From contig MFOZ01000019.1 in NCBI GenBank assembly GCA_001784055.1, forward strand, positions 18,593 to 82,592: a stretch of 64,000 nt of DNA. The letters run 5' to 3'. A program made the translations under genes and the position numbers. How positions within the stretch are numbered: the first letter of the stretch is position 1; each line of letters opens with the position of its first letter. Shown here piece after piece: positions 1 to 64,000 of this stretch. This stretch comes from Candidatus Levybacteria bacterium RIFCSPLOWO2_01_FULL_42_15. GTDB taxonomy: Bacteria > Patescibacteriota > Microgenomatia > Levybacterales > UBA12049. The notes below the pieces were generated by a model that ran no database searches, was not told the origin of the DNA, and worked only from the letters and a program-made list of their open reading frames with translations.

Positions 1-2
1 TT

Positions 3-605
3 CTGGCCGCAAAAAAACTTGGATATCCAAAAAAGCCTATTATTATAAAGCCCGCCTTTGCAAGTGGCAATCGGGGAGTGTGGTTGATAAAAGAGAATTT
101 TAGTAAAGAACTATTGCATTCACGCGGAATTCCTCGTATCTCAATTGATGAATTTGTCAAGCAAGTTGGAAAACTTAAGCATTTTCCAAAAATAGTTCTT
201 ATGGAATATCTTTCTGGAGATGAATACAGCGTAGACGGATTAGGCGAAAAAGGAAATCCGATTTATGTTATTCCCAGAGTAAGGGTTTCTCCGTTGCCGG
301 GATATTCGCAAGAAGCCCTAATCCATGAAAATAAAGAAGTCAAAGAATATGTAGAACAGATATGCAGGGCATTTGGTTTTGATTCAATATTTAATGTTCA
401 ATTAAAGTATGGCGAAGATGGAAAACCAAAAGTTTACGAGATAAATCCTCGGATTTCAGCAACAGCAGTTGCCAATACTGCAGCAGGAGTTGATCTTTTA
501 CTCTTCAGTATTCTTAAGGAGTTAAAGATTACTTACCCAAAAAATATACAACCCAAGAAAATTCGTATGATACGATTTTGGAAAGAATTTTATACAGATA
601 ATTAA
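3..605 (+). CDS. ATP-grasp domain protein, C-terminal part (5' end outside window)
   Basis: Reading frame is open from the window start (frame beginning at nt 3: LAAKKLGYPKKPIIIKPAFASGNRGVW...). Motifs typical of the ATP-grasp fold (KPxxxSGxxGV, EINPRISA). The ORF-track start at 78 is only the first in-frame ATG. Confidence 0.6.
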   Translation: MAAKKLGYPKKPIIIKPAFASGNRGVWLIKENFSKELLHSRGIPRISIDEFVKQVGKLKHFPKIVLMEYLSGDEYSVDGLGEKGNPIYVIPRVRVSPLPGYSQEALIHENKEVKEYVEQICRAFGFDSIFNVQLKYGEDGKPKVYEINPRISATAVANTAAGVDLLLFSILKELKITYPKNIQPKKIRMIRFWKEFYTDN

Positions 606-609
606 ATAT

Positions 610-2214
610 ATGCCTCAACATGCAGCAGATCTGTTTTTTGCTATCCTAAAGTCTTATGGAGTAAGGCAAATTTTTGGAATTCCCGGCGACGAATTAGAAA
701 TTTTTGATGCATTAGCCCATAGCGGTATTGAATTTATAACTACAAGGCATGAACAGGCAGCAGCATTTATGGCTGAGGCAGTTGGTAAGGCTTTATCCGA
801 ACCTGCAGTTTGTATATCAACCCTTGGTCCCGGGGCAACAAATCTTGTTACTGGTGTTGCAGACGCATATCAGAATAGAGTTCCCATGTTGGTTCTTTCA
901 GGTCAATTGGAAAGAAAATTCCATAAGAATCATCCGCATGCGCATCAGTATATAAACTTATCTCGGTTATTCGCACCGATAACAAAAGCGACATATACTA
1001 TCTCGAGTATTTCTTCAATGCAAGGAACAATTGATAAGGCTTTACAGATCGCAGGAGAAGGAATACAGGGTCCCGTTCATATTACTCTTCCAATAGATGT
1101 TATGGAACAAGAGGTTCGTGGAGTATTTATAAAGAAAAAAAATCCACAGATAAAACCTAATACAATTAGCCCAAGCTTAATTAATAACTATGCAGAATTA
1201 CTACTCAATTCTTCTTATCCAGTAGCATTTTTAGGAAATAAAGGCAATAACATAGATATATCTTTTAGAAATATACTGCAAAAATCACACATCCCTGTCA
1301 TGACATCTTTTATGGGAAAAGGTAGCTTTTCCGAGAAAGAAAGTATGTCGCTGGGGACAGTTAGTAGACATCTCAATGATCAACTTGCTCAACTTGTAAA
1401 AAAAGCAGATCTTATGTTAGTTGTTGATTATGATTATATTGAAGGTGTACAGCCAAAGATGTTTAAAAATAAGAAGATAATCTACATTAATTCATATTCA
1501 GCGAAAGAGGATGCATTACTTTATCCGGTTTGCGAAATAATAGGACATATAGATTCTGTTACAAAATGTTTAGCACAAGAGATGAAACATATTTCCTATT
1601 CAACAAAGTGGAATGAGGCTGAAATAATTGAAGTAAAGAGAAAACGTTATCAGCAAATACTTAATAGTCAACAGATGAATAGTGTTCCATTTAATCCTTT
1701 TAGGGTAATGCAGGTATTACAACAAATTACCACTGGTGATGAGGTCATGGTGTCCGATGTTGGCAATCATAAGCAAGTATTAGGGTTAGGGTATGATGTT
1801 TGTAAGCCACATCATATTCATTTTTCCAATGGACTATCCAGTATGGGATTTTCATTGCCATTTGCTGCAGGGTTGCGATTTACTCTACCTAATGATAAAA
1901 CAATAATTTCAATTAACGGAGATGGTGGTTTTTTAATGAATGTACAGGAACTGGAAACGATAAGAAGATATAACCTTAATATAAAAATAATCATTTTTGT
2001 TGATAATGCTTTCGGTATGATCAAATCTAATCTTCTTGCAAAATATAAGAGAGTCAAAAATTTAGATTTTACTAATCCGGACTTTCACTATCTAGCAAGA
2101 AGTTTTGATTTTCCTTATTTCACAGTTTCAAAGAAAGGGACGATAAAAAAGATAGTACGCAAATTTTTAAATACAGAAGGAACTGCAATATTAACGATTC
2201 CAGTAAAATATTAA
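610..2214 (+). CDS. Thiamine-diphosphate-dependent enzyme (acetolactate-synthase-large-subunit-like / sulfopyruvate-decarboxylase-like)
   Basis: N-terminal TPP pyrimidine-binding domain (GIPGDELEIFDAL...TTRHEQAAAFMAEAVGKA). C-terminal ThDP-binding motif GDGGFLMNVQELETI...N. Length 534 aa is typical. Confidence 0.8.
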   Translation: MPQHAADLFFAILKSYGVRQIFGIPGDELEIFDALAHSGIEFITTRHEQAAAFMAEAVGKALSEPAVCISTLGPGATNLVTGVADAYQNRVPMLVLSGQLERKFHKNHPHAHQYINLSRLFAPITKATYTISSISSMQGTIDKALQIAGEGIQGPVHITLPIDVMEQEVRGVFIKKKNPQIKPNTISPSLINNYAELLLNSSYPVAFLGNKGNNIDISFRNILQKSHIPVMTSFMGKGSFSEKESMSLGTVSRHLNDQLAQLVKKADLMLVVDYDYIEGVQPKMFKNKKIIYINSYSAKEDALLYPVCEIIGHIDSVTKCLAQEMKHISYSTKWNEAEIIEVKRKRYQQILNSQQMNSVPFNPFRVMQVLQQITTGDEVMVSDVGNHKQVLGLGYDVCKPHHIHFSNGLSSMGFSLPFAAGLRFTLPNDKTIISINGDGGFLMNVQELETIRRYNLNIKIIIFVDNAFGMIKSNLLAKYKRVKNLDFTNPDFHYLARSFDFPYFTVSKKGTIKKIVRKFLNTEGTAILTIPVKY

Positions 2215-2235
2215 TTGTAATGCCTCGCAAGCAAA

Positions 2236-2940
2236 TTGCAAGAGCGCACAAGTTATATGCTTAAAGTGGTTGCTTTTGATCTTGATGACACACTGTATCC
2301 AGAAGACCTTTATGTACAAGGTGGTTTGCATGCAGTTGCCTCCTATATAGAGCACACATTCAAAATTAATCGTAATCTTATTTACAAACAATTACTTGCC
2401 GCAAAAGATAAGAATCCAAGAGACAAGGTTTTTGATACGGTACTATCTAAATATAACTTCTATAATTCCTTTATTACCGAAGATTTGATTCGAAAGTACC
2501 GATCTCAAGCGTTGTCCATTACATTATATCCGGGTGTTAAAAAATTACTGGATTCTCTTAAAAAGAAGTATGTTCTTGCTCTTATAACTGATGGGTTAAC
2601 TGTTGTGCAGATGAAAAAAATAAAACATCTTAAAATAGACACATATTTTAATTACATATATTGTACTCAAGATGAAGGAGTTCAAGAAGGAAAACCGGAT
2701 ACTAAATTTTTCCAAAAACTGCTTGATGATGCTTCTATATCATCGCTAGAGGCAATTTATATTGGCAATGATCCCCAGAAAGATTTTCTTGGGCCAAAGA
2801 AGTTAGGAATAAGAACGATTCGCGTATTGCAAGGGAGATATGGAGGAGAAGAAGTGATATCTGGGGCGGAGCCCACTTTTACGATACAAAAGATTAAAAA
2901 TGTAGAAAAACTGCTTAACGATATTAAAAATGAGGACTAG
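2236..2940 (+). CDS. HAD-superfamily hydrolase (phosphatase)
   Basis: Motif I DxDxT (VVAFDLDDTLY). Motif III/IV (YIGNDPQKD). 234 aa. Confidence 0.75.
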   Translation: MQERTSYMLKVVAFDLDDTLYPEDLYVQGGLHAVASYIEHTFKINRNLIYKQLLAAKDKNPRDKVFDTVLSKYNFYNSFITEDLIRKYRSQALSITLYPGVKKLLDSLKKKYVLALITDGLTVVQMKKIKHLKIDTYFNYIYCTQDEGVQEGKPDTKFFQKLLDDASISSLEAIYIGNDPQKDFLGPKKLGIRTIRVLQGRYGGEEVISGAEPTFTIQKIKNVEKLLNDIKNED

Positions 2941-2963
2941 GAAGAAAATAATAGTACAGAAAA

Positions 2964-3845
2964 TTATATGTAGTCTTTTTCAATGAGGTAGTTTTTGAGT
3001 CCAATGTGCCAATCAGGCATTATATTTAGATTTAGATTTTTAAGGTTCTCATTTCCTAGAACGGAATAAAGTGGCCGTTTGGCCGGCGTATAATATTCTT
3101 TTGAAGTAATAGGTATAAGATGCACCTTTGTATTTGTAATTTTAAAAATTTCCTTGGCAAATGTATACCATGAGCATTCTCCAAGTGCAGAAGCATGATA
3201 GATGCCATAGCTGTCGGTTTTTATGAGTTTATGTATTTGTTTGGCTAAATCAACTGTATAGGTGGGTGCCAAAAACTGATCATTAACTACTCGTACATTC
3301 ATCTTCTCGTGTGCGAATTTTAACATTGTTTCAACAAAGTTTCCACCTTTTAACGAAGAGCCTTTAAGACCAAAAAGACCGCTTGATCGCAAGATAAAAT
3401 ATTTTTTACATATATATCTTGTAAAATATTCGCCCGTGAGCTTGGATAAACCATAGACGTTTAAAGGGCCTGGCGAATCAGTTTCTTTATAGGGAGTAGT
3501 TTTCTTTCTATCCAAGCCAAAGACATAATCAGTGCTGATGTAAACGAGCACACTATTTTGTTGCGAGCAATATTCTGCAAGATTTTTCTGGGCAAAAGCA
3601 TTTATAAGGAATGCTTTTTCAAGATTAGTTTCGCAATCATTAACTCGATGGTAGGCAGCAGTATTAATTACGATATCTGGTTTAATGCGATTAATGACCT
3701 GATTTATTGTATTCTTATCCACAATATCAATATCCTTGTGAGTCAAAGGGAAAAGCTGTATATCGGAGTCTTTGCTAAAAACCTTTATCAAATCAGTTCC
3801 AAGCTGTCCATTTGCTCCAATAACAGCGATGCGTAATTTACTCAT
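2964..3845 (-). CDS. RmlD-family NAD(P)H-dependent 4-keto-sugar reductase (dTDP-4-dehydrorhamnose reductase-like)
   Basis: N-terminal Rossmann motif MSKLRIAVIGANGQLG. RmlD substrate-binding-domain-like length and spacing (293 aa). TDYVFG and YGLSK (YxxxK) motifs. Confidence 0.8.
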   Translation of the reverse strand: MSKLRIAVIGANGQLGTDLIKVFSKDSDIQLFPLTHKDIDIVDKNTINQVINRIKPDIVINTAAYHRVNDCETNLEKAFLINAFAQKNLAEYCSQQNSVLVYISTDYVFGLDRKKTTPYKETDSPGPLNVYGLSKLTGEYFTRYICKKYFILRSSGLFGLKGSSLKGGNFVETMLKFAHEKMNVRVVNDQFLAPTYTVDLAKQIHKLIKTDSYGIYHASALGECSWYTFAKEIFKITNTKVHLIPITSKEYYTPAKRPLYSVLGNENLKNLNLNIMPDWHIGLKNYLIEKDYI

Positions 3846-4398
3846 GTTTTTTTAAGACTTTAGCGGGAACACCTCCTACTACGGTATTTGCTGGAACATC
3901 TTTTACAACCACAGCATTTGCACCTATTATGGCATTATCACCAATAACGACGTCTCCAATAACTTTTGCTCCTGTACATATTGTTACATTTTTCCCAATT
4001 TTGGCACCTATAGATCCCGGATAAACATTTGTTCCCACCATTAAAGGACCAAAAAGAGTAAGATTCTCTCCTGATGAGGCTGTATGCGTAATAATAATTC
4101 CTCGATAATGTAAATAAAAACCTTTTCCAATTATAACACGTGGATGAATATGAATGTCAAAAATGAAATAATTTATATAGAAATAGATTGGATATAAGAC
4201 ATATCCTAAATATCGAATAATGAAGAATTCATGGTTGTATAGATATTGCTCGATCCGGTACATGCAGATAAAAAGCATATTTGGATTATGAAATAAAATA
4301 GCAAATTTGAGAAAAATGTTTTTTTGTTTTTTGCCTAGATCGTGGGCATAGAAGAATCTTTTCCAGTCAGCGGCAATAACAGAAAATACTAAAATCAT
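3838..4398 (-). CDS. Left-handed beta-helix (hexapeptide-repeat) sugar O-acetyltransferase, CysE/WcaB-like
   Basis: C-terminal hexapeptide repeats (IGAKIGKNVTICTGAKVIGDVVIGDNAIIGANAVVVKDVPANTVVGGVPAKVL). N-terminal half resembles the serine-acetyltransferase-like alpha-helical domain. Confidence 0.7.
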   Translation of the reverse strand: MILVFSVIAADWKRFFYAHDLGKKQKNIFLKFAILFHNPNMLFICMYRIEQYLYNHEFFIIRYLGYVLYPIYFYINYFIFDIHIHPRVIIGKGFYLHYRGIIITHTASSGENLTLFGPLMVGTNVYPGSIGAKIGKNVTICTGAKVIGDVVIGDNAIIGANAVVVKDVPANTVVGGVPAKVLKKHE

Positions 4399-4413
4399 AG
4401 ATAGTCCTTTTCG

Positions 4414-5361
4414 TCAAGGTAATTTCTTAACCAAATCAATAATTGTTTCTTCAATTGTTATCTTTGGCGTAAATCCAAGCACATTTTTTGCTTTTGTGGT
4501 TATTATTCGATAAGATCGATCTTTTCTATCGTCTTGTTCAAAAATGATTTTTGGATGTATGGAAAAATGTTTCACCATGGTCTCTTGTACTAACGAAGTA
4601 ATATCTCGAACTCGAAAATTACCGAATCCAATATTGAATATTTGTCGTGCTATATTTTGTTTTGGTGCGGTTAGTGTCTTGTAATATGCTCTAGCTACGT
4701 CGTCAATGTTTATCAGCGGCCTCCACTGAAAACCTTTACAATAGACTCGAATATATCCATTTTTAAGTACACTTCTTACCATAGCATTGACAACAAGATC
4801 AAAGCGCATATTTGGTGAATAACCCAAAACAGTCGCCTTTCTAAAAATAACAACACAAAAATTTTTATCTGCTAACTCTAGAAGTTTTATTTCAGCGTTA
4901 TGTTTTGAAGTGGCATAATGTCCTAACGGGGTTATAGATTCTTGTTCGTTTTTGGGACCATCTTCTTTATCTATACCTTTATCGTATAAGGACGAGCTCG
5001 ATGCAAAAATAAAGCGCTTAACATTCAATTCTTTTGCCTTTTGTGCAAGAGCAATAGTAGCAAGTGTATTTACCTTTTTTGTTTCGTTTGGATCTTTATC
5101 AGAAGATGTTTCATTAGAAAACGCTGCTAAATGTATAATTGCAAAGATATTCTTAAGTAGCATAGGTTCTATTTTCCTAATGTCGTTTTGTATATATTCA
5201 AATTTTTTTTTGCATTGTCGAGGAATTGGTCCGGTAAAAGGGAGAATGTCGATTACGCGTACAGATAAGCCTTTTTTTAACAAATAGCTTACTAAAATTG
5301 ATCCGACGTATCCAGATCCACCGGTAATAAGAATCTTTTGTTGAGCTTGTGAAGTCTTCAC
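4414..5361 (-). CDS. SDR-family NAD-dependent nucleotide-sugar epimerase/dehydratase
   Basis: Motifs ILITGGSGYVGS (GxxGxxG) and YATSK (YxxxK). 315 aa. Confidence 0.8.
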   Translation of the reverse strand: MKTSQAQQKILITGGSGYVGSILVSYLLKKGLSVRVIDILPFTGPIPRQCKKKFEYIQNDIRKIEPMLLKNIFAIIHLAAFSNETSSDKDPNETKKVNTLATIALAQKAKELNVKRFIFASSSSLYDKGIDKEDGPKNEQESITPLGHYATSKHNAEIKLLELADKNFCVVIFRKATVLGYSPNMRFDLVVNAMVRSVLKNGYIRVYCKGFQWRPLINIDDVARAYYKTLTAPKQNIARQIFNIGFGNFRVRDITSLVQETMVKHFSIHPKIIFEQDDRKDRSYRIITTKAKNVLGFTPKITIEETIIDLVKKLP

Positions 5362-6575
5362 TGTGATATGGGATTTAGAGTAACTTTTGGAACATAGAGA
5401 ATAGCGTTATCGTGATACTTTTTACCTCGCAATTCTTTAATTTTCTTAACAATTTCTTTATAAAAATTCCACGACATAATAATAATATGAAGATTTCCTT
5501 TTTCTTTTTGTAAGAGTTCGGGAGACTCTATTGAGATATTTCTTCCCGGAGTAACAAATCCCCATTTTAGAGGATTGTCATCGACGATGTATTCTAGATT
5601 GAGCTTAAAATAATTAAGCATAGTATTTCCTTTAGCAGATGCTCCATATCCAATAACTCTCTCTCCCCTTTTTTTAAAATCCGAAACGAGTTTACGAAGG
5701 TTATTTCGATTTTCTGCTACATTTTTGGCAAAGCGTTTGTAGGTTTGGATATCAAACAACCCACTTTCTTTCTCTTTTTGTATTAATGTAGTAACTTTGT
5801 CTGAATGAGAACTGATGCCCTTTTTTAGGAAGAAACGAATACTACCGCCATGAATAGGAGTTTGGATTAAATCAACAATGTGGAATCTCGAACGTGAAGC
5901 AAGCATAGCAAAAGAGTTGATCAGGAAATATGAAAGATGTTCGTGGTAGACCGTATCGAACTCATTAGATTTAATCATATTATTGCCGTAGGGAAACTCA
6001 AGTATCAAAATACCATCATCTTCCAAAGCCAAGAAACAAGCGAAAAGGAATCTATCAATTCGATCGACATGAGCAAATACATTGGTTCCCGTAATAAGAT
6101 TAAATTTCTTTCCAAGTTTTTTAGCTACTTTTTTGCTCCAGTAGTCAACAATTACAGAAATATTTTTCTTAATAGTAATTTCTCGTAAGTTTCCTGCCGG
6201 ATCAACTCCATACACATCGCACCCCAGTTCTTTAAAAAATTCCAATTGCGTTCCATCGTTGCAAGCAATGTCCAATACTCGTATTTTTTTCTTTTTCACT
6301 CGGGCTACAGCGTCTTTTGCCAACTCTTTACAATGATTTTGGAAGGTTTCTGTTGTTCCGCTGACATAGAGGTAGTTTTTAAACATTAATGCCGGTTTTA
6401 TTACGACACTAAGCATGCTATGGAAGCAGTTTTGGCATAATAATACTTCAAGAGGATATTCTTGCAATTTTTCCTCCTTTTTATGATAGCTATTCGCAAG
6501 TGGCTGCTTACCCAAATTGAGATATAAGAACAAGTTTTTTGCTCCGCAGCAGCGGCACCTTGTGGCTTTTTTCAT
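5358..6575 (-). CDS. NDP-sugar C-methyltransferase family protein (TylCIII-like: N-terminal Zn-ribbon + class I SAM MTase + C-methyltransferase C-terminal domain)
   Basis: N-terminal CxxC...CxxC zinc ribbon (CRCCGAKNL...CQNCFH). Central SAM-binding region (VLDIACNDGTQLEFF). About 400 aa, as in sugar C3/C5 C-methyltransferases. Confidence 0.65.
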   Translation of the reverse strand: MKKATRCRCCGAKNLFLYLNLGKQPLANSYHKKEEKLQEYPLEVLLCQNCFHSMLSVVIKPALMFKNYLYVSGTTETFQNHCKELAKDAVARVKKKKIRVLDIACNDGTQLEFFKELGCDVYGVDPAGNLREITIKKNISVIVDYWSKKVAKKLGKKFNLITGTNVFAHVDRIDRFLFACFLALEDDGILILEFPYGNNMIKSNEFDTVYHEHLSYFLINSFAMLASRSRFHIVDLIQTPIHGGSIRFFLKKGISSHSDKVTTLIQKEKESGLFDIQTYKRFAKNVAENRNNLRKLVSDFKKRGERVIGYGASAKGNTMLNYFKLNLEYIVDDNPLKWGFVTPGRNISIESPELLQKEKGNLHIIIMSWNFYKEIVKKIKELRGKKYHDNAILYVPKVTLNPISQ

Positions 6576-7129
6576 ACGAAAGCTGGATTTTTTTGATATT
6601 CTGCAAAGGTCATACCGCCTCGATCTCTTGTTGAGAGGATTGGATCATTAAATGGCCAGGTGATGGCGAGGTTTTTATCATTCCATAACAATATTTTCTC
6701 GGATAAAGGTGTATAAAATCCTGTGAACTTATATAGTAATTCAGCGGTATCACTAAGGACGGCAAATCCAAAGGCAAACCCAACAGGAACGAAGAGTTGT
6801 TTTTTATTTTCCGCAGATAACTCAATGGTAAACCATTTTCCAAATGTTGGCGATTTTATTTGTAGATCAACAGCGACACAAAATGCTTTTCCATAGATGC
6901 ATCGGATGAGTTTGGTAACAGGAGCTTCCATATTTTGAAAATGGAGACCGCGAAGAACTTTGTATTTTGATCTGGAATGAACTTCCTGGACAAATGTAAG
7001 GTCAAGACCGGCTTTTTGAAAATCACGTTTATGCCAAGACTCAATCAGAAATCCCCGTTCATCTTGAAAGTAGTCGATTTCTATGACAATTAAATCTTTC
7101 AAAGGAGTTTCTATAAGCCTCGTTTTCAT
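6572..7129 (-). CDS. RmlC-like cupin nucleotide-sugar 3,5-epimerase
   Basis: Conserved FxDxRGxF...LRGLHFQ block (FQDERGFLIESWH...KVLRGLHFQ). The ORF track extends to 7294, but the internal Met at 7129 gives the canonical ~186-aa size and frees a divergent promoter region. Confidence 0.7.
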   Translation of the reverse strand: MKTRLIETPLKDLIVIEIDYFQDERGFLIESWHKRDFQKAGLDLTFVQEVHSRSKYKVLRGLHFQNMEAPVTKLIRCIYGKAFCVAVDLQIKSPTFGKWFTIELSAENKKQLFVPVGFAFGFAVLSDTAELLYKFTGFYTPLSEKILLWNDKNLAITWPFNDPILSTRDRGGMTFAEYQKNPAFV

Positions 7130-7169
7130 CCTGTCAATTCTCCCATATCGCTTCTTATGATACAATATC

Positions 7170-8180
7170 TTGGAATTTATGGCAAAATCATCGGATAATC
7201 CTTTAGTGTCAATTATTATTCCTTTGCACTGGGGCTTGAAACCGGAAAATTTTCCCCGGTTTCTCACTGATTTAAAAAAATACGACAAGCTCAAATACCA
7301 ACACTACGAGATTCTTGTTGTGACAGATAAGCCAATTGTTCCTGTTATCACAGGAAAGAAGGTTCGTTGTCTCGTAATGAATATAAATCATCCAACTACT
7401 GGGACAGAAAAACGTGATTTTGCTCTGCCTTTTGTAAAAGGCGAGATCTGCGCTTTTATAGATGATGATGCATATCCTGATTCCAACTGGCTTACCAATG
7501 CGATTCCTTGGTTTAAATACGAGAGAATCGTAGCGGTTGGTGGTCCAGGAGTTACTCCTCTTGAAGATTCGTTCTGGCAAAAGATAGGAGGATATGCTAT
7601 TGAGTCATATTTTTGTAGCGGCAATATTCAATACCGTTTTTATCCCACATTTGAACGCTTCAGTAAAGATCAACCTGGATATAATTTGTTGGTTCGGACA
7701 TCTGTTTTAAAGAAAGTAAAAGGATGGGGAACAACATTCTACGGAGGGGAAGATACAGTTCTTTGTATAAAATTATTAAAGTTTGGAAAAATTCTTCATG
7801 ACCCTAATATTATTGTATATCACCATCGTCGAACATTTCCTTTTGGACATCTAAAACAAATTGGTAGTGTAGGATTACATAGGGGATACTTTTTTAAGAA
7901 GTATCCGCAGACCTCGCGAGGCACTTTCTATCTTCTGCCAACGATTTTAACACTGGGATTTATAAGCGGAATTGTATTAGTAGTGCGTTTTCCTCAATTA
8001 TTTGCTTTGCCATTTGTCTTAGTATTTTTATTTTTTCTTTTACTTGGTACAATCTCGGTCTACCGACATAAAGTCGATATTACGAGTTCTCTCATAGCAA
8101 GCATTGCTATTATGATGACACATATGTCATATGGCGTTTTTTTTGTAAAAGGTTTATTAACGCACCACTTAAATAAGTAA
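7170..8180 (+). CDS. Glycosyltransferase family 2 with C-terminal transmembrane segment
   Basis: GT2 motifs VSIIIPLH...DDDAYPD. Hydrophobic C-terminus with about 3 TM helices. Confidence 0.75.
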   Translation: MEFMAKSSDNPLVSIIIPLHWGLKPENFPRFLTDLKKYDKLKYQHYEILVVTDKPIVPVITGKKVRCLVMNINHPTTGTEKRDFALPFVKGEICAFIDDDAYPDSNWLTNAIPWFKYERIVAVGGPGVTPLEDSFWQKIGGYAIESYFCSGNIQYRFYPTFERFSKDQPGYNLLVRTSVLKKVKGWGTTFYGGEDTVLCIKLLKFGKILHDPNIIVYHHRRTFPFGHLKQIGSVGLHRGYFFKKYPQTSRGTFYLLPTILTLGFISGIVLVVRFPQLFALPFVLVFLFFLLLGTISVYRHKVDITSSLIASIAIMMTHMSYGVFFVKGLLTHHLNK

Positions 8181-8187
8181 GGGAAGT

Positions 8188-9204
8188 ATGCATCTGCCAA
8201 AGATTACATGTTGTGTTAGGACGTATAATGAGGAAAAACGTATTGCAGAATGTTTAAGAGGTATATTTGGCCAAAATTATCCTAGACAACTTTTGGAAGT
8301 AATCCTCGTAGATGATATTTCCACAGATAAAACAATCGCAATTGCAGAAAATTTTCCTGTAAAAATCTTAATCAATGAGACTGGCAATGCCGAGATATCA
8401 TTGATTAGAGGTTTTAAAGAATCAACTGGCACATTTTTTACAGTTGTTGATGCGGATATGTTCTTTCGGGGAAAAAATTGGTTCCAAAAAATGCTAAAAC
8501 CTCTCTTAGAAAACCCTGATATATCAGCCGCATTTACGGGATATTATTCCCATAAAAGAAACTCACTCATTACAAAATATTTGAATCTCGATTCGATCCA
8601 GCGAGACTTAGTGTATCAAATTTTTTCTCCAGGATTTAATGAAGTAATTAATGAGAAGAAAAACGGTTATTACGTTTGTCAATACTCTGTCAATAAAATT
8701 CCACCGCAGGTTCATGGTCTTTATAGAAGTTCTATTTTAAAAAAAATACTCGTTAATGAGATAGATTATCATGATATGATAAAGCTCGTGATCTTAGTTG
8801 ATAAAGGATATAAAAAATTTGCCTATGTTCCTCAGGCAGGATATTACCATTTCCATGTTGATTCTTTATTACATCTGGGGAAAAAACGAATTCGAAACAT
8901 AAAAGAGAGATATCTAGATTTTTATACAAATAAGAATCATTACAAATGGTTTGATGCATCAGATTCTGCTCGTATTAAAAGAACGTTTTTCCTTATCCTT
9001 GCTACATACTTGATATTGCCATTATGTTTGTTTTCACTGTCTAGAGCGTTAATACGGAGAAACCTACTCTATCTTCTTGAACCTGCAGTAACTTTTGTTA
9101 TCGTAAGTGCAATATTATACGCATTTTTATCAGATAAAAGAGGTAGAAAATTTATCATTCTTCAATTTGCTAAAATAGTACATCTACCTAAAGGAAAATC
9201 CTAA
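8188..9204 (+). CDS. Glycosyltransferase family 2 with C-terminal transmembrane segment
   Basis: GT2 N-terminal fold (ITCCVRTYNEEKRIAECL...VILVDDISTDKT; DADMFF). C-terminal TM helices. Confidence 0.75.
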   Translation: MHLPKITCCVRTYNEEKRIAECLRGIFGQNYPRQLLEVILVDDISTDKTIAIAENFPVKILINETGNAEISLIRGFKESTGTFFTVVDADMFFRGKNWFQKMLKPLLENPDISAAFTGYYSHKRNSLITKYLNLDSIQRDLVYQIFSPGFNEVINEKKNGYYVCQYSVNKIPPQVHGLYRSSILKKILVNEIDYHDMIKLVILVDKGYKKFAYVPQAGYYHFHVDSLLHLGKKRIRNIKERYLDFYTNKNHYKWFDASDSARIKRTFFLILATYLILPLCLFSLSRALIRRNLLYLLEPAVTFVIVSAILYAFLSDKRGRKFIILQFAKIVHLPKGKS

Positions 9205-9205
9205 C

Positions 9206-10381
9206 ATGATAGAGCAGGCTGTAATTTTGGCGGGCGGTCAGGGAAAAAGATTTCGTCCCCTCACATTGACTACTCCAAAGCCAATGATATTATTCCATGG
9301 AAAGCCTTTTTTTGCATACATTATAGAAATGCTTAAAAAAAACGGCATTAAAGAAGTAATTATTTTGACAGGTTATTTGCATGAAAAAATAGAGGATTAT
9401 TTTAAAGATGGACAAGAATTTGGTTTAAAAATAAAATATTCTTTTAGTCCAGTCGATGATGAAACAGGAACAAGAGTTAGAAAAGCAAAAAATTTAATTG
9501 CTGACACATTTCTTCTTTTGTATGGAGATAATTATTGGCCATTACAGTTGGATGAGCTTTTTAGGTTTTACAAAAAAATGAATACACAAGGATTAGTTAC
9601 GGTATACTCAAACATCGATAACTATACGAAAAACAACACTTTTGTTAACGATAAAGGACTGGTTGAGGTTTATGATAAAAGCCGACGAGCATCAGGATTG
9701 AACGGAGTAGATGTCGGATTTTTTATTTTGAGAAAAAGTATTTTAAAAAGTTTTCCGGAAGATAATTTCTCGTTTGAAAAAGTAATTCTGCCGAAAATGA
9801 TCGCGGAAAAACAACTTGCTGGATTCTTAACCTGCCATAAGTATTATGGATTAAGTAATTTAGAAAGAATACCGGTTATTGAAGAATTTTTTAAGCCAAA
9901 AAAAGTTATCTTGCTTGATAGGGACGGAGTAATTAATAAAAAACCTCCAAAAGCGGAATATATAAAAAATTGGAGCGAATTTAAATTTTTGCCGGGAGCA
10001 ATTGATGCGCTAAAGCTATTAACTAAGAAGGGATACCGAATTATTCTTATCTCCAATCAGGCGGGAATCGGAAGAGGAGCAATGACAGAAGAAGACCTTA
10101 AGAAAATTCATAAAAAGTTTTTGGAAGTATGCAGAAAAGAAGGAATTAATCTTACCGGAATTTATCACTGTCCCCATAATTGGGATGAGGGATGTTTTTG
10201 CAGGAAGCCAAAACCAGGCATGTTGTTTAAGGCGGCAGCTGATCATAATTTCGATCTAACAAAAACAATTTTCATCGGAGATGATGAGCGCGACGAGCAA
10301 GCAGGAAAAGCCGCTAATTGCAAAACTATATCATTGCACCAAGGACAAAATTTATTAGTTATTGTAAAAACTTTAGCGTAA
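9206..10381 (+). CDS. Bifunctional D-glycero-alpha-D-manno-heptose-1-phosphate guanylyltransferase (HddC-like NTP-transferase) fused to D,D-heptose-1,7-bisphosphate phosphatase (GmhB-like HAD)
   Basis: N-terminal sugar-1-P nucleotidyltransferase signature AVILAGGQGKRFRPLTLTTPKPM. C-terminal GmhB motifs (ILLDRDGVINKK; CPH...CFCRKPKPGM zinc site; GDDERD). Confidence 0.8.
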   Translation: MIEQAVILAGGQGKRFRPLTLTTPKPMILFHGKPFFAYIIEMLKKNGIKEVIILTGYLHEKIEDYFKDGQEFGLKIKYSFSPVDDETGTRVRKAKNLIADTFLLLYGDNYWPLQLDELFRFYKKMNTQGLVTVYSNIDNYTKNNTFVNDKGLVEVYDKSRRASGLNGVDVGFFILRKSILKSFPEDNFSFEKVILPKMIAEKQLAGFLTCHKYYGLSNLERIPVIEEFFKPKKVILLDRDGVINKKPPKAEYIKNWSEFKFLPGAIDALKLLTKKGYRIILISNQAGIGRGAMTEEDLKKIHKKFLEVCRKEGINLTGIYHCPHNWDEGCFCRKPKPGMLFKAAADHNFDLTKTIFIGDDERDEQAGKAANCKTISLHQGQNLLVIVKTLA

Positions 10382-10393
10382 AATGTTTTTATT

Positions 10394-11374
10394 ATGATTA
10401 TTTCGAGAACGCCACTTAGAATAAGTTTTGTTGGAGGAGGGAGCGATATCGCTTCTTTTTACCATCACACGTCTGGTGCTGTTGTTTCGACCGCAATTAA
10501 TAAATACATTTATATTGCAGTAAATAGGCAATTTGACGGAAGAATTCTTGTAAATTATTCAAAAACAGAAATTGTTACGAAAATTTCCGATATAGAAAAT
10601 AATTTAGTTAGAGAAGCGCTTAAATTAACAGGCGTAACGGGCGGAATTCACATAATATCCATAGCGGATATTCCTTCTGAAGGAACAGGAATGGGGTCAT
10701 CCAGTTCATATATTGTCGGACTTTTAAATGCGCTATATGCATATCAAGGAAAACATATAAATGCAGAAAAATTAGCAAAACAAGCATGTCAAATTGAGAT
10801 AGATATACTAAAAAAACCTATTGGTAAACAAGATCAATACATTGCCGCATACGGAGGGCTTCAACATATTAAGTTTAATTCAGATGAATCTGTTTATGTT
10901 GATCCAATTATTTGCAAGATGGAAACAAAAAAAACTCTTGAAAAGAGATTATTGCTTTTCTATACGGGTATTATGCGATCCGCAGACCCAATTTTGGCAA
11001 AACAAACAAAAAATATGGCATCCCTTACCGCAAAGAGGAAAATTATGAGTAAAATGGTACAGCTGGCAAGAGAGATGAGTAATGCGCTGAATAATAATAA
11101 ATTAAATGATTTTGGTAAGATGTTGCATGAAAATTGGATTTTTAAAACACAAATGGCACAGGGAGTTTCAAGTCTTCAGATTGATAGCTGGTATAAACTT
11201 GCCATAAAAAATGGAGCTATTGGCGGAAAGCTTTTGGGAGCGGGTGGGGGCGGTTTTCTCCTTTTTTATGCACCAGAAGAGAAACACGAGAAAATTATCA
11301 TCGCTCTTTCAGATTTATCCTATCAAAAGTTTTCATTCGAACCTCAAGGAAGTAAAATTATTTTTATTGATTAA
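10394..11374 (+). CDS. hddA: GHMP-family D-glycero-alpha-D-manno-heptose-7-phosphate kinase
   Basis: GHMP kinase motifs (PLRISFVGGGSDIASFY; GMGSSSS). Located between HddC/GmhB and GmhA. Confidence 0.8.
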   Translation: MIISRTPLRISFVGGGSDIASFYHHTSGAVVSTAINKYIYIAVNRQFDGRILVNYSKTEIVTKISDIENNLVREALKLTGVTGGIHIISIADIPSEGTGMGSSSSYIVGLLNALYAYQGKHINAEKLAKQACQIEIDILKKPIGKQDQYIAAYGGLQHIKFNSDESVYVDPIICKMETKKTLEKRLLLFYTGIMRSADPILAKQTKNMASLTAKRKIMSKMVQLAREMSNALNNNKLNDFGKMLHENWIFKTQMAQGVSSLQIDSWYKLAIKNGAIGGKLLGAGGGGFLLFYAPEEKHEKIIIALSDLSYQKFSFEPQGSKIIFID

Positions 11375-11377
11375 ATT

Positions 11378-12040
11378 ATGAAGAAGAAAAAAAGCGCGTT
11401 ACTCAGTCCAAAAGACTTTATAGAAGACTACATATTTGAGTTAAGTCGTTGTCTTAAATCTCTGGATAAAACAAAATTAGAGCTCATTATTGATGTTCTT
11501 ATTAATGCATACAAAAAAGATAAGAAAGTATTTATCTTAGGAAATGGCGGAAGCGCTACTACGGCCTCACATATGGCATGTGATTTGGGAAAGGGTACGT
11601 TGCAAAGAATATACGACAATACGGAGAGAAGATTTCGAGTTATTTCACTCACTGACAACGTGGCTATTATGACGGCTTTTGCAAACGATTTGAGTTTTGA
11701 TGATATTTTTATCCAACAGCTTAGGAATTTAGTTGAAACAGACGATGTTGTCATAGCGCTTTCCGGAAGCGGAAATAGCCCTAACGTAGTTAAGGCAATG
11801 GAATACGCTAAATTATGCGGAGCGAAAACTATCGGCATTCTTGGATTTAAAACTGGGGGAAAACTTGGGAATATGGTAGATTATTCAATTATTGCTGACA
11901 GCAACCATTATGGGCCAATTGAGGACATACAATTAATTCTTAATCATATGATCGCCGCATGGATTGCAAGAATTAAGAATATTCATGATGGGAAACCATA
12001 TGCAAAAAACGAGAATAAAAATAGCCCGTTTAAAAATTGA
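11378..12040 (+). CDS. gmhA: Sedoheptulose-7-phosphate isomerase (SIS domain)
   Basis: SIS-domain motif VFILGNGGSATTASHMACDL and size (220 aa) as in GmhA. Confidence 0.85.
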   Translation: MKKKKSALLSPKDFIEDYIFELSRCLKSLDKTKLELIIDVLINAYKKDKKVFILGNGGSATTASHMACDLGKGTLQRIYDNTERRFRVISLTDNVAIMTAFANDLSFDDIFIQQLRNLVETDDVVIALSGSGNSPNVVKAMEYAKLCGAKTIGILGFKTGGKLGNMVDYSIIADSNHYGPIEDIQLILNHMIAAWIARIKNIHDGKPYAKNENKNSPFKN

Positions 12041-12045
12041 TAAGC

Positions 12046-12858
12046 TTATCTAAAGAGATAAAAATATATATCTGATAAAGAAAATGGCTTATTATTCTTT
12101 TTAAATTTTTTAATGTCGGCCAAAGTAGGAAATGAAAAGTATTGCTTTTCATTTGGATGAAATCGGGCAAAAATTTCGATTTTATTGCTCGTTATATTCT
12201 TTAAAGCTTTTATCGTAGGGCCAATACTCTTATCAAATCCAAGAATATAGTTTTTAAATAAGGAATTGTTTTTAATTAAAGGAATAATTTCTTGATAAAC
12301 GACATTTCCTTGGTCTACTTTCGGTGTCATGAAATGAATGCTTACTCCAAACTCTTTTTCATTATAAAACATGGCCCAAAAAACTGGCAATACTCCGCCA
12401 TATTTTGGCAAAAGCGCAGTATGTCTATTAATGCATGCAATTTGAGGTAATTCTAAAAGATTTTTTTTAAATATCTGTCCCGAAGAAGAAATAATAATAT
12501 CAATATTTAATTTTCTTAAATAAGCAAGATGTTTACGGCTGTTAACATTATCTATTTTCACATACGGAACGTGAAATATGCGAGCAATTGATTGTACGGA
12601 GTATGTATTTTTTATTTGTATCTTATCCAAAAGATTTCTCACAAAACTCAATACTGCTATGCTAATAAAACCGAGGGTGCCCCATAAATGATATTGTTCA
12701 AGTAAGTAGTATGGAAATCCTTTTTTATAAATTTCCTTTAAGACGGTAACCCCAATAATTTTAAATTCCTTATCTGGTAGCTTTTGGAACAATCCTAAAA
12801 AATAATGAGGATGGAAAAGATTTTCTTCTGTAAGAATAAGATAGATTCGTTTTTTCAT
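12046..12858 (-). CDS. Formyltransferase-family protein (sugar N-formyltransferase-like)
   Basis: Fmt/PurN-type catalytic block INRHTALLPKYGGVLPVFWA (HxSLLPxxRG-like). 270 aa. Sits next to a sugar aminotransferase. Confidence 0.6.
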   Translation of the reverse strand: MKKRIYLILTEENLFHPHYFLGLFQKLPDKEFKIIGVTVLKEIYKKGFPYYLLEQYHLWGTLGFISIAVLSFVRNLLDKIQIKNTYSVQSIARIFHVPYVKIDNVNSRKHLAYLRKLNIDIIISSSGQIFKKNLLELPQIACINRHTALLPKYGGVLPVFWAMFYNEKEFGVSIHFMTPKVDQGNVVYQEIIPLIKNNSLFKNYILGFDKSIGPTIKALKNITSNKIEIFARFHPNEKQYFSFPTLADIKKFKKNNKPFSLSDIYFYLFR

Positions 12859-13730
12859 TAAACAATTTTTCTACTTTTAAGATATTCCATGCAAGTCTGA
12901 AAGGAGAAATTAGCTAATAGGTGTTCAAACATATTGTTAACAGATATCTTATAGGGTAAAAAAAGTGGATTTTTTAAAAAACTTTCTTGCTCGTCTGGTA
13001 TATATTTTTTTGATTTGGATTTTGGCATAATGAGTTGCCAGTTGTGAATAAAAAGATTTGCTACTTCCCCCTTTTTGCTATATGCAGATAATTTTTTTGC
13101 ATAATACTCTTTTTTTAGAATGCTCCAGAAATAACTTGACCCAAAAGGAATGCCAAATCGAAATAAATTTTCTAAAGATATGCTACTTGGAAATGAAATA
13201 TCAGAAATGCTTGGATTGTAGGATTGATTTGCTACGGATACAGGTAGCTCATAAATGCCATCAAAATTATATATACGTCCTGAATTTCCATAAGTGGATG
13301 AAGAATAGAGAAAGCCCCAATCTTTTAAGATATTGTAACCCTCTTTAAAAAAAACAATATTTGGCGCCTGGAAGCCCTTTACGTGATACTTTTGCAACAA
13401 ATTTTTTGATGCTTCAAGTTCATTTTTCAGAATTTTTTCATTATCTATATAACTATGTGAATAGCCATGCCAACCTATTTCATGGCCTTCTGCTTGTATC
13501 TTTTTTAGTAATCCTGGATATAATTCTTCTAATTTAAATACAACAAAAAAGGTAATTTTCTGATTATATTTTTTTAACACATCTAAAACAAATTGTAACG
13601 CCGATACAATATAATCATTGTCAAGTTGTCGAAGCTTCGCATTTGATAAATTATACTTATTGATTTTTCTTGAAACCACCCAGGATTCAAAATCCATGCA
13701 AAGGAGGTGAGAAAAGCCATTTTTTTCCAT
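12858..13730 (-). CDS. Polysaccharide deacetylase (NodB-homology, DUF3473-type)
   Basis: N-terminal MDFESW (DVEDW-like) motif. GHEIGWHGYSH motif (NodB His-His metal site). Confidence 0.6.
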   Translation of the reverse strand: MEKNGFSHLLCMDFESWVVSRKINKYNLSNAKLRQLDNDYIVSALQFVLDVLKKYNQKITFFVVFKLEELYPGLLKKIQAEGHEIGWHGYSHSYIDNEKILKNELEASKNLLQKYHVKGFQAPNIVFFKEGYNILKDWGFLYSSSTYGNSGRIYNFDGIYELPVSVANQSYNPSISDISFPSSISLENLFRFGIPFGSSYFWSILKKEYYAKKLSAYSKKGEVANLFIHNWQLIMPKSKSKKYIPDEQESFLKNPLFLPYKISVNNMFEHLLANFSFQTCMEYLKSRKIV

Positions 13731-13750
13731 AATTGCCTTTCAACAAAAAA

Positions 13751-14533
13751 CTACTTTCGCATTATTACACAGTAGCTATAGGCGAATCGGTCATCATGAT
13801 CAAAAATATCGATAATAAAGCCAAACATATTGGTAGCAAAAAATATAAAAGGAGAAACCAAAAACAAAGCAATACGAATAATAATTGGCCCCTCGGCTAT
13901 TTTTCTTATAACATAATGATTAATCATTGATGCAATGGTTGTACCGAAGTAAGAATATGTATAAATGCGTTCAATGGTAAAGCCAGTTCGTTTTGCTAAA
14001 TATTGGTACCCGCCTTTAGTAAATCGATAGAAATCTTTTTCTATACCTCCATGATCTCTGTATAAAAATGGTGTACTCGTAATACAAAGACCACCTTTTT
14101 TTAATACTCGATAGGCTTCTGCAAAAAATTGTACCGGATCTTCGATGTGTTCCAAAACAGAATAATTATAATATACGTCAAATGAGTTTTTTTTAAATTG
14201 AAGGTCTAGCGCATTACATTCTACGTCGATTCTTGCTTTATCTTTAGCTTTTCCGTAAAGGATATGTGTTATCATTCCCAGTGATTCAATTATTCTTGCT
14301 TGTTTTGTGAAGTCTTCATCCCAACTGGAATAATCAGTAGCGATATATTCTTTTATCTTTTTATTTAATTGCAAAGCCCGTTCTTTTTTAACACAATTTC
14401 CGCAGCCGGTCTCAAGAACCCTTCCATAGAAATGTGAAATGAGTTCATCATTTTCCGCGTTTGCTTTTATCATACTAAGCCAATGTGGATAAAATGGGGT
14501 ATTTACCAAAAGCGTAAAAACAACACGAAACAT
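13751..14533 (-). CDS. Class I SAM-dependent methyltransferase with C-terminal transmembrane helices
   Basis: Motif I VLETGCGNC, then VLEHIEDP...LKKGGL. Hydrophobic C-terminal 60 aa. Confidence 0.7.
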   Translation of the reverse strand: MFRVVFTLLVNTPFYPHWLSMIKANAENDELISHFYGRVLETGCGNCVKKERALQLNKKIKEYIATDYSSWDEDFTKQARIIESLGMITHILYGKAKDKARIDVECNALDLQFKKNSFDVYYNYSVLEHIEDPVQFFAEAYRVLKKGGLCITSTPFLYRDHGGIEKDFYRFTKGGYQYLAKRTGFTIERIYTYSYFGTTIASMINHYVIRKIAEGPIIIRIALFLVSPFIFFATNMFGFIIDIFDHDDRFAYSYCVIMRK

Positions 14534-14623
14534 ATATCTATTATATTTCTAAACGTATCTAATCGCAACTTGCTCACTTTAATGATACAATTGGGTTTAA
14601 GTCAATGCAGTAGAATTGAAAAT

Positions 14624-15742
14624 ATGAAAAAAATAAACTTGTTCGAGCCATATTGGACGAATGAAGACCTCGATGCTGTAACAGGTGTAATTAAAAGCGG
14701 TTGGTGGAAAGAAGGACCGATTTGTGAAAAGTTGGAAGAAGAATTTTGTGCGTATACGAAAACAAAGTATGCCGTATCAGTAAATAGTGCTACTGTGGGA
14801 CTGGACTTAATTTTTAAAGCATATGGTATTAAAAATGGAGAAGTAATTTTGCCCGCATTGACTTTTGTCGCTACAGGACTGATCCCCTTATATAACGATT
14901 GCAAGGTTATATTTGCTGATATAGATGAAGCAACACTGACAATTGACCCAAAAGATGTCGTGAAAAAAATAACTTCTAAAACAAAAGCAATTATCGTACA
15001 GCATCAATCCGGATACCCCGTAGATTTGGATAGTTTTGAGCAATTTAAAAAAAAAGGAATTTTAGTAATTGAAGATGCGGCTCACGGCGCCGGAACTTTT
15101 TATAAGGGAGAGCATGTTGGTACCAGAAATCCTTCTGTTTTTTCATTCAATGTTGTAAAAAATATTGCAGCGTGTGAGGGGGGGATGGTTACGACAGATA
15201 ATAAGGATATGGCAGAGAAAATGATGACCTTGCGATGGTTTGGTATAGATCAATTTGCCTGGAAAAAAGAAAAAAAGAAACATTTATGGGATTATTCCAT
15301 CTCCATGGTTGGATATAAATATCATTTCAATGATATTTTTGCCTCACTTGCTCGTGTACAATTAAAAAGGCTTAATAAAACAAATAAAAAAAGAAAAGAA
15401 TTAGCTCAGAGGTATAATGATAATTTTTTAAATAGATCCCTTCCTGTAAGAATTTTACTTATCAATTCCCCGGATATAATTTCTTCTCGTCATCAATATA
15501 TTATTCGGGTTGACGAGAAGCATAGGGATTCTTTAATTAATTGGTTGACAGACCATAAAATAATATCAGGAGTACATTATAAACCGATAAACCTATATCC
15601 GATTTTTGGTGGACATGGACATACTCCTGTTACTGATAGGGAATGGGGAAAAATGGTAACATTGCCTTTGCATCCGAAAATGACATTTGAAGATGTCGAT
15701 CATGTTTGTGAAGTAATAGCTCGATATTTTAAGCAAAATTAG
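14624..15742 (+). CDS. DegT/DnrJ/EryC1/StrS-family PLP-dependent nucleotide-sugar aminotransferase
   Basis: Typical start MKKINLFEPYW...D, then AVSVNSATVGLDL and the FSFNVVKNI Lys region. The ORF-track start at 14483 is an upstream extension; the Met at 14624 matches the family N-terminus. Confidence 0.85.
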   Translation: MKKINLFEPYWTNEDLDAVTGVIKSGWWKEGPICEKLEEEFCAYTKTKYAVSVNSATVGLDLIFKAYGIKNGEVILPALTFVATGLIPLYNDCKVIFADIDEATLTIDPKDVVKKITSKTKAIIVQHQSGYPVDLDSFEQFKKKGILVIEDAAHGAGTFYKGEHVGTRNPSVFSFNVVKNIAACEGGMVTTDNKDMAEKMMTLRWFGIDQFAWKKEKKKHLWDYSISMVGYKYHFNDIFASLARVQLKRLNKTNKKRKELAQRYNDNFLNRSLPVRILLINSPDIISSRHQYIIRVDEKHRDSLINWLTDHKIISGVHYKPINLYPIFGGHGHTPVTDREWGKMVTLPLHPKMTFEDVDHVCEVIARYFKQN

Positions 15743-15751
15743 TATTAGCTT

Positions 15752-17263
15752 GTGTTTTATTTTGTTGGATTTATTATTCCATTGATTAGTTATTTGTTTC
15801 AGATTTATCCCCGCTTGATAAATCGCTACTTTGGCGTGGATGTTTGGTCTCGGATGCTTGAGGCCGATTTTATTCGAAGAAATGGGCACCGAGTTCCTAT
15901 GCAAAAAATCAGCGATGGATTTATTTTGGAAGGATACTTTAATTATCCTCCTGTATTGCCTTGGCTCTTATCTTTTCTCTCAAAAAAAACGTTATTGGGC
16001 GTGCAGGGTTTTATCGCGCCGCTTTTTGATGTTATACAAAATATTTTAGTTTTTATTGCCATACTACAGTTAACTGGCAATATAGCTATCGCCGTACTGG
16101 GTCAAATTATCTATGCAACAATTCCTCTGGCTATCCTTGAGAATAGCTATTTAACTCCGCGATCGTTAGGTTATCTTACTTTTACTGTTGCATTTTACCC
16201 CTTAATTCTTTATTCCCTCGTACCCAATCCATTCTATCTTACCGTTGGGTTTATGTTTACCGTACTCTGTTTTTTTACGCACAGATTTGCCACTCAATCA
16301 CTTCTTTTTATGTGCGTATTTTTTTCTATCATAGATAGAAATCCTTTTTATCTCGCCGTTTTTTTTGGTGCTATGATTGTAGCAATTATCACAAGCCGTG
16401 GGTATTACCTGCGGGTTCTCGATGGACATATTGCAAATATTTACTTTTGGGTTTTAAATTATAAACTACGATTTGCCCATCAGGTACGAGGTATAGTAAA
16501 GAAAAGACAGAAGTGGGATTTTGTAAGCTTAGTATATTTTGTTTTAGGAAAATTTACCCCAGTGACACTTATTGGGACAAATCTTTGGATTGTAGTCCCG
16601 GTATTTTTCCTTCTGGAGAAGCTATTCGGTTTTGGTATCATTCCACAAGAGATTCTTATGGAACCGCTCTATTTTAAGATGTCTTTATGGGTACTATTTT
16701 GCTATGTTCTTGGAGCGCTTGTTTTATCCATTCCCTATCTTCAGCCTATTGGAGAAGGCCAGCGATATTTAGAAATGGCACTAGCTCCTACAGCAATAGT
16801 AGCAGCAGTGACATTTTCCCCCCTTTGGAGTACAGGCTATGCTGTTATTGCAACCGCTTGTTTTGTTCTCATACTTTGTACCAATATTGCTCTTACATTT
16901 ATCTCGCAATGGATGGGGATAATCAATGACAAATATAGAAGCCTTCATAAAGACATGCGAGAAGTATTTGCATTTATTAATACGCTCAAACCAGCTTCCC
17001 GAATTCTCTGTATTCCTCACCAAATAACAACAATGGTTTTGTACAATACAAAAGCAAGCGTATTGGTAGATATTCAAACGGGGACGTTACAACGAATACG
17101 TGATGTTTACCCAATATTAAGAAGCTCCGTACAAGATATCGCTAAAAAGTATAATCTTAATATGCTTATTCTCAAAAAATATTTTGCGTCCATGGAAGAA
17201 CTTAAACTTGATAAGAAATCTTTGATTTTTGAAACAGAAGAAACACAGATATTTAAACTTTAG
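15752..17263 (+). CDS. Polytopic membrane protein, putative GT-C-type glycosyltransferase
   Basis: About 12 predicted hydrophobic helices with extracytoplasmic loops. No recognisable transporter motifs. Sits inside the glycan cluster. Confidence 0.45.
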   Translation: MFYFVGFIIPLISYLFQIYPRLINRYFGVDVWSRMLEADFIRRNGHRVPMQKISDGFILEGYFNYPPVLPWLLSFLSKKTLLGVQGFIAPLFDVIQNILVFIAILQLTGNIAIAVLGQIIYATIPLAILENSYLTPRSLGYLTFTVAFYPLILYSLVPNPFYLTVGFMFTVLCFFTHRFATQSLLFMCVFFSIIDRNPFYLAVFFGAMIVAIITSRGYYLRVLDGHIANIYFWVLNYKLRFAHQVRGIVKKRQKWDFVSLVYFVLGKFTPVTLIGTNLWIVVPVFFLLEKLFGFGIIPQEILMEPLYFKMSLWVLFCYVLGALVLSIPYLQPIGEGQRYLEMALAPTAIVAAVTFSPLWSTGYAVIATACFVLILCTNIALTFISQWMGIINDKYRSLHKDMREVFAFINTLKPASRILCIPHQITTMVLYNTKASVLVDIQTGTLQRIRDVYPILRSSVQDIAKKYNLNMLILKKYFASMEELKLDKKSLIFETEETQIFKL

Positions 17264-17264
17264 T

Positions 17265-17930
17265 ATGGATAAAACAAAGAAAGTAATAACGAAGGTTCTT
17301 ATTCTCGGAACAGGAGGCATGTGTATTGATATTCTCGATATAATGAATGAGTTAGGTGGGTATACCTGTATTGGTTTTCTTGATGATGATAAGGAAAAAT
17401 GGAATAAGGAATATCAAGGCGTACGTGTTTTAGGACCTCTCACAAAGGCCAAAGAGTTTGTTGATGCCTATTTTGTTAACGGTATTGGTAATGCAAGCAA
17501 TTTTTTGCAGAAAAAAACAATTATCGATAGAACAGGAATTCCTGATGAAAAATTTCTATCTCTTGTTCATCCCACAGCCAGTATATCAAAAAGGGCTTCA
17601 GTTGGAATGGGTACTGTGATATTTCAGCATGTTACTGTGGCATCAAATGCAAAAATTGGCAATCACGTTTTAATTATGGCCAATAGTGTGGTAAGTCATG
17701 ATGTGATAGTGGGCGATTATACATATATAACAGGAGGTGCATGTATTTCTGGCTTGGTTACCATCGGCAGATCATCCTATTTGGGAACAAACTGTTCAAT
17801 TATTGGCAAAATTACCATTGGAGACAATGTGCTTATAGGTATGGGGAGCGTTGTGTTGAAAGATGTACCCTCGGATAGTGTATACGTAGGGAATCCTGCT
17901 AAATTTTTACGGAAAATAAATAACATGTAA
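17265..17930 (+). CDS. NeuD/PglD-family sugar N/O-acetyltransferase (Rossmann-like N-domain + hexapeptide repeats)
   Basis: N-terminal VLILGTGGMCIDILD...FLDDD. C-terminal left-handed beta-helix repeats (IGNHVLIMANSVVSHDVIVGDYTYI...). Start chosen at the Met following the upstream stop (17261-17263). Confidence 0.75.
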   Translation: MDKTKKVITKVLILGTGGMCIDILDIMNELGGYTCIGFLDDDKEKWNKEYQGVRVLGPLTKAKEFVDAYFVNGIGNASNFLQKKTIIDRTGIPDEKFLSLVHPTASISKRASVGMGTVIFQHVTVASNAKIGNHVLIMANSVVSHDVIVGDYTYITGGACISGLVTIGRSSYLGTNCSIIGKITIGDNVLIGMGSVVLKDVPSDSVYVGNPAKFLRKINNM

Positions 17931-17999
17931 TAGGATATCTGAATGATTCTGTGAGATGCTTGTGTATTGCAGGGAGAAAGTTGAGGATTGGAGGAAATA

Positions 18000-18635
18000 T
18001 TAATTTTTTACGGCCATAGCAATAAGTTCATCAATAGGTTTATTATACCAGCTGCTTTGTTTATATTCCTTAATTTTGTTAGGGGAGAAGCGGAATTTTA
18101 TTAATTTTGCCGGAACCCCGCCATAAATCCCAAATTCTTGCGTAAGTCCCTTTACTAAGGAGTGTGTGCCAATCCCTCCACCATTTTTTATCGTACTGCC
18201 TCCTATTACGCTTACATTCTCGCCAATCCAAACATCTTTTTCTATTTTCGTATAGCCATAGTAAACTCTTTCTTTATTGCGCAGAGCTTTTTGCTTACTT
18301 TTTTTCAGGAGAATATAGAAGCTAAATGTTGAGAAACGATTATAATTGTGACCGTACGGCAAAACCTTAAAATCAGCACCGATAGATGTGAATTTATCAA
18401 TAGAAACATTGGAAATTTTAGCATCCCGTCCAAGAATTGAATATTCCTCGAGAATTACATTTGGTCCTATCCACGAATTACATCCCACTCTCGCATTTTT
18501 TTTTATTGTAACAGTGAATATGTCTATCAGGCATCCTCCGCGAATCATAGCTCCCGGATATCGTATCCAATAAACCGGCATTAATATCCACCCAAGTATA
18601 TTAGCAACTGTTTTTTCCATAAATCTAATTACCAT
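18000..18635 (-). CDS. Hexapeptide-repeat acetyltransferase (maltose/xenobiotic O-acetyltransferase-like)
   Basis: Hexapeptide repeats (VGCNSWIGPNVIL...; VWIGENVSVIGGSTI). 211 aa. Confidence 0.7.
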   Translation of the reverse strand: MVIRFMEKTVANILGWILMPVYWIRYPGAMIRGGCLIDIFTVTIKKNARVGCNSWIGPNVILEEYSILGRDAKISNVSIDKFTSIGADFKVLPYGHNYNRFSTFSFYILLKKSKQKALRNKERVYYGYTKIEKDVWIGENVSVIGGSTIKNGGGIGTHSLVKGLTQEFGIYGGVPAKLIKFRFSPNKIKEYKQSSWYNKPIDELIAMAVKN

Positions 18636-18846
18636 AAATTATAAGATAAAGAGCTTATGCTGGCAAGTATTTGTTTTTTTTGCAATTTGTATAATAATAG
18701 TGTATAAAAATGAAAGTAAAATTTTTATATCTAATTTATTTATGTTAAATTCTAATAAAAATGAAAACCCATTTGTATTAATAATGACTCTTTCCTATTG
18801 GGGATTAAGACCAAAAATTTTCCGCGGTTTTTAATGGAGAAAGATA

Positions 18847-21300
18847 ATGCTTAATATAAAACAAGGTATAAAAAATCATAAAATTATTATTGCAATGGCG
18901 CTCGTTCTCTTTTCTATCCCTTTCTTTTGGCTAAAGCCGGGAGAAATAGATATGGGAGGAGACGGGGGAAGTCTGTATTTTTATGATCCTATTAATTTCA
19001 TAAAGCACTCTGCCATATTCGAAAGTCTTCCATTTGGGACAGGAGTAATAGATACGCAATTTTATTACTTGCCTTTCGTAACTCTCATCACGCTTCTAAA
19101 AATTTTTTTGTCATCGCATCTTTTAAGCATTCTGCATAATAGTACGAAGTTGGTTGTTGGTTTTCTTTCCATATATGGCATTATGAAAGTGTTGCTTTCT
19201 TTCTCAAGGGAGAAAAATGCTCTTTTACGAGAAAAATTTAAAAAAATAGAAATCGTTAGCATTCTTACAGGTATTTTTTATATATTTTTACCGGTACTTA
19301 CGATGGATGATAGGTATGTTAATCCTCTGTCAATCCATGACCAGGTATTTTTAAATCCTCTTATATTTTATCTGATGTTAAAGTTTATTCTTACAGAAAA
19401 ATGGAAATATCTCGTAATTGCATTAGGGGTTAGTCTGATTCTTTCTCATAATTTTTATATTGCCTCTCCATCTCTTTATGCATTTTATCCTTTCGCGTTT
19501 TTATTTCTCGTTCTTTATGTCAGAATTATATTAAAAAGAACATTACCAATAAAAAGGATAATAGTAGGGGTAGTTTTCTTTATTTTTCTGCATTTTTTTC
19601 ATTTGTGGCCTGAGATAGCAAACTTATTTAATTCGGGGTCCAACATCAATGTTCGAATATTTAGCAAAGAAGCATACAAACAACAGACGCAGTATTTCTA
19701 CGGCGTTATTCATATTGCAAGTCTTGCAAAAAGCATACTTTTGCCTTCAATTTCAGGAGGCGCGTGGTTGATTTTTGTCTTCATTAGTCCCCTTATTATC
19801 TTATTAGGTTTTTTGAAGAACAGGTTTAGGTCAAGACTATTTTTGCTTACAGGATTATTTTTCTTAATTACGCTTTTTCTTATTTCGGCAAAAATTTCTT
19901 ACACGAGTATAAAACTGTACGAAATGTTTTTTTTATATATACCGGGATTTGGTATGTTTCGGAATTTTTATATCCAATGGATATATGTATTTGCATTTTT
20001 TTACACGCTTATGTTCGGACAAGCGCTTTATTTAATTTACTCCTCACTTGATAATAAAAAAGTTAATCTTATTTCTCTAATGTTGGCGATCTATCTTATT
20101 GGTAGCGCTTGGCTATTTATAAACGGTCATCAATTTAATCCTCCTTATGTTGATTCAGATAATGTGAGAAGACATCTCGTTATGGATCCCGAATATGAAA
20201 AGATGCTTGAGTTTATCCGAAATGTACCATATGATGGTAAATTACTTCAATTTCCCTTTAATGATTTTAATCATCAGGTTGTTCATGGAATAGGTGATGG
20301 TGCGTATATTGGCGCCACATCAATAGGACAACTTACGGGAGTTAAGGATTTTTCAGGTTATTGGCATACGGCTCCATATAGCCAGGCATTTCTTGAGTCA
20401 AGTAAAAAAAAGGATTACGAAACATTAATAAAAATCCTTGGGCTTTTAAATATCCGTTATATTTTTTATAATTCTGATCCAAGAGTTTACGATACTACTT
20501 TCACCGGCCGACCGTTTACTTACGTAAGGCAATTTCTTCCTTCGACTCAAAAGGATTATAAGGAGTTTATAAAACCATTGGTAGGGGAGAAACTGTTTGA
20601 AGCTGGTTCTTATAGTCTCTATTTAACAAAAAAAGAATCATATATTCCTCAGATGTATATTCCTAAAGTATCAATGGCTTACAAACACAATCCAAAGTAC
20701 GATAGGTATTATGAAGGAGCATCTTCCTTTATTTTAAATAATAAACAAGATGAGAAAAGAGTGGCTTATATAGAAAAGAACGATTGTAGCGGTAAGCCTT
20801 TCCTGCAAACCTTTTGTGAAAGAAATGTTTTCTATGAGGGAGCGATGCCAAAAATATATTTTAAAAAAATTAATCCAACAAAATATAAAGTTACAATTTC
20901 AGATATACAAAATCCATTCCTTTTAGTTTTTTCAGATACTTTTAATCGCAATTGGAAACTTTTTATTGGCAAAAACAATCCCTTAGAAGAATCCAACGCA
21001 AAAATATATTTCAATGGTGAGATTAGAGAGGAAAAGTCTGAGAATATTTTTATTGATAAAAAAACTTTTGAAACAATCGGATTGAAAAATATACCTGAAG
21101 AACAACATTTTTCCGTGAACGGTTTTGCAAATGCTTGGTATGTACATCCAAAAGATATTGATATGCAACGAGAGGCGACCTTTATAGTAGAGATGATTGA
21201 TCAGCGGTCATTTTATTCTGCGCTTCTGTTATCCTTGATTGCACTTTGTGGGTTTTTTATTTGGGGAATTGTCCTTCTTCTAAGAAAACTTTTAATTTAG
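18847..21300 (+). CDS. Large polytopic membrane protein (817 aa) with C-terminal extracytoplasmic domain and terminal TM anchor; putative GT-C glycosyltransferase
   Basis: More than 12 N-terminal hydrophobic helices, a roughly 350-aa hydrophilic domain, and a final TM helix (ALLLSLIALCGFFIWGIVLLL). This architecture resembles arabinofuranosyl/mannosyl GT-C enzymes. Confidence 0.45.
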   Translation: MLNIKQGIKNHKIIIAMALVLFSIPFFWLKPGEIDMGGDGGSLYFYDPINFIKHSAIFESLPFGTGVIDTQFYYLPFVTLITLLKIFLSSHLLSILHNSTKLVVGFLSIYGIMKVLLSFSREKNALLREKFKKIEIVSILTGIFYIFLPVLTMDDRYVNPLSIHDQVFLNPLIFYLMLKFILTEKWKYLVIALGVSLILSHNFYIASPSLYAFYPFAFLFLVLYVRIILKRTLPIKRIIVGVVFFIFLHFFHLWPEIANLFNSGSNINVRIFSKEAYKQQTQYFYGVIHIASLAKSILLPSISGGAWLIFVFISPLIILLGFLKNRFRSRLFLLTGLFFLITLFLISAKISYTSIKLYEMFFLYIPGFGMFRNFYIQWIYVFAFFYTLMFGQALYLIYSSLDNKKVNLISLMLAIYLIGSAWLFINGHQFNPPYVDSDNVRRHLVMDPEYEKMLEFIRNVPYDGKLLQFPFNDFNHQVVHGIGDGAYIGATSIGQLTGVKDFSGYWHTAPYSQAFLESSKKKDYETLIKILGLLNIRYIFYNSDPRVYDTTFTGRPFTYVRQFLPSTQKDYKEFIKPLVGEKLFEAGSYSLYLTKKESYIPQMYIPKVSMAYKHNPKYDRYYEGASSFILNNKQDEKRVAYIEKNDCSGKPFLQTFCERNVFYEGAMPKIYFKKINPTKYKVTISDIQNPFLLVFSDTFNRNWKLFIGKNNPLEESNAKIYFNGEIREEKSENIFIDKKTFETIGLKNIPEEQHFSVNGFANAWYVHPKDIDMQREATFIVEMIDQRSFYSALLLSLIALCGFFIWGIVLLLRKLLI

Positions 21301-21400
21301 ATTGACATCGTTTAAAAACTTTCTCTACGCTTGAGCGAATCATTCATTAGGTATGACTTCTCTTTCCTTATTAATGAATATAGTATATATGTAAATATTT

Positions 21401-21568
21401 ATGTCCGAAAAAATACCTTCAAGTAAAGTGTTTGCTTGGAAGAAAATTTTAGTCATGGGTGGCAGTGGGTTTGTTAGTAAGCATGTAGTAAGAAAATTAA
21501 AAGGAAGAGGCGTGAAGGAAAAAATCTATTGCAAGTTGATAGAAAAAAGGTATAATTGCAATAGTTAA
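21401..21568 (+). pseudogene. Remnant of an NAD-dependent epimerase/dehydratase gene (N-terminal Rossmann fragment, 55 codons)
   Basis: The ORF MSEKIPSSKVFAWKKILVMGGSGFVSKHVVRKLKGRG... carries the GxGxxG NAD-binding signature of SDR epimerases, then terminates after 55 codons. It lies in an otherwise non-coding gap. Confidence 0.4.
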
Positions 21569-21569
21569 T

Positions 21570-21941
21570 ATGGTAAAGATTGAAAATAAATTTGATGTGA
21601 TAAGTGTAAATAAAAGATTTCAAATCGCACTCCTATTGCTTTTTTTTGCCGGATTTATTTATGATGTGTTTTTCATAGTTCCTGCTTTTACCTTAGTATC
21701 GGATATACGGTTATTTTCGCTTTTATTGCTCTGGATTTTTCTTAGTAAAATATCGGGTTTTAACAGTATGGCAACACTGAAGGTGCTCGTGGGTTTCCTC
21801 TTGGTGATGTTCTTCCTCTTTATTTCTTCTCAAACAAATCCTGTTGTAGAAAGAGTAGGATCGTGGGTTTATATGTTTTTACTAATGGCAATTATTCAAC
21901 AGCTTTCTGAATCAAGAAAACGAGTCTCTCGACAAAAGTAA
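21570..21941 (+). CDS. Small polytopic membrane protein (123 aa), possible GtrA-like flippase partner of the downstream GtrB-like enzyme
   Basis: Three to four hydrophobic helices. Located immediately upstream of a GtrB/ArnC-like GT2. No recognisable motif, so positional inference only. Confidence 0.35.
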   Translation: MVKIENKFDVISVNKRFQIALLLLFFAGFIYDVFFIVPAFTLVSDIRLFSLLLLWIFLSKISGFNSMATLKVLVGFLLVMFFLFISSQTNPVVERVGSWVYMFLLMAIIQQLSESRKRVSRQK

Positions 21942-22006
21942 CATGGTTTTATCTTCTGAAAATGTAACTGCGAAATGGCACAATTCTAGAGCTATATAGC
22001 CTATAT

Positions 22007-22933
22007 ATGATAAGTGTTGTTATTTCAGTTTACAACGAGGCAGAAAGCTTACATATCTTTTATGAACATCTTATACAAATAATAAAAATCTTAGATGAGC
22101 CATATGAAATTATCTTTATTGATGATGGATCAACCGATGGATCGTTTGAACTACTAAAGCAAATAGCGCAGAAGGATCGCCATGTGAGATTTTTTTCATT
22201 TAGAAAAAATCAAGGGAAGGCAGAAGCTTTAACGTTGGGTTTTCAAAAAGCAAGGGGTGACTATATTGTCACTCTTGATGCGGATTTGCAGGATAAGCCT
22301 TCCGAAATTCCAAGGCTTTTAGAAAAGGTGGAAGAGGGATGGGATGTGGTGTGCGGGTGGAGGAAAAATCGTAGGGACTCTTTTTCTAAAGTTATTTCTT
22401 CAAAAATTTTTAATAAGATCGCCTCGTTTTTCTGGCAATTACAGCTTCATGATTATAACTGCGGCTTAAAAGCATACGCCAAAGATGCGGCAAAAAGTTT
22501 GCATCTATATGGGGGGATGCATCGATTCATTCCGCTTCTTGCATTCCAGAATGGTTTTCGTGTATGCGAAATTCCTGTAGTTCACCAAAAGAGAAGATAT
22601 GGGAAGTCGAAGTATGGATTTTCAAAAATTTTCAAAGATATTCCAGACATATTTACCATGCTTTTTTTAGTACGCTATAGTAGTAGACCGCTTCATTTTT
22701 TTGGAATGATTGGAGGAATTCTGCTCTTTATCGGATTTTCTATTTTAGGTTATCTTAGTATAATTTGGTTTCAGGGTGAGTCAATAGGAAGAAGACCCCT
22801 CTTGTTTTTGGGCATGCTTCTTGTCTTAGGCGGGTTTCAAGTTTTTTTTACAGGGTTTTTAGCAGATCTTATGATTAGCTTATTTAATAAAGGTAAACAG
22901 GAATTTCCCTTAAAATACTCAAACGGTGAGTAG
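22007..22933 (+). CDS. Polyprenyl-phosphate glycosyltransferase (GtrB/ArnC/Dpm1-like GT2 with two C-terminal TM helices)
   Basis: Motifs ISVVISVYNE, DDGSTDGS, LDADLQD. C-terminal pair of TM helices, characteristic of the Und-P-sugar synthase subfamily. Confidence 0.8.
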   Translation: MISVVISVYNEAESLHIFYEHLIQIIKILDEPYEIIFIDDGSTDGSFELLKQIAQKDRHVRFFSFRKNQGKAEALTLGFQKARGDYIVTLDADLQDKPSEIPRLLEKVEEGWDVVCGWRKNRRDSFSKVISSKIFNKIASFFWQLQLHDYNCGLKAYAKDAAKSLHLYGGMHRFIPLLAFQNGFRVCEIPVVHQKRRYGKSKYGFSKIFKDIPDIFTMLFLVRYSSRPLHFFGMIGGILLFIGFSILGYLSIIWFQGESIGRRPLLFLGMLLVLGGFQVFFTGFLADLMISLFNKGKQEFPLKYSNGE

Positions 22934-23518
22934 AAAAATAATCCATGGAAAGGGAAGCCTTATGGTTTTAATTTCAGCGTTTTGTTTCTTGATAAACCGT
23001 TGAAAAGAAAAAATAGTCCAGTGATTGATGTGTTCCGGATCGTTCCCAAAGCTCCTCACGTTTTTCCCTCTAAGAAAATTAGCCAGCATAAAAAACGGTT
23101 CGTTGGGAACAGACAGAAGAATATATTGCTTGGATACTCGAAGCACTTCTTTTAGTGCTTGATGGGGGTTTTTGAGATGCTCTAGGACTTCCGTACAAAT
23201 GACTAAATCAAACGAGGAACTTTGGTAAGGGAGATCATAAATACTAGCATGTTGAAGAGTAAGATTAGGAAATGTCTTTTTTCCAATCGAAAGAGCATCT
23301 TTTGAATAGTCAATTCCCTCAAATGTGTTTCCGATCTTTTTTTCTGCAAATTTTGCAAGCGTGAATCCTTCTCCGCATCCCACGTCCAATAGAGATGAAA
23401 CATCTAGTGGCTGTGCAAGATTAAGCATTGTTTGATAAAAATTTTCTATCAAGAAATGCTGGACTGGGTTTTGACTCATGTGTTTAAGATAATTGTTGGT
23501 AAGTTGAGTTTTGCTCAT
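22919..23518 (-). CDS. Class I SAM-dependent methyltransferase
   Basis: Motif I LLDVGCGEGF. Motif post-I DLVICTEVLEHLKNP. 199 aa. Confidence 0.75.
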   Translation of the reverse strand: MSKTQLTNNYLKHMSQNPVQHFLIENFYQTMLNLAQPLDVSSLLDVGCGEGFTLAKFAEKKIGNTFEGIDYSKDALSIGKKTFPNLTLQHASIYDLPYQSSSFDLVICTEVLEHLKNPHQALKEVLRVSKQYILLSVPNEPFFMLANFLRGKNVRSFGNDPEHINHWTIFSFQRFIKKQNAEIKTIRLPFPWIIFLLTV

Positions 23519-23558
23519 AGATTGGGTATGATCAGGATGTTTTCTATTATATACGAAA

Positions 23559-23780
23559 ATGAAGATTCAAGACATTGCCTTTTTTCTTGTTTTAGGAGTT
23601 CTTTTGTTTAAAAGGGACCCTAAATTTTTTGCGATTGCAGGTATCATAAGTCTTATTCTTGCGATTCCCCTTTTTTCTCTTTGGATATTTTTCACGGCTG
23701 AAAGACTTACGTGGTACGCTGCCGCTTTTTTTCTTGTTGCTATAATCTTTTATATACTTCAGCTTCAAAAAAGTAAATAG
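23559..23780 (+). CDS. Small membrane protein (2 TM), hypothetical
   Basis: Two hydrophobic helices. No homology recognised. Confidence 0.3.
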   Translation: MKIQDIAFFLVLGVLLFKRDPKFFAIAGIISLILAIPLFSLWIFFTAERLTWYAAAFFLVAIIFYILQLQKSK

Positions 23781-23781
23781 T

Positions 23782-24330
23782 ATGAAAATAGGAATTGATG
23801 TAAGCCAGCTGGTATATTCTAACACTGGAGTAGCAAACTACTTAGAGAACTTGGTTCAATGTTTGCTTAAGGTTGATAAGGAGAATGAGTACGTATTCTT
23901 CTTTTCCTCTTTAAGAAGAAAATTTCTAATTTCTAATTTCAAATTTTTAAATAAATCCCAATTTTTAAATCCCAAAATTAAGATAAATACATTTAAAATA
24001 CCGCCTGTTTTATTAGATTTCCTTTGGAATAGGTTGCATATTGTACCAATAGAGTGGTTTATTGGAGATGTTGATGTATTTATTTCCTCGGATTGGACGC
24101 AGCCACCTACTAAAAAAGCCAAAAAAGCGACGATTCTGTACGATCTTATTGTGCATAAATATCCCAATGAAACGGACAAAAAAATTGTAGATACGCAAAG
24201 AAGAAGACTTACGTGGGTGAAAAAAGAATGCGATGTGGTATTTTGTATATCGGAATCAACAAAAAAGGATGCGATGGAGATTCTGGGAATTGAGAAGAGA
24301 AAGCTAAAGGTTATTTATCCCGGGATTTAA
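23782..24330 (+). CDS. Truncated GT4-family glycosyltransferase paralog (N-terminal Rossmann domain only)
   Basis: MKIGIDVSQLVYSNTGVANY... aligns with the N-domain of the downstream full-length GT4 (MIIGIDGNEANVQRRVGISEY...). It ends at KVIYPGI, the linker VVTYPGV in the full-length copy. No C-domain follows in any frame. Confidence 0.5.
   Translation: MKIGIDVSQLVYSNTGVANYLENLVQCLLKVDKENEYVFFFSSLRRKFLISNFKFLNKSQFLNPKIKINTFKIPPVLLDFLWNRLHIVPIEWFIGDVDVFISSDWTQPPTKKAKKATILYDLIVHKYPNETDKKIVDTQRRRLTWVKKECDVVFCISESTKKDAMEILGIEKRKLKVIYPGI
23921..23948. repeat. Heptanucleotide tandem repeat (AATTTCT)2(AATTTCA)(AATTTTT) inside the truncated GT4 CDS
   Basis: Direct reading of sequence 23921-23948, followed by a second AAATCCCA duplication. 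Confidence 0.8.
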
Positions 24331-24366
24331 TAGACCATTGTTTAATTAATACATTGTTAAATTACT

Positions 24367-24373
24367 GGGGGGG
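24367..24373. repeat. Homopolymeric G7 tract in the ribosome-binding region of the full-length GT4
   Basis: ctGGGGGGGtaataaatATG, 9-15 nt upstream of the start at 24382. It is highly unusual in roughly 30% GC DNA. Confidence 0.8.
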
Positions 24374-24381
24374 TAATAAAT

Positions 24382-25566
24382 ATGATAATAGGTATTGATG
24401 GGAATGAGGCGAACGTACAGAGACGAGTAGGTATTTCGGAGTACGGCTTCGAACTTCTTAAGAATTTCAAATTTCAAATTTCAAATTTCAAATTTCAAAT
24501 TTACCTTAAAAAGCCTCCCTTGCCTCATATGCCTAAGGAACGAGACGGATGGCGATATAGAATTGTTCGGCCAGAAAAGTTATGGACGCAGATAGGTCTA
24601 CCGATCGATTTGTTCTTTCATAAGCCTCGTCCGGATGTGTTTTTTAGCCCCACGCATTACGCTCCTCGTTTTTCTCCTGTTAACTGCGCAATTTCAATCA
24701 TGGACGTATCGTATTTGCGTTTTCCTTCTCTGTTTAATGCGTCGGATTTGTATCAGCTCAAGAACTGGACCGCTTATTCGGTAAAAAAAGCAGTGAAAAT
24801 CTTTACCATAAGTAAATCAAGTAAAAATGATATAATAAAAGCGTATGGTGTGTCTGAAGAAAAAGTAGTGGTGACATACCCGGGAGTAAAATTCAAAAAT
24901 ATGGTTCGACAAACTCACCATCCTGAGCAAAGTCGAAGGACAATGCAAAATTCAAAAGTACTAGAGAAATACGGAGTTGATAGGAATTATGTTCTTTTTG
25001 TTGGGACGCTGCAACCAAGGAAGAACATTGAACGGCTCATCGAAGCCTTCAGCCTTGTTTGTCATCCTGAACTTGTTTCAGGATCTCAATCAAAACGAGA
25101 TTCTGACCTTCGTCAGAATGACATCCAACTTATAATCGTTGGCAAGAAAGGATGGCTGTACGAGGACATCCTAGAGGCGCCCAAAAAATTTGGAGTAGAA
25201 AATAGCGTCAAGTTTCTGGAGTTTGTTCCAGAAGAGGATCTTTCGAGCCTCTATCAAAATGCTCTTTTTTTTATTCTTCCCAGTTTATACGAAGGGTTTG
25301 GGTTGCCGGTGCTTGAGGCAATGAGCTACGGGTGTCCTGTAATAACCAGTAATGTGAGTAGTCTTCCTGAAGTAGGGGGAGATGCGGTTCTGTACGTAGA
25401 TCCGTTAAGTACAAGTGATATCTGTGAAAAAATGAGGATGATATTTTTGGATGAAAAGCTTCGCGCCGAACTTCAAAAAAAGGGATACGAGCAGGTTAAA
25501 AAGTTCAACTGGGAAAAAACAGCAAAACAGACACTTGATATTTTAGAAAATCTCGCGCAAAAATAA
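24382..25566 (+). CDS. GT4-family (glycosyl transferase group 1) glycosyltransferase
   Basis: N-domain MIIGIDGNE... C-domain motifs LFVGTLQPRKNIERLIEAF, FILPSLYEGFGLPVLEAMSYGCPVITSNVSSLPEV (E-x7-E). Confidence 0.85.
   Translation: MIIGIDGNEANVQRRVGISEYGFELLKNFKFQISNFKFQIYLKKPPLPHMPKERDGWRYRIVRPEKLWTQIGLPIDLFFHKPRPDVFFSPTHYAPRFSPVNCAISIMDVSYLRFPSLFNASDLYQLKNWTAYSVKKAVKIFTISKSSKNDIIKAYGVSEEKVVVTYPGVKFKNMVRQTHHPEQSRRTMQNSKVLEKYGVDRNYVLFVGTLQPRKNIERLIEAFSLVCHPELVSGSQSKRDSDLRQNDIQLIIVGKKGWLYEDILEAPKKFGVENSVKFLEFVPEEDLSSLYQNALFFILPSLYEGFGLPVLEAMSYGCPVITSNVSSLPEVGGDAVLYVDPLSTSDICEKMRMIFLDEKLRAELQKKGYEQVKKFNWEKTAKQTLDILENLAQK
24463..24504. repeat. Heptanucleotide tandem repeat (AATTTCA)x5 plus AATTTAC inside the GT4 CDS
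   Basis: Direct reading. Encodes NFKFQISNFKFQIY. The unit length is not a multiple of 3. Confidence 0.9.
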
Positions 25567-25569
25567 TCT

Positions 25570-26127
25570 ATGATACTGTTCAGAATAAAAAGAAGAATTA
25601 TGGCAATTCTTCTTGAGCTTGAAGTGATGTTTCTCCACGGAGTAGGCAATATTCCGTCTCATCATCTGCGAAGATTTTTTTATAGAGCCTGCGGTATAAA
25701 GATCGGTTGCGGGTCAACGATCCATACGGAGGCAAAATTCTACAACCCGTCAAATATACGGATAGGAGAAGATACAATCATAGGTGAAGGGGTTGTTCTT
25801 GATGGGAGAGAGAAACTATCTATTGGAAACCATGTCGCAATCGCCTCCGAAGTCATGATATATAATGCAGAGCATGATGTTCAAAGTGAAGATTTTCATG
25901 CAGTAATGGAGCCGGTTGTTATTGAGGATTATGTCTTTATTGGGCCGCGAGCGATTATTCTTCCGGGGGTTACGGTTAAAAAGGGAGCAATTATTGCGGC
26001 AGGAGCGGTGGTAACCAAAGATGTTGAGCCATTTGATATCGTTGCAGGCGTACCGGCAAAGCCAATCGGCAAACGCAATTTTAGCAATCCACAGTATCAA
26101 CTGGGAAGAGCTGCTTGGTTTCGATAA
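25570..26127 (+). CDS. Hexapeptide-repeat acyl/acetyltransferase (WbbJ-like)
   Basis: Left-handed beta-helix repeats ([15 protein letters not shown]...[13 protein letters not shown]; [25 protein letters not shown]). Confidence 0.7.
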
Positions 26128-26999
26128 AGCGCATGGTAGACATATCAATTGTTATTGCAACTTTTAACACAAAAGACCTAACTCGTGCCTGTATTCATTC
26201 GATTATTTCTTCTTACCCAAAAGAATTCCGCGAAAAAAAGTTTGAAATCATTCTTGTTGATAACGCGTCAAGCGATGGGACGGCTGATGAGATTAAGGGT
26301 GAATTTGGGGATATAAACGTATTGCAAAACAAAACGAATGTCGGATTTGCAGCTGCGTGTAACCAAGGCGTAAAAGACGCAAAAGGAGCGTATTTTTTAT
26401 TCCTTAATTCCGACACAAGAACAACAAAGAAAAGCAACTTAAATGACTTAATTGATAAGATGAGAGAAAATACCACCATAGGGATAATTGGGGGTGCTCT
26501 TGTAAGTGAGGAAGGGTTAGTGCAGAAGTCTTATGGATCTTTTTATCATCTTTTGGAGCTCATTAAGGTCTTATTCACAGGGAAAAAGAAGGGGCGAGTT
26601 TTGTCTATAGAGTCTTTTGTCGATTGGGTGAGCGGGGGGTTTATGTTGACCAAAAAGAGCCTATTTCAAGCTCTTAACGGATTTGACGAGCATTTTTTTA
26701 TGTACTTGGAAGATATGGAGTTTTGCTACCGGGCTTCTCAAAAAGGACACAAGGTTTTATATGCTCCGTGGGCAAAAGTTTTTCATAAGGAACACGGAAG
26801 CTCAAGTAGATCGTTTGCCATTGGAGAAATTTATAAAGGCATTCTATACTTTTATAGAAAACATAAAAACGGATTTTTACTTATACTTGTAAAAGGGATG
26901 TTGTTATTAAAAGCTCTTGTTGCAATGGGAATTGGCGTTGTAAGCGGAAATAAATATCTTTTTTCTACATATAAAAACGTCCTTCGTTACGCATTATGA
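26115..26999 (+). CDS. Glycosyltransferase family 2 (rhamnosyltransferase/WbbL-like)
   Basis: [13 protein letters not shown]...[11 protein letters not shown]; LNSDT; [16 protein letters not shown]. The start could alternatively be the Met at 26133. Confidence 0.8.
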
Positions 27000-29900
27000 A
27001 TATTGTTAGGTGGATCGTAAATAATATTTTCTTTCTTGCAACACTTTTTTTACTTGCGTTTATTCCTCTTTATCCCAAAATCCCACTTTTGGATGTTGAG
27101 AACACATGGGTTTATATTAGATTAGAAGATGTTATCGTTGTATTTGTTTTTTTGATTTGGATTACTTTTTTCTTATTTAAGAAAGTTACGCTAAAAACTC
27201 CGCTAACATTACCCATAATTCTATTTTGGATTATTGGTGGATTAGCAACTCTTCATGGAATACTCCTGATTTTTCCTACTATTGCCAATGTTTTTCCTAA
27301 TGTAGCCTTTTTAAGTTTTTTAAGGAGAATAGAGTACCTATTTTTATTCTTTGTTGCTTTTGCCGCTATGAAGATAAAGACGCATATATTCTACGTTGCT
27401 GCGACATTGGTAGTAGTTCTTCTTTTGGTTGTGGGGTATGGAGTTGGACAGAAATTCCTTGAATTCCCGGCGTATTTAACCATGAATGAAGAATTCGCTA
27501 AGGGAATTCCTATACAGCTCTCACAACTTTCGCGAGTTCCGTCTACGTTTGCGGGTCATTATGATCTGGCTGCATATTTGGTTCTCGTGATTCCTCTTAT
27601 TGTTAGTATGGCTTTTGGATTTAAAAATTTGCTTATAAAGATTTTTTTATTGATATCTGCTTCTTTAGGTTTTGGTCTTATTTTTATGACCGTATCTCGA
27701 GTTTCATTTTTTGTGCTTTTACTTTCCATGATTATGCTTTTAATTCTTCAGAAAAAAAGATTGCTTATATTTTCTTTTTTCTTAATAGTGCTTGTATTTT
27801 TAAGTTTTTCTCCAAGTCTTCTTGCGCGTTTTGGAAGTACGGTTTCAGAGGTTGATGTGTTGGTTGATTCTTCTAGCGGGGCGGCAATTGGACACGTGAA
27901 AGATGTCCCGGCTGAATATTTCAAGGATAAAGTTGTTTTGAGGCAGCCCGCTTCAAAAGAAGAATCTCATGTGGCTAGTTCTTCTGCGATATTACCTTTT
28001 TTATTCATCCCGGAAGTAGCATCTCTTGTTGTGGAAGAAAACACTCTAACAGGAGAAAACCTGCCACAGGGAACCAGTTACATAAATCTTCCCCTCTCGC
28101 CTGTTACCAAAAAGATAGGGCAATTTTTCTACCAAAAATCGAATGATCCAAAAACAGCGGAAGTGCGTGTTTTTTATGGAGATTTTCTTGTAAAAAGAGC
28201 CAAAGCGTACGATCTTTCGTTCACCACCCGATTTCAGGGAGAATGGCCAAAGACAATTGCGGCATTCAAGAGAAATATTTTTTTAGGTAGCGGCTATGGC
28301 TCTGTGAGCCTTGCCGTTGACAATAACTATTTACGGATATTAGGAGAATCGGGATTGCTTGGATTTGTAGCTTTTATATCAATCTTTTTAACCGCCGGTA
28401 TATATATAAAAAGGGTATTGCCGAGCGTTGATTCTCCTGTTGTCCGAAGTTTTGTTTTGGGCTTTGTTGCCGGCACATTCGGATTAGCCCTAAACGCAGT
28501 GCTTATTGATGTTTTTGAGGCGTCCAAAATTGCTTTCACATATTGGCTCTTAATGGGTGTAACAATTGGTGTTTTGCAATTGTACAAGAAGGAAAAGATA
28601 GATTTTTTTAAAGAGTTCATAAAGGTAGTAAGCTCTCCCTACGCAATTATTATGTATCTTTTTATTGTCACGGTACTATTGTTTTATTCAGCTTCAAGCT
28701 ACTATTTTGTGGGTGATGATTTTACATGGCTTCGATGGGTTTCGGATGGATATTTTAAGAATGGGATACTCAGTTATTTTACAGAGGCTAATGGATTTTT
28801 CTATCGGCCCGGAGCCAAGCTATATTTCTCCTTAATGTATTCAGCATTTTGGCTTAATCAGGTAATGTATCATGCGGTGTCGATTTTTCTCCATTTCCTT
28901 GTTGCGGGATTTATATTTTTGATTTCCAAAAGAATCTTAAAAGACGTCTTTTTATCTACGGCTACCGCGTTTCTGTTTCTAATTATGAGCGGATATTCTG
29001 AGGCAGTTTTTTGGATTTCTTCCACGGGCTTTCTTTTTAACGCGGTGTTTGCGCTTTCTAGCCTACTGTTTTATATGTTCTGGAAAGAAAAGAGGAGAAA
29101 AATTTTCTTTATTCTTTCGTTTTTTTGCATTGCCTTAAGTCTTCTGTTTCATGAAATTGGCATTATTACGCCTTTGTTAATTATACTGTATGATCTTGTT
29201 TTTGTTGAAAAGCAATTTAGCCTGGGACTTTTACAAAAAAAACGCTATTATTTTGTCTTTCTTTCTCCCCTTATTCCCTATCTTGCGTTGCGGTACGCGG
29301 CTAACAGTCACTGGTTTAGCGGCGATTACAGCTACAACCTATTAAAGCTTCCTTTTAACAGTATTGGTAATATAATTGGTTATTTATCTCTTTCTCTCTT
29401 TGGTCCCATGTCGTTATCTCTCTATTCAGGGTTTAGAAGTATCTTACGAGAGCACGTTGTTATTTCGGCAGTAGCATTAACAATATTAGCCTGTATTACC
29501 GTTTTTTTCTATCGAATGGTTATGAAAAAGATGGCAAAAGAAGATGCAAAAATTGTCGTTTTTGGATTTTTGTTTTTTATAATCGCGCTCGCGCCATTTT
29601 TAGGGCTAGGGAATATTTCTTCTCGCTATAGTTATTTATCTTCTTTTGGGCTTGTCCTTCTTTCTGTATTCTTTCTTAAGAAGACATACGGTTTCCTTCT
29701 TGTCAACGGGCGAGGTATTGCCGTGACGAGCGTCATTATCATTGTTCTTATATTTTCCTTTCTCCACCTGATGCAGTTGCAAAAAATAAATTCGGATTGG
29801 AAAGTTGCCGGTGAAAAATCAAAAAAGTTTTTGGTCTCATTTAGCGATATATATCCGGATTATCAAATAAAAGGAAAGATGCAATTTTATTTTGTCAATG

Positions 29901-30133
29901 TACCGATTCGTGTAGGAGATGCGTGGGTGTTTCCTGTTGGCTTGGGTGATGCGTTGTGGTTTATTCTCAAAAATGAAGATCTTGCGGTGTATCAAGTGCA
30001 GTCGAGCAAAACCGCGCTTGATCTGGCAGAAACGTCAGAAAGAAGTAAAGTCTTTATGTTTGATACCCGTGCGGCCGTTTCCGAAGTGCGAAGAACAGAC
30101 AATGGCGATATTATTTACCTGAATGCGAAATAA
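26996..30133 (+). CDS. 1045-aa polytopic membrane protein: N-terminal O-antigen-ligase/polymerase-like (Wzy_C-type) module fused to a C-terminal ArnT/PMT-like GT-C module
   Basis: Residues about 1-540 have about 12 TM helices with an O-antigen-ligase-like region (...FMTVSRVSFFVLLL...) and a large loop. Residues about 540-1045 form a second TM bundle starting YYFVGDDFTWLRW, resembling GT-C family-39/83 N-termini. Confidence 0.55.
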   Translation: MNIVRWIVNNIFFLATLFLLAFIPLYPKIPLLDVENTWVYIRLEDVIVVFVFLIWITFFLFKKVTLKTPLTLPIILFWIIGGLATLHGILLIFPTIANVFPNVAFLSFLRRIEYLFLFFVAFAAMKIKTHIFYVAATLVVVLLLVVGYGVGQKFLEFPAYLTMNEEFAKGIPIQLSQLSRVPSTFAGHYDLAAYLVLVIPLIVSMAFGFKNLLIKIFLLISASLGFGLIFMTVSRVSFFVLLLSMIMLLILQKKRLLIFSFFLIVLVFLSFSPSLLARFGSTVSEVDVLVDSSSGAAIGHVKDVPAEYFKDKVVLRQPASKEESHVASSSAILPFLFIPEVASLVVEENTLTGENLPQGTSYINLPLSPVTKKIGQFFYQKSNDPKTAEVRVFYGDFLVKRAKAYDLSFTTRFQGEWPKTIAAFKRNIFLGSGYGSVSLAVDNNYLRILGESGLLGFVAFISIFLTAGIYIKRVLPSVDSPVVRSFVLGFVAGTFGLALNAVLIDVFEASKIAFTYWLLMGVTIGVLQLYKKEKIDFFKEFIKVVSSPYAIIMYLFIVTVLLFYSASSYYFVGDDFTWLRWVSDGYFKNGILSYFTEANGFFYRPGAKLYFSLMYSAFWLNQVMYHAVSIFLHFLVAGFIFLISKRILKDVFLSTATAFLFLIMSGYSEAVFWISSTGFLFNAVFALSSLLFYMFWKEKRRKIFFILSFFCIALSLLFHEIGIITPLLIILYDLVFVEKQFSLGLLQKKRYYFVFLSPLIPYLALRYAANSHWFSGDYSYNLLKLPFNSIGNIIGYLSLSLFGPMSLSLYSGFRSILREHVVISAVALTILACITVFFYRMVMKKMAKEDAKIVVFGFLFFIIALAPFLGLGNISSRYSYLSSFGLVLLSVFFLKKTYGFLLVNGRGIAVTSVIIIVLIFSFLHLMQLQKINSDWKVAGEKSKKFLVSFSDIYPDYQIKGKMQFYFVNVPIRVGDAWVFPVGLGDALWFILKNEDLAVYQVQSSKTALDLAETSERSKVFMFDTRAAVSEVRRTDNGDIIYLNAK

Positions 30134-30137
30134 TTAC

Positions 30138-31598
30138 ATGATACGCAAAAAAGAAATAATAGCTCTTTTTCTTATTCTTACTTTGGGTTTTATCGTTCGG
30201 CTCTATAAGTTTACTAATCCTATTGCCGACTGGCATTCGTGGAGACAATCAGACACGTCTTCCGTATCCAGAAACTTTGTGAAATACGGGTTTGATCTTC
30301 TTCATCCACGGTTTGATGATCTATCTAACGGCGTGTCGCTTCTTGACAATCCGAAAGGATACCGTTTCGTAGAATTTCCAATCTACAACGTGTTTCAAGC
30401 CGGACTCTTTGAGTTGTTTCATACGTTTACTATTGAAGAGTGGGGTCGATTAGTTAGTATTGCGTCAGTTTTGATTGCAACGGTTTTTCTCTATCTTTTG
30501 GTGAGGGAATATGTATCTTCTCGCGCAGGTCTTTTTGCCGCATTTTTTTACGCACTCCTTCCGTATAATATTTATTTCGGTCGCGTTATCTTGCCGGATA
30601 CGCTGATGGTTGCCTTCATGCTTGGGGGGTTATATTTTTTTGATGCGTGGACAAAAAAAATCAAAACAAATCAAAAACGCGTTCAGGCACTCTTATTTTT
30701 TATGCTCGCGGTTCTGTTTACAGCATCTGCTATTCTTATCAAACCGTTCGTTCTATTCTACGGATTAGCTTTTGTTTATATTCTCATAAAAAGATTTGGA
30801 TGGCGTTTACTGAAGCGATGGGATATATGGCTGTTTGCGATTCTTTGCCTTTTGCCCTTTGTTCTTTGGAGAGCGTGGATGCAGCAATATCCGGAAGGAA
30901 TTCCTAGAAACGATTGGCTATACAATGGGAATGGGATCCGTTTTAGAGGAGCATTTTTTTGGTGGATTTTTGCGGAACGAATTGGAAAAAACATGCTTGG
31001 ATATTGGGGCCTTCCCATTATTGTTATTGGACTTATTTCTAAAATAAAAGAGAAAGATACTTGGTTCTTTTTTACCTTTATTATTGCGTCTCTTCTTTAT
31101 ATAAGCGTATTTGCAACAGGGAATGTTCAGCATGATTATTACCAGATTCTTATTGTGCCAACGCTTGCCATTTTTTTTGCCAAGGGAGCAGAAGCAATCG
31201 TTGAATTTTCTTCCCATGCCTTCCATAAATTCCTCGCCTTAGCAACGTTTGCGATCTGTGTTGTCTTTATGTTTATGTTTGGGTGGAGAGAAATCAGGGC
31301 ATTTTACAACATTGATCATCCGGAAATTGTTGAAGCAGGGCGCGCGATTGACGCGCTTACCCCAAAAAATGCAAAGATTATTGCGATATACAACGGAGAT
31401 ACAACCTTTCTCTATCATACAAATAGACAAGGATGGCCAGTCTTTGAAAGATCTATAAAAGATTTTGTAAAGGCAGGGGCAACCCACATAGCGTTTGTAA
31501 ATCAAGGAGAAAAAGAATCAAACTTTGCAAATGAATTTAATACGGTCAAAGTAACAGAACGATATGCAATATTTGATCTTACAAAAAAGAAAAAATGA
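30138..31598 (+). CDS. GT-C-type membrane glycosyltransferase, family 39/ArnT/PMT-like
   Basis: Start IRKKEIIALFLILTLGFIVRLY..., then a WRQSDT loop motif, then about 11 TM helices. Start taken at the Met after the upstream stop. Confidence 0.6.
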   Translation: MIRKKEIIALFLILTLGFIVRLYKFTNPIADWHSWRQSDTSSVSRNFVKYGFDLLHPRFDDLSNGVSLLDNPKGYRFVEFPIYNVFQAGLFELFHTFTIEEWGRLVSIASVLIATVFLYLLVREYVSSRAGLFAAFFYALLPYNIYFGRVILPDTLMVAFMLGGLYFFDAWTKKIKTNQKRVQALLFFMLAVLFTASAILIKPFVLFYGLAFVYILIKRFGWRLLKRWDIWLFAILCLLPFVLWRAWMQQYPEGIPRNDWLYNGNGIRFRGAFFWWIFAERIGKNMLGYWGLPIIVIGLISKIKEKDTWFFFTFIIASLLYISVFATGNVQHDYYQILIVPTLAIFFAKGAEAIVEFSSHAFHKFLALATFAICVVFMFMFGWREIRAFYNIDHPEIVEAGRAIDALTPKNAKIIAIYNGDTTFLYHTNRQGWPVFERSIKDFVKAGATHIAFVNQGEKESNFANEFNTVKVTERYAIFDLTKKKK

Positions 31599-32881
31599 AC
31601 ATTTTAGTTGTTTCCTCTTTTTTGCCGTATCCTTTGTTTTCAGGGGGACATATCCGCCTTTACAGCATTATAAAAGAGCTTTCTAGAAGGCATACCATAA
31701 CGCTTATCTGCGAAAAGAGAAAGCATCAGACAGAAGATGACGTAAAAGAGGTTGAGAAAATTTGCGAGGTAATCTGGGTTGAGCGAAAACAACAATGGTC
31801 AATAAAGAATATTCTTCAAGCAGGATTCTCTCCATACCCTTTCTTAATGACAGGGCACACAAATTCGGAAATGAAGAAAAGAATAGAGGATGTTTTGAGA
31901 CAAAGAAAAATCGATGTAATCCACATTGAGACATTTTACGTCTACCAAAACATGCCCCGGGTTTTGATTCCGACCGTTTTGGTGGAGCATAACATAGAGT
32001 ATTTAGTTTATAAACGATTTGCCGATTCGGCTCCAAAATTCATAAAACATCTTCTCCTTTTGGATATATTAAAGATGCGGTATTGGGAGCAAAAATTTTG
32101 GCAGAAAGCAACAAAGCTTGTTGCCGTATCGGAGCAGGAAAAAAACATGATGACAAGAGACGATGTAGCAGTGGTACCAAATGGGGTAGACGTAAATAAG
32201 TTCAAAGTCAGGCGTTCAGAGTTAAAAGTTAACGATAGAGAAAAGAGAGTTTTATTTATTGGGGATTTTCGGTGGATTCAAAATAGGGATGCGCTTGAAT
32301 GGATTCTCAAAGAGATATGGCCGGAAATAAGTTCAAAGTTCCCCACTTCGCCAAGGCTTCGAGGGGCGAGCGAAGTTCAAAGTTCCCCAGCCTCGCCAAG
32401 CGAAGCCTCGCCAAAGGCGGGCGAAGCAGGGCGGGCAAAGTTATTGCTTTGGATTGTAGGCAGAGACATTCCAAGTTCGCTTAAAAAGCTCACTAAGGAT
32501 GATAGCATTATGTTTGATGAGAACGCATCAGAAAATACTACCGAAATCTTCAAAAAAGCGGACATATTGCTTGCGCCGATACGCATTGGCGGTGGGACAA
32601 GCTTTAAGATTTTAGAGGCTATGGCAAGCGGTGTTCCTGTGGTGACAACGTCTCTTGGTATAGAAGGAATAGGCGCAATAAAAAATAAAGAAGTACTTAT
32701 TGCGAATACATCATATGAATTTGGAGAAGAAACAAATAGAGTTCTGCGAAATCCCCATCTTTATAAAGAGCTTGCAGGAAACGCGCGTAAACTCATTGAA
32801 GAGAAGTATGATTGGGACGTTATTGTTAAAAAACTGGAAGATGTATATACGTCTGCCGTATATCATGCAGGGGCAATATGA
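31595..32881 (+). CDS. GT4-family glycosyltransferase carrying an in-frame GC-rich repeat-element insertion
   Basis: N-domain MNILVVSSFLPYPLFSGGHIRLYS. C-domain LLAPIRIGGGTSFKILEAMASGVPVVTT. A low-complexity insert, SSKFPTSPRLRGASEVQSSPASPSEASPKAGEAGRAK, interrupts the EIWPEI...LLLWIVG junction. Confidence 0.8.
   Translation: MNILVVSSFLPYPLFSGGHIRLYSIIKELSRRHTITLICEKRKHQTEDDVKEVEKICEVIWVERKQQWSIKNILQAGFSPYPFLMTGHTNSEMKKRIEDVLRQRKIDVIHIETFYVYQNMPRVLIPTVLVEHNIEYLVYKRFADSAPKFIKHLLLLDILKMRYWEQKFWQKATKLVAVSEQEKNMMTRDDVAVVPNGVDVNKFKVRRSELKVNDREKRVLFIGDFRWIQNRDALEWILKEIWPEISSKFPTSPRLRGASEVQSSPASPSEASPKAGEAGRAKLLLWIVGRDIPSSLKKLTKDDSIMFDENASENTTEIFKKADILLAPIRIGGGTSFKILEAMASGVPVVTTSLGIEGIGAIKNKEVLIANTSYEFGEETNRVLRNPHLYKELAGNARKLIEEKYDWDVIVKKLEDVYTSAVYHAGAI
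32329..32442. repeat. Tandem pair (44 bp + 70 bp) of a GC-rich intragenic repeat element; second copy at 48419-48487
   Basis: Both units start aagttcaaagttcccca. Unit 2 (ttcaaagttccccagcctcgccaagcgaagcctcgccaaaggcgggcgaagcagggcgggcaaagtt) matches the murE copy (ttcaaaattccccggcctcgctccgcgaagcctcgccaaaggcgggcgaagcgggacgggcaaaatt) nearly base for base. Confidence 0.85.
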
Positions 32882-33783
32882 TTGAGCTTTCCATTATCAT
32901 TGTCAATTTCAACACAAAAGATTTTATAAAACAGTGTATAGCCTCTATCATAGGTAGCTCATTTGAGAGAGAGTTTGAAATAATTGTTGTAGATAATGCC
33001 TCTACCGATGGAAGCGTTGAGGATATTCAGAAGACAACATCCTTAACGCAGAATTTTTTTCTTATTGAAAATAAAGAGAATGTTGGATTCTCCAAGGCAA
33101 ATAATCAGGGGATAGGTGTTGCGAAAGGATCCTATTTTCTTTTCTTGAATCCGGATACCGTTTTTTCAACCGATACTTTGGAAACTGTGATTTCTTTCAT
33201 GGAAAAGCACCCAGACGTTGGAGTGGCAACAGCAAGAATTAATCTTCCAAATGGAACGCTTGATGAGGCATGTCACAGGGGATTTCCTACTCCCTGGAAT
33301 GCATTTTGTTATTTTTCTTCTCTGTCTAAGCTCTGCCCCAAAAGCAAGCTTTTTGCAGGATATCAAATGGGCTGGTTGGATCTTTCTACAACCCATGAGG
33401 TTGAGTCGGTTTGCGGAGCATTTATGATGGTGTCAAGACAAGCGGGGGATCAGATCGGCTGGTGGGATGAGGATTATTTTTGGTACGGAGAGGATATTGA
33501 TTTTTGCTATCGCATAAAACAAAAAGGATTAAAAATATATTATATTCCCTCTGCGTCAATAACGCACTATAAAGGAGTATCGGGCGGAATTAAACAAATT
33601 TCCAAAAATATTGCAACTGCCTCAGAGACGATCAAAAGAAACTCCATGATAGCTCGATTTGAGGCAATGAGAATTTTTTATAAAAAACACTACAAAAAGC
33701 GTTATCCATGGTTTCTAACCCGTTTGGTCTTCGGCGCAATCGGCATATTGCGATTTTTTAACCTTTATACCCTTAGGAAGTAA
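32878..33783 (+). CDS. Glycosyltransferase family 2
   Basis: LSIIIVNFNTKDF...IIVVDNASTDGS; LNPDT; DEDYFWYGEDIDFCYR. Confidence 0.8.
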   Translation: MIELSIIIVNFNTKDFIKQCIASIIGSSFEREFEIIVVDNASTDGSVEDIQKTTSLTQNFFLIENKENVGFSKANNQGIGVAKGSYFLFLNPDTVFSTDTLETVISFMEKHPDVGVATARINLPNGTLDEACHRGFPTPWNAFCYFSSLSKLCPKSKLFAGYQMGWLDLSTTHEVESVCGAFMMVSRQAGDQIGWWDEDYFWYGEDIDFCYRIKQKGLKIYYIPSASITHYKGVSGGIKQISKNIATASETIKRNSMIARFEAMRIFYKKHYKKRYPWFLTRLVFGAIGILRFFNLYTLRK

Positions 33784-33817
33784 TCCAATCCCCCTCCTTC
33801 TATGTTATAATTTCCCC

Positions 33818-34969
33818 ATGGTTATTGGGATTGATTGCAGGCTTTGGGAGGAATCGGGGGTTGGTCGTTATACCCAAAATCTTGTAAAGAATTTTTCCCT
33901 TCTGAGAACTCCTCACGAATTTGTCTTTTTTGCCCAAAGAAGACATGTGCATCAGATACAGTCTATAATCGGAAAAAGAAAATGGAGAATCATTGCGGTA
34001 AAAAGCAAATGGCATTCACTGTCTGAACAAGCGCTCCTTCCTTTCATCCTGAAAAGAGCAAAAATTGACCTCATGCATTTTCCTTACATGTCTGCTCCTC
34101 TGTTGTATAACAGACCTTTTGTGGTAACGATACACGATCTTATTCCTTATCACTTTGTAACAGGCGAGGCAACTACCCTTCCGCCTTTTGTATATCGGCT
34201 TAAACGCATTGCTTACAAAACGGTACTTTCTTCTGCGATTAAAAAAGCCAAGAGGATAATAGCTGTTTCCAACGCAACAAAAGAGGCAATCATCAATAAC
34301 TTTTCAATAAACCAGCAAAAAGTTTCTGTTATTTACGAAGGAGTAGATTCTGCGATACATACGTCTTCTCATCTTTTATCGGAAGAAGAAAAGAACGCCG
34401 CCTCTTTTTTAAAAAATACGGAGTATTTATTGTATATTGGGAATGCCTATCCCCATAAAAATCTTAAGAAGCTAATAGAAGCTTTTCGGTTAATCGGAGA
34501 GGAATATCCATCTCTCAAATTATTTCTTGTTGGAAAAGATGACCACTTTTATAAAAGATTGAGATTGTTTATACAAGAGATGGGGCTTACAAAAGCTGTA
34601 ATTCACTTTGGCTTTGTAAGCGATCCCTTTTTATATTACCTCTATAAAAACGCCCATGCGTTGGTTGCGCCGTCTTTAATGGAGGGATTTGGACTCTCTG
34701 TACTTGAGGCGATGGCAAACAGATGCCTTGTTGTGTGTTCGGATATCCCTGTTTTTCGAGAACTTTATTTGGATACCGTACTATATTGTGATCCCAAAAA
34801 GACTCAAGATATTGCTCGTGTCCTAAAAAAAACAATATTGCTTAAAACTCATGAGAGAACGGTCTTTGTCCAAAAAGCCCACGCGCGAACCTATCATTTT
34901 TCCTGGGAAACTGCGGCAAAAGAAACGATTGATGTCTATGAAAGTTGTTCTTTGGCAAGCTCAGAATAA
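33818..34969 (+). CDS. GT4-family glycosyltransferase
   Basis: MVIGIDCRLWEESGVGRYT. LLYIGNAYPHKNLKKLIEAF. VAPSLMEGFGLSVLEAMANRCLVVCSDIPVFRE. Confidence 0.8.
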   Translation: MVIGIDCRLWEESGVGRYTQNLVKNFSLLRTPHEFVFFAQRRHVHQIQSIIGKRKWRIIAVKSKWHSLSEQALLPFILKRAKIDLMHFPYMSAPLLYNRPFVVTIHDLIPYHFVTGEATTLPPFVYRLKRIAYKTVLSSAIKKAKRIIAVSNATKEAIINNFSINQQKVSVIYEGVDSAIHTSSHLLSEEEKNAASFLKNTEYLLYIGNAYPHKNLKKLIEAFRLIGEEYPSLKLFLVGKDDHFYKRLRLFIQEMGLTKAVIHFGFVSDPFLYYLYKNAHALVAPSLMEGFGLSVLEAMANRCLVVCSDIPVFRELYLDTVLYCDPKKTQDIARVLKKTILLKTHERTVFVQKAHARTYHFSWETAAKETIDVYESCSLASSE

Positions 34970-34996
34970 ACTTATTGATTATGGCAAGCTCATCTT

Positions 34997-36121
34997 ATGA
35001 AGGTTGCATTAGTGTACGACCGATTGAACAAATGGGGAGGAGCGGAGCGAGTGCTTCTATCGCTTCGCGAACTTTTTCCAGATGCTCCATTGTATACATC
35101 GGTGTATCATGCTAAGAGAGCTTCCTGGGCAAAAGAATTTGTTGTTAAATCGTCTTTTCTCCAACGATTCCCATACGCGGCATCTTCCCACGAACCATAT
35201 GCAATATTCATGCCTTTGGCGTTTGAGAGTTTTTCCTTTGATAGATACGATTTAGTTATTTCCGTAACCAGCGAAAGCGCAAAGGGTATTATCACAAAGC
35301 CAAACACGATACATATTTGCTATTGCCTTACCCCCACAAGATATTTATGGAGCGGTTATGATGAATATTTTACAAGTTCAGCTGTCCGTTTTTTGTCAAA
35401 GCCTGCTGTTTCTTATTTGAGAGCTTGGGATAAAATTGCAGCTCAAAGGCCAGATGCATATATTGCGATTTCAAAAGAGGTTCAAAAAAGAATTAAAAAA
35501 TATTATGAAAGAGAATCAACTGTTATATATCCTCCCGTAGCAATAGACGGTAGAAGATGGAATAGAGAAGATAGTAATTTGAAGATAGAAGATAGAGTGT
35601 CGAAAGGATATTTTCTTATTGTATCTCGTTTTGTCCCGTATAAAAAAATCGATATCGCAATAAAGGCCTGTAGCCGGCTCAAGTTGCCTCTTAAAATAGT
35701 TGGTTCCGGAGCACAAGAGGGGTATCTTCGGTCTCTTGCGGGGCCTACGGTTGAGTTTCTTGGTAACTTGACTGACAAAGAGTTACTAAGCTATTATAAG
35801 AATAGTTGGGCACTCCTTTTTCCGGGGCATGAGGATTTTGGCATAGTAATCGTGGAGGCGTTAGCAAGCGGAACGCCTGTAATTGCGTTTAAGAATGGGG
35901 GTGCCCTTGAAATAATAAAAGAAGGGAAAACAGGGGCATTCTTTTATCCACAGACAGTGGAATCATTGGAGAGCGTATTGCAATCGTTTAGTCCGGTTGA
36001 CTATCAAGCGGACGAATGCAGAAAAAGCGTTATGCAATTTGAAAAAAAGAGATTCCTAAAGGAGTTCAGGCAAGCAGTTGAGGCGCTTTTTCTTGCGCAC
36101 AAAAAGAAAAAGATGATATGA
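34997..36121 (+). CDS. GT4-family glycosyltransferase
   Basis: MKVALVYDRLNKWGGAERV. FPGHEDFGIVIVEALASGTPVIAFKNGGALEII. Confidence 0.8.
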   Translation: MKVALVYDRLNKWGGAERVLLSLRELFPDAPLYTSVYHAKRASWAKEFVVKSSFLQRFPYAASSHEPYAIFMPLAFESFSFDRYDLVISVTSESAKGIITKPNTIHICYCLTPTRYLWSGYDEYFTSSAVRFLSKPAVSYLRAWDKIAAQRPDAYIAISKEVQKRIKKYYERESTVIYPPVAIDGRRWNREDSNLKIEDRVSKGYFLIVSRFVPYKKIDIAIKACSRLKLPLKIVGSGAQEGYLRSLAGPTVEFLGNLTDKELLSYYKNSWALLFPGHEDFGIVIVEALASGTPVIAFKNGGALEIIKEGKTGAFFYPQTVESLESVLQSFSPVDYQADECRKSVMQFEKKRFLKEFRQAVEALFLAHKKKKMI

Positions 36122-37203
36122 AAGTTGTTGTATTTGCAGGTGGAGTCGGAACAAGGCTGTGGCCGCTATCAAGGAAAAACACTCCAAAACAATTTGAAAA
36201 AATTATTGGTGATAAATCTACCCTGCAACAAACGATAGATAGACTTAGTTCAGTCGTAGGTACGTCAGATATCTATATTTCTACGGGAAAACACTATGAA
36301 GAAACGGTACGTGGACAGCTTCCCCAAATCCCTCAAGAAAACTTTATTTTCGAGCCCCAAATGCGAGACGTAGGGCCTGCCATTGGCCTTGCGGCATTTC
36401 TTCTTGAAAAACGCTATCCTAATGAACCAATGGCAATATTGTGGAGCGATCACTACGTAAAAAATCTTGAATCTTTTAAGAAGGCGCTTGCTATGGCGCA
36501 GGACATAATTTCCGCAAAAAGGGGAAATTTTGTGTTTTTGGGACAAAAACCTCGATTTGCGAATCAAAATATCGGTTGGATAGAACTGGGAGAAAAAATA
36601 GATGAAAAAGAACAATTGTCTCTCTACGGTTTTAGGCATCTTAAGTATCGTCCTAAGCCTTCCGATGCCGTTTCTTTTTTTCAAAACAGCGGCACGTATA
36701 TATGGAATCTTGGATATTTTGTAACCACCCCCCGCTTTTTGATCCATCAATTCGGGATGTACGTGCCCGAAATGTACGCAAGTCTTCGTAAAATCCAGAG
36801 CGGGTGGGGGACAGAATCTTTTGAGAAAATACTTGGGGAAATATATCCTACCCTGGAGAAGATAAGCTTTGATGACGCAATTCTTGAGAAGCTGACATCT
36901 GAGGGCGTTTTTGTAGTAGCGGCTGACTTGCAGTGGAGCGATGTAGGAGCGTGGGAAGCCCTCAAGGAAGCTTTGAGTCAAACAGATGATGAAAATGTAA
37001 CTCGGGGCAAGGTAATGCTTGAGGACAGCAGGGATAGCCTTGCGTTTAATTATACAAATCAGCTATGCGTAGGGATTGACTTGAGCCAAATGCTTATAGT
37101 TTCAACAGAGGATGTCATATTGGTATGTCCTAAAACATCAGTTCCCAAGATTAAAAAATTAGTAGAGAAGCTGTCAGGAACTCCGAATGAGCACCTCACA
37201 TAA
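36118..37203 (+). CDS. manC: Mannose-1-phosphate guanylyltransferase (GDP-mannose pyrophosphorylase, no PMI domain)
   Basis: MKVVVFAGGVGTRLWPLSRKNTPKQF signature. 361 aa. Confidence 0.75.
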   Translation: MKVVVFAGGVGTRLWPLSRKNTPKQFEKIIGDKSTLQQTIDRLSSVVGTSDIYISTGKHYEETVRGQLPQIPQENFIFEPQMRDVGPAIGLAAFLLEKRYPNEPMAILWSDHYVKNLESFKKALAMAQDIISAKRGNFVFLGQKPRFANQNIGWIELGEKIDEKEQLSLYGFRHLKYRPKPSDAVSFFQNSGTYIWNLGYFVTTPRFLIHQFGMYVPEMYASLRKIQSGWGTESFEKILGEIYPTLEKISFDDAILEKLTSEGVFVVAADLQWSDVGAWEALKEALSQTDDENVTRGKVMLEDSRDSLAFNYTNQLCVGIDLSQMLIVSTEDVILVCPKTSVPKIKKLVEKLSGTPNEHLT

Positions 37204-37870
37204 CGCGCAATACAAAGAGGTTGAAAAGAGTACGCTTTATGAATACACAAAGCGATGTATTGACGTTGTTTTTTCTGTGACCCTTTTTATCTTGTTTTCC
37301 CCTATTCTCTGTATTCTTGCCATTGTCGTAAAGCTTGATTCAAAAGGGCCTGTTCTTGCCGATACTCCTGAAAGAGTTGGAAAAAGCGGAAAGTTGTTCA
37401 AAATGCATAAACTGCGCTCTATGGTTGAGAACGCGCACGAGCTCTTAAGAGAAAGCCCACAATTCCAAAAGTTATTTGAGACCTATAAAAAAGAAAGCTA
37501 TAAGTTGCGAAACGATCCTCGAATAACAGGAGTGGGTGGCTTTATCCGCAAGCATTCATTGGATGAGGTTCCGCAGCTCATAAATGTAATAAAAGGAGAA
37601 ATGAGCTTGGTTGGCCCCCGTGCATATTATCCCGATGAGCTTGTGGATCAACAAAGGAAATATCCGTACACAAAGCAAGCAGTAAAGATAGTGCTCTCGA
37701 TACGGCCTGGAATCACGGGTTTTTGGCAGGTTTCCGGAAGAAGCGAGGTAAATTTTGACAAGCGTATTCAGATGGATGCGAATTACGTAAAAAGACGTTC
37801 TATTCTTTATGACTTATGGATTATCGCAAAAACGCCTTGGGCAATGATTTCAGGCAAAGGCGCCCTGTAA
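37187..37870 (+). CDS. Small monotopic phosphoglycosyl transferase (PglC/WbaP C-terminal-domain-like bacterial sugar transferase), initiating enzyme
   Basis: Single N-terminal TM ([21 protein letters not shown]). Motifs KFRSM-like ([10 protein letters not shown]), DELPQL, SLVGPRA. Confidence 0.85.
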
Positions 37871-37945
37871 ACCTTTAAAGGTTGAACCTTGCAAGAGGTA
37901 ATGGTGTTTGACTTTTATTGCTTATTGCCGATATGATAGTATGAT

Positions 37946-39937
37946 ATGGAAGAATTGCGTAAAATTGATTTAGAGAAAGAGTACGCGCCTGTTGCAAATA
38001 AACAACCGGTTCCTCGTCAGCCAATAGCTCTTCGAAATAACCTGCCAATACCCGTGAAAAAGTCAAAAAGAAGAACAGTTATACTCCTCATTTCTGCTTT
38101 TCTTATGGGATTTTTGATCATCGGCATTGGGCTTTCTGCTCAAAAAACATATTCTTCCGCACTTGCGACCTATAAGCAGGCAAAGCTTGCATGGAGTGCA
38201 ATCAAAAATCAAGATGTGGAACTTGCCGCGGGAGAACTTGCAAAAACAAAACAAGAGTTAGAAAAAACTCAAAAAAATCTTCAATCTTTTTCTTACGCCC
38301 GTTTTATCCCTCTTGTGGGAATCTACTACAGCGATGCGGATCATTTGATAAAAGCGGGGCTTCATGGTATTAATGCGGCAACAATCATAATTGATGCGGT
38401 TGCGCCTTATGTAGATGTCTTAGGGTTAAAAGGGAAAGGAAGTTTTGTCATGGGCCCTGCGGAAGAAAGGATTAAAACGGCGGTTCTTACCATGGGCAAA
38501 ATAACTCCTCGTGTTGATGAGCTGACAGATACTTTAATTTTGGCCCAACAGGAGGTTGATAAGGTTAATCCAAACAGGTATCCGGGCATATGGGGAATCA
38601 CAAAAATAAAAAAACAACTGACCACACTTCGTGAATCAGTGGATAGCGCGGTAGCATTCGCAGATGAAGCGCGTCCCTTAGTAAAAGTGCTTCCGTCTCT
38701 TTTAGGAGAATCGGAAGAAAAGAAATACCTCGTGCTCTTTCAAAATGATAAAGAGCTGCGGCCCACCGGAGGATTTATAACCGCATATGGCGTTTTTTCT
38801 GCGGACAAAGGAGTGATTCGGGCACAAGACTCAAGCGACATTTATAATCTTGATAATAGTATTCGCTCCAAACCAAAAGCACCGGAGCCCATTCTTAAAT
38901 ATCTTCCAAACGTGAATGTATGGCATTTGAGAGACACCAACCTCTCTCCCGATTTTGTGGAATCCATGCTTGCGTTTAACTCGTTATATAAAAAGGCTCC
39001 GGGTAACGTTGATGTAGATGGAATTATTGCCTTGGATACCCAAGTATTAGTTTCAACTATTAAGATTCTTGATGATGAGGTAGTGGCGGGAGGAATTACA
39101 TTTACCAGCAAAAATGATTCTCGTTGTGACTGTCCCCAGGTTATTTATGAGCTGGAAAGGCTTATTTCTACCCCCAAAAGCCTAGATTTGCGCGTAACTT
39201 CGCTTGTCCAAGTTCAAGCTCAGCGTAAAGACTTCTTGGGTGTTCTTCTTGATGCCATTATGCAAAAAGCTCTTAAATCTTCCCCAAAGTTATATTGGGG
39301 ACCATTGGTTCAGTCATTTATAACCCAAACGCATGAGAAGCACATACTCTTTTATCTATATGACAAGGAGGCCCAAAGGGGAGTGGAGGCGCTCAATGCG
39401 GCAGGAAGGATTAAGTTATTTGAAGGAGATTACCTGCACATAAACGACGCAAACTTTGGAGGAGCAAAGTCAAATTTATATGTTGAACAATCAGTTGATC
39501 AAAACATTGAGGCTTCAAACGATGGAGTGATTAAAAAGACCGTTACTATTAAGTATAAGAATCCGCGCTCTCCCTCCGATTGTAATCTGGAGCGCGGAAG
39601 ACTTTGTCTCAATGCAGTATTAAGAGATTGGGTGCGCGTATACGTTCCTAAAGGAAGCAGGCTTTTGGATAGCAAAGGGTCAGAAGTAAAAGTGACAAGC
39701 TACGAAGAGCTGAATAAAACCGTATTTGAAGGGTTTCTGACCGTCCGGCCGCTTGGCTTGGCAACGTATACGCTTACCTATCAACTTCCCTTTAAGGTGA
39801 AAAAGAACTCCCATCTTCCTCTTCTTGTTCAAAAACAGCCGGGGACTAATGCGAATCAATATACAATTAACGTAAACGAAAAAAAGGTAGAACAGTTTCC
39901 GCTTACAACAGACAGAGAGCTAAAACTTCAGTTATAA
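37946..39937 (+). CDS. DUF4012-family membrane-anchored extracytoplasmic protein
   Basis: N-terminal TM (VILLISAFLMGFLIIGIGL). Conserved core LVLFQNDKELRPTGGFITAYGVF typical of DUF4012. 663 aa. Confidence 0.6.
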   Translation: MEELRKIDLEKEYAPVANKQPVPRQPIALRNNLPIPVKKSKRRTVILLISAFLMGFLIIGIGLSAQKTYSSALATYKQAKLAWSAIKNQDVELAAGELAKTKQELEKTQKNLQSFSYARFIPLVGIYYSDADHLIKAGLHGINAATIIIDAVAPYVDVLGLKGKGSFVMGPAEERIKTAVLTMGKITPRVDELTDTLILAQQEVDKVNPNRYPGIWGITKIKKQLTTLRESVDSAVAFADEARPLVKVLPSLLGESEEKKYLVLFQNDKELRPTGGFITAYGVFSADKGVIRAQDSSDIYNLDNSIRSKPKAPEPILKYLPNVNVWHLRDTNLSPDFVESMLAFNSLYKKAPGNVDVDGIIALDTQVLVSTIKILDDEVVAGGITFTSKNDSRCDCPQVIYELERLISTPKSLDLRVTSLVQVQAQRKDFLGVLLDAIMQKALKSSPKLYWGPLVQSFITQTHEKHILFYLYDKEAQRGVEALNAAGRIKLFEGDYLHINDANFGGAKSNLYVEQSVDQNIEASNDGVIKKTVTIKYKNPRSPSDCNLERGRLCLNAVLRDWVRVYVPKGSRLLDSKGSEVKVTSYEELNKTVFEGFLTVRPLGLATYTLTYQLPFKVKKNSHLPLLVQKQPGTNANQYTINVNEKKVEQFPLTTDRELKLQL

Positions 39938-39945
39938 ATCTTCTT

Positions 39946-40482
39946 ATGAGAAGCTATACTGCCGAAGGGATTATAATCAGGCGAAGAAATATAGGGGAAG
40001 GGGACCGAATATTAACCGTGCTCACAAAAAAAAACGGGAAAATCCACATAAAAGCGGTTGGGGTAAGAAAGATAACGAGCAGACGTTCTCCTCATATTGA
40101 ACCTCTCAATCACGGCATATTTACTCTCTATAAACCTCCTAGGGGATATGCGATTCTTACAGAGGCAAATACGGTGAATACCTTTTCTCTCATAAAAAGC
40201 GATCTGAAACGAATTGGATACGCGTATCATCTTTGCGAGCTTATTGACAGCCTATGCGCGGAGAATTTCGAACAAGCGAATGTGTTTCTGCTTTTTAAGA
40301 ATGCGCTTACTCAATTGTCAACAGCCACAGATCTAAGCTTTATTTCGGTTTTTGAGAGAGAACTTTTGGTGCAATTAGGTTTTTATCCGCGTGAATCTCC
40401 GTTTGCTGACACGCAGTCTTTTATAGAAAGTATTTTAGAGAGGCGATTAAAAACAAAAAGATTTCTTCACCGATTTGCATGA
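39946..40482 (+). CDS. recO: DNA repair protein RecO (compact form)
   Basis: N-terminal OB-fold pattern (EGIIIRRRNIGEGDRILTVLTKKNGKI...AVG). 178 aa. Adjacent to glyQS, as in many bacteria. Confidence 0.55.
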   Translation: MRSYTAEGIIIRRRNIGEGDRILTVLTKKNGKIHIKAVGVRKITSRRSPHIEPLNHGIFTLYKPPRGYAILTEANTVNTFSLIKSDLKRIGYAYHLCELIDSLCAENFEQANVFLLFKNALTQLSTATDLSFISVFERELLVQLGFYPRESPFADTQSFIESILERRLKTKRFLHRFA

Positions 40483-40507
40483 GGAAAAAAAGTGTTATGA
40501 TACCGCT

Positions 40508-41893
40508 ATGGAAGAAAGCCTGCTAAATAATGTAATTGCTCTTTGTAAACGCAGGGGTTTCATGTTTGCCGGATCGGAAATTTATGGAGGTCTTGCAAAT
40601 ACCTACGATTTTGGGCCCTTAGGAGTTGAGATAAAAAACAATATTAAAAAGCTGTGGTGGAAACGTTTTGTTCAAAAAAGAAAGGACATATTCGGATTAG
40701 ATGGAGGAATTCTTCTCAATCGAAAAATTTGGGAAGCATCGGGACACACCGCCTCATTCCTTGACTATTTAGTTGAATGCAAGACGTGCCACAAACGGTT
40801 TCGAGTTGATCATATTGAGGGATTTCAACTCCAAAAAGACGGTACCGCAGAGTGTCAAAGTCTTCCTTCTTGTCCTTCCGGGGAAAAACATACACTGAAT
40901 GTTGAAATATTTCAGAAGAAAGAGGACGGGACCAGTATTATAAAACCGCGCAGGTTTAACGGGATGTTCAGAACCTATATAGGCGCAACAGAAGATTCGG
41001 ATGCGCTTGCCTATCTTCGTCCGGAAACAGCTCAAGCAATATTTACCAATTTTAAGAATGTAGTAAATGCTTTTTCTCCCTCCTTCCCTTTTGGTATTGC
41101 CCAAATTGGAAAAGCGTTTAGAAACGAGATTACCACGGGTTATTTTATTTTTAGAACGCTTGAGTTTGAACAGATGGAGATTGAGTATTTTATTAAGAAA
41201 GAGAATTGGGAAAATGTGTTCAAGATTTGGCAGGATGAAATGATGGATTGGGCAGTATTTGTGGGTATTGATAAAAGCAAATTGCGTTTTAGAGAGCATG
41301 ATGAACAGGAACGGTCCCACTACTCTAAGCGGACTGTTGATCTTGAATATCAGTTTCCAACCGGGTTTAAAGAAATGTATGGTCTTGCGTACCGCGGAGA
41401 CTTTGATTTGTCAAACCACTCAAAACATTCGGGCGTTGCATTATTATTCAAAGATAAAGAAACGAATGAAGAGTTTTTTCCTCATGTGGTTGAGCCCTCT
41501 TTTGGGGTGGAAAGAACACTTCTTCCTCTTCTTCTGGATGCGTATGCGCAGGAAGAGAAGCGAATTGTTATGCGGTTTGTTCCCCATATTGCTCCAGTAA
41601 AGGTTGCGGTATTTCCTCTTCTTGCAAACAAGGATGATCTTGTTGCGCTTGCTCATCAAACGTATGAGAATCTTAAGAAATCAATAGATGGGTTGATCAT
41701 GTTTGATGATCGAGGAAACATTGGGAAGCGGTATTTTTCCCAAGACGAGATAGGTACTCCTTTTTGCGTGACGGTTGACTTTCAGTCTTTGGAAGATAAT
41801 ACGGTAACCGTTAGAGATAGAGACACTACAAAACAAGAAAGAATATCCATAGGTAAACTTTCTGATTTTTTGATAAACAAGCTTTCTTCATGA
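40508..41893 (+). CDS. glyQS: Glycine--tRNA ligase (dimeric alpha2 type)
   Basis: RGFMFAGSEIYGGLANTYDFGPLGVE, class II motifs, C-terminal anticodon-binding domain. Start taken at the Met at 40508 (MEESLLNNV...); the ORF-track start at 40475 is also possible. Confidence 0.9.
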   Translation: MEESLLNNVIALCKRRGFMFAGSEIYGGLANTYDFGPLGVEIKNNIKKLWWKRFVQKRKDIFGLDGGILLNRKIWEASGHTASFLDYLVECKTCHKRFRVDHIEGFQLQKDGTAECQSLPSCPSGEKHTLNVEIFQKKEDGTSIIKPRRFNGMFRTYIGATEDSDALAYLRPETAQAIFTNFKNVVNAFSPSFPFGIAQIGKAFRNEITTGYFIFRTLEFEQMEIEYFIKKENWENVFKIWQDEMMDWAVFVGIDKSKLRFREHDEQERSHYSKRTVDLEYQFPTGFKEMYGLAYRGDFDLSNHSKHSGVALLFKDKETNEEFFPHVVEPSFGVERTLLPLLLDAYAQEEKRIVMRFVPHIAPVKVAVFPLLANKDDLVALAHQTYENLKKSIDGLIMFDDRGNIGKRYFSQDEIGTPFCVTVDFQSLEDNTVTVRDRDTTKQERISIGKLSDFLINKLSS

Positions 41894-43359
41894 GCAGGGA
41901 AATCCCTACTGCTGCCCCTACACACGAAAAACCTTACGATAATTGTTCGGTAGTGGGTGTATACTCTCATTCGACAGATGTAGTAGATACTGCGTATCAA
42001 GGTCTTGTTGAATCAAATCATAGAGGGCAAGAAGGATCAGGCATTGTCGTTGGGAGTAAAAGCAGATTTGCCATACAAAAAGATAGTGGACTTGCAGAGA
42101 TAGTATTTGGGGTCAAGCATAGTTTGCCTCGCGTAAAAAGGGCGTATGTGGCCATAGGGCATAATCGGTATTCCACATCTGGGTCTATTGCCGAGACACA
42201 ACCGTTTCTTGAAGATGGAATCGCAATCGCCCACAATGGAAATCTTACCAATATAACGACATTGAGAGAAAAATATAACTTGCCAGAAACAATAGAAGGT
42301 GCGTCAAGCGATACTCGAATGGCACTTGCGGTTATAAACCGAATGGAAGGAGACGAAATACACCGTATCGTTACGGCTCTTCCACAATTTGAAGGAGCGT
42401 ATAGTTTTGTGTTTGCTACCAAAAAAGGACTCGTTGCCGCAAGAGATCCTAAAGGATTTCGTCCGCTCTCGTTGGGTAAACTTAAAGGAGGAGATGGTTA
42501 TGTGGTTGCTTCGGAGACAAGCGCCTTTAATTCCATGGGAGCAGAGTTTGTGCGCGATGTGATGCCGGGAGAAACGCTTCTGATATCAAAAGAAGGTCTG
42601 CAAACCCTTGCGCTTCATAAAGAGTCACAACTTGCTCAATGTATCTTTGAGCTTATCTATATTGCTCGGCCCGATAGTGTAGTATTTGGGATTCCTGTCA
42701 TGGAGTTTCGGAAACGACAAGGGGCGATTTTGGCTCGTCATCTTCCCCCAAATATTGACGTCATTATGCCGGTTCCCCGATCAGGAATTTCCGCATCCTT
42801 AGGAGTAGCGGCTGATCATGTTTCAAGAGGGAGTACAATAGAATACTCAGAAGGATTATATACAAACCCTTATAGAGGAAAAAGAGATGGGCCGCGAACA
42901 TTTATTCGACCATCAGACAGAAGGATAGCGGCAACCAAAAAATATAGCGTAATTGAGTCCGAAGTGAGAGGGAAAAGAATAGCTCTTGTGGATGATTCTA
43001 TTGTAAGAGGATCCATAGAAATAATTGTACAAAAATTACGGGATGCTGGCGCGATAGAAGTACATTTACTTGTTGCATCTCCTCCTCTCAAGCACGCGTG
43101 CTATATGGGAGTTGACTTTGGGGATAACGAGTTAATAGCAAATCAATATCCAAATCAAGAGGAAAGAGCAAGGAAGCTTGGCCTTGACAGCTTATACCAC
43201 TTAAGTTATGCTGAATTGATGGAGGCTGCACTGGGAAATCCGGTTTCAAAACGCATTCAAAATCCTGCAACGCTTTTTGAGGAACACGGATACTGCGGAG
43301 CTTGTTTTACCGGAAGATACCCCATTTCTATAGAAGGAGTAATTAAGAAAATATCGTGA
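41890..43359 (+). CDS. purF: Amidophosphoribosyltransferase-like (class II glutamine amidotransferase + PRTase domain)
   Basis: Ntn-Cys block CSVVGVY...HRGQEGSGIV after a short N-terminal propeptide-like extension. C-terminal PRPP-binding motif ALVDDSIVRGS. Confidence 0.65.
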   Translation: MSREIPTAAPTHEKPYDNCSVVGVYSHSTDVVDTAYQGLVESNHRGQEGSGIVVGSKSRFAIQKDSGLAEIVFGVKHSLPRVKRAYVAIGHNRYSTSGSIAETQPFLEDGIAIAHNGNLTNITTLREKYNLPETIEGASSDTRMALAVINRMEGDEIHRIVTALPQFEGAYSFVFATKKGLVAARDPKGFRPLSLGKLKGGDGYVVASETSAFNSMGAEFVRDVMPGETLLISKEGLQTLALHKESQLAQCIFELIYIARPDSVVFGIPVMEFRKRQGAILARHLPPNIDVIMPVPRSGISASLGVAADHVSRGSTIEYSEGLYTNPYRGKRDGPRTFIRPSDRRIAATKKYSVIESEVRGKRIALVDDSIVRGSIEIIVQKLRDAGAIEVHLLVASPPLKHACYMGVDFGDNELIANQYPNQEERARKLGLDSLYHLSYAELMEAALGNPVSKRIQNPATLFEEHGYCGACFTGRYPISIEGVIKKIS

Positions 43360-43829
43360 AAAACCCCTATCTTGTTGCGTTTGGCATTATTTTGATTATT
43401 GTAATTCCCTTTGGGGTCTTTTTTGCCATCAATAGGACCCAAAAATCTCCATTGCCTAATTCGTCCTCTCAATCTTCCGAAGATACACAAGAAGAAATCC
43501 TCCCTCTTAATCCCGATGAGCTCAATTTGATTTTTGAGGCACGGCGAGATAAAAAAGCGGTGAAGTTTAGCATAGGAAACACAAAGGGAATCACTTCTAT
43601 TGAGTATGAGATAAGTTACCTTGCGGATGGGGAAATTCCAAGAGGAGCTATTGGACAAATTGAGGTAAACCCATCGGAAAGATCGGTTGCAACTAATTAT
43701 ATAGATTTAGGAACGTGTTCTTCAGGAAGGTGCAAATATGATGAAGGGGTTACTTCGGTTAAGCTCATTCTTAAAATTATAAAAACCGACGGAAAAATCT
43801 ATTCAGCGGAAAAAGAACTAGAGCTTTAA
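43356..43829 (+). CDS. Hypothetical membrane-anchored secreted protein with Cys pair (CSSGRC)
   Basis: N-terminal TM. No homology recognised. Confidence 0.35.
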   Translation: MKNPYLVAFGIILIIVIPFGVFFAINRTQKSPLPNSSSQSSEDTQEEILPLNPDELNLIFEARRDKKAVKFSIGNTKGITSIEYEISYLADGEIPRGAIGQIEVNPSERSVATNYIDLGTCSSGRCKYDEGVTSVKLILKIIKTDGKIYSAEKELEL

Positions 43830-43951
43830 TTCTTCATTCATTCCTCTCGTTCTCCATTTAGTGCTTTTTTCACATTGAATACGCTATCTAGGTTTCTTTG
43901 TGGCTTTTTGGGGCTTGACAATGTATGGCAAACTGTTCAAAATGGATTTAA

Positions 43952-43981
43952 GTGGGATAAAGTGGGATAAAGTGGAACAAA
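43952..43981 (+). promoter_or_regulatory. Putative MraZ operator: three 10-bp-phased direct repeats GTGGGATAAA / GTGGGATAAA / GTGGAACAAA, preceded by TTGACA-N17-CAAAAT promoter-like elements (43915-43943)
   Basis: Direct reading. MraZ in E. coli, B. subtilis and mycoplasmas binds tandem GTGG[G/T] direct repeats in its own promoter region. The repeats end 15 nt before the mraZ ATG. Confidence 0.55.
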
Positions 43982-43996
43982 AAGAAAGGCAGGGAT

Positions 43997-44443
43997 ATGA
44001 TGCTTCTTGGACAGTACGAAGCAAAATTAGGAGCAAAAAATAGAATAGCGTTCCCAAAAAAACTAAGAGCAATATTGGGAGACAAGCTTATCATCACGAA
44101 AGGATATGAAAACTCGCTCATTATTGTTTCCGAGAAAGGGTGGAAAGCACTTCTTGAAGGAACAGAGGGAAGGCCGTTTATCCATTCAGAAACCAGAGAT
44201 ACGCAACGATTCATCCTTGGAGGAGCAAGCTTCATGGAGCTTGATAGTAAAGGAAGGTTTATATTGCCTTTATACTTACGAAGCTTTGCAAGAATTAAAG
44301 AGGAAACGATATTCCTAGGCCTATCTCGCTACGTGGAAATGTGGGATAGAGATGTTTGGCTTGAATACACAAAGAACCTTGATAAGCATATTGGATTAAT
44401 TTCAGAGCGGCTGCTTAAGGGAACTGAAGAGAAAAGTGAATAG
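43997..44443 (+). CDS. mraZ: Transcriptional regulator MraZ
   Basis: Duplicated SpoVT/AbrB-like halves (AKLGAKNRIAFPKKLR...; ELDSKGRFILPLYLR). 148 aa. First gene of the dcw cluster. Confidence 0.9.
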   Translation: MMLLGQYEAKLGAKNRIAFPKKLRAILGDKLIITKGYENSLIIVSEKGWKALLEGTEGRPFIHSETRDTQRFILGGASFMELDSKGRFILPLYLRSFARIKEETIFLGLSRYVEMWDRDVWLEYTKNLDKHIGLISERLLKGTEEKSE

Positions 44444-45368
44444 CACATTTCATACGCCGGTACTTGTACAAGAGGTACTTTTATTTCTTGCCGTACAGAA
44501 GGATAAAACGTATATTGACGCAACGATAGGGGGAGGAGGACACGGGTTTGAGATTTTAAAACGAGACGGGATAGTTTTGGGGATAGACGTTGATGAAGAA
44601 GCAATTGATTACGTAAAGAAGATATTAAGAGATAAAGATATTAAGATATTGGGAGAGAAATATGACAGTTCACTTAATATCTCACTATCTCAATATCCTG
44701 GTATCACTTTAGTACGAGGAAATTTTAAAGACATAGCAAGGATTGTACAGGGAACAGAATTTGAGAGGGTAGAAGGAATTTTGTTTGACTTGGGAGTATC
44801 GAGCATGCAGTTGGATACTTCCAAAAGGGGATTCAGTTTTCAAAAAGAAGCTCCATTGGACATGCGCATGGATCAAAGGCTGCACGTTAAGGCGATGGAT
44901 CTTCTTAACGGATTAACAAAAAAGGAGTTATATGAATTATTTACTAAGTTTGGTGAAGAGCGTTTTGCTCACGCCATTTCTGGTGGTATTGTCAGCACCC
45001 GTGGAATAAAAAAAATTACCACAACCAAAGAATTGGCAATGTTAGTAGAGAAGATTGCGGGAAGAAGACATGACATCCATCCGGTAACAAAAGTATTTCA
45101 AGCCTTACGAATTGCGGTTAACGATGAGTTGCATAACCTAGAACTTGGCTTAACAGATTCCGTTGAGCTTCTTAACAAAAACGGAAAGCTTGTTGTTATA
45201 TCCTTTCACTCATTAGAGGATAGGATTGTCAAAAGAACATTTTTACGGTTTGAAAAAGAAGGGAGAGGAACGGTAATAACAAAGAAGCCGGTGCGCCCGA
45301 GCCAAAAGGAAGTTTTCTTAAACAGACGAGCAAGAAGCGCACTGCTTAGGGTATTTGCAAAAGCATAA
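44436..45368 (+). CDS. rsmH: 16S rRNA (cytosine1402-N4)-methyltransferase
   Basis: HTPVLVQEVL...YIDATIGGGGH; FDLGVSSMQLD; ISFHSLEDRIVK. Confidence 0.9.
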   Translation: MNSTFHTPVLVQEVLLFLAVQKDKTYIDATIGGGGHGFEILKRDGIVLGIDVDEEAIDYVKKILRDKDIKILGEKYDSSLNISLSQYPGITLVRGNFKDIARIVQGTEFERVEGILFDLGVSSMQLDTSKRGFSFQKEAPLDMRMDQRLHVKAMDLLNGLTKKELYELFTKFGEERFAHAISGGIVSTRGIKKITTTKELAMLVEKIAGRRHDIHPVTKVFQALRIAVNDELHNLELGLTDSVELLNKNGKLVVISFHSLEDRIVKRTFLRFEKEGRGTVITKKPVRPSQKEVFLNRRARSALLRVFAKA

Positions 45369-45377
45369 AAAACACGC

Positions 45378-45662
45378 ATGAAAATTATATATACGTCTTT
45401 TACTATATTGCTAGTAGTTATTGGCATGTTATCTATTGGTCAGGTTGTTATATCAAACTGGTTATCTACGACAGGTATTACGCTTGGCGCTATTGAGGAT
45501 GAGCTAAAACAATATAAAGAAAAAAATGCGCTTCTTGAAGAGAGGTTTTTGCATGCGTCCTCGCTTACTTCTATTGCATCAACAGCCGCAGAGCTTGGAT
45601 TTGTAGAAAAGAAATCTCGCATTGTTCTTACCGATTCCGTCCCACTTGCCCTTAAACGATAA
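45378..45662 (+). CDS. ftsL: Cell-division protein FtsL-like (single TM + coiled coil)
   Basis: 94 aa, one TM helix followed by a leucine-zipper-like segment. Conserved position between rsmH and ftsI. Confidence 0.5.
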   Translation: MKIIYTSFTILLVVIGMLSIGQVVISNWLSTTGITLGAIEDELKQYKEKNALLEERFLHASSLTSIASTAAELGFVEKKSRIVLTDSVPLALKR

Positions 45663-47338
45663 TGTGGCGGTTTTACGCTATTGTTGCGGTCTTTTTGCTT
45701 TCTTTTCTTATTGTTATAGCAAGGCTTTTTTACTGGCAGGTTGTTCGCGCGGAAGAACTCTCTCTTTTTGGAGAAGCTCAGTATGAAAGAACTGTTGAGT
45801 TTTCTTCTCAGCGAGGAGAAATTTTTGCCTCTGACGGGTTTCCTCTTGTTGCAAGCACTCTTTCTTATCTTATCTACGCAAATCCTAAAGAGATAAAAGA
45901 TATAAAAAATGTTTCCGAAAAGCTTTCCAATATCCTTGGGACAGAACCATCTTCTGTAAGTGCTATGCTTTCTTTGGATCGTTTTTGGGTACCTGTAGCA
46001 TCATACGTAAGCATAGAGAAGAAAAACAAGATAAAAGAATTGAGCCTACAGGGAGTTGGGTTTGATGATCAATTCAGCAGATTTTATCCGGAAGCGTCTA
46101 TGTCCGCACACCTTACCGGTTTTGTAGGAAAAAACGACATAGGAGAAGATAAGGGGTATTTTGGATTAGAAGGGTATTACGATAGGCAGCTTAAAGGGAA
46201 GACGTTAAAGATAGTCCAAATAAAAGATGCTTATGAGAGACCAATTATTGCAAAAAGGGAGGTGGGTGTTGGAAATACAAAAGGCAGAGCGCTTGTTACG
46301 TCCGTGGATAGGGCTGTTCAGCACCTCGTAGAAGAAAAATTACATGAGGGAATCCAAAAGTACGGAGCAAGCGGCGGAATGATTGGAGTAATTGATCCTA
46401 CAAGCGGCAATATTATTGCCATGGCGTCGTATCCGACTTTTGATCAAAAGACATATCAAAGATACTCGGAGGAGTTCTATAAAAACCCTTTTATATCGGA
46501 TACATACGAGCCGGGTTCAACGTTTAAGACGCTTATTATGGCAGCGGGGCTAGATGCAAAAGTTGTTTTGCCAACAACCCGATGCCCAATATGCGAAGGT
46601 CCGGTGAATATTGGGGGATACACAATAAAAACATGGAACGACAAGTATTATAAAAATGCAACAATGATTGAGGTTCTTCAGCATTCTGATAACACCGGCA
46701 TGGTGTTTGTTGGGCAATCTCTTGGGCTTGAAAAGCTCGTATCATATCTTTCTCTCTTTGGGATTGGGCAGGCAACGGGAATAGATTTGCAAGGAGAGGC
46801 ACCATCAAGCATTCGACCAAAAGAGGAGTGGAGAAAAACGGATCTGGCTACCGCAAGCTTTGGACAAGGGATTTCTCTTACTCCCATACAGCTTTTATCA
46901 GCGTTTGCAAGCATTGCAAATAAAGGAGTGAGGATGAAGCCGCGCATCGTGTCAACAATTCATACATCAGGGGGAGAAAAAATTGAAATTAAGCCAAAAG
47001 TGCTTAGCCGTCCCCTATCGGAAAAAACGGCGAAAATTATGACAGAAATGTTGGTAAATGCGGTGAATAAAGGAGAGGCGGCATACCTTAAGCCTAAAGG
47101 GTATCGAGTTGCGGGAAAAACCGGAACCGCTCAAATTCCAGTAGGGGGAAAATATGATCTGGAGAAAACCATCGCCTCATTCATTGGTTTTGCCCCTGCA
47201 GACGATCCAAAATTTGCTATGCTTGTTATTTTTAACAAGCCAACATCGTCTATCTATGGATCAGAAACCGCAGCCCCCACTTTTTTTGAGATCGCAAAAA
47301 ATTTATTGGCGTACTACAAGATTCAGCCAACCGAATGA
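45662..47338 (+). CDS. ftsI: Peptidoglycan D,D-transpeptidase (class B PBP, FtsI)
   Basis: N-terminal TM. SxxK (GSTFK), SxN (HSDN), KTG (KTGTA) motifs. Confidence 0.85.
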   Translation: MWRFYAIVAVFLLSFLIVIARLFYWQVVRAEELSLFGEAQYERTVEFSSQRGEIFASDGFPLVASTLSYLIYANPKEIKDIKNVSEKLSNILGTEPSSVSAMLSLDRFWVPVASYVSIEKKNKIKELSLQGVGFDDQFSRFYPEASMSAHLTGFVGKNDIGEDKGYFGLEGYYDRQLKGKTLKIVQIKDAYERPIIAKREVGVGNTKGRALVTSVDRAVQHLVEEKLHEGIQKYGASGGMIGVIDPTSGNIIAMASYPTFDQKTYQRYSEEFYKNPFISDTYEPGSTFKTLIMAAGLDAKVVLPTTRCPICEGPVNIGGYTIKTWNDKYYKNATMIEVLQHSDNTGMVFVGQSLGLEKLVSYLSLFGIGQATGIDLQGEAPSSIRPKEEWRKTDLATASFGQGISLTPIQLLSAFASIANKGVRMKPRIVSTIHTSGGEKIEIKPKVLSRPLSEKTAKIMTEMLVNAVNKGEAAYLKPKGYRVAGKTGTAQIPVGGKYDLEKTIASFIGFAPADDPKFAMLVIFNKPTSSIYGSETAAPTFFEIAKNLLAYYKIQPTE

Positions 47339-47429
47339 CCTACTTATGAAACTTCTTTAATCACAGCTCCTGTCTCGTTATCTTTCATAACCGATAGAGA
47401 AGAGTAGCTAAAAAAGGTATAATACGGGT

Positions 47430-48689
47430 ATGTGGCAAGAGATTAAGAATGTATATCACTTGCTGGTTGCGGTTGCGGCGCAGGTGTGGTTTGGGTTTCC
47501 GTCAAGAAAGCTTAAGGTGATTGGGGTTACCGGAACCGATGGAAAGACAACTACGGTGAACCTGATTTATCATATACTACACACGTGCGGATATTCGGTC
47601 TCCATGATTTCAACCGTTGGAGCAATCATTAACGGAGAAAAAAAAGATCTTGGTTTTCATGTGACAAATCCTTCCTCATGGCAATTAAATTCCTTTATCA
47701 AGAAAGCGGCAGAAAAAAGTAGCTATCTTGTTCTTGAGGTTACATCTCACGGAATAGATCAGCATCGTATTTTTGGCATTCCTTTTGCAATTGGAGTGAT
47801 GACCAACGTTACAAACGAACATCTAGACTATCACAAAACGTATGATCGCTATCTTCAGACAAAAGTAAAATTGTTAAAACGATCCCGTATTGCCATTGTA
47901 AATCAGGATGACGGATCGCATAAAGCGATTATGCTGCTTCTTAAAGATGGAAACCGAATGGATCGAAAAGTAATTACGTATGGGAAGACGAAGTCTCCCA
48001 TGGTGAATCCGCTTGTCTACGCCTTTAAGACAAAATTGATCGGTAATTTTAATCGATCAAACGAGGGAGCTGCAATCGCAACTGTTCTTGCCCTAAACGT
48101 TAAGGAATCTTGCATCAAAGCCGCTTGTGAAAGCTTTGAGGCTCCAATTGGACGACAACAGGTAGTATATGAAGGCGATTTTACCGTAATGATTGATTTT
48201 GCCCACACCCCCAATGCTATTGAAGAGTTTCTACATTCGATCAAACCTGGTGTCAAGGGGAGACTCATTCACGTTTTTGGAAGCGCGGGAGAGCGCGACA
48301 GAAAGAAAAGACCAGAAATGGGAAAGGCATCAGCTAACTATTCGGATGTTATTATCTTAACTGCAGAGGATCCCCGGTCGGAATCGGTTGCAAAAATCAT
48401 AAACGAGATTGAATCAGGAATCGTTAATAATTCAAAATTCCCCGGCCTCGCTCCGCGAAGCCTCGCCAAAGGCGGGCGAAGCGGGACGGGCAAAATTCAA
48501 AGTGCAAAATTGTTCAAAATATCAAACAGACAGGAAGCAATCAATACTGCAATTAAAATAGCGCAAAAGGGAGATTTTGTTCTCGTTACGGGAAAAGGGC
48601 ATGAGAAGTCTATGAACTTTGGACGCGGAGAAATACCGTGGAGTGAATATGACAGCGTAAAAGAAGCACTTGTAGCAAGAAAATTATGA
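47430..48689 (+). CDS. murE: Mur ligase, MurE-like (UDP-MurNAc-L-Ala-D-Glu:diamino-acid ligase) with very short N-terminal domain and an in-frame repeat-element insertion
   Basis: P-loop VIGVTGTDGKTTT at residue about 33. EDPR (DNPR-like) motif. C-terminal insert KFPGLAPRSLAKGGRSGTGKIQSAK, encoded by the GC-rich element. Confidence 0.7.
   Translation: MWQEIKNVYHLLVAVAAQVWFGFPSRKLKVIGVTGTDGKTTTVNLIYHILHTCGYSVSMISTVGAIINGEKKDLGFHVTNPSSWQLNSFIKKAAEKSSYLVLEVTSHGIDQHRIFGIPFAIGVMTNVTNEHLDYHKTYDRYLQTKVKLLKRSRIAIVNQDDGSHKAIMLLLKDGNRMDRKVITYGKTKSPMVNPLVYAFKTKLIGNFNRSNEGAAIATVLALNVKESCIKAACESFEAPIGRQQVVYEGDFTVMIDFAHTPNAIEEFLHSIKPGVKGRLIHVFGSAGERDRKKRPEMGKASANYSDVIILTAEDPRSESVAKIINEIESGIVNNSKFPGLAPRSLAKGGRSGTGKIQSAKLFKISNRQEAINTAIKIAQKGDFVLVTGKGHEKSMNFGRGEIPWSEYDSVKEALVARKL
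48419..48487. repeat. GC-rich intragenic repeat element (copy inside murE), same family as 32329-32442
   Basis: See the 32329-32442 repeat feature. About 75% GC in roughly 30% GC surroundings. Flanked by aattcaaa(a/g) direct repeats. Confidence 0.85.
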
Positions 48690-50125
48690 AAAAGAAACAC
48701 ATCCACTTTGTTGGTATAAAAGGAGTGGGACTTGCTCCTCTTGCAATTATCGCTAAGGAAGCAGGATTTATAGTATCCGGATGCGATGTAGATGAGGAGT
48801 TTATTACGGATGAACTACTTAAGCTCTCTCGCATACAACCCATAAAGGGATTCTCCTCATCTCATCTTGGCAATGTGGATATGGTAATAACAACAGGCGC
48901 TCACGGGGGATTTGACAACCCGGAAGTACAAGAAGCAAAAAAAGGAGGAATAAAAGTTCTTACCCATGGAGAAGCGGTAGGGATGTTTATGAAAGGAGAA
49001 CTCTTTGGGAGATTCGATATGACAGGCATTTCCGTTGTTGGGTCTCACGGGAAAACAACCACAACGGCTCTTCTGGCAACAATTTTTTCTCAAAGCGGGC
49101 TTGATCCGAGTTATACCATTGGAACGTCTATTATTCCTTCGATTGGCGCATCAGGGCATTATGGGAATGGTAAATATTTTATAGCAGAGGCAGATGAATA
49201 CGCAACAGAGCCAGCTTATAACAAAACGCCAAAATTGCTTTGGCAGTATCCTTCAATAGCTGTTATTACCAATGTAGACTTTGATCACCCGGACGTTTTC
49301 AAAAATGAGGAAGATATAGCAATGGTGTTTAGGAAGTTTTTAGGAAATATTAAAAGAGATGGTATTCTTGTTCTTTATGGAGATGATCCGTATGCGGCAT
49401 TTTTAAAAAAGTCGTTTCCGGGGAAAACAATTACGTACGGATATTCGCCACAGAATGATTTTGTCTTAAGAAAAGCACGTTTTGGAGACAGGAGGACTTT
49501 TTTCTGGGTTGAGGCTCTGGGAACTAATCTTGGAGAGTTTTGCATTCATGTCATAGGTGAGCATAACGCGCTTAATGCAACGGGAGCAATAGCTGTTTCT
49601 TTAGAAGTAGGAATCGGAATTAATAAAATTAAAAAAGCGCTTATGACCTTTAGCGGATCAAAAAGACGATGTGAATTCATAGGTCAGAGTCGGTTTGGAT
49701 CCATTGTTATAGATGATTACGCTCACCATCCCACAGAGATAAAAAAGACGCTTATCGCTCTAAAAAAGGCATATCCCAAAAAACATATCGTTTGTATTTT
49801 TCAGCCCCATACGTTTTCCAGAACAAAAGCCTTATTTAATAAGTTTACTCATGCCTTTTCCGATGCTGATGAAGTTATCCTCATGGATATTTATCCCTCC
49901 TTGCGGGAAGAGCCCGATCCGGAGATTACGTCACAGTTTCTTGCTAACAAAATGAGTAAAATTCACAAGAGCGTAACATTTCTTTCTAAGGCTTGCGATG
50001 TGATACAATATGTAGCACAAAAAGAAACAGATTCTAGCTCACTTATTGTCACGATGGGGGCAGGTGACATATATAAGATTGCCCAAAAAGTTGCCCAAAA
50101 AAAGCCCTCGGTGTCTTCTCAATGA
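48686..50125 (+). CDS. murC: UDP-N-acetylmuramate--L-alanine ligase
   Basis: MurC-type N-terminus HFVGIKGVGLAPLAIIAKEAGFIVSGCDV. GSHGKTTTTA P-loop. C-terminal Mur ligase domain. Confidence 0.8.
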   Translation: MKKKHIHFVGIKGVGLAPLAIIAKEAGFIVSGCDVDEEFITDELLKLSRIQPIKGFSSSHLGNVDMVITTGAHGGFDNPEVQEAKKGGIKVLTHGEAVGMFMKGELFGRFDMTGISVVGSHGKTTTTALLATIFSQSGLDPSYTIGTSIIPSIGASGHYGNGKYFIAEADEYATEPAYNKTPKLLWQYPSIAVITNVDFDHPDVFKNEEDIAMVFRKFLGNIKRDGILVLYGDDPYAAFLKKSFPGKTITYGYSPQNDFVLRKARFGDRRTFFWVEALGTNLGEFCIHVIGEHNALNATGAIAVSLEVGIGINKIKKALMTFSGSKRRCEFIGQSRFGSIVIDDYAHHPTEIKKTLIALKKAYPKKHIVCIFQPHTFSRTKALFNKFTHAFSDADEVILMDIYPSLREEPDPEITSQFLANKMSKIHKSVTFLSKACDVIQYVAQKETDSSSLIVTMGAGDIYKIAQKVAQKKPSVSSQ

Positions 50126-50142
50126 AAAGAAATTTATAATAT

Positions 50143-51120
50143 ATGAAAGCTTTTTTAAGTGAATTAAAGAAGATATTAGGAGATAGGGTAAAAGAAAACG
50201 AACCGATGAGCCTGCATACTACCTTTAAGATAGGCGGTCCGGCGCGCTATTATATAGACATAGATTCAATAGAGGGTTTAGTAAAAGTAGTAACATTTGC
50301 AAAAAAAAGAAATCTTCCTGTTTTTATTTTTGGAGGCGGGTCAAATATCATAGTTTCCGATAGGGGAATAGATGGCCTTGTTATAAAAAATAACTGCAGG
50401 AAGTTTGAAATTAGAAGCATTGCAGGAAATGTAAAGGGAGCTGTAGCAAAGAGGAGTACCGTATCTATTTATGCGCAGTCCGGGGTAATTATGAATCAAC
50501 TTGTTCGATACACAATTGATCATGGAATGGGTGGGCTTGAATTCCATCTTGGGTTGCCCGGTACGGTTGGAGGAGCGCTTTTTATGAATTCGAATTTTCC
50601 CAAGAAGCAGTCCTACGTTGGCGATTCGTTGCAAAGCGCGACACTGCTTTGTCCTGATGGCTCAATAAAAGAGATAGACGCTTCCTACTTTAGGTTTTCA
50701 TATGATACCAGTATTCTTCAAAAAACCGGTGAAATTATCCTGTCGGCATTGTTTAAGCTTTCCTCTTGTGAAAAAGACGAATTATGGAGGCGAGGAACAG
50801 AAGCTCTTGATTACCGCTTGAGTACTCAGCCAAAAGGAGCTTCCGCCGGGTGCACGTTTCGCAATATTTCAATATCTGAGGCGTTTTCGATTCCTACACC
50901 AAACAATATAACATCGGCAGGATACCTTATTGACAAAGCAGGATTAAAAGGAAGACGGGTAGGGGATGCTATGGTTTCGCCAAAGCATGCAAATTTTATT
51001 CTTAACATGGGGAACGCAAAGGCGTCCGATGTAGTTGAGCTTACAAAATGCATTAAGGAAGAAGTATTTAAGAAGTTTAGTGTAAGTCTCATGTTTGAAG
51101 TACGGGTAATAGAATCTTAA
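50143..51120 (+). CDS. murB: UDP-N-acetylenolpyruvoylglucosamine reductase
   Basis: FAD-binding domain LHTTFKIGGPARYY. C-terminal MurB domain. 325 aa. Confidence 0.85.
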   Translation: MKAFLSELKKILGDRVKENEPMSLHTTFKIGGPARYYIDIDSIEGLVKVVTFAKKRNLPVFIFGGGSNIIVSDRGIDGLVIKNNCRKFEIRSIAGNVKGAVAKRSTVSIYAQSGVIMNQLVRYTIDHGMGGLEFHLGLPGTVGGALFMNSNFPKKQSYVGDSLQSATLLCPDGSIKEIDASYFRFSYDTSILQKTGEIILSALFKLSSCEKDELWRRGTEALDYRLSTQPKGASAGCTFRNISISEAFSIPTPNNITSAGYLIDKAGLKGRRVGDAMVSPKHANFILNMGNAKASDVVELTKCIKEEVFKKFSVSLMFEVRVIES

Positions 51121-51121
51121 T

Positions 51122-52459
51122 ATGGATAAATTTATTGTAAAAGGAGGAAAAGCGTTAGGAGGAGAAGTTGTTGTTTCCGGAGCAAAAAATGTTGCCCTTA
51201 AAACGCTTGTTGCGGCGTGTTTAACAGAAGAAGAAGTGGTAATAGAGAATGTTCCGCTTATCTCAGATTTTTTTGTAATGGTGGATTTGATTAAAGAACT
51301 TGGGGGAACGGTGGCCGTTGAGGACCATACTGCGCGTATAAAGGTTCCTCATATCGTATCTTCCAAGATATCCCTGGATAAAGCAGCAGAAGTAAGAACC
51401 TCGTCCATGTTCTTAGCGCCTCTTCTTGCGCGGCTTGGTAGAGCATCTATTCCTAACCCGGGGGGATGCAGAATAGGAGCACGGCCAATAGATCGAACCG
51501 TTGAGGGCATTAAAGCGTTAGGAGCAGATATTGCATATGAGAGTGGAGATGGATACTTTCACGCAAAGATAAAATCTGGTGCGAGACTTAAAGGAGTTTC
51601 TTATCGATTCGAAAAAAGTTCCCATACGGCAACAGAAACGCTTATGATTGCTTCTTCGTGTGCTTATGGGAAAACGGTTCTTGAAAATGCAGCGCAAGAG
51701 CCGGAGATTGACGAACTCATAGCTCTTTTAAACGCGATGGGTGCTCATATTCGCAGAATTTCTCCCAGAACAATTGAGATTATTGGAGTGAATAAGCTTC
51801 ATGGAGCGCGCTTTCGAATAGGTCCTGACAGAAACGAAGTGGTTACTTTTGCAATTGCCGCATACATCACCCAAGGAAATATTTTAGTAAGAGAAGCAAA
51901 AGCGTCTTACATACAAGAATTTCTTGATTTACTACAAGAGGCAGGCGCAGAATTTAAAGAAGAAAAAAATGGAATGCGTTTCTTTTCTAACGGTTCTCTT
52001 AAAGCGACAAGCATTATTACTTGTTCTTACCCTGGTTTCATGACTGATTGGCAAGGACCATGGGCAGTTCTCATGGCAAAAGCACAAGGAGAGTCAATAA
52101 TTCATGAGACGATATATGAAAACAGATTTGGATATGTGAGTGAATTGTTAAAAATGGGAGCAAGAATTGATCTGTTTACTCCTTCCGTCAGAAACCCAAG
52201 AGCGTTTTACAATTTTACTCTTCCTCAAAAACATGATCCTTACCACCACGCCATAAAAATTTATGGCCCGGCAAAATTACATAATGCGGCTGTACAGATT
52301 TCGGATTTACGAGCGGGAGCAACTCTTGTGCTTGCTGCTCTTGCCGCCTCAGGAGAAAGTGTTATATTTGGAGCCCATCACATTGATCGCGGGTACGAGC
52401 GATTTGAAGAAAGACTGCAAAGCGTTGGAGCGGATATCAAAAGAATGGTCGATGAATAA
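51122..52459 (+). CDS. murA: UDP-N-acetylglucosamine 1-carboxyvinyltransferase
   Basis: MDKFIVKGGKALGGEVVVSGAKNVALK. Catalytic Cys region NPGGCRIGARPID. 445 aa. Confidence 0.9.
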   Translation: MDKFIVKGGKALGGEVVVSGAKNVALKTLVAACLTEEEVVIENVPLISDFFVMVDLIKELGGTVAVEDHTARIKVPHIVSSKISLDKAAEVRTSSMFLAPLLARLGRASIPNPGGCRIGARPIDRTVEGIKALGADIAYESGDGYFHAKIKSGARLKGVSYRFEKSSHTATETLMIASSCAYGKTVLENAAQEPEIDELIALLNAMGAHIRRISPRTIEIIGVNKLHGARFRIGPDRNEVVTFAIAAYITQGNILVREAKASYIQEFLDLLQEAGAEFKEEKNGMRFFSNGSLKATSIITCSYPGFMTDWQGPWAVLMAKAQGESIIHETIYENRFGYVSELLKMGARIDLFTPSVRNPRAFYNFTLPQKHDPYHHAIKIYGPAKLHNAAVQISDLRAGATLVLAALAASGESVIFGAHHIDRGYERFEERLQSVGADIKRMVDE

Positions 52460-53216
52460 TATGAAAAGAGAAAGAAAAATTGGCGCCATAATTTTAGCGG
52501 CTGGGAAAGGCAAAAGAATGAAAATGCGACAGATTAACAAAGTAGCAATTCATATTGCGAATAAACCCATGGTTCTGCATACGGTACATATGTTGGAAAA
52601 GATAGCACTATCCCCAATTGTCGTTGTTATTGGGTTTGCTAAAGAATCAGTTATGAAGGCTCTTGCGGGAACATCGGTAATCTTTGCCGAGCAGAAAAAA
52701 CGATTAGGAACCGGTCGCGCAGCTCTTTGTGGATTGACTAAGCTCCCCAAAGATGTAGCTGATGTTCTAATTCTCAATGGTGATGATTCTGCGTTTTATA
52801 CCCCAAAGATCATAAAAGAGTTATACCAGAGACATCTCTTCTCTCAAGCGGCAATTACATTTCTTACGATTCAACTTGATAATCCCTTTGGACTTGGGAG
52901 AGTAATAAGAAATGAAAAAGGGAGTGTTGTTGCAATTGTTGAAGAAAAAGACGCAACAAGAGAAGAAAGAAAGATTAAAGAAATTAATCCGGCATGCTAC
53001 ATTTTTCGATCTGATTTTTTAAGAAACTTTATTAAACGAATTCCAAAAAGCTCGGTGACAGGGGAATATTATTTAGTGAGCTTAATAGAAATTGCTTTCA
53101 AGAACAATAAGAAAATAGAAACGCTTATAAAGAATTCCATCCTATGGAGAGGGGTCAATACGAGAGAAGAGCTTGCTTTGGCAGAACAACTCCTGCATCA
53201 AGTGAAGTCAATATGA
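52452..53216 (+). CDS. GlmU-like sugar-1-phosphate uridylyltransferase, nucleotidyltransferase domain only (no LbH acetyltransferase domain)
   Basis: GAIILAAGKGKRMK signature. About 250 aa. Ends before any hexapeptide-repeat domain. The start overlaps the murA stop; the Met at 52461 is an alternative start. Confidence 0.7.
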   Translation: MNNMKRERKIGAIILAAGKGKRMKMRQINKVAIHIANKPMVLHTVHMLEKIALSPIVVVIGFAKESVMKALAGTSVIFAEQKKRLGTGRAALCGLTKLPKDVADVLILNGDDSAFYTPKIIKELYQRHLFSQAAITFLTIQLDNPFGLGRVIRNEKGSVVAIVEEKDATREERKIKEINPACYIFRSDFLRNFIKRIPKSSVTGEYYLVSLIEIAFKNNKKIETLIKNSILWRGVNTREELALAEQLLHQVKSI

Positions 53217-53656
53217 AACAACAGATTTACATCGAACAACTTAAAAAATACTCTTTAGATGCAGTCACCGCTTTAAATAGTTTACTCATGCAATTAAACA
53301 ATCGCGCAACACCACTTACCAAAAGCGCCATTAGGGAGATGATGGACTCACCGGCAACTCGATTATTTGTAGCGAGAAGATTAGACAATAACCAAATAAT
53401 TGGCATATTGGCCATGATTGTATATCGCATCCCATACACAAAAAAAGGGTTGCTTGAAGATTTTGTAGTTGATGAAAAATATAGAAGATGCGGCATTGGT
53501 ACAAAGCTTGTTAAATTCGCTATTGATAAAGCGCAAAAAGAAGAACTTGCCTATCTTGATTTTACTTCTCGTCCAACAAGAGAAGCCGCAAGCAAGCTAT
53601 ATCAACGCCTTGGTTTTAAGAAACGAGATACCAATGTTTACCGAATAGGGCTATAG
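53213..53656 (+). CDS. GNAT-family N-acetyltransferase
   Basis: Acetyl-CoA binding motif FVVDEKYRRCGIGTKLV. ATGA start/stop overlap with the upstream GlmU-like gene. Confidence 0.75.
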   Translation: MKQQIYIEQLKKYSLDAVTALNSLLMQLNNRATPLTKSAIREMMDSPATRLFVARRLDNNQIIGILAMIVYRIPYTKKGLLEDFVVDEKYRRCGIGTKLVKFAIDKAQKEELAYLDFTSRPTREAASKLYQRLGFKKRDTNVYRIGL

Positions 53657-53657
53657 T

Positions 53658-54134
53658 ATGCAGTTGAAAAATAAAGTCATTCTTTTTGACATAGATTATA
53701 CGCTGTTTAATACAGACATCTTTAAAGAGACAAAATTGCAAAAGTACTCACTTTACGAAGAAGTTAAAGAGGCGCTTAATAATCTTTCAAAGATTGCTCG
53801 GCTTGGTATTTTTTCAGAAGGAGAAATTAGACTTCAAAAGACAAAATTGGAGAGCACAAATATCGCGGATTATTTTCAAAATGATTTAGTTCATATAATG
53901 ACTAGAAAGGATGATGAAATGGAAGATATAATTACTAGATACACGGACACAGCGCTGTTTCTTGTTGATGACAAGATAGATATTTTATATAAGACAAAGA
54001 AGCTTTTTCCTTCTGTTTTTACCGTTTGGATAAAAAGGGGAAAGTATGCAAAGTCACAGAAGCCTATTGATGGGTTTGAGCCTGATGCTATAATAAAAAC
54101 TTTGCAAGAAGTTATTCCTGTTGTTTCTACCTGA
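53658..54134 (+). CDS. HAD-like hydrolase (small)
   Basis: DxDxT motif (VILFDIDYTLF). LVDDK motif. Confidence 0.5.
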   Translation: MQLKNKVILFDIDYTLFNTDIFKETKLQKYSLYEEVKEALNNLSKIARLGIFSEGEIRLQKTKLESTNIADYFQNDLVHIMTRKDDEMEDIITRYTDTALFLVDDKIDILYKTKKLFPSVFTVWIKRGKYAKSQKPIDGFEPDAIIKTLQEVIPVVST

Positions 54135-54148
54135 TACTATTTTTTACT

Positions 54149-55909
54149 ATGTGTGGAATATTCGGTTACGTCGGAAAACAAAATAATGCGGCCCAGATTG
54201 TTCTTGAAGGACTAAGGCTTCTGGAATATCGCGGGTATGATTCATGGGGAATTGCGGTAAAAAGCGGAAAGAAGCTTATGGTGAATAAGCAGGTGGGGAA
54301 AATAGAATCCGCCAAAACGACTCTTTCTGCAAGCTTTCTTGGTATTGGGCATACAAGGTGGGCGACTCATGGAGGAGTGACAGAAAACAATGCTCATCCT
54401 CATCTTGACTGCAAACAAGAAATAGCACTGGTGCATAACGGGATTGTAGAAAATTTTGTTGCGTTAAAAGAAGAATTGATAATTAGAGGACATAGTTTTA
54501 ATTCGGAAACAGACACAGAGGTAATTGTTCATCTTATCGAGGAGTATTTAAAAAAAGAAGGATTTGCCTCATCGGTGCGTGATTCATTTAATAGGCTTAA
54601 AGGACTAAACGCAATTGTTGTTGCCTACGCTGTCTCTCGTCAAATTATTGCCTGCAAAACAGGATCTTCCTTGGTGGTTGGTCAAAAAAATAGCGATTTC
54701 TATATTGCCTCGGACGCATTGGGAATAACAGACCACACAAAGAAGCTTTTCTTTCTTAAAGATGGAGAAATGGTCATACTGGGAGAAAAGTTGCAACTCA
54801 TAAGCATTGCAAACGGTAAAAAGTTAAAAGCAAATTTCGAAACAATACATTGGAAGCAGGAAGACTCCAAAATTGGAAATTTTAATCACTTTATGGAGAA
54901 GGAAATTTATGAACAACCACGCGTTGTGCGTACCATAGCAAGAACTGCCGATCAGGATATTATTTCATTAAGCAGAACAATTAAACGAGCTAGGGGAACT
55001 TTTTTTATAGGCGCAGGAACGGCCTTTCATGCCTGCCTTGCGGGGACATACCTATTCTCCGGAATCGCAAAAATCCATGTTAATACAGCGGTCGCATCTG
55101 AATTTAATTATCTGGAGGATTTTTTAACCAAAGAAAGTCTCATTATCGCGCTTTCCCAATCGGGGGAAACGATAGATGTTCTTGAGCCTCTCAATAGAGC
55201 GAAGGGGAAAGGAAGCAGAATTGTGGCGCTTACCAATGTTTTGGGCTCTTCGCTGTATAGGCTTGCTGATCACTCCCTTATTTTGGGTGCGGGAGTTGAA
55301 AAAGCAGTAGCTTCAACAAAGGCATATACTGCAAAGCTTGCTCTTTTACTTATGCTTGCGCACGCAATGAATGGAGAGATAAAAAAAGCAAAGAAAAATC
55401 TTCTTGAAACGTCAAAAGAAATACAAAGACTCCTCAGCGCTCCAAGCAGAAAAAACATACGAAAGATTGCGTTGGTTCTTAAGTCATCCGAGCATATCTA
55501 TACTATTGGGAGAGGAGTATCTTATCCAACAGCACTGGAAGCCGCCCTTAAGATTAAAGAGGTAAGCTATATACACACAGAAGGACTTGCGGGAGGAGAG
55601 TTAAAACATGGAACGCTCGCGCTTGTTGAAAAAGGAACGCCGTGTATTGTATTTGCTCCCAATGATGACACCTATGAGGCAATGATTTCCAACGCGATTG
55701 AGATCAAATCAAGAGGAGGAGTAATCATTGGCATAAGTACTAAAAAGTCTTCTGTTTTTGACTACTTTATAGAAGTTCGCGACATGGGATGGGCACGTAT
55801 TATCGCTCAAATTATCCCCGCACAGCTTTTGGCATACTATTTAGCGGTAGAGAGAGGATGCGATCCAGATAAACCTCGCAATTTAGCAAAAAGCGTAACC
55901 GTAAAGTAA
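54149..55909 (+). CDS. glmS: Glutamine--fructose-6-phosphate aminotransferase (isomerizing)
   Basis: MCGIFGY Ntn-Cys. Two SIS domains. C-terminal ...KPRNLAKSVTVK. Confidence 0.9.
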   Translation: MCGIFGYVGKQNNAAQIVLEGLRLLEYRGYDSWGIAVKSGKKLMVNKQVGKIESAKTTLSASFLGIGHTRWATHGGVTENNAHPHLDCKQEIALVHNGIVENFVALKEELIIRGHSFNSETDTEVIVHLIEEYLKKEGFASSVRDSFNRLKGLNAIVVAYAVSRQIIACKTGSSLVVGQKNSDFYIASDALGITDHTKKLFFLKDGEMVILGEKLQLISIANGKKLKANFETIHWKQEDSKIGNFNHFMEKEIYEQPRVVRTIARTADQDIISLSRTIKRARGTFFIGAGTAFHACLAGTYLFSGIAKIHVNTAVASEFNYLEDFLTKESLIIALSQSGETIDVLEPLNRAKGKGSRIVALTNVLGSSLYRLADHSLILGAGVEKAVASTKAYTAKLALLLMLAHAMNGEIKKAKKNLLETSKEIQRLLSAPSRKNIRKIALVLKSSEHIYTIGRGVSYPTALEAALKIKEVSYIHTEGLAGGELKHGTLALVEKGTPCIVFAPNDDTYEAMISNAIEIKSRGGVIIGISTKKSSVFDYFIEVRDMGWARIIAQIIPAQLLAYYLAVERGCDPDKPRNLAKSVTVK

Positions 55910-55912
55910 ACA

Positions 55913-56629
55913 ATGAAAAAAACAATCCTTATTCTTCATGGATGGGGGGTTAACGGAGAAAAATACCAAATCATAGTAGGTATGTTAAAAGAGAAGGGAT
56001 GGGTAGCGTTTTCTCCAGACCTTCCGGGATTTGGAAAGGAAAAATTGTTGAAAAAGACTATGAACGTAGACGATTATGTTGATTTTGTAAGAGATTTTAT
56101 AAGGAAGAAAAAGCTATCCAACATTGTTCTTGTTGGGCATTCATTTGGAGGAAGAATTGCCATTAAATTAGCAGCATCAGGAGAAGGGACAATAACAGGT
56201 CTTATTCTCACAGGGTCTGCTGGTATTAAGCCCAAACTCGCTTTGTATAAACGATTTATTATGTATATAGCAATTTTATTAGGAGAATTATTTCGTTTTC
56301 CGCTGTTAGCAAATGCAAAAAATATTCTGCGCAAGATTCTTTATTTTGCCATAGGGGAATGGGATTATTATAACGCGGGGGACATTAGAGAAACGTTTAA
56401 AAAAGTCATTGCCGAAGACCTTATTGATTATCTTCATAACATACGTGTCCCTACGCTTTTGGTTTGGGGCGCAAAAGATAACGTTATCCAACTGATCTAT
56501 GGGAAGATGATGAAAGAGAGAATTTCTGCGTCAGCGCTTGTTGTTGTTGAGGGCGCAGGTCATAAGCTGCCTTACGCGAATCCTAAGGAATTTATTAATG
56601 CAATTATGCCATTTTTACAGAAAATATGA
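55913..56629 (+). CDS. Alpha/beta-fold hydrolase
   Basis: ILILHGWG. Nucleophile elbow GHSFGG. 238 aa. Confidence 0.7.
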   Translation: MKKTILILHGWGVNGEKYQIIVGMLKEKGWVAFSPDLPGFGKEKLLKKTMNVDDYVDFVRDFIRKKKLSNIVLVGHSFGGRIAIKLAASGEGTITGLILTGSAGIKPKLALYKRFIMYIAILLGELFRFPLLANAKNILRKILYFAIGEWDYYNAGDIRETFKKVIAEDLIDYLHNIRVPTLLVWGAKDNVIQLIYGKMMKERISASALVVVEGAGHKLPYANPKEFINAIMPFLQKI

Positions 56630-58302
56630 GCATACTTTACGCAGCCACAAGCACACTTTTCTTTGTCTGGATTTCCAGAAATATTTTATACTGGGTACAC
56701 CTTTGGCAAATAAAAGAGTATCGGTGGGATCGGCTTTCGGTTCATCTTAGAGAGACGGTTCAAGGAAGGTCGCTTTTTTTCTCACCTCTTCTTCTTTTCA
56801 AAGTAGTACTTATAGGTGCATTTATCCTGGTAATCCAAAAACAGCTTTCTCTTTCTTTATACCACAGCGCAATCACGTTTGTGTTTGCCTTGCAATTTAG
56901 CTCTGTGGTAAAAGAAGTAGGGAGAAAAACCATAAAGATCCCTAAGCCAACGATAAAGGCAGTGATTATTAGTGGATTTTCTCTCTTTATCCTTTTCTCT
57001 CTTTTTTCTCTTCCGCTGTTGGATCGATTTGCATGGATTCTTTTAATCGATCGCCTGCTTCCTGCTGTTGTTTTAGTTGCGACACTTATCATGTCGTTTC
57101 CAAGCGGGCTTTACTATGATTGGAAAATCGCTCGGGCGATAAGGCTTTTAAGGAAGCAGAAAAAGCTTATCGTAATGGGCATTACCGGAAGTTATGGAAA
57201 AAGCTCAACAAAAGAATATCTTGCGCAGCTTTTGAGAACAAAATTTTCTCTTATTGCTACTTTCGGTACCCAAAATACGCCCATTGGTTTGGCAAACACA
57301 ATTCTTGAGAAAATGCAAGACAAAACGGCTATTTTTGTTGCGGAGATGGGTGCATACAAAAGAGGGGAGATTGCACAGCTTGCCCAAATGGTTCATCCAA
57401 CAATAGGAGTTCTTACCGGTATCAACGCGCAACATTTCTCTCTCTTTGGTAGCATTGAAAATACGATTGATGCAAAGTATGAACTTATTGAGTCGATTTC
57501 TCCTAACGGTTTATGTCTTTTTAACGGGAATAACGTTTACACGTACGAATTGTGGAAACGGGCATTGCGTGAAAATCGTAACGCAGTATTATATAGGGTT
57601 CTAACGACTAATTCCTTTTCCGAAGAACAATTTAAACAGGAGCATGGGATTATTGCCTATAACGCGCGTATTTCTTCGCGTAGTGTTTCCTTTGATGTTG
57701 TTCTGAAGAAGAAAGGGAAACCAAGAATAAAAATAGAGAGTCTGGGAGCGCCAATTGGTGGGATTCACACACTTGAAAATCTTCTTCCCGCAATTTATGT
57801 TGCGTATATTTTAGAAATGAAACCTTTTGAAATTAAAGAAGCGTTATCCCTGCTTGTTTCGCCTGTTCATACCATGAGCATTCTTAGATCTTTTTTGGGA
57901 GTAATTCTTCTAGACAATACGCATAATACAAATCCTCGTGGTATTGAGGCTGCGGTACTATTACTTAAGCAGTATCTAAGACAGAAAAAAAGACTATGTG
58001 TTTTTGTATTGCAACCAATGATTGAATTGGGTAGCAGAGGGAAAGAGGAGCATAGGATAGCGGGAAGAGCTATTGGTGCGGTTTGTTCTTATCTTTTTCT
58101 AACAAATAAGAATTTTTATCAAGAAATCGTAAAAGGAGTTCGGGATAGCGGAGGAAAATGTAAGGTAAAAATAGCAAGCCCTCAAATCATTGCGAGTTTT
58201 GTCAAGACCCTGACGAAAGATGATATTATGTATTTTGAGGGAAGAGAGACCGCGTCTTCTTTGGTAAAGATTCTTAAGCGAGATCCAAAAACAGATATAT
58301 GA
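56626..58302 (+). CDS. murF: UDP-MurNAc-tripeptide--D-Ala-D-Ala ligase (MurF) with about 170-aa N-terminal polytopic membrane domain
   Basis: Mur ligase core ITGSYGKSSTKE...VAEMGAYKRGEI...NAQHFSLFGSIENT, as in MurF. The first about 170 aa contain about 5 hydrophobic helices. Confidence 0.7.
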   Translation: MSILYAATSTLFFVWISRNILYWVHLWQIKEYRWDRLSVHLRETVQGRSLFFSPLLLFKVVLIGAFILVIQKQLSLSLYHSAITFVFALQFSSVVKEVGRKTIKIPKPTIKAVIISGFSLFILFSLFSLPLLDRFAWILLIDRLLPAVVLVATLIMSFPSGLYYDWKIARAIRLLRKQKKLIVMGITGSYGKSSTKEYLAQLLRTKFSLIATFGTQNTPIGLANTILEKMQDKTAIFVAEMGAYKRGEIAQLAQMVHPTIGVLTGINAQHFSLFGSIENTIDAKYELIESISPNGLCLFNGNNVYTYELWKRALRENRNAVLYRVLTTNSFSEEQFKQEHGIIAYNARISSRSVSFDVVLKKKGKPRIKIESLGAPIGGIHTLENLLPAIYVAYILEMKPFEIKEALSLLVSPVHTMSILRSFLGVILLDNTHNTNPRGIEAAVLLLKQYLRQKKRLCVFVLQPMIELGSRGKEEHRIAGRAIGAVCSYLFLTNKNFYQEIVKGVRDSGGKCKVKIASPQIIASFVKTLTKDDIMYFEGRETASSLVKILKRDPKTDI

Positions 58303-59540
58303 TACGCCCAATTGCCATTGGTCTCTCTCCAAATACGACTTTTTTGGATGTTCTATTTTCAATCCGCTTATTAATTCAGCCATGGATATACCAAAAAGGG
58401 AACTATATCAAGAAGCTGGAAGATTGGTTTTTACGCTATTTTCATGCCGATGTAGCGGTATCTTTTGATAGTGCCCGCATTGCTCTTTTTTATACTTTAA
58501 AATCTCTTGGGATAAAAGAAGGAGATGAGGTTCTTCTGCAAGCATTTACCTGCGTTGCGGTTCCCAACGCGATAATGTGGGCAAAAGCAAAACCAGTGTA
58601 CGTTGATATTGCCAACTCTTACACCATTGATACAAAAGATCTGGAGAAAAAAATAACTTCTTCCACCAAAGCAATCATTGTGCAGCATACGTTTGGAATC
58701 CCGGCGGAGATGGATCAAATTGTAGGTATTGCAAAAAAGCACAATCTTTTTGTCATAGAGGATTGTGCTCATACGATTGGAGGAATGTATAAAGAACAAA
58801 AGCTTGGATCGCTTGGAGACGTGGGTATTTTTAGTTTTGGCAGGGATAAAGCCTTTTCTTCTGTATTTGGAGGGATTGTGATTACCTCGCGCAAGAATAT
58901 TGGAAAACAGTTAAAAGTCTTCCAAGGCAATTTATCACACCCATCTATTTTATGGATTGCGCAGCAACTTTTCCATCCGGTTGCCCTTTCTCTCGTTTTT
59001 CCTTTATACAACCTTTTTTTAGGAAAAATGTTCCTTTTATCCTTGCAGCTGTTTGGAATGCTTTCGCTTCCTTTAGAGACTGAAGAAAAACAGGGAAAAT
59101 TCCCCCATAATTTGGGGAAAAAAATGCCAAATGCCCTGGCAGCATTAGCTCTCTTTCAACTTAAAAGAATTTCGCAGTTTAATGCAAGAAGAAAAGAAAT
59201 CGCAAGCGAATACGTCCAAAAGATTAACGTACTATACTCCGGTACATTGTATAAAAATATAATTCCTTTTTTACGTTTTCCGCTTGTTGTTGAAAAAAGA
59301 GAAGAGATGCTTAATTTCTTCAGATCCAAAAAAATCTATGTTGGGAAATGGTATTCTGAAGTCGTAGATCCAAAGGGCGTTGATTTAAAACAAGTTTTTT
59401 ATAAAACAGGTTCTTGTCCAAATGCAGAATATATAGCAAAGCATATTCTTAATGTACCTACATATCCTACCATGACGGATTCTGACGTTAAAAACGTAAT
59501 TAATGTATTTCAAAAATATGATCAAGATCATAGAAATTGA
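58299..59540 (+). CDS. DegT/DnrJ/EryC1-like PLP-dependent aminotransferase (embedded in dcw cluster)
   Basis: VLLQAFTCVAVPNAIMWA...IVQHTFGIPAEMD...IEDCAHTIGG...FSFGRDKAFSS (Lys). Confidence 0.6.
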   Translation: MIRPIAIGLSPNTTFLDVLFSIRLLIQPWIYQKGNYIKKLEDWFLRYFHADVAVSFDSARIALFYTLKSLGIKEGDEVLLQAFTCVAVPNAIMWAKAKPVYVDIANSYTIDTKDLEKKITSSTKAIIVQHTFGIPAEMDQIVGIAKKHNLFVIEDCAHTIGGMYKEQKLGSLGDVGIFSFGRDKAFSSVFGGIVITSRKNIGKQLKVFQGNLSHPSILWIAQQLFHPVALSLVFPLYNLFLGKMFLLSLQLFGMLSLPLETEEKQGKFPHNLGKKMPNALAALALFQLKRISQFNARRKEIASEYVQKINVLYSGTLYKNIIPFLRFPLVVEKREEMLNFFRSKKIYVGKWYSEVVDPKGVDLKQVFYKTGSCPNAEYIAKHILNVPTYPTMTDSDVKNVINVFQKYDQDHRN

Positions 59541-60537
59541 CGAGAAAAAAATTTGGGATGAGTTTTTAGATAAAAAAGAAATCCAGTTTTTTCCCTTATT
59601 TCAGTCATGGAATTGGGGAGAAGTTCAAAAGCAAACCGGAGACGAGCTGTTGCGCGTTGGAGCGTATAAAAACAATAAGCTAGCTGCGGTGTGTCAGATT
59701 ATTGACATACATGCGAAACGAGGACATTATCTGCATCTTCGTCATGGACCGGTACTTGTGCCCTTTGATTCAGCCGTGTTTGATGCGCTACTCGTCTATG
59801 TTAAAAAAGTCGCTTGTCAAAAGAAAGCTTCATTCGTTCGACTCAGTCCGCTCGTTGAAAAAAGTCAGGCAGACAAAGCTATGTTAAGCGCAGGAGGTAT
59901 GATAGGCGCACCAATTCACAACATGGATGCGCAGGTATGTTGGGTTTTAGACATCACAAAGCCGGAAGAACAACTCCTTAAAGAAATGCGCAAGTCTCAC
60001 CGCTATCTAATCCGTAAGGCACAAGGCATGAACATTACCATTAGAAAAACAAAAGGAGCCTCAAGTATCAATATCTTCTTGGAAATCTACAAAGATTTGT
60101 CTGGGAGGAAACATTTTGTTCCCCATAAGGGAATAAAAGAAGAGCTTGACGTCTTTGGAAAAGAAGATCAGGCATTATTGTTTTTGGCCGAATATAAACA
60201 GAAGGTCATTGGGGGAACGCTTATTTTGTTTGTTGGAAATAATGCCATTTATCACCATGGGGCATCTGTTGAAGGCTATAGAGATGTACCTGTTTCATAT
60301 CTTTTACAGTGGGAAGCAATTTTAGAAGCCAAGAGAAGAGACAAAAAGCTCTATAATTTTTGGGGAATCGCACCATCTGATTCCTCCAGACATCCATGGC
60401 AGGGATTAACGCTTTTCAAAACAGGTTTTGGGGGAGAAAAAAAGGAGTTTCTTCACGCGCAAGATATTCCCCTCTCTTTTTGGTACGGGAAAAACTACTT
60501 GGTGGAATACATCCGAAAACTACAAAGAGGCTATTAA
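59518..60537 (+). CDS. FemAB-family peptidoglycan interpeptide-bridge aminoacyltransferase
   Basis: FemAB-like N-terminus (FFPLFQSWNWGEVQ). GNAT-like duplicated fold, about 340 aa. Start may be 59503. Confidence 0.7.
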   Translation: MIKIIEIDEKKIWDEFLDKKEIQFFPLFQSWNWGEVQKQTGDELLRVGAYKNNKLAAVCQIIDIHAKRGHYLHLRHGPVLVPFDSAVFDALLVYVKKVACQKKASFVRLSPLVEKSQADKAMLSAGGMIGAPIHNMDAQVCWVLDITKPEEQLLKEMRKSHRYLIRKAQGMNITIRKTKGASSINIFLEIYKDLSGRKHFVPHKGIKEELDVFGKEDQALLFLAEYKQKVIGGTLILFVGNNAIYHHGASVEGYRDVPVSYLLQWEAILEAKRRDKKLYNFWGIAPSDSSRHPWQGLTLFKTGFGGEKKEFLHAQDIPLSFWYGKNYLVEYIRKLQRGY

Positions 60538-60557
60538 GTTTGATATAATATACGTCT

Positions 60558-61568
60558 ATGATGCGGCTTTTAGGGCTTACTATAATGTCGTTTGTTATCA
60601 GTGGGACTTTGTTTGTGCCATTTATCGATTTTCTCTACAAAATAAAGCTCAGAAGAAGAATACAAAAAACAAAAGATATCTTTAACAACAACACTCCTCT
60701 TTTTGATCGTTTTAACGCGTGGAAGGTGGGAACGCCATTCGGAGGAGGGCTTCTTATTGTAGTGGTTGTTCCCGTATTAACACTTTGGGCATATGGTCTT
60801 TTTGAAACAAAAATATCATTCTGGCAACTATTCGTTTTGCTCTTTTCTTTTATTGGATTTGGACTTCTTGGTCTTTATGATGATCTTAAAAAACTTACCA
60901 ATGAAAAAAAATCCGTTGTTTTTGGATTGAGGTTTCGTCATAAGTTTTTCATCCAATGGATTCTCGCATTTTTAATCGCCTCTGTTCTTTATTTTCAGCT
61001 TGGATTTGATTTCATTTTCATCCGCGGATTTGGACTCGCAAACCTAGGATTTCTTTTCATCCCGTTTGCGGCGTTTGTGATTGTTTCTTTTGTAAACGCA
61101 TTTAATATTGCGGATGGACTTGATGGGTTAGCGTCCGGTCTTTTTCTCATCTGCATGGTTGCGTTTTTGGCAATCTCCTCCTCGCAACTGGATAACTATC
61201 TGGGAATTTTTATCGCAATTATTTTAGGGAGCGTTGCGGCATTCCTTTATTTTAATATTTATAAAGCGAGGCTTTGGCTTGGAGATACGGGATCTCTTGC
61301 TCTTGGAGCAGTGCTTGCGGTTGTTGGACTTTTGACAGGAAAAACGATTGCGCTTGCCGTCATAGGAGGAATTTTTGTTCTTGAAATTGGCTCATCGCTT
61401 GTGCAAATTCTTGGAAAAAAGATTCTTGGAAAAAAGATTCTTCCCGCAGCCCCTTTCCATCTGTATTTGCAATACAGGGGATGGGAAGAGCCAAAAATTG
61501 TGATGAGAGCTTGGCTTTTGGGATTTCTTATGGCAGTTTTAGGATTGTATATAGCATTCGCCGTGTAA
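60558..61568 (+). CDS. mraY: Phospho-N-acetylmuramoyl-pentapeptide transferase
   Basis: NAFNIADGLDGLASG. DTGSLALGA. 10 TM helices. Confidence 0.9.
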   Translation: MMRLLGLTIMSFVISGTLFVPFIDFLYKIKLRRRIQKTKDIFNNNTPLFDRFNAWKVGTPFGGGLLIVVVVPVLTLWAYGLFETKISFWQLFVLLFSFIGFGLLGLYDDLKKLTNEKKSVVFGLRFRHKFFIQWILAFLIASVLYFQLGFDFIFIRGFGLANLGFLFIPFAAFVIVSFVNAFNIADGLDGLASGLFLICMVAFLAISSSQLDNYLGIFIAIILGSVAAFLYFNIYKARLWLGDTGSLALGAVLAVVGLLTGKTIALAVIGGIFVLEIGSSLVQILGKKILGKKILPAAPFHLYLQYRGWEEPKIVMRAWLLGFLMAVLGLYIAFAV

Positions 61569-61584
61569 AAAATATCTGCCCATC

Positions 61585-62652
61585 ATGAAGCGCATAGATA
61601 TTTCACTTCTTTTTGTTGTTATTCTCTTATCCTTTTTTGGTCTTCTTATGATTTATGAGGCATCTTCGTTTATTGCTTTTCGAGATTTTGGAGACAAATA
61701 TCACTATCTTAAAGATCAATCTCTTTGGATTCTTCTGGGACTTAGTGGTTTGGTATTTTTCTCCCTTTTTGATTATCGAAAGCTTTATCTATTTTCCTTA
61801 CCGTTTCTTATTGCTGCAATAATCTTGCTTTCATTGGTGTTTGTGCCTGGGGTTGGGGTTCTCTTGCACGGTGCTCGACGATGGATAGACGCAGGTCCTT
61901 TTTTTATCCAGCCATCAGAATTTGTAAAGCTTGCCTTAACTATTTATCTTGCCGCCTGGTTTTCTCATAAAGAAAAAGGAAGATTTTTTGCGTTTTTGCT
62001 CCTGCTTGGGCTTGTCATTTTCCTTATCATGTTGCAACCTGATATGGGAACGGCAGCCATTATCCTTCTTGAAGCAATCGTTATGTATTTTTTGTCAGGA
62101 GGAAACATTATCCATTTTCTTTTTCTTCTTCCGGCTATCGCAGCGGGCGGGTTTTTTCTTATAAAAATAGAGCCCTATCGTTTTGAGCGGTTTATTGCGT
62201 TTCTCAGCTTGGGAAAATCACTGGAAGGCTCCTCATATCATGTTAAACAAATACTCATAGCACTTGGAATGGGTGGGCTTACGGGAGTTGGCTTTGGAAA
62301 TTCATTGCAGAAATATGCCTATCTTCCAGAAAATACTACCGATTCAATCTTCGCAATTATCGCGGAAGAAGTTGGTTTTCTTGGCTCAACGCTTGTTATT
62401 ATCTGCTTTATGATTCTTGCCGCGAGAGGATTTTTTATTGCGTTTCACAGTCGGACGATGTTTGGAAAACTTCTTGCTTCGGGAATAACAGCATTTCTTT
62501 CTGCTCAAGCGCTCATTAATTTAGGAGCTCAAACCGCGCTTGTTCCTCTTACTGGTGTTCCTCTTCCTTTTATCTCCTACGGCGGATCCGCTCTTATTGT
62601 AGATTTATGTTCGATTGGAATTCTACTCAATATATCCAAAGAACGAGTATGA
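61585..62652 (+). CDS. ftsW: SEDS-family peptidoglycan glycosyltransferase FtsW
   Basis: FtsW/RodA topology and conserved blocks (IQPSEFVKLALTIYLAAW; PDMGTA; SYGGSAL). Sits between mraY and murG. Confidence 0.85.
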   Translation: MKRIDISLLFVVILLSFFGLLMIYEASSFIAFRDFGDKYHYLKDQSLWILLGLSGLVFFSLFDYRKLYLFSLPFLIAAIILLSLVFVPGVGVLLHGARRWIDAGPFFIQPSEFVKLALTIYLAAWFSHKEKGRFFAFLLLLGLVIFLIMLQPDMGTAAIILLEAIVMYFLSGGNIIHFLFLLPAIAAGGFFLIKIEPYRFERFIAFLSLGKSLEGSSYHVKQILIALGMGGLTGVGFGNSLQKYAYLPENTTDSIFAIIAEEVGFLGSTLVIICFMILAARGFFIAFHSRTMFGKLLASGITAFLSAQALINLGAQTALVPLTGVPLPFISYGGSALIVDLCSIGILLNISKERV

Positions 62653-63803
62653 AACTTCTCATTGTTGCCGGAGGAGGAGGACATTTTTCCGCAGCGTTTT
62701 CGGTTATTCAGAAGCTTCCTAAAGACGTCAGCGTATTGGTGGTTGGAAGAAAGCATTCGTTTGAAGGAGATTCAGCGCTTTCGCTAGAGTATCAGACATG
62801 CAGCAGCAACAATATTCCTTTTGCTACAGTAGGTGCGGGGAGACTGCAAAGAGCATTTACTAAGCACACGATAGCGTCTCTTGTCAAAACCCCGTTTGGA
62901 TTTGCGCAATCCCTTAAGATTCTTAAAAAGTTTAATCCTGATATAGTTCTTTCGTTTGGAGGATATGTATCTCTGCCCGTAGTTGTGGGAGCACGGTTAT
63001 CTGGAATACCTATTGTTGTGCATGAACAGATTCCCGCAGGAGGACTTTCTAACAAAATCGCATCGTTAATAGCAGACAGAGTGTGTATATCGTGGAATGA
63101 ATCATATGATTTTTTCCCTAGAGAAAAAACTGTGCTCACGGGTAATCCTATTCGTAGGGAAATTTCTCGTACTCAGAGCAGTGTCTTATTAGACGGGGCA
63201 ACGGAGGTTTTTCTCCGTGATCAAGCTCCTTTTATCTATATTACCGGAGGATCTGGGGGTTCTCACTTTCTTAATGTTCTTGTTGAAGAGCTAATTCCTG
63301 ATCTTACTGAAAAATATAAAATAATTCATCAAACAGGAGGCTCAAATGAGTATAAAGATTTTGAGCGGCTTTTATATCTTAAGAATAATCTTCCTCATCA
63401 AATAAGACATAGATATATTCCCATAAGATTTTTAGATGCGTCCCAAATTGGATGGATTCTTTCTCACGCTTCTCTTGTGGTTGGTCGGTGCGGTATCAAT
63501 ACCGTATGCGAGCTTTTGTATTGGGGTGTTCCGTCTCTTCTTATCCCTCTTCCTTATGCGCAAGGTAACGAACAAGAAAAAAATGCTCTGTTGGTAAAAG
63601 AAGCGGGATTCGGAGAAATTCTTGCACAGAAAAACGCAACAAAAACAGAGCTCAAAAAACAAATACATCATATGATTCTTAAAAATAATGCATATAAGTT
63701 TCATGCTCGCAAGGGAAGAAAGAGACTGATACCAAACGCATCAGAAAACATTATAAGCGTAGTTATCGCTGTTTATGAGAAAAGAAAGAAACAAGAAAAG
63801 TAA
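62649..63803 (+). CDS. murG: UDP-GlcNAc:Und-PP-MurNAc-pentapeptide GlcNAc transferase
   Basis: MKLLIVAGGGGHFSAAFSV. C-terminal GGSGGS...E motif region. ATGA overlap with ftsW. The ORF-track start at 62607 is an upstream extension. Confidence 0.85.
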   Translation: MKLLIVAGGGGHFSAAFSVIQKLPKDVSVLVVGRKHSFEGDSALSLEYQTCSSNNIPFATVGAGRLQRAFTKHTIASLVKTPFGFAQSLKILKKFNPDIVLSFGGYVSLPVVVGARLSGIPIVVHEQIPAGGLSNKIASLIADRVCISWNESYDFFPREKTVLTGNPIRREISRTQSSVLLDGATEVFLRDQAPFIYITGGSGGSHFLNVLVEELIPDLTEKYKIIHQTGGSNEYKDFERLLYLKNNLPHQIRHRYIPIRFLDASQIGWILSHASLVVGRCGINTVCELLYWGVPSLLIPLPYAQGNEQEKNALLVKEAGFGEILAQKNATKTELKKQIHHMILKNNAYKFHARKGRKRLIPNASENIISVVIAVYEKRKKQEK

Positions 63804-63804
63804 A

Positions 63805-64000
63805 GTAAAAAGAAGAACAAAAACGTTTTTAAAAAAATATGTTTTTCTTCTTGTATCTCCTTTTATCTTTTTTTGTGCGCTGTTTTTGTTAAAACAATAT
63901 GGCTTTTATAATCATCAGATTAAAAGTCCACTATCCTTGAAAGCAGCAGGCGTCGTATCCAGAAGTGTTTTTTTAGACATTGCCACTTCAAGTGGGGTAG
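63805..64000 (+). CDS. Possible 5' part of an FtsQ/DivIB-like gene (open frame to window end, start codon unclear)
   Basis: Frame open from 63805 to the window end. Encodes a TM helix (YVFLLVSPFIFFCALFLL) followed by a soluble segment. No ATG/GTG in frame, so a TTG or other start would be needed. Conserved position after murG. Confidence 0.2.

Follow-up and report, generated by a model that had tools for sequence, protein, structure and literature searches.

A length-variable poly-G tract at the ribosome-binding position of a family-4 glycosyltransferase gene in a Levybacteria glycan cluster

A G7 tract at positions 24367-24373 of the window, by which we mean the whole stretch of 64,000 nucleotides that was analysed, occupies the ribosome-binding position of a family-4 glycosyltransferase (GT4) gene and is a genuine hotspot of slippage. 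The tract lies on the forward strand, and its length in other assemblies from the same population is G7, G8 or G9. The best reading, to which we assign a probability of roughly 0.55, is that it is a slippage-prone Shine-Dalgarno (SD)-like element whose observed lengths are tolerated; we infer the tolerance from modelled pairing.

The GT4 protein (OGH42870.1) is that of Candidatus Levybacteria bacterium RIFCSPLOWO2_01_FULL (Microgenomates, CPR), from the Rifle aquifer. Its gene (24382..25566, + strand, 394 aa, Pfam Glycos_transf_1, E=1.7e-35) sits in a long co-directional glycan-biosynthesis cluster that contains GT2 and GT4 transferases, a DegT aminotransferase, hexapeptide acetyltransferases, methyltransferases, a PMT_2-family protein and large membrane proteins. 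Many genes of the window overlap or abut.

In the locus sequence, ctGGGGGGGtaataaatATG, the G7 tract is followed by an 8-nt spacer, TAATAAAT (24374..24381, + strand), and by the ATG at 24382; the window letters from 24360 to 24384 are aattactGGGGGGGtaataaatATG. The initial annotation had placed the tract at the SD position, and this was borne out, with the G7 ending 8 nt before the ATG and the spacing the same in all alleles. The GT4 start codon at 24382 is secure because the N-terminus, MIIGIDGNEA, is kept as M[IL]IGIDGNEA at the same position in about 60 orthologues. A coding role for the tract was rejected, as there is an in-frame stop at 24358-24360 and the conserved N-terminus begins at 24382, and in the G7 allele no ATG, GTG or TTG was found from the in-frame stop at 24358 to the ATG. 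A TTG start that is in frame in the G9 allele only was also rejected, since it would add 10 non-conserved residues, and a G-quadruplex was ruled out for a single G run. The GT4 coding sequence is intact in every tract allele.

To sample the population, contigs were collected through exact-protein look-ups with GT4, the upstream ORF, a 73-aa ORF and the downstream acetyltransferase in ENA, JGI, Logan and NCBI assemblies, and each record was counted once. Exact-pattern scans of the JGI metagenome_contigs, with both flanks and a variable gap and then with the downstream flank alone, gave no match. The tract is spanned by 18 distinct contigs of the Rifle-aquifer Levybacteria population, at 98.5% identity or more; these are consensus contigs without reads, and some may be re-assemblies of the same reads, so that they may amount to fewer than 18 independent observations. 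The suggested check for length heterogeneity (G6, G7 or G8) was positive in these contigs. Six carry G7 (the window, L001, L085, L089, L092 and L113), three carry G8 (L002, L083 and L114) and nine carry G9 (L084, L086, L087, L088, L090, L091, L093, L094 and L117), with identical spacer flanks in all 18; alleles shorter than G7 were not seen among them. Over 11.7 kb, L002 and the window differ by no indel other than the tract. At least two alleles occur within each of three multi-contig ENA assembly series (G7, G9, G7, G7 in ANAN16-1; G7, G9, G8, G9, G7, G8, G9 in ERZ27254xxx; G9, G8, G9 in ERZ4903xxx), which shows that the assembler is not the cause. As in simple-sequence-repeat (SSR) phase-variable loci, the repeat is long enough to slip (a G/C run of about 7 or more), and its length differs among near-identical genomes with the same flanks.

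The distribution of the alleles over haplotypes indicates that the length has changed more than once. Two backgrounds of the upstream ORF (182 aa and 178 aa) differ by dozens of changes at 23893-24021, and G7, G8 and G9 were each found on both, so the changes in tract length recurred. All four combinations of the SNP at 24105 (A/G) with G7 and G9 exist, the two sites being 262 nt apart. The region 24022-24845 holds only one common SNP and five singletons, so that the tract stands out as far more polymorphic than the sequence around it. G9 is carried by five of the six contigs with 23666C/23669T, and this partial linkage speaks against random error and in favour of heritable alleles with occasional changes. 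In contigs that are otherwise more than 99.9% identical, dense substitutions and indels are confined to short patches at 20968-21042, 22099-22375, 23893-24021 and 24846-24966, and scaffold N-gaps (L001, L113) and many contig ends lie at or near these four patches. Such patches have the look of recombination that has left the glycan locus mosaic, or of alleles that coexist in it.

Control homopolymers were taken from window positions 12000-32900 (about 21 kb), with a threshold of at least 7 nt for A or T and at least 6 nt for G or C. None of the 65 coding tracts was variable in 427 contig observations. The invariant controls include a coding G7 at 15178-15184, in frame in a DegT/aminotransferase gene of the same glycan cluster, which was G7 in 9/9 contigs and gave no sign of frameshift phase variation among these nine, as well as G6 runs at 22511 and 26634 and a C6 run at 16818; these G7, G6 and C6 tracts were constant in 9-13 contigs each. 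The span has two intergenic homopolymers only, and both vary: the poly-G tract at 24367 and a T run at 18674-18681, which is T8 in four contigs and T7 in two from the same population. The T run lies between divergent genes at 18000-18635 (-) and 18847-21300 (+), with a TATAAT at about 18691 just downstream. Products of slippage thus seem to be retained where no reading frame rules them out, and the variation of the other intergenic tract tempers any claim of special mutability for the poly-G tract.

The initial annotation had regarded the tract as a second, independent variation mechanism on the same gene, and support for a first one was lacking. The repeat concerned, a perfect heptanucleotide repeat (AATTTCA) x5.7 at 24463..24502 (+ strand) within the GT4 coding sequence, whose period is not divisible by 3, is present in five full copies in each contig that spans it; L090 and L091 end inside it. 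An imperfect repeat, AATTTCT x4.3, was observed at 23921-23950, in the corresponding part of the upstream N-domain ORF, and orthologues have a similar F-x-F/Q-I-S-N motif of variable length at the heptamer site.

A 7-G run had also been called highly improbable in an AT-rich genome. The sequence and its location in the ribosome-binding region are as described, but AT-rich was an overstatement for a window with 37.6% G+C, which is only moderate, and the improbability did not hold up: two G7 runs were observed in 64 kb, compared with 2.1 expected under a first-order Markov model and 0.8 with independent bases. Rather than the G7 itself, it is the placement that is unusual. By arithmetic from the run rates, about 0.02 G runs of at least 7 nt are expected per window within 20 nt 5′ of its 57 ORF starts. 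Related genomes contain 18 G/C runs of at least 7 nt in 907 kb; 17 of the 18 are coding, and none was retained as lying at a ribosome-binding position. The single apparently intergenic run (L037, position 11155) was dropped because it precedes a pyruvate:ferredoxin oxidoreductase ORF whose Pfam match begins at profile position 46, and it is probably within a longer or interrupted gene.

The gene order around the tract is shared with relatives, and the spacer is not. The upstream ORF (23782..24330, + strand, 182 aa, Pfam Glyco_transf_4, E=2.7e-7) codes for the N-terminal domain of a GT4 and nothing more, terminating in ..VIYPGI. Its stop codon, TAA at 24328-24330, is followed by TAG and by the rest of a 51-nt intercistronic spacer (24331..24381, + strand) that ends at the GT4 start. 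Of 27 Levybacteria-like loci, 20 have an ORF of this kind, ending ..YPG(I/V) and mostly of 170-205 aa, directly 5′ of the full-length GT4 (they include L003, L005, L007, L018, L021, L028 and L043, just 5′ of position 6001). Such a stand-alone half-glycosyltransferase kept across species is unusual. The gap to GT4 is often 1-5 nt or a 4-nt overlap, and the orthologous start codon is mostly 1-5 nt past the upstream stop. In 15 of the 20 loci, the two genes either are at most 9 nt apart or overlap by 4 nt, and compared with these short gaps the long spacer means that GT4 would need its own ribosome entry site. The other five loci have gaps of 33-145 nt without G runs, and on sequence comparison these long-spacer orthologues, lacking a comparable G run, would count against an SD role.

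No G run of 6 nt or more was found upstream of GT4 in about 65 orthologous loci from 65 other species. This comparison of ribosome-binding regions had been proposed with the provision that the same G7 in all relatives would argue against a variable element, and that outcome was not seen. When the 51-nt spacer was searched for elsewhere in the window and in 80 orthologous loci, only short matches at chance level came up, and the spacer is therefore not a repeated or mobile element. The nearest other GT4 protein has only 67% identity, which leaves no intermediate relatives to compare. Judged from these alignments, the 51-nt spacer with its G tract is lineage-specific. Within the GT4 gene, an in-frame segment at 25060-25122 encodes CHPELVSGSQSKRDSDLRQND and contains the palindromes CATCCTGAA..TTCAGGATC and ATTCTGAC..GTCAGAAT; the peptide is identical in two orthologues (P0002 and P0004, 67% identical overall) and absent from others, and the segment is single-copy in the window. 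Its sequence suggests an inserted palindromic element carried in frame.

Pairing with the ribosome was modelled using the canonical anti-SD tail, ACCUCCUUU, which may differ from the organism's own 16S 3′ end. The region upstream of GT4 gave -11.1 kcal/mol, the best value among the 57 ORF starts (the next being -7.3), and 0.17% of random 22-mers from the window reached -11 kcal/mol. The tract is complementary to the canonical 16S 3′ tail, and its spacing falls within the approximately 5-10 nt of an SD site, at 8 nt from the tract end and 6 nt from the last paired base. General use of such sites in the genome and conservation among orthologues were not found. SD-like pairing of -5 kcal/mol or stronger occurs at 9 of the 57 starts (15.8%) and in 15.9% of random 22-mers, a comparison in which some starts may be mis-set and would dilute an SD signal. 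This genome region seems to make minimal use of SD sites. Since SD motifs are not enriched at the window starts, the organism may hardly use SD pairing, and the SD role is not secure. In the literature, reduced detection of the anti-SD motif is reported for a Parcubacteria subgroup only and not for Microgenomates (PMC9297842).

The modelled SD:anti-SD duplex strengthens from -6.0 kcal/mol for G4 to -9.7 for G5, and then reaches -11.1 for G7, -11.3 for G8 and -11.5 for G9, so that going from G7 to G9 changes it by at most 0.4 kcal/mol with the spacer fixed. The tract grows at its 5′ side, so that its paired part stays equally far from the AUG at every length. Given the near-flat duplex energy and the fixed spacing, G7, G8 and G9 should be nearly equivalent for initiation. 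The earlier proposal that length changes modulate translation initiation is thus unsupported as stated, the modelled pairing being saturated from G7 to G9.

An RNA hairpin was predicted at 24345..24399 (+ strand), with -10.1 kcal/mol, z = -2.3 and 4 of 200 shuffles as stable. In the predicted structure, the outer stems pair 24345-24359 with 24383-24399 and take in the U and G of the AUG, while the apical stem pairs ATTACT (24361-24366) with GGTAAT (24372-24377) and leaves the remaining G's in the loop. All three alleles are predicted to fold alike, the sole difference being a loop that lengthens from 5 to 7 nt. At gathering thresholds the window had no Rfam match, and 24200-24600 had none at E up to 1.

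A consensus scan for promoters and terminators found none in the spacer (24330-24382). The closest site resembling a promoter lies before the 73-aa ORF, at 23504-23532, a position that suggests an operon with GT4 as its third gene. The tract also differs from promoter-spacer homopolymers of the porA, fetA or tp0126 type in that no -35/-10 pair straddles it. The best manual fit (TTGTTA, 17 nt, TAAATA) was rejected because it is without the conserved final T and the transcription start would fall 3′ of the ATG. A weak candidate extended -10, TGtTAAATT at 24355..24363 (+ strand), was read by eye from the sequence; if it were active, transcription would start inside the G tract, for which the case is weak.

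According to the reading that we prefer, a poly-G simple-sequence repeat would slip in a lineage-specific 51-nt spacer of a cell-surface glycan operon. The tract would act as a strong SD-like site in which GGGGG pairs with CCUCC via one G:U and recruits ribosomes to the GT4 start, and it would replace the stop-start coupling used by most orthologues. With the 3′ end of the tract anchored 8 nt from the AUG and pairing predicted to saturate at about G5-G7, the observed lengths would lie on one plateau. The length variation would most likely be tolerated, near-neutral or at most a graded modulation, and would not constitute an ON/OFF switch. The variability itself may simply mark any unconstrained tract, as the T8 run at 18674 varies too.

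Genuine phase or graded variation, in which the tract length alters GT4 expression and adaptively diversifies the surface glycan with respect to phages or host attachment, is a possibility that we consider tentative and lean against. Such an effect could arise through the transcription start or discriminator if TGtTAAATT is a promoter, through mRNA stability or processing, or through the loop size of a hairpin that displays the SD. The recurrent polymorphism from G7 to G9 falls in the range where known contingency loci switch, the predicted hairpin holds the tract in its apical loop with the AUG partly in a stem (z = -2.3), and the allele counts are bimodal (6 G7, 3 G8, 9 G9), but haplotype structure, and samples that may have been assembled more than once, confound the bimodality. 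The tract is also directly 5′ of a glycosyltransferase in a glycan cluster, the gene class that is most often phase-variable in Campylobacter (PMC8355987), and length-dependent mRNA levels have been documented for upstream G(n) tracts of Moraxella catarrhalis uspA1 and Treponema pallidum tpr/tprL. Against this, no promoter straddles the tract and no consensus promoter was found in the spacer; SD pairing, spacing and predicted fold are near-identical from G7 to G9; and no OFF-like allele, with fewer than five G's, was seen among the 18 contigs. Furthermore, the other intergenic homopolymer varies too, and contingency behaviour was seen in no other homopolymer of the 21 kb, with neither the coding G7 nor the heptamer repeat varying.

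The comparison with known systems bears on the same possibility. One likeness is that of uspA1 in Moraxella catarrhalis, where a poly-G tract lies 5′ of the start in non-coding DNA and natural lengths differ by single G's (PMC7302503). In strain 195ME, uspA1 mRNA is low at G8-10 and high at G11-12, with a difference of about 21-fold between G10 and G12 (PMC7302503). The effect of length on mRNA is demonstrated there and is hypothetical for the Levybacteria tract, which is much closer to the AUG, at the SD position. In Treponema pallidum, which is likewise an uncultivable bacterium, poly-G tracts of 7-11 nt lie 5′ of surface-related genes, namely tpr (E, G, J, L) and tp0126, and vary within and between strains (PMC7864442). 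Those tracts are inside mapped promoters and their length changes promoter activity, whereas the Levybacteria tract is without flanking promoter elements. By analogy, a 5′-UTR length effect of the uspA1 type on GT4 is possible, and since the length-specific effects at uspA1 and tpr go beyond simple thermodynamic models, there is room for true phase or graded variation here.

The intergenic and intragenic poly-G/C contingency tracts of Campylobacter jejuni, which lie in loci for capsule, LOS and flagellar glycosylation, resemble the present one as G runs of 7-9 nt at a surface-glycan transferase gene whose length is polymorphic among very close relatives, with slipped-strand mispairing as the presumed cause (PMC8355987). 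They are mostly within ORFs and cause frameshifts, whereas the Levybacteria tract is intercistronic and never disrupts a gene. Also unlike Campylobacter, no genome-wide set of tracts is evident for Levybacteria, the other G7 of the window being stable. Poly-G tracts are reportedly linked to glycosyltransferase genes in Neisseria as well (pgtA/lgt); these are said to be coding and to switch by frameshift, while the Levybacteria tract is non-coding. Glycosyltransferases are the gene class most often phase-variable in Neisseria. When compared to a canonical SD site, the tract shares a purine run complementary to the 16S CCUCC at 6-8 nt from the AUG, and differs in being pure G (with a G:U wobble), not conserved, and located in a region without SD enrichment.

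A purely neutral microsatellite, that is, a chance by-product of the lineage-specific spacer without a role in ribosome binding or transcription, is in our judgement unlikely. It would agree with G7 runs at the background rate, with SD motifs that are unenriched in this genome region, with the absence of the tract from all orthologues examined, and with the variation of both intergenic homopolymers when all 65 coding ones are constant. The exact placement 8 nt from the AUG speaks against it, given a background of 0.17% for the anti-SD complementarity and about 0.02 such coincidences expected per window. Slippage goes both ways, yet no allele below G7 was seen, and because the spacer broke a widespread stop-start coupling, some replacement initiation signal is expected. 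That the lengths are sequencing or assembly homopolymer errors is highly improbable. Some platforms do make errors in poly-G runs, and what is compared here are consensus contigs, not reads. However, assembly k-mers are much longer than a tract of 7-9 nt, samples handled by one assembler within one series differ in length, the alleles show partial linkage to SNPs close by (G9 in 5/6 23666C/23669T contigs), and the control G7, G6 and C6 tracts are invariant in 9-13 contigs each.

Hypermutable poly-G tracts by glycosyltransferase genes are a classic means of surface variation in host-associated pathogens, and surface variation in the ultra-small, uncultivated CPR bacteria appears to have been discussed so far mainly in terms of diversity-generating retroelements. 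Among the ranked full-text literature matches, no paper joined phase variation or simple sequence repeats with CPR/Patescibacteria, and a literature search on the mismatch-repair status of CPR gave nothing usable. The locus is therefore a length-variable poly-G tract, similar to known contingency tracts, in a lineage where such tracts are not described in the searched literature. By its sequence, it shares the structural features of a poly-G contingency locus (length, and polymorphism among near-identical genomes); the functional ones, an effect of its position on expression and a phenotype, are hypothetical here.

For the biology of these organisms, the idea that CPR/Patescibacteria may use SSR phase variation, with the poly-G tract as a tunable ribosome-binding or 5′-UTR element that sets the GT4 level in a genome with little SD use, is speculative and rather doubtful at present. 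If true, slippage among G7, G8 and G9 would create subpopulations of differing expression in the aquifer, for example for phage evasion or host attachment. If the variation is neutral, the locus would still calibrate homopolymer slippage in CPR bacteria. The locus likewise offers a way to see whether a strong but rare SD-like element is of consequence where a lineage makes little use of SD sites, and in a well-sampled aquifer time series the G7, G8 and G9 alleles provide a concrete marker, countable in reads, with which to ask whether CPR bacteria carry contingency loci.

Follow-up and report, generated by a model that had tools for sequence, protein, structure and literature searches.

Results

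A fused membrane protein in a conserved glycosyltransferase operon

The window, by which we mean the whole 64-kb stretch of DNA that was analysed, contains a single ORF that runs from an ATG at 26996 to a stop at 30131-30133 and encodes 1045 amino acids (26996..30133; this gene and all other features described here lie on the + strand). Its start codon shares ATGA with the stop of an upstream GT2 gene (26115-26999), and a downstream gene (30123..31598) begins within or directly behind its 3' end and encodes a 491-aa protein of the PMT_2 family, a second GT-C_A (Pfam PMT_2, 7e-13). Pfam and NCBIfam place the GT2 gene behind two further conserved operon genes, a GT4 (24382-25566) and a WcaF-like acetyltransferase (25570-26127), and add a conserved GT4 (31595-32881) and GT2 (32878-33783) on the downstream side. 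The order GT4, Hexapep, GT2, N-half, C-half, PMT_2, GT4, GT2 recurs in most of 85 loci, and the PMT_2 gene lies downstream of the fusion, or of a split pair of genes for its halves, in nearly all loci. Scans for promoters and terminators between 21 and 40 kb did no better than on shuffled sequence.

A long ORF of this kind could be an artefact, two adjacent genes joined by a missed stop or by a frameshift introduced in sequencing or assembly, and the halves are indeed separate neighbours in some relatives. The earlier note had named a missed stop or frameshift near residue 540 as what would speak against its 1045-aa fusion, and comparison with related genomes gives no sign of either. The two halves lie in one stop-free frame at all 80 loci examined, which come from independent species-representative assemblies of Levy-, Gottesman-, Roizman- and Woesebacteria; thus, the fusion is not the product of a frameshift. 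At least 120 full-length database proteins from many sources (989-1071 aa) share 58-74% identity with the query over 95-100% of its length, and the junction between the halves aligns without gaps and with conserved length throughout the family. The split forms, for their part, share only 27-39% identity and belong to a different lineage. We therefore consider an artefact vanishingly improbable. GC content is even across the junction (0.365-0.376), and a relative is encoded in at least 583 genome stretches. We conclude that conservation of the fusion extends throughout Microgenomates-type Patescibacteria. The database name of the protein, "O-antigen ligase family protein", fits only one of its halves. 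Searches of the literature for a GT-C_B and GT-C_A fusion or for GT-C enzymes of Patescibacteria found nothing relevant.

In more distant relatives, the halves are encoded by separate adjacent genes with a 4-nt overlap, and the operon order is unchanged. At one such locus (L002), an N-half homolog (35% identity, E 3e-92) is followed by a C-half homolog and then by PMT_2; the same order is seen for the split pairs of L005 and L086, and the split genes of L003 and L004 overlap by 4 nt. The separate N- and C-half proteins measure 527 and 485 aa in L003 and 532 and 464 aa in L086. The boundary between the split genes maps to the linker region of the fused protein (aa 531-547). Thus, the window protein is a gene fusion of a conserved neighbouring operon pair. 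The fused form replaces the overlapping pair, and the split arrangement is the ancestor-like one. Each of the halves is conserved, too, as a standalone gene of its own. One locus (L001) has a C-half family member with no adjacent N-half homolog, and another (L087) has an N-half homolog beside a PMT_2-like gene with no C-half family member, so the partnership of the two halves is frequent, not obligatory.

The polypeptide is built from two GT-C modules of different subclasses

Hydropathy and an AlphaFold2 model of the full-length protein agree on two separate helical bundles, as the earlier note had proposed: aa 1-530 hold 12 TM helices, and aa 548-952 hold about 11. The model has a mean pLDDT of 82 and a pTM of 0.83, the latter indicating that the overall arrangement is confidently predicted. 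Between the bundles lies a short basic linker, KKEKIDFFKEFIKVVSS (aa 531-547, 28586..28636), with five Lys/Arg in the loop formed by aa 531-543. Judged by the positive-inside rule in combination with hydropathy and the helices of the model, the linker would lie in the cytoplasm and both putative catalytic loops would face outward; this predicted topology agrees internally with the rule.

Searches of the PDB by sequence and by profile, run on the whole protein and on alignments A1, A2, and A4, returned no significant match to a solved structure, and fold comparison was therefore required instead. The halves do not form a single family, in keeping with the two-module reading of the earlier note, but fall into different subclasses, GT-C_B for the N-half and GT-C_A for the C-half. 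Taken most broadly, the term "GT-C" covers both. An hhalign match between the N-half alignment (A4) and the C-half alignment (A2) at a probability of 100% was rejected as an artefact that does not reflect homology of the halves: it is confined to template columns 3-141, ahead of the start of the C-half, with none reported in C-half columns, and arises because A2 includes contig-edge fragments of fused proteins that retain the tail of the N-half.

The N-module resembles WaaL and Wzy_C proteins

The N-module (aa 1-530, 26996..28585) has a 12-TM WaaL/Wzy_C-like fold (GT-C_B), in which a large loop between TM9 and TM10 is predicted to be extracytoplasmic (aa 272-452, 27809..28351). Pfam Wzy_C (PF04932) scores 15.9 bits against the window protein (E 0.011) and does not reach its gathering threshold of 31.7 bits. 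Among the ten representatives used for the Pfam scan of the full-length family, all match Wzy_C (E 2e-8 to 7e-5) and two exceed the threshold (P0227, 33.8 bits; P0208, 34.6 bits), which supports the O-antigen-ligase-like signature noted earlier in the N-half. The halves of the Wzy_C profile map to aa ~221-284 and ~401-465, and the domain is divided by a β-rich insertion some 120 aa long (aa 283-406, 27842..28213) that is indicated by DSSP strands of the model (pLDDT 39-86) and by the two-part Pfam match.

Wzy_C proteins and O-antigen ligases are characterized by conserved Arg residues for pyrophosphate binding and by a motif His. In alignments A1 and A4, the invariant columns of the TM9-TM10 loop include R278, D406, R412, D442, R447, and E451, and the motif VSLAVDNNYLRILGES was confirmed in the sequence; elsewhere in the module R235, D505, and E508 are likewise invariant in sequences down to ~30% identity. 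The best PDB profile match of the N-half family, 9rmk_A ("Oligosaccharyltransferase", 610 aa), is insignificant (E 0.28); its alignment runs over the catalytic motif and sets the His of "SHN" opposite the invariant D442 of "VDNNYLR". When compared with the O-antigen ligase WaaL (CAZy family GT121; Pfam Wzy_C; PDB 7tpg/7tpj), the N-module shares the large TM9-TM10 loop, which is predicted to face outward and in which conserved Arg residues lie, and the weak but consistent Wzy_C matches of its family. It differs from WaaL in its low identity (12%), in its Pfam score under the threshold, in the insertion that divides the domain, in having an invariant Asp442 where the weak alignment puts the motif His of O-oligosaccharyltransferases (O-OTases), and in being joined to a second membrane enzyme.

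The C-module has a divergent GT-C_A fold

Module 2 (aa 548-1045) combines an ArnT/PMT/STT3 (GT-C_A) fold with a small C-terminal α/β domain. The model of its membrane domain, which is a divergent PMT_2/ArnT-like version of this fold (aa 548-952, 28637..29851), has the conserved N-terminal TM module and the variable module of GT-C_A proteins. The soluble domain (aa ~953-1045, 29852..30133) shows strands and helices at 962-1041 in two models and has conserved motifs at P970, A976/W977, and D985/W988. Immediately after TM1 of the module (model helix 548-568), where outer loop 1 begins, lies the YYFVGDDFTWLRW block (aa 569-581, 28700..28738), which holds a putative catalytic acidic pair, D574/D575. 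Within this block, D575, F576, T577, W578, and W581 are invariant, while at least 90% of sequences retain G573 and D574. Other charged residues of the module that are invariant down to ~30% identity are R604, E669, D777, and R877, and the C-half family has conserved motifs of its own (FFYRP, GDYSYN, and NIxSRYxY).

The earlier note had likened this block to the loop-1 acidic motif of GT-C families 39 and 83. The acidic motif stands, but sequence does not establish membership in these families: the C-half has no Pfam or NCBIfam match, with no PMT (PF02366), PMT_2 (PF13231), or luminal MIR domain of GT39 even at E ≤ 1, and its identity to solved GT-Cs is 8-13%, with ALG12, STT3 (GT66), and ArnT equally close. 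No PMT, PMT_2, or MIR match was found in Pfam among the 43 members of alignment A2 either; scattered single matches among these members (EpsG, PTPS_related, and others) were treated as noise. Only remote links to PMT_2 were detected by profile. Pfam PMT_2 is above threshold in a distant C-half relative (P0351, 29.6 bits) and scores 23.1 bits in P0208, and hhalign aligns the C-half family with the neighbouring PMT_2 family (E 2.6e-5, Prob 74.7%). The C-half profile matches 64,349 representatives at E ≤ 1e-10. Like ArnT (GT83), Pmt1/2/4 (GT39), and PMT_2 enzymes, the C-module carries its acidic pair right behind TM1 in outer loop 1, and the profile link to a genuine PMT_2 family and a nearby gene for an ArnC-like lipid-P-sugar synthase add to the likeness with ArnT and PMT_2. 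It is set apart from all of these by its lack of the Pfam domains, its low identity, its own motifs, and its own C-terminal α/β domain.

The invariant charged residues make both modules look catalytically intact. Alternatively, only one module could be catalytic, with the other a degenerate GT-C that serves as a membrane scaffold or substrate-binding partner, by analogy with the non-catalytic subunits that accompany some GT-C enzymes. The apparent replacement of the canonical Wzy_C His by Asp442, the Wzy_C score under threshold, and a C-half too divergent for every Pfam model would fit this possibility. We regard it as improbable, however: sets of invariant charged residues occupy the expected outward positions in both modules in sequences down to ~30% identity, Asp is a competent general base, and each half is also conserved in standalone form as a separate gene.

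The cluster is predicted to supply one lipid-linked donor per module

Two further genes of the window bear on the donors of the modules. An ArnC/PgfS/AglJ-like GT2 (22007..22933) matches NCBIfam PRK10714 over its full length (E 3.3e-54, below the equivalog cut-off) and is probably a polyprenyl-phosphate-sugar synthase, which we infer to be the donor supplier for the GT-C_A modules. Its orthologs are found in the flanks of at least 25 loci, among them L001, where the C-half homolog stands alone. A small phosphoglycosyl transferase of the Bac_transf/WbaP type (37187..37870; Pfam Bac_transf, 2e-58; NCBIfam WbaP_sugtrans, 4e-72) would initiate the Und-PP-linked glycan used by the N-module. The cluster thus has one predicted donor route per module, from the phosphoglycosyl transferase to an Und-PP-glycan and from the ArnC-like GT2 to an Und-P-sugar. 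The GT2s that flank the fusion (26115-26999 and 32878-33783) were also considered as GtrB/ArnC-like synthases and rejected, since by NCBIfam they are closer to GT2s of the EpsD, MftF, and rhamnosyltransferase types. No Wzx-type flippase or chain-length regulator (Wzz) was recognised within the 64-kb window, so a Wzy-type pathway is only putative, and the polymerase and ligase readings of the N-module both stand.

Discussion

STT3 and PglB are GT-C_A enzymes that take a lipid-PP-oligosaccharide donor, so fold alone leaves the donor of module 2 unfixed. As classes, GT-C_A enzymes use a lipid-P-monosaccharide and GT-C_B enzymes a sugar-diphospholipid (PMC10920833, Table 1 and text). We think it rather likely that the fused protein is a bimodular enzyme: it would transfer or polymerise a glycan carried on lipid-PP and, drawing on a lipid-P-sugar, would glycosylate that glycan or its acceptor as well. 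Gene context and what is established for both fold classes suggest the following steps. An undecaprenyl-PP-linked oligosaccharide would be built by the cluster's cytoplasmic GT4 and GT2 enzymes together with its WbaP-type transferase. Once this oligosaccharide has been flipped, module 1 would move it en bloc, either onto another repeat unit (polymerisation) or onto a non-LPS acceptor (ligation). The ArnC-like GT2 would make an undecaprenyl-P-monosaccharide, and its sugar would be put on the same glycan or acceptor by module 2 and by the PMT_2 enzyme encoded separately downstream. The outward active sites would be formed by the TM9-TM10 loop (R235, R278, R412, and D442) and by outer loop 1 (D574/D575), and the fusion would hold them adjacent in the membrane, coupling the assembly and decoration of one surface glycopolymer. 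The functional coupling that the earlier note had raised is plausible, and is backed by the fusion, by adjacency, and by synteny.

A second possibility is that the protein is a protein O-glycosylation machine. Here, the N-module, as a PglL/TfpO-type O-OTase, would put an Und-PP-glycan on Ser/Thr of a protein at the cell surface, for instance a pilin or an S-layer protein, and the C-module, as a PMT-like protein O-glycosyltransferase, would prime or decorate that protein. Wzy_C takes in O-OTases besides ligases, the insignificant best match of the N-half is to an oligosaccharyltransferase (9rmk_A, E 0.28), and one member of the family is named "protein O-mannosyl-transferase" by JGI. Patescibacteria, the host lineage included, are moreover not known to make LPS, so that a lipid A-core acceptor is unlikely and the acceptor of the N-module would have to differ from that of WaaL. 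On the other hand, the C-half is as near to ALG12 and STT3 as to ArnT, Pfam shows in it neither a MIR domain nor any other hallmark of PMT, an invariant Asp stands at the position that aligns, weakly, with the O-OTase His, no candidate gene for an acceptor protein is conserved in the operon, and the cluster is polysaccharide-like, with numerous GT2 and GT4 genes, sugar-nucleotide genes, and an acetyltransferase. We judge protein O-glycosylation to be rather unlikely.

The bimodular reading, in which a glycan is both transferred and decorated, can be set beside known systems. In the GtrA/GtrB/GtrC, CsbB/GtcA/YfhO, and ArnC/ArnT systems, a GT2 lipid-P-sugar synthase works with an outward GT-C that decorates a polymer once it has been exported. 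The window resembles them in having an ArnC-like GT2 and two GT-C_A modules, but one of its GT-Cs is covalently tied to an enzyme that presumably transfers the polymer, and no GtrA-type flippase was recognised. Coupled action has a precedent in WadA of Brucella and Mesorhizobium, a bimodular O-antigen ligase of GT121 and GT25 (PMC10920833). Both proteins join a GT-C_B module of the ligase type to another glycosyltransferase, and the two modules presumably act on one glycan; the partner in WadA is a soluble, nucleotide-sugar-dependent GT25, whereas here it is a polytopic, outer-face GT-C_A with a predicted lipid-linked donor. More tentatively, this could be the first described tandem of GT-C_B and GT-C_A in one polypeptide, a self-contained outward "polymerise or ligate and branch" machine that draws on Und-PP-glycan and Und-P-sugar donors at adjacent active sites to make a Patescibacteria-specific envelope glycopolymer, with a C-half that founds a new GT-C_A family.

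Very little is known of how Patescibacteria (CPR), most of which are uncultured, build their cell envelope. The operon described here is conserved in hundreds of species, and its core protein physically unites two classes of glycosyltransferase that use lipid-linked donors. The analysis gives a fold and a likely activity for a large protein family that has no Pfam label. As a "Rosetta stone", the fusion predicts that separate WaaL-like and GT-C_A proteins interact in related lineages. The operon thus offers a testable handle on the identity of the surface glycan and on how its assembly and decoration may be coupled.

The two modules are encoded in one conserved reading frame

The fused gene lies on the forward strand as a single ORF, from an ATG at 26996 to a stop at 30131–30133, and encodes 1045 amino acids. 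Its ATG overlaps the TGA stop of the preceding GT2 gene (26115–26999) as ATGA, and at the 3′ end the last codons touch or run into the PMT_2 gene that follows (30123–31598, forward strand, 491 aa); such tight spacing is typical of a translationally coupled operon. Hydropathy and an AlphaFold2 model built with 57 family members as input (mean pLDDT 82, pTM 0.83) both divide the protein into two helical bundles, confirming the earlier note's claim of two membrane modules in one polypeptide. The N-half bundle (residues 1–530) has 12 TM helices and a large loop at residues 272–452, and the C-half bundle (residues 548–952) has about 11 TM helices, after which comes a roughly 90-residue alpha/beta domain. 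A basic linker, KKEKIDFFKEFIKVVSS, connects the two, and base composition does not shift over their junction.

Among 5.8 billion proteins searched, at least 120 are full-length relatives (989–1071 aa, 58–74% identity over 95–100% of the query), several of them named Candidatus Levybacteria. With each species represented by a single genome, relatives are encoded in at least 583 genome stretches; where these carry a title, it is Levy-, Gottesman-, Roizman- or Woesebacteria or "Patescibacteria group." The two halves share one stop-free frame in all 80 loci retrieved, and the junction aligns without gaps across the family. Thus, the frameshift that the earlier note had raised is not present, the fusion is real, and it is exceedingly improbable that the 1045-aa ORF is an assembly artefact. 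Many third-party MAG records with this operon (L009, L010, L012, L017, and others) bear the title "uncultured Gammaproteobacteria bacterium," which is almost certainly either a placeholder name or an error in the source.

The halves map to different GT-C subclasses

The N-half had been described as O-antigen-ligase-like. The Pfam Wzy_C model matches the fusion protein in two pieces at 15.9 bits, below the 31.7 cut-off, and matches all ten relatives scanned (E 2e-8 to 7e-5), two of them above threshold. In the relatives the profile is split, with positions 1–71 falling at about residues 221–284 and positions 63–149 at about residues 401–465, and a beta-rich insertion in the AlphaFold2 model (residues 283–406) corresponds to the gap. 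Fold and relatives thus support placing the N-half in Wzy_C/GT121, although the protein's own Pfam score does not. Invariant residues of the N-half include R235 (of a TxSR motif), R278, D406, R412, D442, R447, E451, D505, E508, and K511. A weak alignment (E 0.28) to the solved O-oligosaccharyltransferase 9rmk_A places the His of its SHN motif opposite D442 of VDNNYLR, a possible correspondence that we treat as a lead rather than a result.

No Pfam or NCBIfam model matches the C-half, and no Pfam model is consistent across 43 members of its family. An exhaustive profile search collected 102,721 representatives at E ≤ 1e-3 (64,349 at E ≤ 1e-10), some of which, distant relatives, reach or approach the PMT_2 threshold of 26.1 bits (P0351, 29.6 bits; also P0208), and the C-half profile, when compared with a profile of the downstream PMT_2 gene's family, gave Prob 74.7% and E 2.6e-5 over 177 columns. 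The block quoted in the earlier note, YYFVGDDFTWLRW (residues 569–581), is the forward-strand translation of nucleotides 28700–28738. D575 never varies across the family, and D574 rarely does; both immediately follow the first TM helix of the module, the canonical place of GT-C_A catalytic acidic residues. A C-half model computed from a more diverse alignment is highly confident (pLDDT 91.7, pTM 0.92). Other family-specific motifs are FFYRP (601–605), E669/W673, GDYSYN (776–781), and NIxSRYxY (873–880). The ArnT/PMT-like assignment therefore holds as far as the GT-C_A fold and the DD motif in loop 1, while membership in GT39 or GT83 is not demonstrable.

GT-C_B comprises O-antigen ligases and SEDS, with sugar-diphospholipid donors, and GT-C_A comprises GT39, GT83, GT66, and others, with mostly lipid-P-monosaccharide donors (PMC10920833). 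The N-half maps to GT-C_B and the C-half to GT-C_A; they are not one family but two distinct modules, as the earlier note had proposed. We rejected a Prob-100% hhalign match between the N-half and C-half alignments as artefactual: fragmentary sequences in the C-half alignment bring tails of the N-half with them.

The fusion joins a conserved, adjacent gene pair

Most mapped matches to the C-half alone were contig-edge fragments, and the few complete standalone proteins were about 485–520 aa. At one such locus (L002), a 539-aa gene that matches the N-half at 35% identity over its full length (E 3e-92) is followed after 7 nt by a 510-aa C-half homolog and then by an ortholog of the downstream PMT_2 gene. 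Two NCBI MAGs (L003, L004) have the order GT4-GT4-Hexapep-GT2-[527 aa]-[485 aa]-PMT_2-GT4-GT2, in which the bracketed genes overlap by 4 nt and the first of them encodes a protein sharing 39% identity with the N-half (E 8e-101); L005 and L086 share this order. Because this gene order recurs, with one gene in place of the central two, in the window and in most of the 80 loci that carry the fusion, the 1045-aa protein is a fusion of a conserved, adjacent, co-translated gene pair.

This partnership is common, not obligatory. Patescibacteria have many standalone N-half homologs of 500–540 aa, which go by the name "O-antigen ligase family protein," and locus L001 carries a C-half homolog with no N-half neighbor. 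On a Roizmanbacteria-type contig (L087, 7001–10071), a 508-aa Wzy_C-like N-half homolog comes directly before a PMT_2-like gene apparently broken into two ORFs (327 aa and 163 aa), with no member of the C-half family present; pairing of WaaL-like and GT-C_A enzymes may thus be a wider theme in Patescibacteria.

The surrounding 30 kb form a glycan-assembly cluster

Sugar-nucleotide genes of the cluster encode a DegT aminotransferase, a PglD-like acetyltransferase, an NTP-transferase–HAD fusion, a GHMP kinase, an SIS isomerase, a formyltransferase, and methyltransferases; the cluster also encodes many GT2 and GT4 enzymes, a WcaF-like acetyltransferase, and a GDP-mannose pyrophosphorylase-like protein. 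Pfam and NCBIfam identify a WbaP-type phosphoglycosyl transferase (37187–37870, forward strand), and an ArnC/PgfS/AglJ-like GT2 (22007–22933, forward strand) matches PRK10714 over its full length (E 3.3e-54, below the equivalog cut-off) and is probably a polyprenyl-phosphate-sugar synthase. An ArnC-like gene flanks at least 25 related loci, including L001, which has the C-half family only. Neither Wzx nor Wzz was recognized in the window.

Several further features were observed on the forward strand. The NTP-transferase–HAD phosphatase fusion, GHMP kinase, and SIS-domain isomerase are consecutive (9206–12040) and resemble a heptose-nucleotide pathway (GmhA/HddA/GmhB/HddC-like), a surprise in Patescibacteria, a group that is not known to produce LPS. 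Two polytopic membrane proteins (18847–21300, 817 aa; 15752–17263, 503 aa) have no Pfam match even at E 0.1 and are absent from the 6-kb flanks of related loci; the longer of the two has a GGDGGSLYFYDP loop at its N-terminal end and a sizeable soluble domain, and could thus be another unlabelled enzyme of the GT-C type. A 182-aa ORF with only the N-terminal GT4 domain (Glyco_transf_4; 23782–24330) is the 5′ neighbor of a full GT4 gene; since split-type loci L003 and L086 have two full-length GT4 genes there, it may be truncated, and a segment matching it occurs in 62 loci. Within that GT4 gene (24382–25566), an in-frame palindromic insertion at 25055–25130 encodes VCHPELVSGSQSKRDSDLRQND and folds into a strong hairpin (−26 kcal/mol, z −4.4); with up to 3 mismatches allowed, the window has only one copy of it. 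Similar low-complexity inserts, THHPEQSRRTMQ and SPRLRGASEVQSSPASPSEASPKAGEAGRAK, occur in GT4 genes (at about 24910–24945 and within 31595–32881), and all of these could be short mobile or REP-like elements that coding sequence can accommodate. A 663-aa DUF4012 protein (37946–39937) lies directly 3′ of the phosphoglycosyl transferase at the cluster end, followed by housekeeping genes (RecO, class II aaRS, MraW).

A proposed model for two outward-facing activities

Basic loops alternate in the N-module (KKVTLK after TM2, KIKTH after TM4, QKKR after TM8, and the linker), consistent with an N-in, 12-TM module whose TM9–TM10 loop would be outside and whose linker would be inside. C-module loop 1, with its DD pair, would then also be outside, so that both putative active sites would lie on the external face of the membrane. 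We propose that the N-module moves an Und-PP-linked oligosaccharide as one block, either polymerising it or ligating it to a non-LPS acceptor, that its product then receives sugars from Und-P-sugar through the C-module and the separate PMT_2 enzyme, and that fusion keeps the two sites together. The WbaP-type enzyme and the ArnC-like GT2 would supply the two kinds of lipid-linked donor used by the two fold classes. The GtrB/GtrC-, CsbB/YfhO-, and ArnC/ArnT-type systems carry out extracytoplasmic decoration, and by analogy the proposed arrangement resembles them functionally. That the modules are instead PglL-like and PMT-like partners in protein O-glycosylation appears rather unlikely, and it is quite improbable that one of them is non-catalytic. 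Our analysis supports the earlier note's interpretation of an O-antigen-ligase-like module fused to an ArnT/PMT-like one.

Among bimodular ligases, WadA (GT121+GT25; PMC10920833) offers the nearest precedent; its partner module is a soluble nucleotide-sugar enzyme, unlike the membrane GT-C_A partner here. No description of a WaaL-like plus GT-C_A fusion, or of this Patescibacteria operon, was found in a limited literature library, which is weak evidence of novelty. What is new is a bimodular glycosyltransferase with a new combination of modules and an unlabelled GT-C_A family; the component enzyme classes are known. With its predicted activities, the fusion protein offers a solid, widely conserved, and testable way into CPR envelope biogenesis.

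Follow-up and report, generated by a model that had tools for sequence, protein, structure and literature searches.

Small GC-rich hairpin repeats lie in frame within heptamer arrays of a glycosyltransferase gene and murE in a Levybacteria genome

The analysed stretch of 64,000 nucleotides (hereafter, the window) carries two genes on the forward strand that contain GC-rich DNA within intact open reading frames. The first (31595–32881, 428 aa) encodes a GT4-family glycosyltransferase, its homologs being named GT4 and carrying PF00534/PF13439; the second (47430–48689, 419 aa) is murE, with homologs named MurE and carrying PF08245/PF02875. When the 64-kb window was scanned, these two sites were its top GC islands and its most stable local folds (approximately −30 kcal/mol vs. 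−26 kcal/mol for the next best). The background GC content was measured as 38%, not the roughly 30% given in an earlier, sequence-only reading of this DNA. That reading had proposed an in-frame DNA repeat shared by the GT4 gene and murE, and this was confirmed.

The shared repeat, termed element B, is a 51-nt palindromic element of 17 codons with a GC content of 75–80% across copies. On the forward strand, the GT4 copy occupies positions 32385–32435 (75% GC) and folds into a long imperfect hairpin; the murE copy occupies 48440–48490 (78% GC). These boundaries define the actual insertion unit, which had been put at about 70 bp. With their flanks, the segments 32376–32442 and 48431–48497 have 67 nt in common at 88% identity, a repeat family within the window. 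The two copies of B differ at 6 of 51 positions and are identical over a 28-nt core, GCGAAGCCTCGCCAAAGGCGGGCGAAGC, for which no match was obtained in 100 shuffles with three mismatches tolerated. The core is read in different frames in the two hosts, as the earlier reading had it: the B peptide is SSPASPSEASPKAGEAGRAK in the GT4 frame and FPGLAPRSLAKGGRSGTGK in the MurE frame. Predicted folding energies were −29.9 kcal/mol for the GT4 copy (z = −3.4) and −29.3 kcal/mol for the murE copy, with z between −2.1 and −3.4 for the B hairpins. As a whole, B is a single imperfect palindrome with CCCC...GGG ends, in which no separable terminal repeats could be defined. The GT4 copy has no stops in any of the six frames. 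The copies are free of stop codons because they are GC-rich; composition alone gives stop-free frames with P = 0.43, and their absence was rejected as a sign of selection.

The search for further copies, which had been suggested earlier, recovered a third one in the recJ gene of a related population. B is known from these three copies only (one match in the metagenome scan and one in the six-frame peptide search), and no further copy was present in the 9.4 kb upstream of the window. The three host genes are unlinked, and the copies are 88–98% identical and read in two frames, with a single difference in 51 positions between the murE and recJ copies. These last two coexist in one population, as shown by a 1.2-kb short-read contig (L026) in which recJ passes into murE precisely at the repeat.

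Synteny around the GT4 gene is kept in L019, L020, and L021, and the syntenic genes form a series. The L020 ortholog has a heptanucleotide array only; the L019 ortholog has the array and a second element, A; the window and L021, an independent assembly with an identical GT4 site, have the array, A, and B. The steps of this series are whole codons, 10 and then 17. The insert is thus missing from orthologs, as had been anticipated, and the alignment places B as a precise 17-codon insertion relative to L019. The net gain is exactly 51 nt; therefore, no additional target duplication is needed. When B is excised from the GT4 gene, the remaining ...ASEVQSSKLLLW equals in length the L019 sequence ...ASKVHSSKLTLW.

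These alignments bear on the idea that the inserts arose as artefacts of assembly or chimerism, or that they are never translated, being removed at the RNA level or skipped by programmed bypass of the T4 gene 60 or mitochondrial byp type. The gap in T4 gene 60 is 50 nt. The insert with its flanks measures 51–58 nt and lies between identical flanking codons, which resembles the gene 60 gap, and the repeat does yield at least one chimeric contig (L026). The same sequence was nevertheless found in independent assemblies, with the host frames correct on both sides. Programmed bypass was rejected since all inserts are stop-free multiples of 3 nt, with no stop codon at the take-off position; moreover, a hop between the 7-nt repeats flanking B would cover 58 nt and break the frame. 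Artefact and non-translation together are highly improbable.

Element A (32341–32370, forward strand, CCCCACTTCGCCAAGGCTTCGAGGGGCGAG) is a 30-nt GC-rich hairpin element of 10 codons. The sequence-only reading had taken it as the 44-bp member of a 44+70-bp tandem pair, but it is distinct from B, and heptamer units (CGAAGTTCAAAGTT, 32371–32384, aligning with AAAGTCCACAGTTCAAAGTT of L019) lie between the two. Further copies of A were found in MurE (L030) and GT4 (L031) genes of other Levybacteria with 77–87% DNA identity and in another frame, in proteins that are only about 55–60% identical. Within B, a 21-nt module (CTCGCCAAAGGCGGGCGAAGC) lies between two GCGAAGC heptamers at 32407–32427 of the GT4 copy and is identical in the murE copy (48462–48482), both on the forward strand. 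Removal of this module from B leaves a shell of 30 nt that is homologous to A; the two agree at 22 of 30 positions, a similarity reached in none of 2000 shuffles. The inner hairpin, GCCTCGCC-AAA-GGCGGGC, repeats the outer stem. B is thus an A-like 30-nt shell with a 21-nt inner hairpin nested at its GCGAAGC apex. A GT4 paralog in L020 holds a copy of A with a nested insert (A'), the same arrangement of an A-like shell and an inner hairpin as in B.

All three B copies are located at AAARTT^CAAARTT within heptanucleotide tandem arrays. In the GT4 gene, an (AGTTCAA)n array read as SSKF lies to the left of A (32330–32340), and the unit CAAAGTT directly 3' of B (32436–32442) repeats, in the same orientation, the one on its 5' side. 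In murE, an (AATTCAA)-type array read as NNSKF precedes B (48426–48439), and the array CAAAATT CAAAGTG CAAAATTG TTCAAAA, read as KIQSAKLFK, follows it (48491–48519); all four stretches are on the forward strand. Arrays were also present at the insert loops of orthologs lacking any GC element: the GT4 site of L020 is an uninterrupted AGTTCAA AGTTGAA AGTTGAA AGTTCAA AGTTGAT, and MurE orthologs show NSKFKIQN-type peptides, i.e., (AATTCAA)n. Across MurE and GT4 orthologs, these loops hold no insert, heptamers only, or various GC hairpins, and small hairpin elements in such arrays were seen in GT4, murE, recJ, L020, L019, and L005. The GC elements seem to land preferentially in the heptamer arrays. 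The earlier description of aattcaaa-like direct repeats at the flanks stands in so far as the repeats are direct, but they belong to arrays that orthologs without the element also have. The flanking AAAGTT/AAAATT are likewise direct repeats and do not form part of an inverted terminus. The 7-nt repeats CAAAGTT/CAAAATT beside B are units of the pre-existing array, from which a target-site duplication is indistinguishable.

The flanks of the murE and recJ copies are also almost the same (left, TTAAWAATTCAAAATT; right, CAAAATTCAAA; 15 of 16 and 12 of 15 bases in common). It may be, therefore, that the heptamer arms belong to the copied unit, or that the element moved by recombination instead of transposition. 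Without any dedicated insertion or transposition machinery, B could be spread by ectopic recombination or gene conversion from one heptamer array to another, the arms supplying the homology, or by template-switching at hairpins during replication. Such a route is consistent with the matching murE and recJ flanks, with the GT4 copy, which has diverged further and sits in another array variant (AGTTCAA), and with the window ORF map, on which no transposase was seen by eye; the recJ–murE join in L026, exactly at the repeat, could be a real recombinant. However, the 11–16 nt of homology is short, B is also present in an array whose units differ in sequence, both A and the inner module turn up next to unrelated flanks and in phyla that are not related, and L026, as a 1.2-kb short-read contig, is more simply a mis-assembly. 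We regard recombination or template-switching alone as a rather unlikely explanation.

In AlphaFold models, the window inserts were the only segments with pLDDT < 50 in otherwise confident GT4 and MurE structures; in MurE, such values were restricted to residues 341–357. Each insert sits between a helix and a strand. The inserts are thus predicted to occupy surface loops, a check that the earlier reading had proposed. Low complexity and loop location would also suit flexible Ala/Gly/Pro/Ser/Arg linkers selected as peptides, whether convergent or from shared ancestry. This explanation is effectively refuted, because one DNA sequence is read in different frames to give unrelated peptides, and orthologs exist without the insert. 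The 46-aa A+B peptide had no match in an exhaustive HMMER search of 1.84 billion representative proteins. A six-frame peptide query of 5.8 billion proteins returned only the chimeric P0241; this search is weak for short low-complexity queries and missed even P0121.

The 25-nt inner core of B was found at 18 loci in MAGs of several unrelated phyla, including Omnitrophota, Zixibacteria, Planctomycetia, Ignavibacteria, one gammaproteobacterium, and CPR. Wherever a host ORF was identified (GyrA, TopA, Rho, DprA, and an AlkD-like repair protein), the core was in frame, and it occurred in both orientations relative to the host ORF. Within long ORFs it reads as EASPKAGEA, RSLAKGGRS, or AKPRQRRAK, or from the antisense strand as ASPAFGEAS; a fifth translation, FARLWRGF, was found in shorter ORFs. 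The ORFs identified by Pfam (GyrA, TopA, DprA, Rho, and AlkD-like) use three of these translations. A foreign or selfish origin of the elements, as first suggested from GC content, is plausible because the inner core is common to several phyla.

Preservation of the 25-nt core across phyla could also indicate that the hairpin is a selected nucleic-acid signal that, for example, binds a protein as DNA or RNA, stabilises the mRNA, or makes translation pause. In favor of this are the high stability of the hairpins (approximately −30 kcal/mol, z = −2.1 to −3.4) and their two copies of GCGAAGC, which forms an extraordinarily stable DNA mini-hairpin (PMC13037366). Close orthologs nevertheless lack the element, the host genes and positions are unrelated, and the core lies in either orientation. 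No compensatory changes or covariation were seen in the B hairpin among the three sequences compared. Rfam gave only chance-level matches at both sites (E > 6), and promoter and terminator scans found none. A selected signal is accordingly an improbable explanation.

As identities of the elements, an intrinsic terminator, a CRISPR repeat, an integron attC site, an intein, and an intron were considered and rejected. Phage and plasmid collections gave no meaningful match, and the viral contig scan scored 0. Inspection of the ORF map of the 64-kb window by eye, without Pfam, revealed neither a transposase nor any other candidate for a mobilising gene.

Taken together, the data favor small, nested, dispersed hairpin repeats that are copied at the DNA level into heptamer arrays and tolerated in permissive loops, with a probability of roughly 70%. 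Three layers are involved. Heptamer arrays, (AGTTCAA)n and (AATTCAA)n, occupy permissive surface loops of Levybacteria proteins and are read as SSKFKVQ- or NSKFKIQ-type peptides. Into these arrays, the 30-nt A and the 51-nt B have been copied as GC-rich hairpins at AAARTT^CAAARTT. The third layer is the nesting of B, in which the 21-nt inner hairpin module is placed in an A-like shell with GCGAAGC on either side. The comparisons show that the copies are the same DNA with exact borders, nested, read in different frames, placed in loops, and dispersed over genomes; how they are copied, that they are translated, and that they are neutral or selfish are inferred. A and B would be non-coding, non-autonomous repeats spreading at the DNA level, most likely through insertion guided by recognition of hairpin or heptamer DNA. 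Copies observed in genes would be those adding a multiple of three bases, which settle where the protein tolerates a disordered linker of 10–17 residues and are then presumably simply translated. The flanking heptamers could also restore the reading frame, because 7 is 1 modulo 3.

A broader and more tentative reading, for which we see a modest chance, would place the 21-nt module and the 30-nt shell in a phylum-spanning class of ultra-small self-nesting hairpins that insert with a 7-nt duplication and generate the heptamer arrays. The 21-nt module would then consist of a 14-nt hairpin and a duplicated GCGAAGC heptamer, each event would add a multiple of 3 nt (14+7, 23+7, 44+7), and the arrays would arise from repeated insertion and excision. 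If true, an unrecognised, widespread hairpin-directed insertion machinery would act in uncultivated bacteria inside essential genes such as GyrA, TopA, Rho, MurE, and RecJ.

If the favored reading of hairpin repeats copied into heptamer arrays is confirmed, CPR/Patescibacteria would be added to Rickettsia and Nostocaceae as bacteria with tiny selfish hairpin repeats inside protein-coding genes, here among them genes for core enzymes of the cell wall and of DNA metabolism. The joint occurrence of heptamer arrays and nested GC hairpins, together with the cross-phylum 25-nt core, points to a common copying mechanism or horizontal spread. Such repeats create chimeric contigs, as in the recJ–murE join of L026, inflate protein length variation within orthologous groups, and can confuse MAG annotation, alignment, and protein clustering.

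Several known systems resemble these elements in part. Yeast mitochondrial GC clusters, reportedly treated by de Zamaroczy and Bernardi in 1986, and the Magnusiomyces byp elements, reportedly treated by Lang and colleagues in 2014, are mobile palindromic clusters, short and rich in GC, that reside in a very AT-rich genome, some of them inside protein-coding genes. Both are mitochondrial, and the byp elements are bypassed by the ribosome and do not require an in-frame length; the Levybacteria elements, in contrast, belong to a bacterium, have lengths that are in every case a multiple of 3 nt, and contain no stop codon. MITEs and REP/REPINs are similar in being short, non-autonomous, hairpin-forming, and multi-copy. 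In MITEs, the terminal inverted repeats can be told apart from the rest of the element, insertion leaves target-site duplications, and there is a cognate IS (PMC10969869, PMC3116915, PMC3733652). The earlier alternative of a MITE could not be confirmed, as neither separable terminal repeats nor a demonstrable target-site duplication was found, nor was a transposase recognised by eye. REP/REPINs lie outside genes, are marked by a GTAG or CGTC head, and are associated with RAYT transposases (PMC3733652). The copies described here, in contrast, are all intragenic and start with CCCC, neither head being present, and reading the window ORF map by eye, without Pfam, revealed no RAYT-like ORF.

Elhai and colleagues reportedly described in 2008 eight cyanobacterial elements, SDR1-8, as hairpin-forming sequences of about 21–27 nt, often within heptameric STRR arrays, and the SDRs are said to be nested within copies of themselves. 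The existence of that paper and the restriction of SDRs to Nostocaceae are confirmed in a later source (PMC5861425). In both cases, very small hairpin elements lie in tandem heptanucleotide arrays and are self-nested (here, B and the L020 A'). By comparison with the descriptions of SDR1-8, the present elements differ in their CPR/Levybacteria hosts, in a core that also occurs in several other phyla, and in the emphasis on in-frame residence in essential genes. RPEs are palindromic elements of about 100–150 bp that lie in frame in Rickettsia housekeeping genes (Ogata et al. 2000 Science 290:347; PMC10969869), with a conserved peptide, a fixed frame, and a distribution given there as Rickettsia only (PMC10969869). 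The sequence-only reading was right that the Levybacteria elements behave like RPEs: both are palindromic repeats in frame in unrelated housekeeping genes of a reduced-genome bacterium, at permissive, fold-compatible sites, and both are presumed selfish translated DNA. They are not RPEs, however, being 30–51 nt long, read in at least two frames without a conserved peptide, very GC-rich in an AT-rich genome, self-nested, and placed in heptamer arrays, and their host, judged by its MurE and GT4 homologs, is Levybacteria/CPR rather than Rickettsiales; the separation from RPE-1 to RPE-10 was made by description. For Levybacteria/CPR, no description of a Rickettsia-like situation of in-frame selfish DNA in proteins was found. 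Judged from published descriptions, the elements would work like RPEs and SDR/heptamer repeats and belong to neither. In-gene hairpin repeats are known from Rickettsia and Nostocaceae, and the Levybacteria case is a variant of that kind.

The window holds two copies of a GC-rich repeat that are 88% identical over 67 nt (32376-32442 and 48431-48497), one in a GT4-family glycosyltransferase gene (GT4, 31595..32881) and the other in murE (47430..48689), and both open reading frames are intact. The sequence-only reading had described such a repeat, read in different frames by its two hosts, and both points held. A 28-nt core, GCGAAGCCTCGCCAAAGGCGGGCGAAGC, is identical at the two sites and was absent from shuffles of the window with 3 mismatches permitted, and the common DNA is translated as ...SSPASPSEASPKAGEAGRAK... 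in GT4 and as ...KFPGLAPRSLAKGGRSGTGK... in MurE. The GT4 and murE sites are the top GC islands of the window (38% GC overall), and no other local fold in it is as stable (about -30 kcal/mol; z = -3.4 and -2.1). The third-ranked hairpin (18906-18965, -26.4 kcal/mol, 45% GC), at the start of an 817-aa ORF (18847..21300), has no sequence kinship with the element. The GT4 site is identical in an independent ENA assembly from groundwater (L021, SRR1658344).

Rfam gave zero family matches for either site, promoter or terminator signals were absent at the sites, and no phage or plasmid matches were found. No transposase was recognised in the window (ORF map judged by eye), and zero further element copies were present in the 9.4 kb upstream of it. 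Six-frame stop-freedom was expected from composition (P = 0.43), and three copies gave no covariation signal. Translational bypass is unlikely, as the inserts are stop-free multiples of three and the hop between flanking repeats would span 58 nt.

The best homologs of both host proteins were supplied by Levybacteria/Levyibacteriota (CPR). When 120 orthologs per protein were aligned, the insertion points proved to be hypervariable loops, and relatives lacking the insert, proposed earlier as a check, were present for both proteins, with empty loops such as ...ESGIKKSGVLRV... in MurE and ...KVKSSLKLWIVG... in GT4. Many orthologs carried NSKFKIQN, NHELRIKN or SSKFKVQSSKF at the loop, peptides that arise when tandem heptanucleotide arrays, (AATTCAA)n and (AGTTCAA)n, are translated in frame; others had assorted GC-rich inserts within such arrays. 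The 7-nt direct repeats previously noted at the flanks are units of this heptamer array, and a target duplication made on insertion would look the same.

The GT4 locus is syntenic across three genomes, and its loop DNA formed a graded series. The array stands alone in locus L020 (AGTTCAA AGTTGAA AGTTGAA AGTTCAA AGTTGAT), is joined by the 30-nt element A (CCCCACTTCGCCAATGCTTCGAGGGGCAAG, adding 10 codons) in locus L019, and is accompanied by A (32341-32370) and the 51-nt element B (32385-32435, adding 17 codons) in the window and L021. Because the sequence left after removing B in silico (...ASEVQSSKLLLW) equals that of L019 (...ASKVHSSKLTLW) in length, B could be placed at exactly AAAGTT^CAAAGTT; the murE copy (48440-48490) is located at AAAATT^CAAAATT.

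The outer stem of B, GCCTCGCC...GGCGGGC, recurs as an inner hairpin, GCCTCGCC-AAA-GGCGGGC, and the 21-nt inner module is bracketed by two heptamers of GCGAAGC, a classic DNA mini-hairpin of extraordinary stability (PMC13037366). Without this module, B is a 30-nt shell matching A at 22/30 positions, and 0/2000 shuffles were as good. Judged from its sequence, B is a self-nested element. The feature first described is real, and its anatomy, now comprising A, B, nesting and arrays, is more structured than that description allowed.

The suggested search for additional copies, run on metagenomes with a pattern specific to the ends of B, yielded one extra copy of B (L022), in frame in a recJ gene, with the same heptamer flanks and 1 nt off the murE copy. 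Copying via recombination or template-switching between arrays, instead of transposition, is the main rival explanation, and the nearly identical murE and recJ flanks leave room for it. A 1.2-kb scaffold (L026; ENA ERZ28563641 scaffold_414550) joins recJ (5') to murE-murC (3') exactly across B (755-835); its 5' side is 94% identical to L022, its 3' side is 99.6% identical to the window, and its called protein, P0241, is half RecJ and half MurE. Most simply, this scaffold is a repeat-induced mis-assembly in public data, and it shows that the window's population also has a recJ copy. A second murE assembly, encoding a 299-aa MurE fragment (P0001, 99% identical), diverges and stops at ...KKRCNMRE; the element begins some 35 codons downstream of this end, so that here too the assembly may have broken near the repeat.

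Element A is dispersed among Levybacteria loci. It is read as PHFAKASWGK in the MurE of L030 (CCCCACTTCGCTAAAGCTTCGTGGGGCAAG), in frame 0 in the GT4 of L031 and in frame +1 in the GT4 of L019 and the window; in the GT4 paralog of L020 the element is 39 nt long and contains a nested hairpin of its own. Differing GC hairpins occupy the same array position in three MurE orthologs (L023, L024, L025), and 21-23-nt hairpins lie within other heptamer arrays in other genes. Cleanly delimited inserts measured 21, 30, 33, 39 or 51 nt only; the L025 insert measures 29 nt because the neighbouring heptamer unit is short by one base.

When one genome from each GTDB species was scanned for the inner core, GAAGCCTCGCCNNNGGCGGGCGAAG, 20 matches at 18 loci came up, against a chance expectation, roughly estimated by hand, of ~0.1-0.5 matches. 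The sources were Omnitrophota, Ignavibacteria, Zixibacteria, Planctomycetia, a gammaproteobacterium, Anaerolinea (a lone high-GC match that may be chance) and several CPR lineages. The flanks were unlike those in the window: some were heptamer arms, (CAGTCAT)n or (AAATCCG)n, and others the widespread "GTCATnnnGAGC...nnnATCTC" shell with variable apical inserts. At least nine matches were within long ORFs, in three sense frames and one antisense. Among these, the in-frame copies of the 25-nt core (L007 2151-2184, L015 6190-6226, L011, L005 and L004) include two from a Daviesbacteria MAG, where GyrA and TopA carry it with (CAGTCAT)n and (CAGTCGT)n heptamers as flanks; a gammaproteobacterial MAG has it in Rho, and Levyibacteriota MAGs have it in DprA and in an AlkD-like protein. 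The inner hairpin therefore acts like a module nesting into different host palindromes.

Other arrays and hairpins were observed in the window. A glycosyltransferase ORF (24382..25566) carries a perfect (AATTTCA)x5.7 array near its N-terminus (24463-24502, in-frame NFKFQISNFKFQI) and (AATTCAA)-type heptamers around another hairpin, ...CACCATCCTGAGCAAAGTCGAAGGAC..., read as KFKNMVRQTHHPEQSRRTMQNSK (24889-24960). A double hairpin at 25058-25125, GTCATCCTGAACTTGTTTCAGGATCTC...GAGATTCTGACCTTCGTCAGAATGAC (in-frame VCHPELVSGSQSKRDSDLRQND), has near-identical relatives in L019 (at 19544) and L016, and belongs to a "GTCATnnnGA(G/A)C...ATCTC" shell family whose apical inserts vary and which occurs in many phyla. 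Period-7 arrays also lie at 23921-23990 ((AATTTCT)x4.3, ORF 23782..24330) and 35543-35596 (degenerate (ATAGAAG)x7.7, ORF 34997..36121). In one strain, a 160-nt AT-rich insertion (L027 ~13236-13396, equivalent to window ~3845) lies between two convergently overlapping sugar-biosynthesis genes; the window, L028 and L029 lack it.

With the ortholog alignments as input, AlphaFold gave confident models of MurE (mean pLDDT 87.8) and GT4 (mean pLDDT 87.9), and the insert was the sole segment below 50 in each. Mapping onto structures, also proposed earlier, placed both inserts in low-confidence loops at helix-strand junctions: residues 341-357 of MurE, between helix 320-332 and strand 361-363, and residues 252-279 of GT4, between helix 228-247 and strand 282-288. 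The 46-aa A+B peptide had zero matches in 1.84 billion representative proteins.

The reading with the strongest support is that tiny self-nesting GC-rich hairpin repeats form a family and enter heptanucleotide arrays by DNA-level copying. Such copies would persist where the array occupies a permissive protein loop, and would then be translated as disordered linkers. The interest lies in a core that crosses phyla, an association with heptamer arrays and the residence in essential genes. Elements of this kind in CPR were not described in the literature searched. In architecture the elements match the cyanobacterial SDR/heptamer system as reportedly described by Elhai in 2008. That system is limited to Nostocaceae (PMC5861425), and membership of the present elements in either it or the Rickettsia RPEs fails on size, host or frame, where compared; the RPEs are alike in function (PMC10969869).

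Follow-up and report, generated by a model that had tools for sequence, protein, structure and literature searches.

Introduction

In Escherichia coli, MraZ represses the operon to which its own gene belongs (Eraso et al., 2014, as cited in PMC8475190 and PMC12957436). The published operator consists of GTG(G/T) boxes separated by spacers of six nucleotides, and the number of boxes is three in most bacteria and four in Mycoplasma genitalium (PMC12957436). The mra promoter (Pmra) of E. coli K-12, which we read directly from the sequence, has the order TTGACA-N17-TAAACT-N7-GTGGG-N5-GTGGG-N5-GTGGG and is located ahead of mraZ. In Bacillus subtilis three GTGG[A/T]G repeats are needed for repression, as are the residues R15 and R86 of the protein, and the repeat triple is unique in the genome of this species (bioRxiv 10.1101/2022.02.09.479790). 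For the Mollicutes a box consensus AAAGTG[T/G] is given (Fisunov, 2016, as cited in PMC8475190), and the MraZ of M. genitalium represses the cluster (PMC8475190). Transcription in M. genitalium starts inside box 1 and the binding of MraZ is cooperative; the cryoEM structure places one MraZ subunit on each box, with base contacts made by Lys13, Arg15, and Arg86 (PMC12957436).

A search of the literature found no description of MraZ boxes in Patescibacteria. In this study we analyse a stretch of 64,000 nucleotides from Candidatus Levybacteria bacterium RIFCSPLOWO2_01_FULL_42_15 (contig MFOZ01000019.1), hereafter called the window, together with the mraZ loci of related genomes. Judging from the sequence and from the described systems, a promoter-proximal array of GTGG boxes in the window is very probably an MraZ operator that would provide negative autoregulation of the dcw unit.

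The Promoter and the GTGG Array in the Window

The promoter-operator region upstream of mraZ reads cTTGACAatgtatggcaaactgttCAAAATggatttaaGTGGGataaaGTGGGataaaGTGGAacaaaaagaaaGGCAGGgatATGATG, and the features of the locus are collected in Table 1. A preliminary description of the locus had placed a TTGACA-N17-CAAAAT promoter, triple 10-bp-phased GTGGG repeats, and a downstream mraZ in this region, and every coordinate of that placement turned out to be correct. The repeats are three 10-mers, GTGGGATAAA at 43952–43961, again GTGGGATAAA at 43962–43971, and GTGGAACAAA at 43972–43981, with GTGG cores at 43952, 43962, and 43972. The period is exactly 10 bp, the 4-nt cores are separated by 6-nt spacers, and the distance from the end of the boxes to the mraZ start is 16–19 nt.

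Table 1. Position, strand, and supporting observation of the features at the Levybacteria mraZ locus (window coordinates).
Feature	Position	Strand	Basis or remark
Inverted repeat TAGTG-N18-CGCTA, promoter-associated, membership in the operator uncertain	43859–43886		Lineage conservation
-35 hexamer TTGACA of the Pmra-like mraZ promoter	43915–43920	+	Conserved, about 2 bits per position in the anchored alignment
Promoter spacer, 17 nt	43921–43937	+	Read from the sequence
-10 hexamer CAAAAT, a conserved non-consensus form	43938–43943	+	1.4–2.0 bits per position
Box 0 AAAATGGATT, core ATGG 43942–43945, degenerate, overlapping the -10	43939–43948	+	In phase with box 1
Box 1 TAAGTGGGAT, core GTGG 43952–43955	43949–43958	+	Expected transcription start at its 5' edge
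Box 2 AAAGTGGGAT, core GTGG 43962–43965	43959–43968	+	Repeat match and lineage conservation
Box 3 AAAGTGGAAC, core GTGG 43972–43975	43969–43978	+	Repeat match; absent in a subset of species
GGCAGG leader motif within GAAAGGCAGG, just before the start codon	43988–43993	+	Lineage enrichment
mraZ coding sequence, 148 aa from the ATG at 43997	43997–44443	+	Pfam PF02381, E = 3.8e-24, two stretches
rsmH (mraW), overlapping the end of mraZ, second gene behind the promoter	44436–45368	+	Pfam Methyltransf_5, E = 7.4e-89

The pattern GTGG-N6-GTGG-N6-GTGG is present in a single copy when both strands of the 64 kb are searched, and it appeared in none of 100 dinucleotide-preserving shuffles. Tandem Repeats Finder reports the array at 43950–43975 with a 10-bp period, 2.6 copies, and 100% matches. 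The same program lists other perfect or near-perfect tandem repeats at 24463–24502, 23921–23950, and 61407–61442; they are made of AATTTCA (5.7 copies, 100% identity), AATTTCT nearby (4.3 copies), and the 15-bp unit ATTCTTGGAAAAAAG (2.4 copies, 100%).

Scored with a 10-nt box weight matrix that was derived solely from other species, the window being left out, the triple reaches 36.8 bits, against a maximum of 14.9 bits in 20 shuffled windows and 13.2 bits for the best unrelated three-box site of the window. For two boxes the best other site scores 14.6 bits and the shuffle maximum is 15.0 bits, and no further MraZ target emerged in the 64 kb by either score. When GTGGG-N5-GTGGG was searched in the window with one mismatch allowed, the candidates were two unrelated sites at 11234 and 21455, which were rejected. 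The preliminary description had proposed to define an MraZ regulon by a genome scan for additional GTGGG-N5 arrays; the scan was run over the 64-kb window and yielded no extra member there.

The promoter is the sole sigma-70-like match between 43300 and 44500 and agrees at 10 of 12 positions, but 2.7 matches are expected by chance and the scan alone is not significant. The promoter is credible because it is conserved across the lineage, as described below, and not on account of the motif scan.

MraZ and the Downstream Genes

An alternative start of mraZ is the second ATG at 44000, where the homologues begin to align. The nearest homologues of the protein are 63–81% identical and belong to metagenome-assembled genomes of Candidatus Levybacteria and other Patescibacteria. 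Many third-party assembled MAG records titled “uncultured Gammaproteobacteria bacterium” (L003, L007, L009, L012, L014, and others) encode an MraZ that is about 70% identical to that of Levybacteria and share the Levybacteria promoter-operator; these titles are probably placeholder mislabels.

With 148 aa and two PF02381 stretches, the protein agrees with the MraZ family, in which two SpoVT/AbrB-like halves stand in tandem in a chain of about 150 aa and each half has a DXXXR motif. Residues 2–139 align with the solved Mycoplasma MraZ structures 1n0e and 9qlr. Within a gap-free region K14, R16, and R87 align to K13, R15, and R86 of M. genitalium MraZ, and the three residues are invariant in 25 Levybacteria MraZ proteins. 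The second DXXXR motif is intact (D83-S-K-G-R87). The first one reads G12-A-K-N-R16, a change of Asp to Gly that keeps the Lys and the Arg, and the lineage consensus likewise has G-A-K.

After rsmH follow a 94-aa FtsL-like ORF, a class B PBP, two Mur ligases, MurB, and MurA, and then a nucleotidyltransferase, GNAT, and GlmS, all of them on the same strand as mraZ. From mraZ through the PBP the genes overlap or lie less than 15 nt apart. The 91-nt gap before the gene at 47430 holds the sequence TAGAGA-N17-TATAAT, which ends 6 nt before the ATG and may be an internal promoter. Because of this possible promoter, control of the whole cluster by the operator is not assured.

Comparison with the Described Operators

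The likeness to E. coli Pmra is near base-for-base in layout, since both have TTGACA, a 17-nt spacer, a -10 hexamer, and three phased GTGG boxes, and in E. coli the array stands directly upstream of mraZ-rsmH-ftsL-ftsI, as it does in the dcw order of the window. The two differ in the distance from the -10 to the first box (7 nt in E. coli, 8 nt in the window) and in the -10 itself (TAAACT and CAAAAT, respectively). In contrast to E. coli, the boxes of the window have A-rich flanks (AAAGTGGGA), the third box is GTGGA, and a degenerate box lies in phase over the -10. The window system is moreover that of an uncultivated CPR bacterium.

The operator of M. genitalium and other Mollicutes is similar in its GTG(G/T) core, in the 6-nt spacers, and in the AAA that precedes the core; a start site in or beside box 1 would be shared as well, and K13, R15, and R86 correspond to K14, R16, and R87 of the window. 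The four-box array of M. genitalium would be mirrored by the possible fourth box of the window, although M. genitalium has four strong boxes and the window has three strong ones and one weak. Whereas the Mollicutes core is GTG(G/T), that of the window is always GTGG and never GTGT, and the window protein has Gly for the Asp found in the first DXXXR motif of M. genitalium MraZ. The B. subtilis promoter resembles the window in its three GTGG repeats with a 10-bp period; its repeats are GTGG[A/T]G spaced by 4 nt, whereas in Levybacteria GTGG[G/T/A] alternates with an A-rich spacer. The resemblance to the MraZ boxes of E. coli, B. subtilis, and Mollicutes that had been claimed for this region is thus found in all three comparisons.

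Conservation across Levybacteria

The mraZ loci of 80 species-level genomes of the Levybacteria lineage were collected, 400 kb in total. The MraZ identity of these loci is 63–76%, so near-identical strains are excluded. The promoter is kept in 76 of the 80 other species, that is, in 77 of 81 sequences when the window is included. Its conserved -35 form is TTGAC[A/C/G], and the spacer among these 77 promoters is 17 nt long, or 18 nt in five loci. The -10 is CAAAAT or CAGAAT in nearly all of them, and the first GTGG begins 8 nt past this hexamer in 71 promoters and 9 nt past it in 6. Box 3 is an exact GTGG in 43 of the 77 promoters and a relaxed one in 59, and it is absent in a subset.

Box counts refer to the 79 species whose available upstream sequence is 100 nt or longer. 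Upstream of mraZ, an exact GTGG-N6-GTGG is found in 57 of the 79 and the exact triple in 44; the array is present in 71 when the middle core may be nTGG or nGGG. A total of 103 GTGG pairs lie within 150 nt upstream of mraZ, against 5 in the remaining 400 kb on both strands, which corresponds to an approximately 1350-fold density. The comparison of related genomes that had been proposed for this locus thus shows the repeats to be kept, and their loss from orthologous mraZ upstream regions, which would have spoken against the operator, was not what the 79 species displayed.

A footprint alignment of 71 sequences (70 other species and the window), anchored on the -35, gave the consensus TTt.CctcTTGACA.....t.aaAA.tg.ttCAAAATGg.atAAAGTGGga.AAAgTGGGAaaaagtgGgaca. 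Its information content is about 2 bits at TTGACA, at CAAAAT, and at the G's of each box, and about 0–0.3 bits in the first half of the spacer and past box 3. The box consensus of the lineage is AAAGTGGGA, and the pooled boxes read A-A-A-G-T-G-G-G-A-[A/C].

These data bear on the idea that the array is a tandem duplication made by chance or slippage and has no function. Recent slippage would yield identical 10-mers such as boxes 1 and 2, and a separate 10-bp duplication does lie 50 bp upstream. Given that the phase and position of the array are kept in 71 of 79 species despite diverged surrounding bases, and given its absence from the shuffles, we assign a practically negligible probability to this idea.

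Association of the Array with mraZ in Other Bacteria

A metagenome collection was scanned for (AAGTGG-N4)x3 without reference to any gene, and at least 120 arrays were found. Among the 120 arrays listed, 93 precede, by no more than 800 nt and in the same orientation, an ORF matching an MraZ profile, and for 11 a nearby contig end prevents a judgement. Of the other 16, about half carry extra copies of the unit, as would be seen in satellite repeats. A weak MraZ match accompanies one further array. Since 93 of the 120 listed arrays stand before mraZ, and this in very different bacteria, the array is close to diagnostic of an mraZ promoter. MraZ is predicted as the binding protein because of the E. 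coli layout, the published operator definition, the contact residues, and this metagenome scan.

It could be argued that another DNA-binding protein occupies the site and that the adjacency to mraZ is incidental. Boxes 1 and 2 read GTGGGATAA, which differs by one inserted G from the reverse complement of a DnaA box and resembles TGTGGATAA, as a DnaA-box-like cluster would. In the relatives, however, the ATAA part is variable, and GTGGGAAAAA, GTGGTCCAAA, or GTGGAACAAA is found instead; the base preceding GTGG is A in 82% of boxes and not T. The DnaA reading does not hold, since conservation is confined to the GTGG core and the AAA before it, and this conserved core equals the experimentally defined MraZ box. 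The tracking of mraZ by the array in the metagenome listing is a further argument against it, and we regard the involvement of such a protein as quite improbable.

A Degenerate Fourth Box and Boxes in the Promoter Spacer

Box 0 precedes box 1 by exactly 10 nt and raises the matrix score by about 3.4 bits. In the 71-sequence footprint, the two positions behind CAAAAT, G and g, hold 1.5 and 0.9 bits of information. From these sequence features we infer that box 0 would be an extra contact for MraZ. Ten species have ATGGG at this position, and nine of the ten are without box 3 (Fisher p = 2.7e-6, not corrected for phylogeny); in the species with an ATGGG box 0 it looks as if the three-box array had slid one helical turn upstream. 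The overlap of box 0 with the -10 could explain why the unusual CAAAAT has been retained.

Some species carry boxes even further upstream. Perfect GTGG boxes inside the spacer between -35 and -10 are found in seven loci (L021, L026, L027, L033, L037, L039, and L040), and those of L027 are in phase with the downstream boxes (TTGACAAGTGGGAAAAAGTGGTACAAAAT), giving up to six phased positions. The lineage consensus in this part of the spacer reads aaAA.tg. The promoter spacer of the window itself has no good in-phase box, the score contribution being approximately -6 bits.

A Model of Autorepression by MraZ

The -10 ends at 43943, and transcription is therefore expected to start at about 43950–43952, given the usual distance from -10 to +1 and the parallel with M. 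genitalium. The 10-bp period puts all boxes on the same side of the helix. MraZ probably represses its own promoter, since the boxes cover the expected transcription start. MraZ made from the adjacent downstream gene would bind the boxes cooperatively as an oligomer, with one subunit per box, and at each GTGG the cradle formed by Lys14, Arg16, and Arg87 of one subunit would enter the major groove. The array would span the edge of the -10, the expected start (~43950), and the first 30 transcribed bases, with boxes 1–3 at roughly +1 to +30. Bound MraZ should then block or trap RNA polymerase, at the stage of binding or of escape, so that mraZ-rsmH-ftsL-PBP, and perhaps the Mur genes further on, would be under negative autoregulation. 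Four points, namely MraZ binding itself, the site of the start, repression as the direction of regulation, and the length of the controlled transcript, are proposed here from the position of the elements and from homologous systems. With the same reservation for binding and repression, the conserved autoregulation of the dcw operon suggested by the preliminary description is supported by the conservation of the array and by the known systems.

With a start near 43950 all three boxes would be part of the transcript, and the G runs recur every 10 nt; it has therefore to be weighed whether the boxes function in the RNA of the 5' leader and not as a DNA operator, either by forming a G-rich structure, perhaps a two-tier G-quadruplex, or as an RNA repeat recognized by a protein. 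The region 43700–44150 gave no Rfam match at E ≤ 1, and the fold of 43950–44020 (-5.8 kcal/mol, z = +0.26) is no better than that of shuffles. Conservation is equally strong at AAAGTG and at the G runs, a pattern that a G-quadruplex does not call for, and the 10-bp period and the fixed distance from the -10 are features of the DNA helix. In addition, the in-phase boxes that some species have between -35 and -10 lie in untranscribed sequence. Taken together, these observations make an RNA-level role very improbable.

A different question is whether MraZ, once bound, acts mainly as an activator or as a dual regulator, helping polymerase onto the weak CAAAAT promoter, for instance. A conserved non-consensus -10 could need such help. 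Fisunov and colleagues are said to have reported in 2016 that overproduction of MraZ in Mycoplasma gallisepticum raised dcw expression, which counts in favor of activation. Filamentation of M. gallisepticum is linked to increased FtsZ in the account given by PMC8475190. On the other hand, the boxes follow the -10 and cover the expected start, which is where repressors typically bind, and the matching layout in E. coli, B. subtilis, and M. genitalium gives repression. Activation is thus unlikely as the main role, and autorepression is the reading that we retain.

An Inverted Repeat Upstream of the Promoter

A second conserved element lies upstream of the -35. The sequence TAGTG-N17/18-CACTA is present in 67 of 77 sequences at a constant distance from the promoter, its right half usually ending 18 nt before the -35; the repeat as a whole is located about 40–65 nt upstream of the -35 in loci L001–L080. 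Exact copies in the 400 kb of loci number 36, and 33 of them are upstream of mraZ. Eleven loci (e.g., L025, L030, and L041) add a third half-site in the arrangement CACTA-N4-TAGTG.

A 10-bp tandem duplication, TTTGTGGCTT / TTTGGGGCTT, occupies 43897–43916 of the window, upstream of and overlapping the -35. Because of this duplication, the inverted repeat of the window is 28 nt from the -35 and not 18, a shift of one helical turn, and the extra GTGG at 43900 has the same cause. The GTGG at 43900 and the GGGG at 43910 were considered as additional upstream boxes and rejected, since they arise from the duplication and are out of phase with the operator.

As an RNA structure the inverted repeat is weak. 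The core pairs showed no compensatory changes when examined for covariation, inward extension of the stem is near chance, and the mean z of the hairpin is -1.4. An intrinsic terminator or RNA hairpin at this place was considered and is unsupported, as the terminator scan was empty and there is no covariation. Owing to the lack of covariation and the weak fold, a protein site seems likelier than a terminator, and the sequence pattern suggests that the repeat may be the site of a second regulator.

The GGCAGG Leader

The short leader between the boxes and mraZ also holds a conserved motif. GGC[AG]GG occurs at most 60 nt from the mraZ start in 65 of 81 sequences; it lies 0–10 nt before the start in 51 loci and 21–30 nt before it in 14, and in most cases it is part of GAAAGGCAGG. 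GGCAGG is approximately 55-fold enriched in mraZ leaders compared with the rest of the loci. In examples with a distant motif, such as L007 (ggcaggCCCCGCtaaGCGGGGtaaaaaaATG), a GC-rich hairpin can be seen between GGCAGG and the start. Judged by sequence and position, GGCAGG is probably a ribosome-binding region of uncertain role; it may represent a variant Shine-Dalgarno sequence or an element for translational control.

Concerning translation signals in general, the genes of the window that start between 40475 and 61585 are mostly without a recognizable Shine-Dalgarno sequence, and several have TATAAT 2–8 nt before the ATG (47430, 50143, and 60558). A TATAAT so close to the ATG points to transcripts that may be leaderless or nearly so.

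Conclusion

The probable MraZ operator of Levybacteria is an ordinary example of a well-known element, and a specialist would expect it at this place. Only the upstream inverted repeat, the box that overlaps the -10, and the GGCAGG leader go beyond the textbook. Based on these three, one may tentatively view the Levybacteria dcw promoter as a multi-input control region and not as a plain three-box MraZ operator, a possibility that we consider rather doubtful at present. Under such a view the MraZ boxes, four to six of them in phase, may reach across the -10 and, in some species, into the spacer; the inverted repeat could be the site for a second cell-division regulator in these ultrasmall bacteria; and the GGCAGG leader, sometimes separated from the start codon by a hairpin, could add translational control.

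The layout of the region is nearly superimposable on that of E. coli, and an ancient origin of the MraZ autoregulation of dcw is thereby supported. Among bacterial promoter-operator designs, one of the most widely conserved is extended to the Candidate Phyla Radiation, and for a lineage with almost no experimentally known transcription signals the locus provides a testable set of elements, namely a -35, a -10, an approximate start, and an operator.
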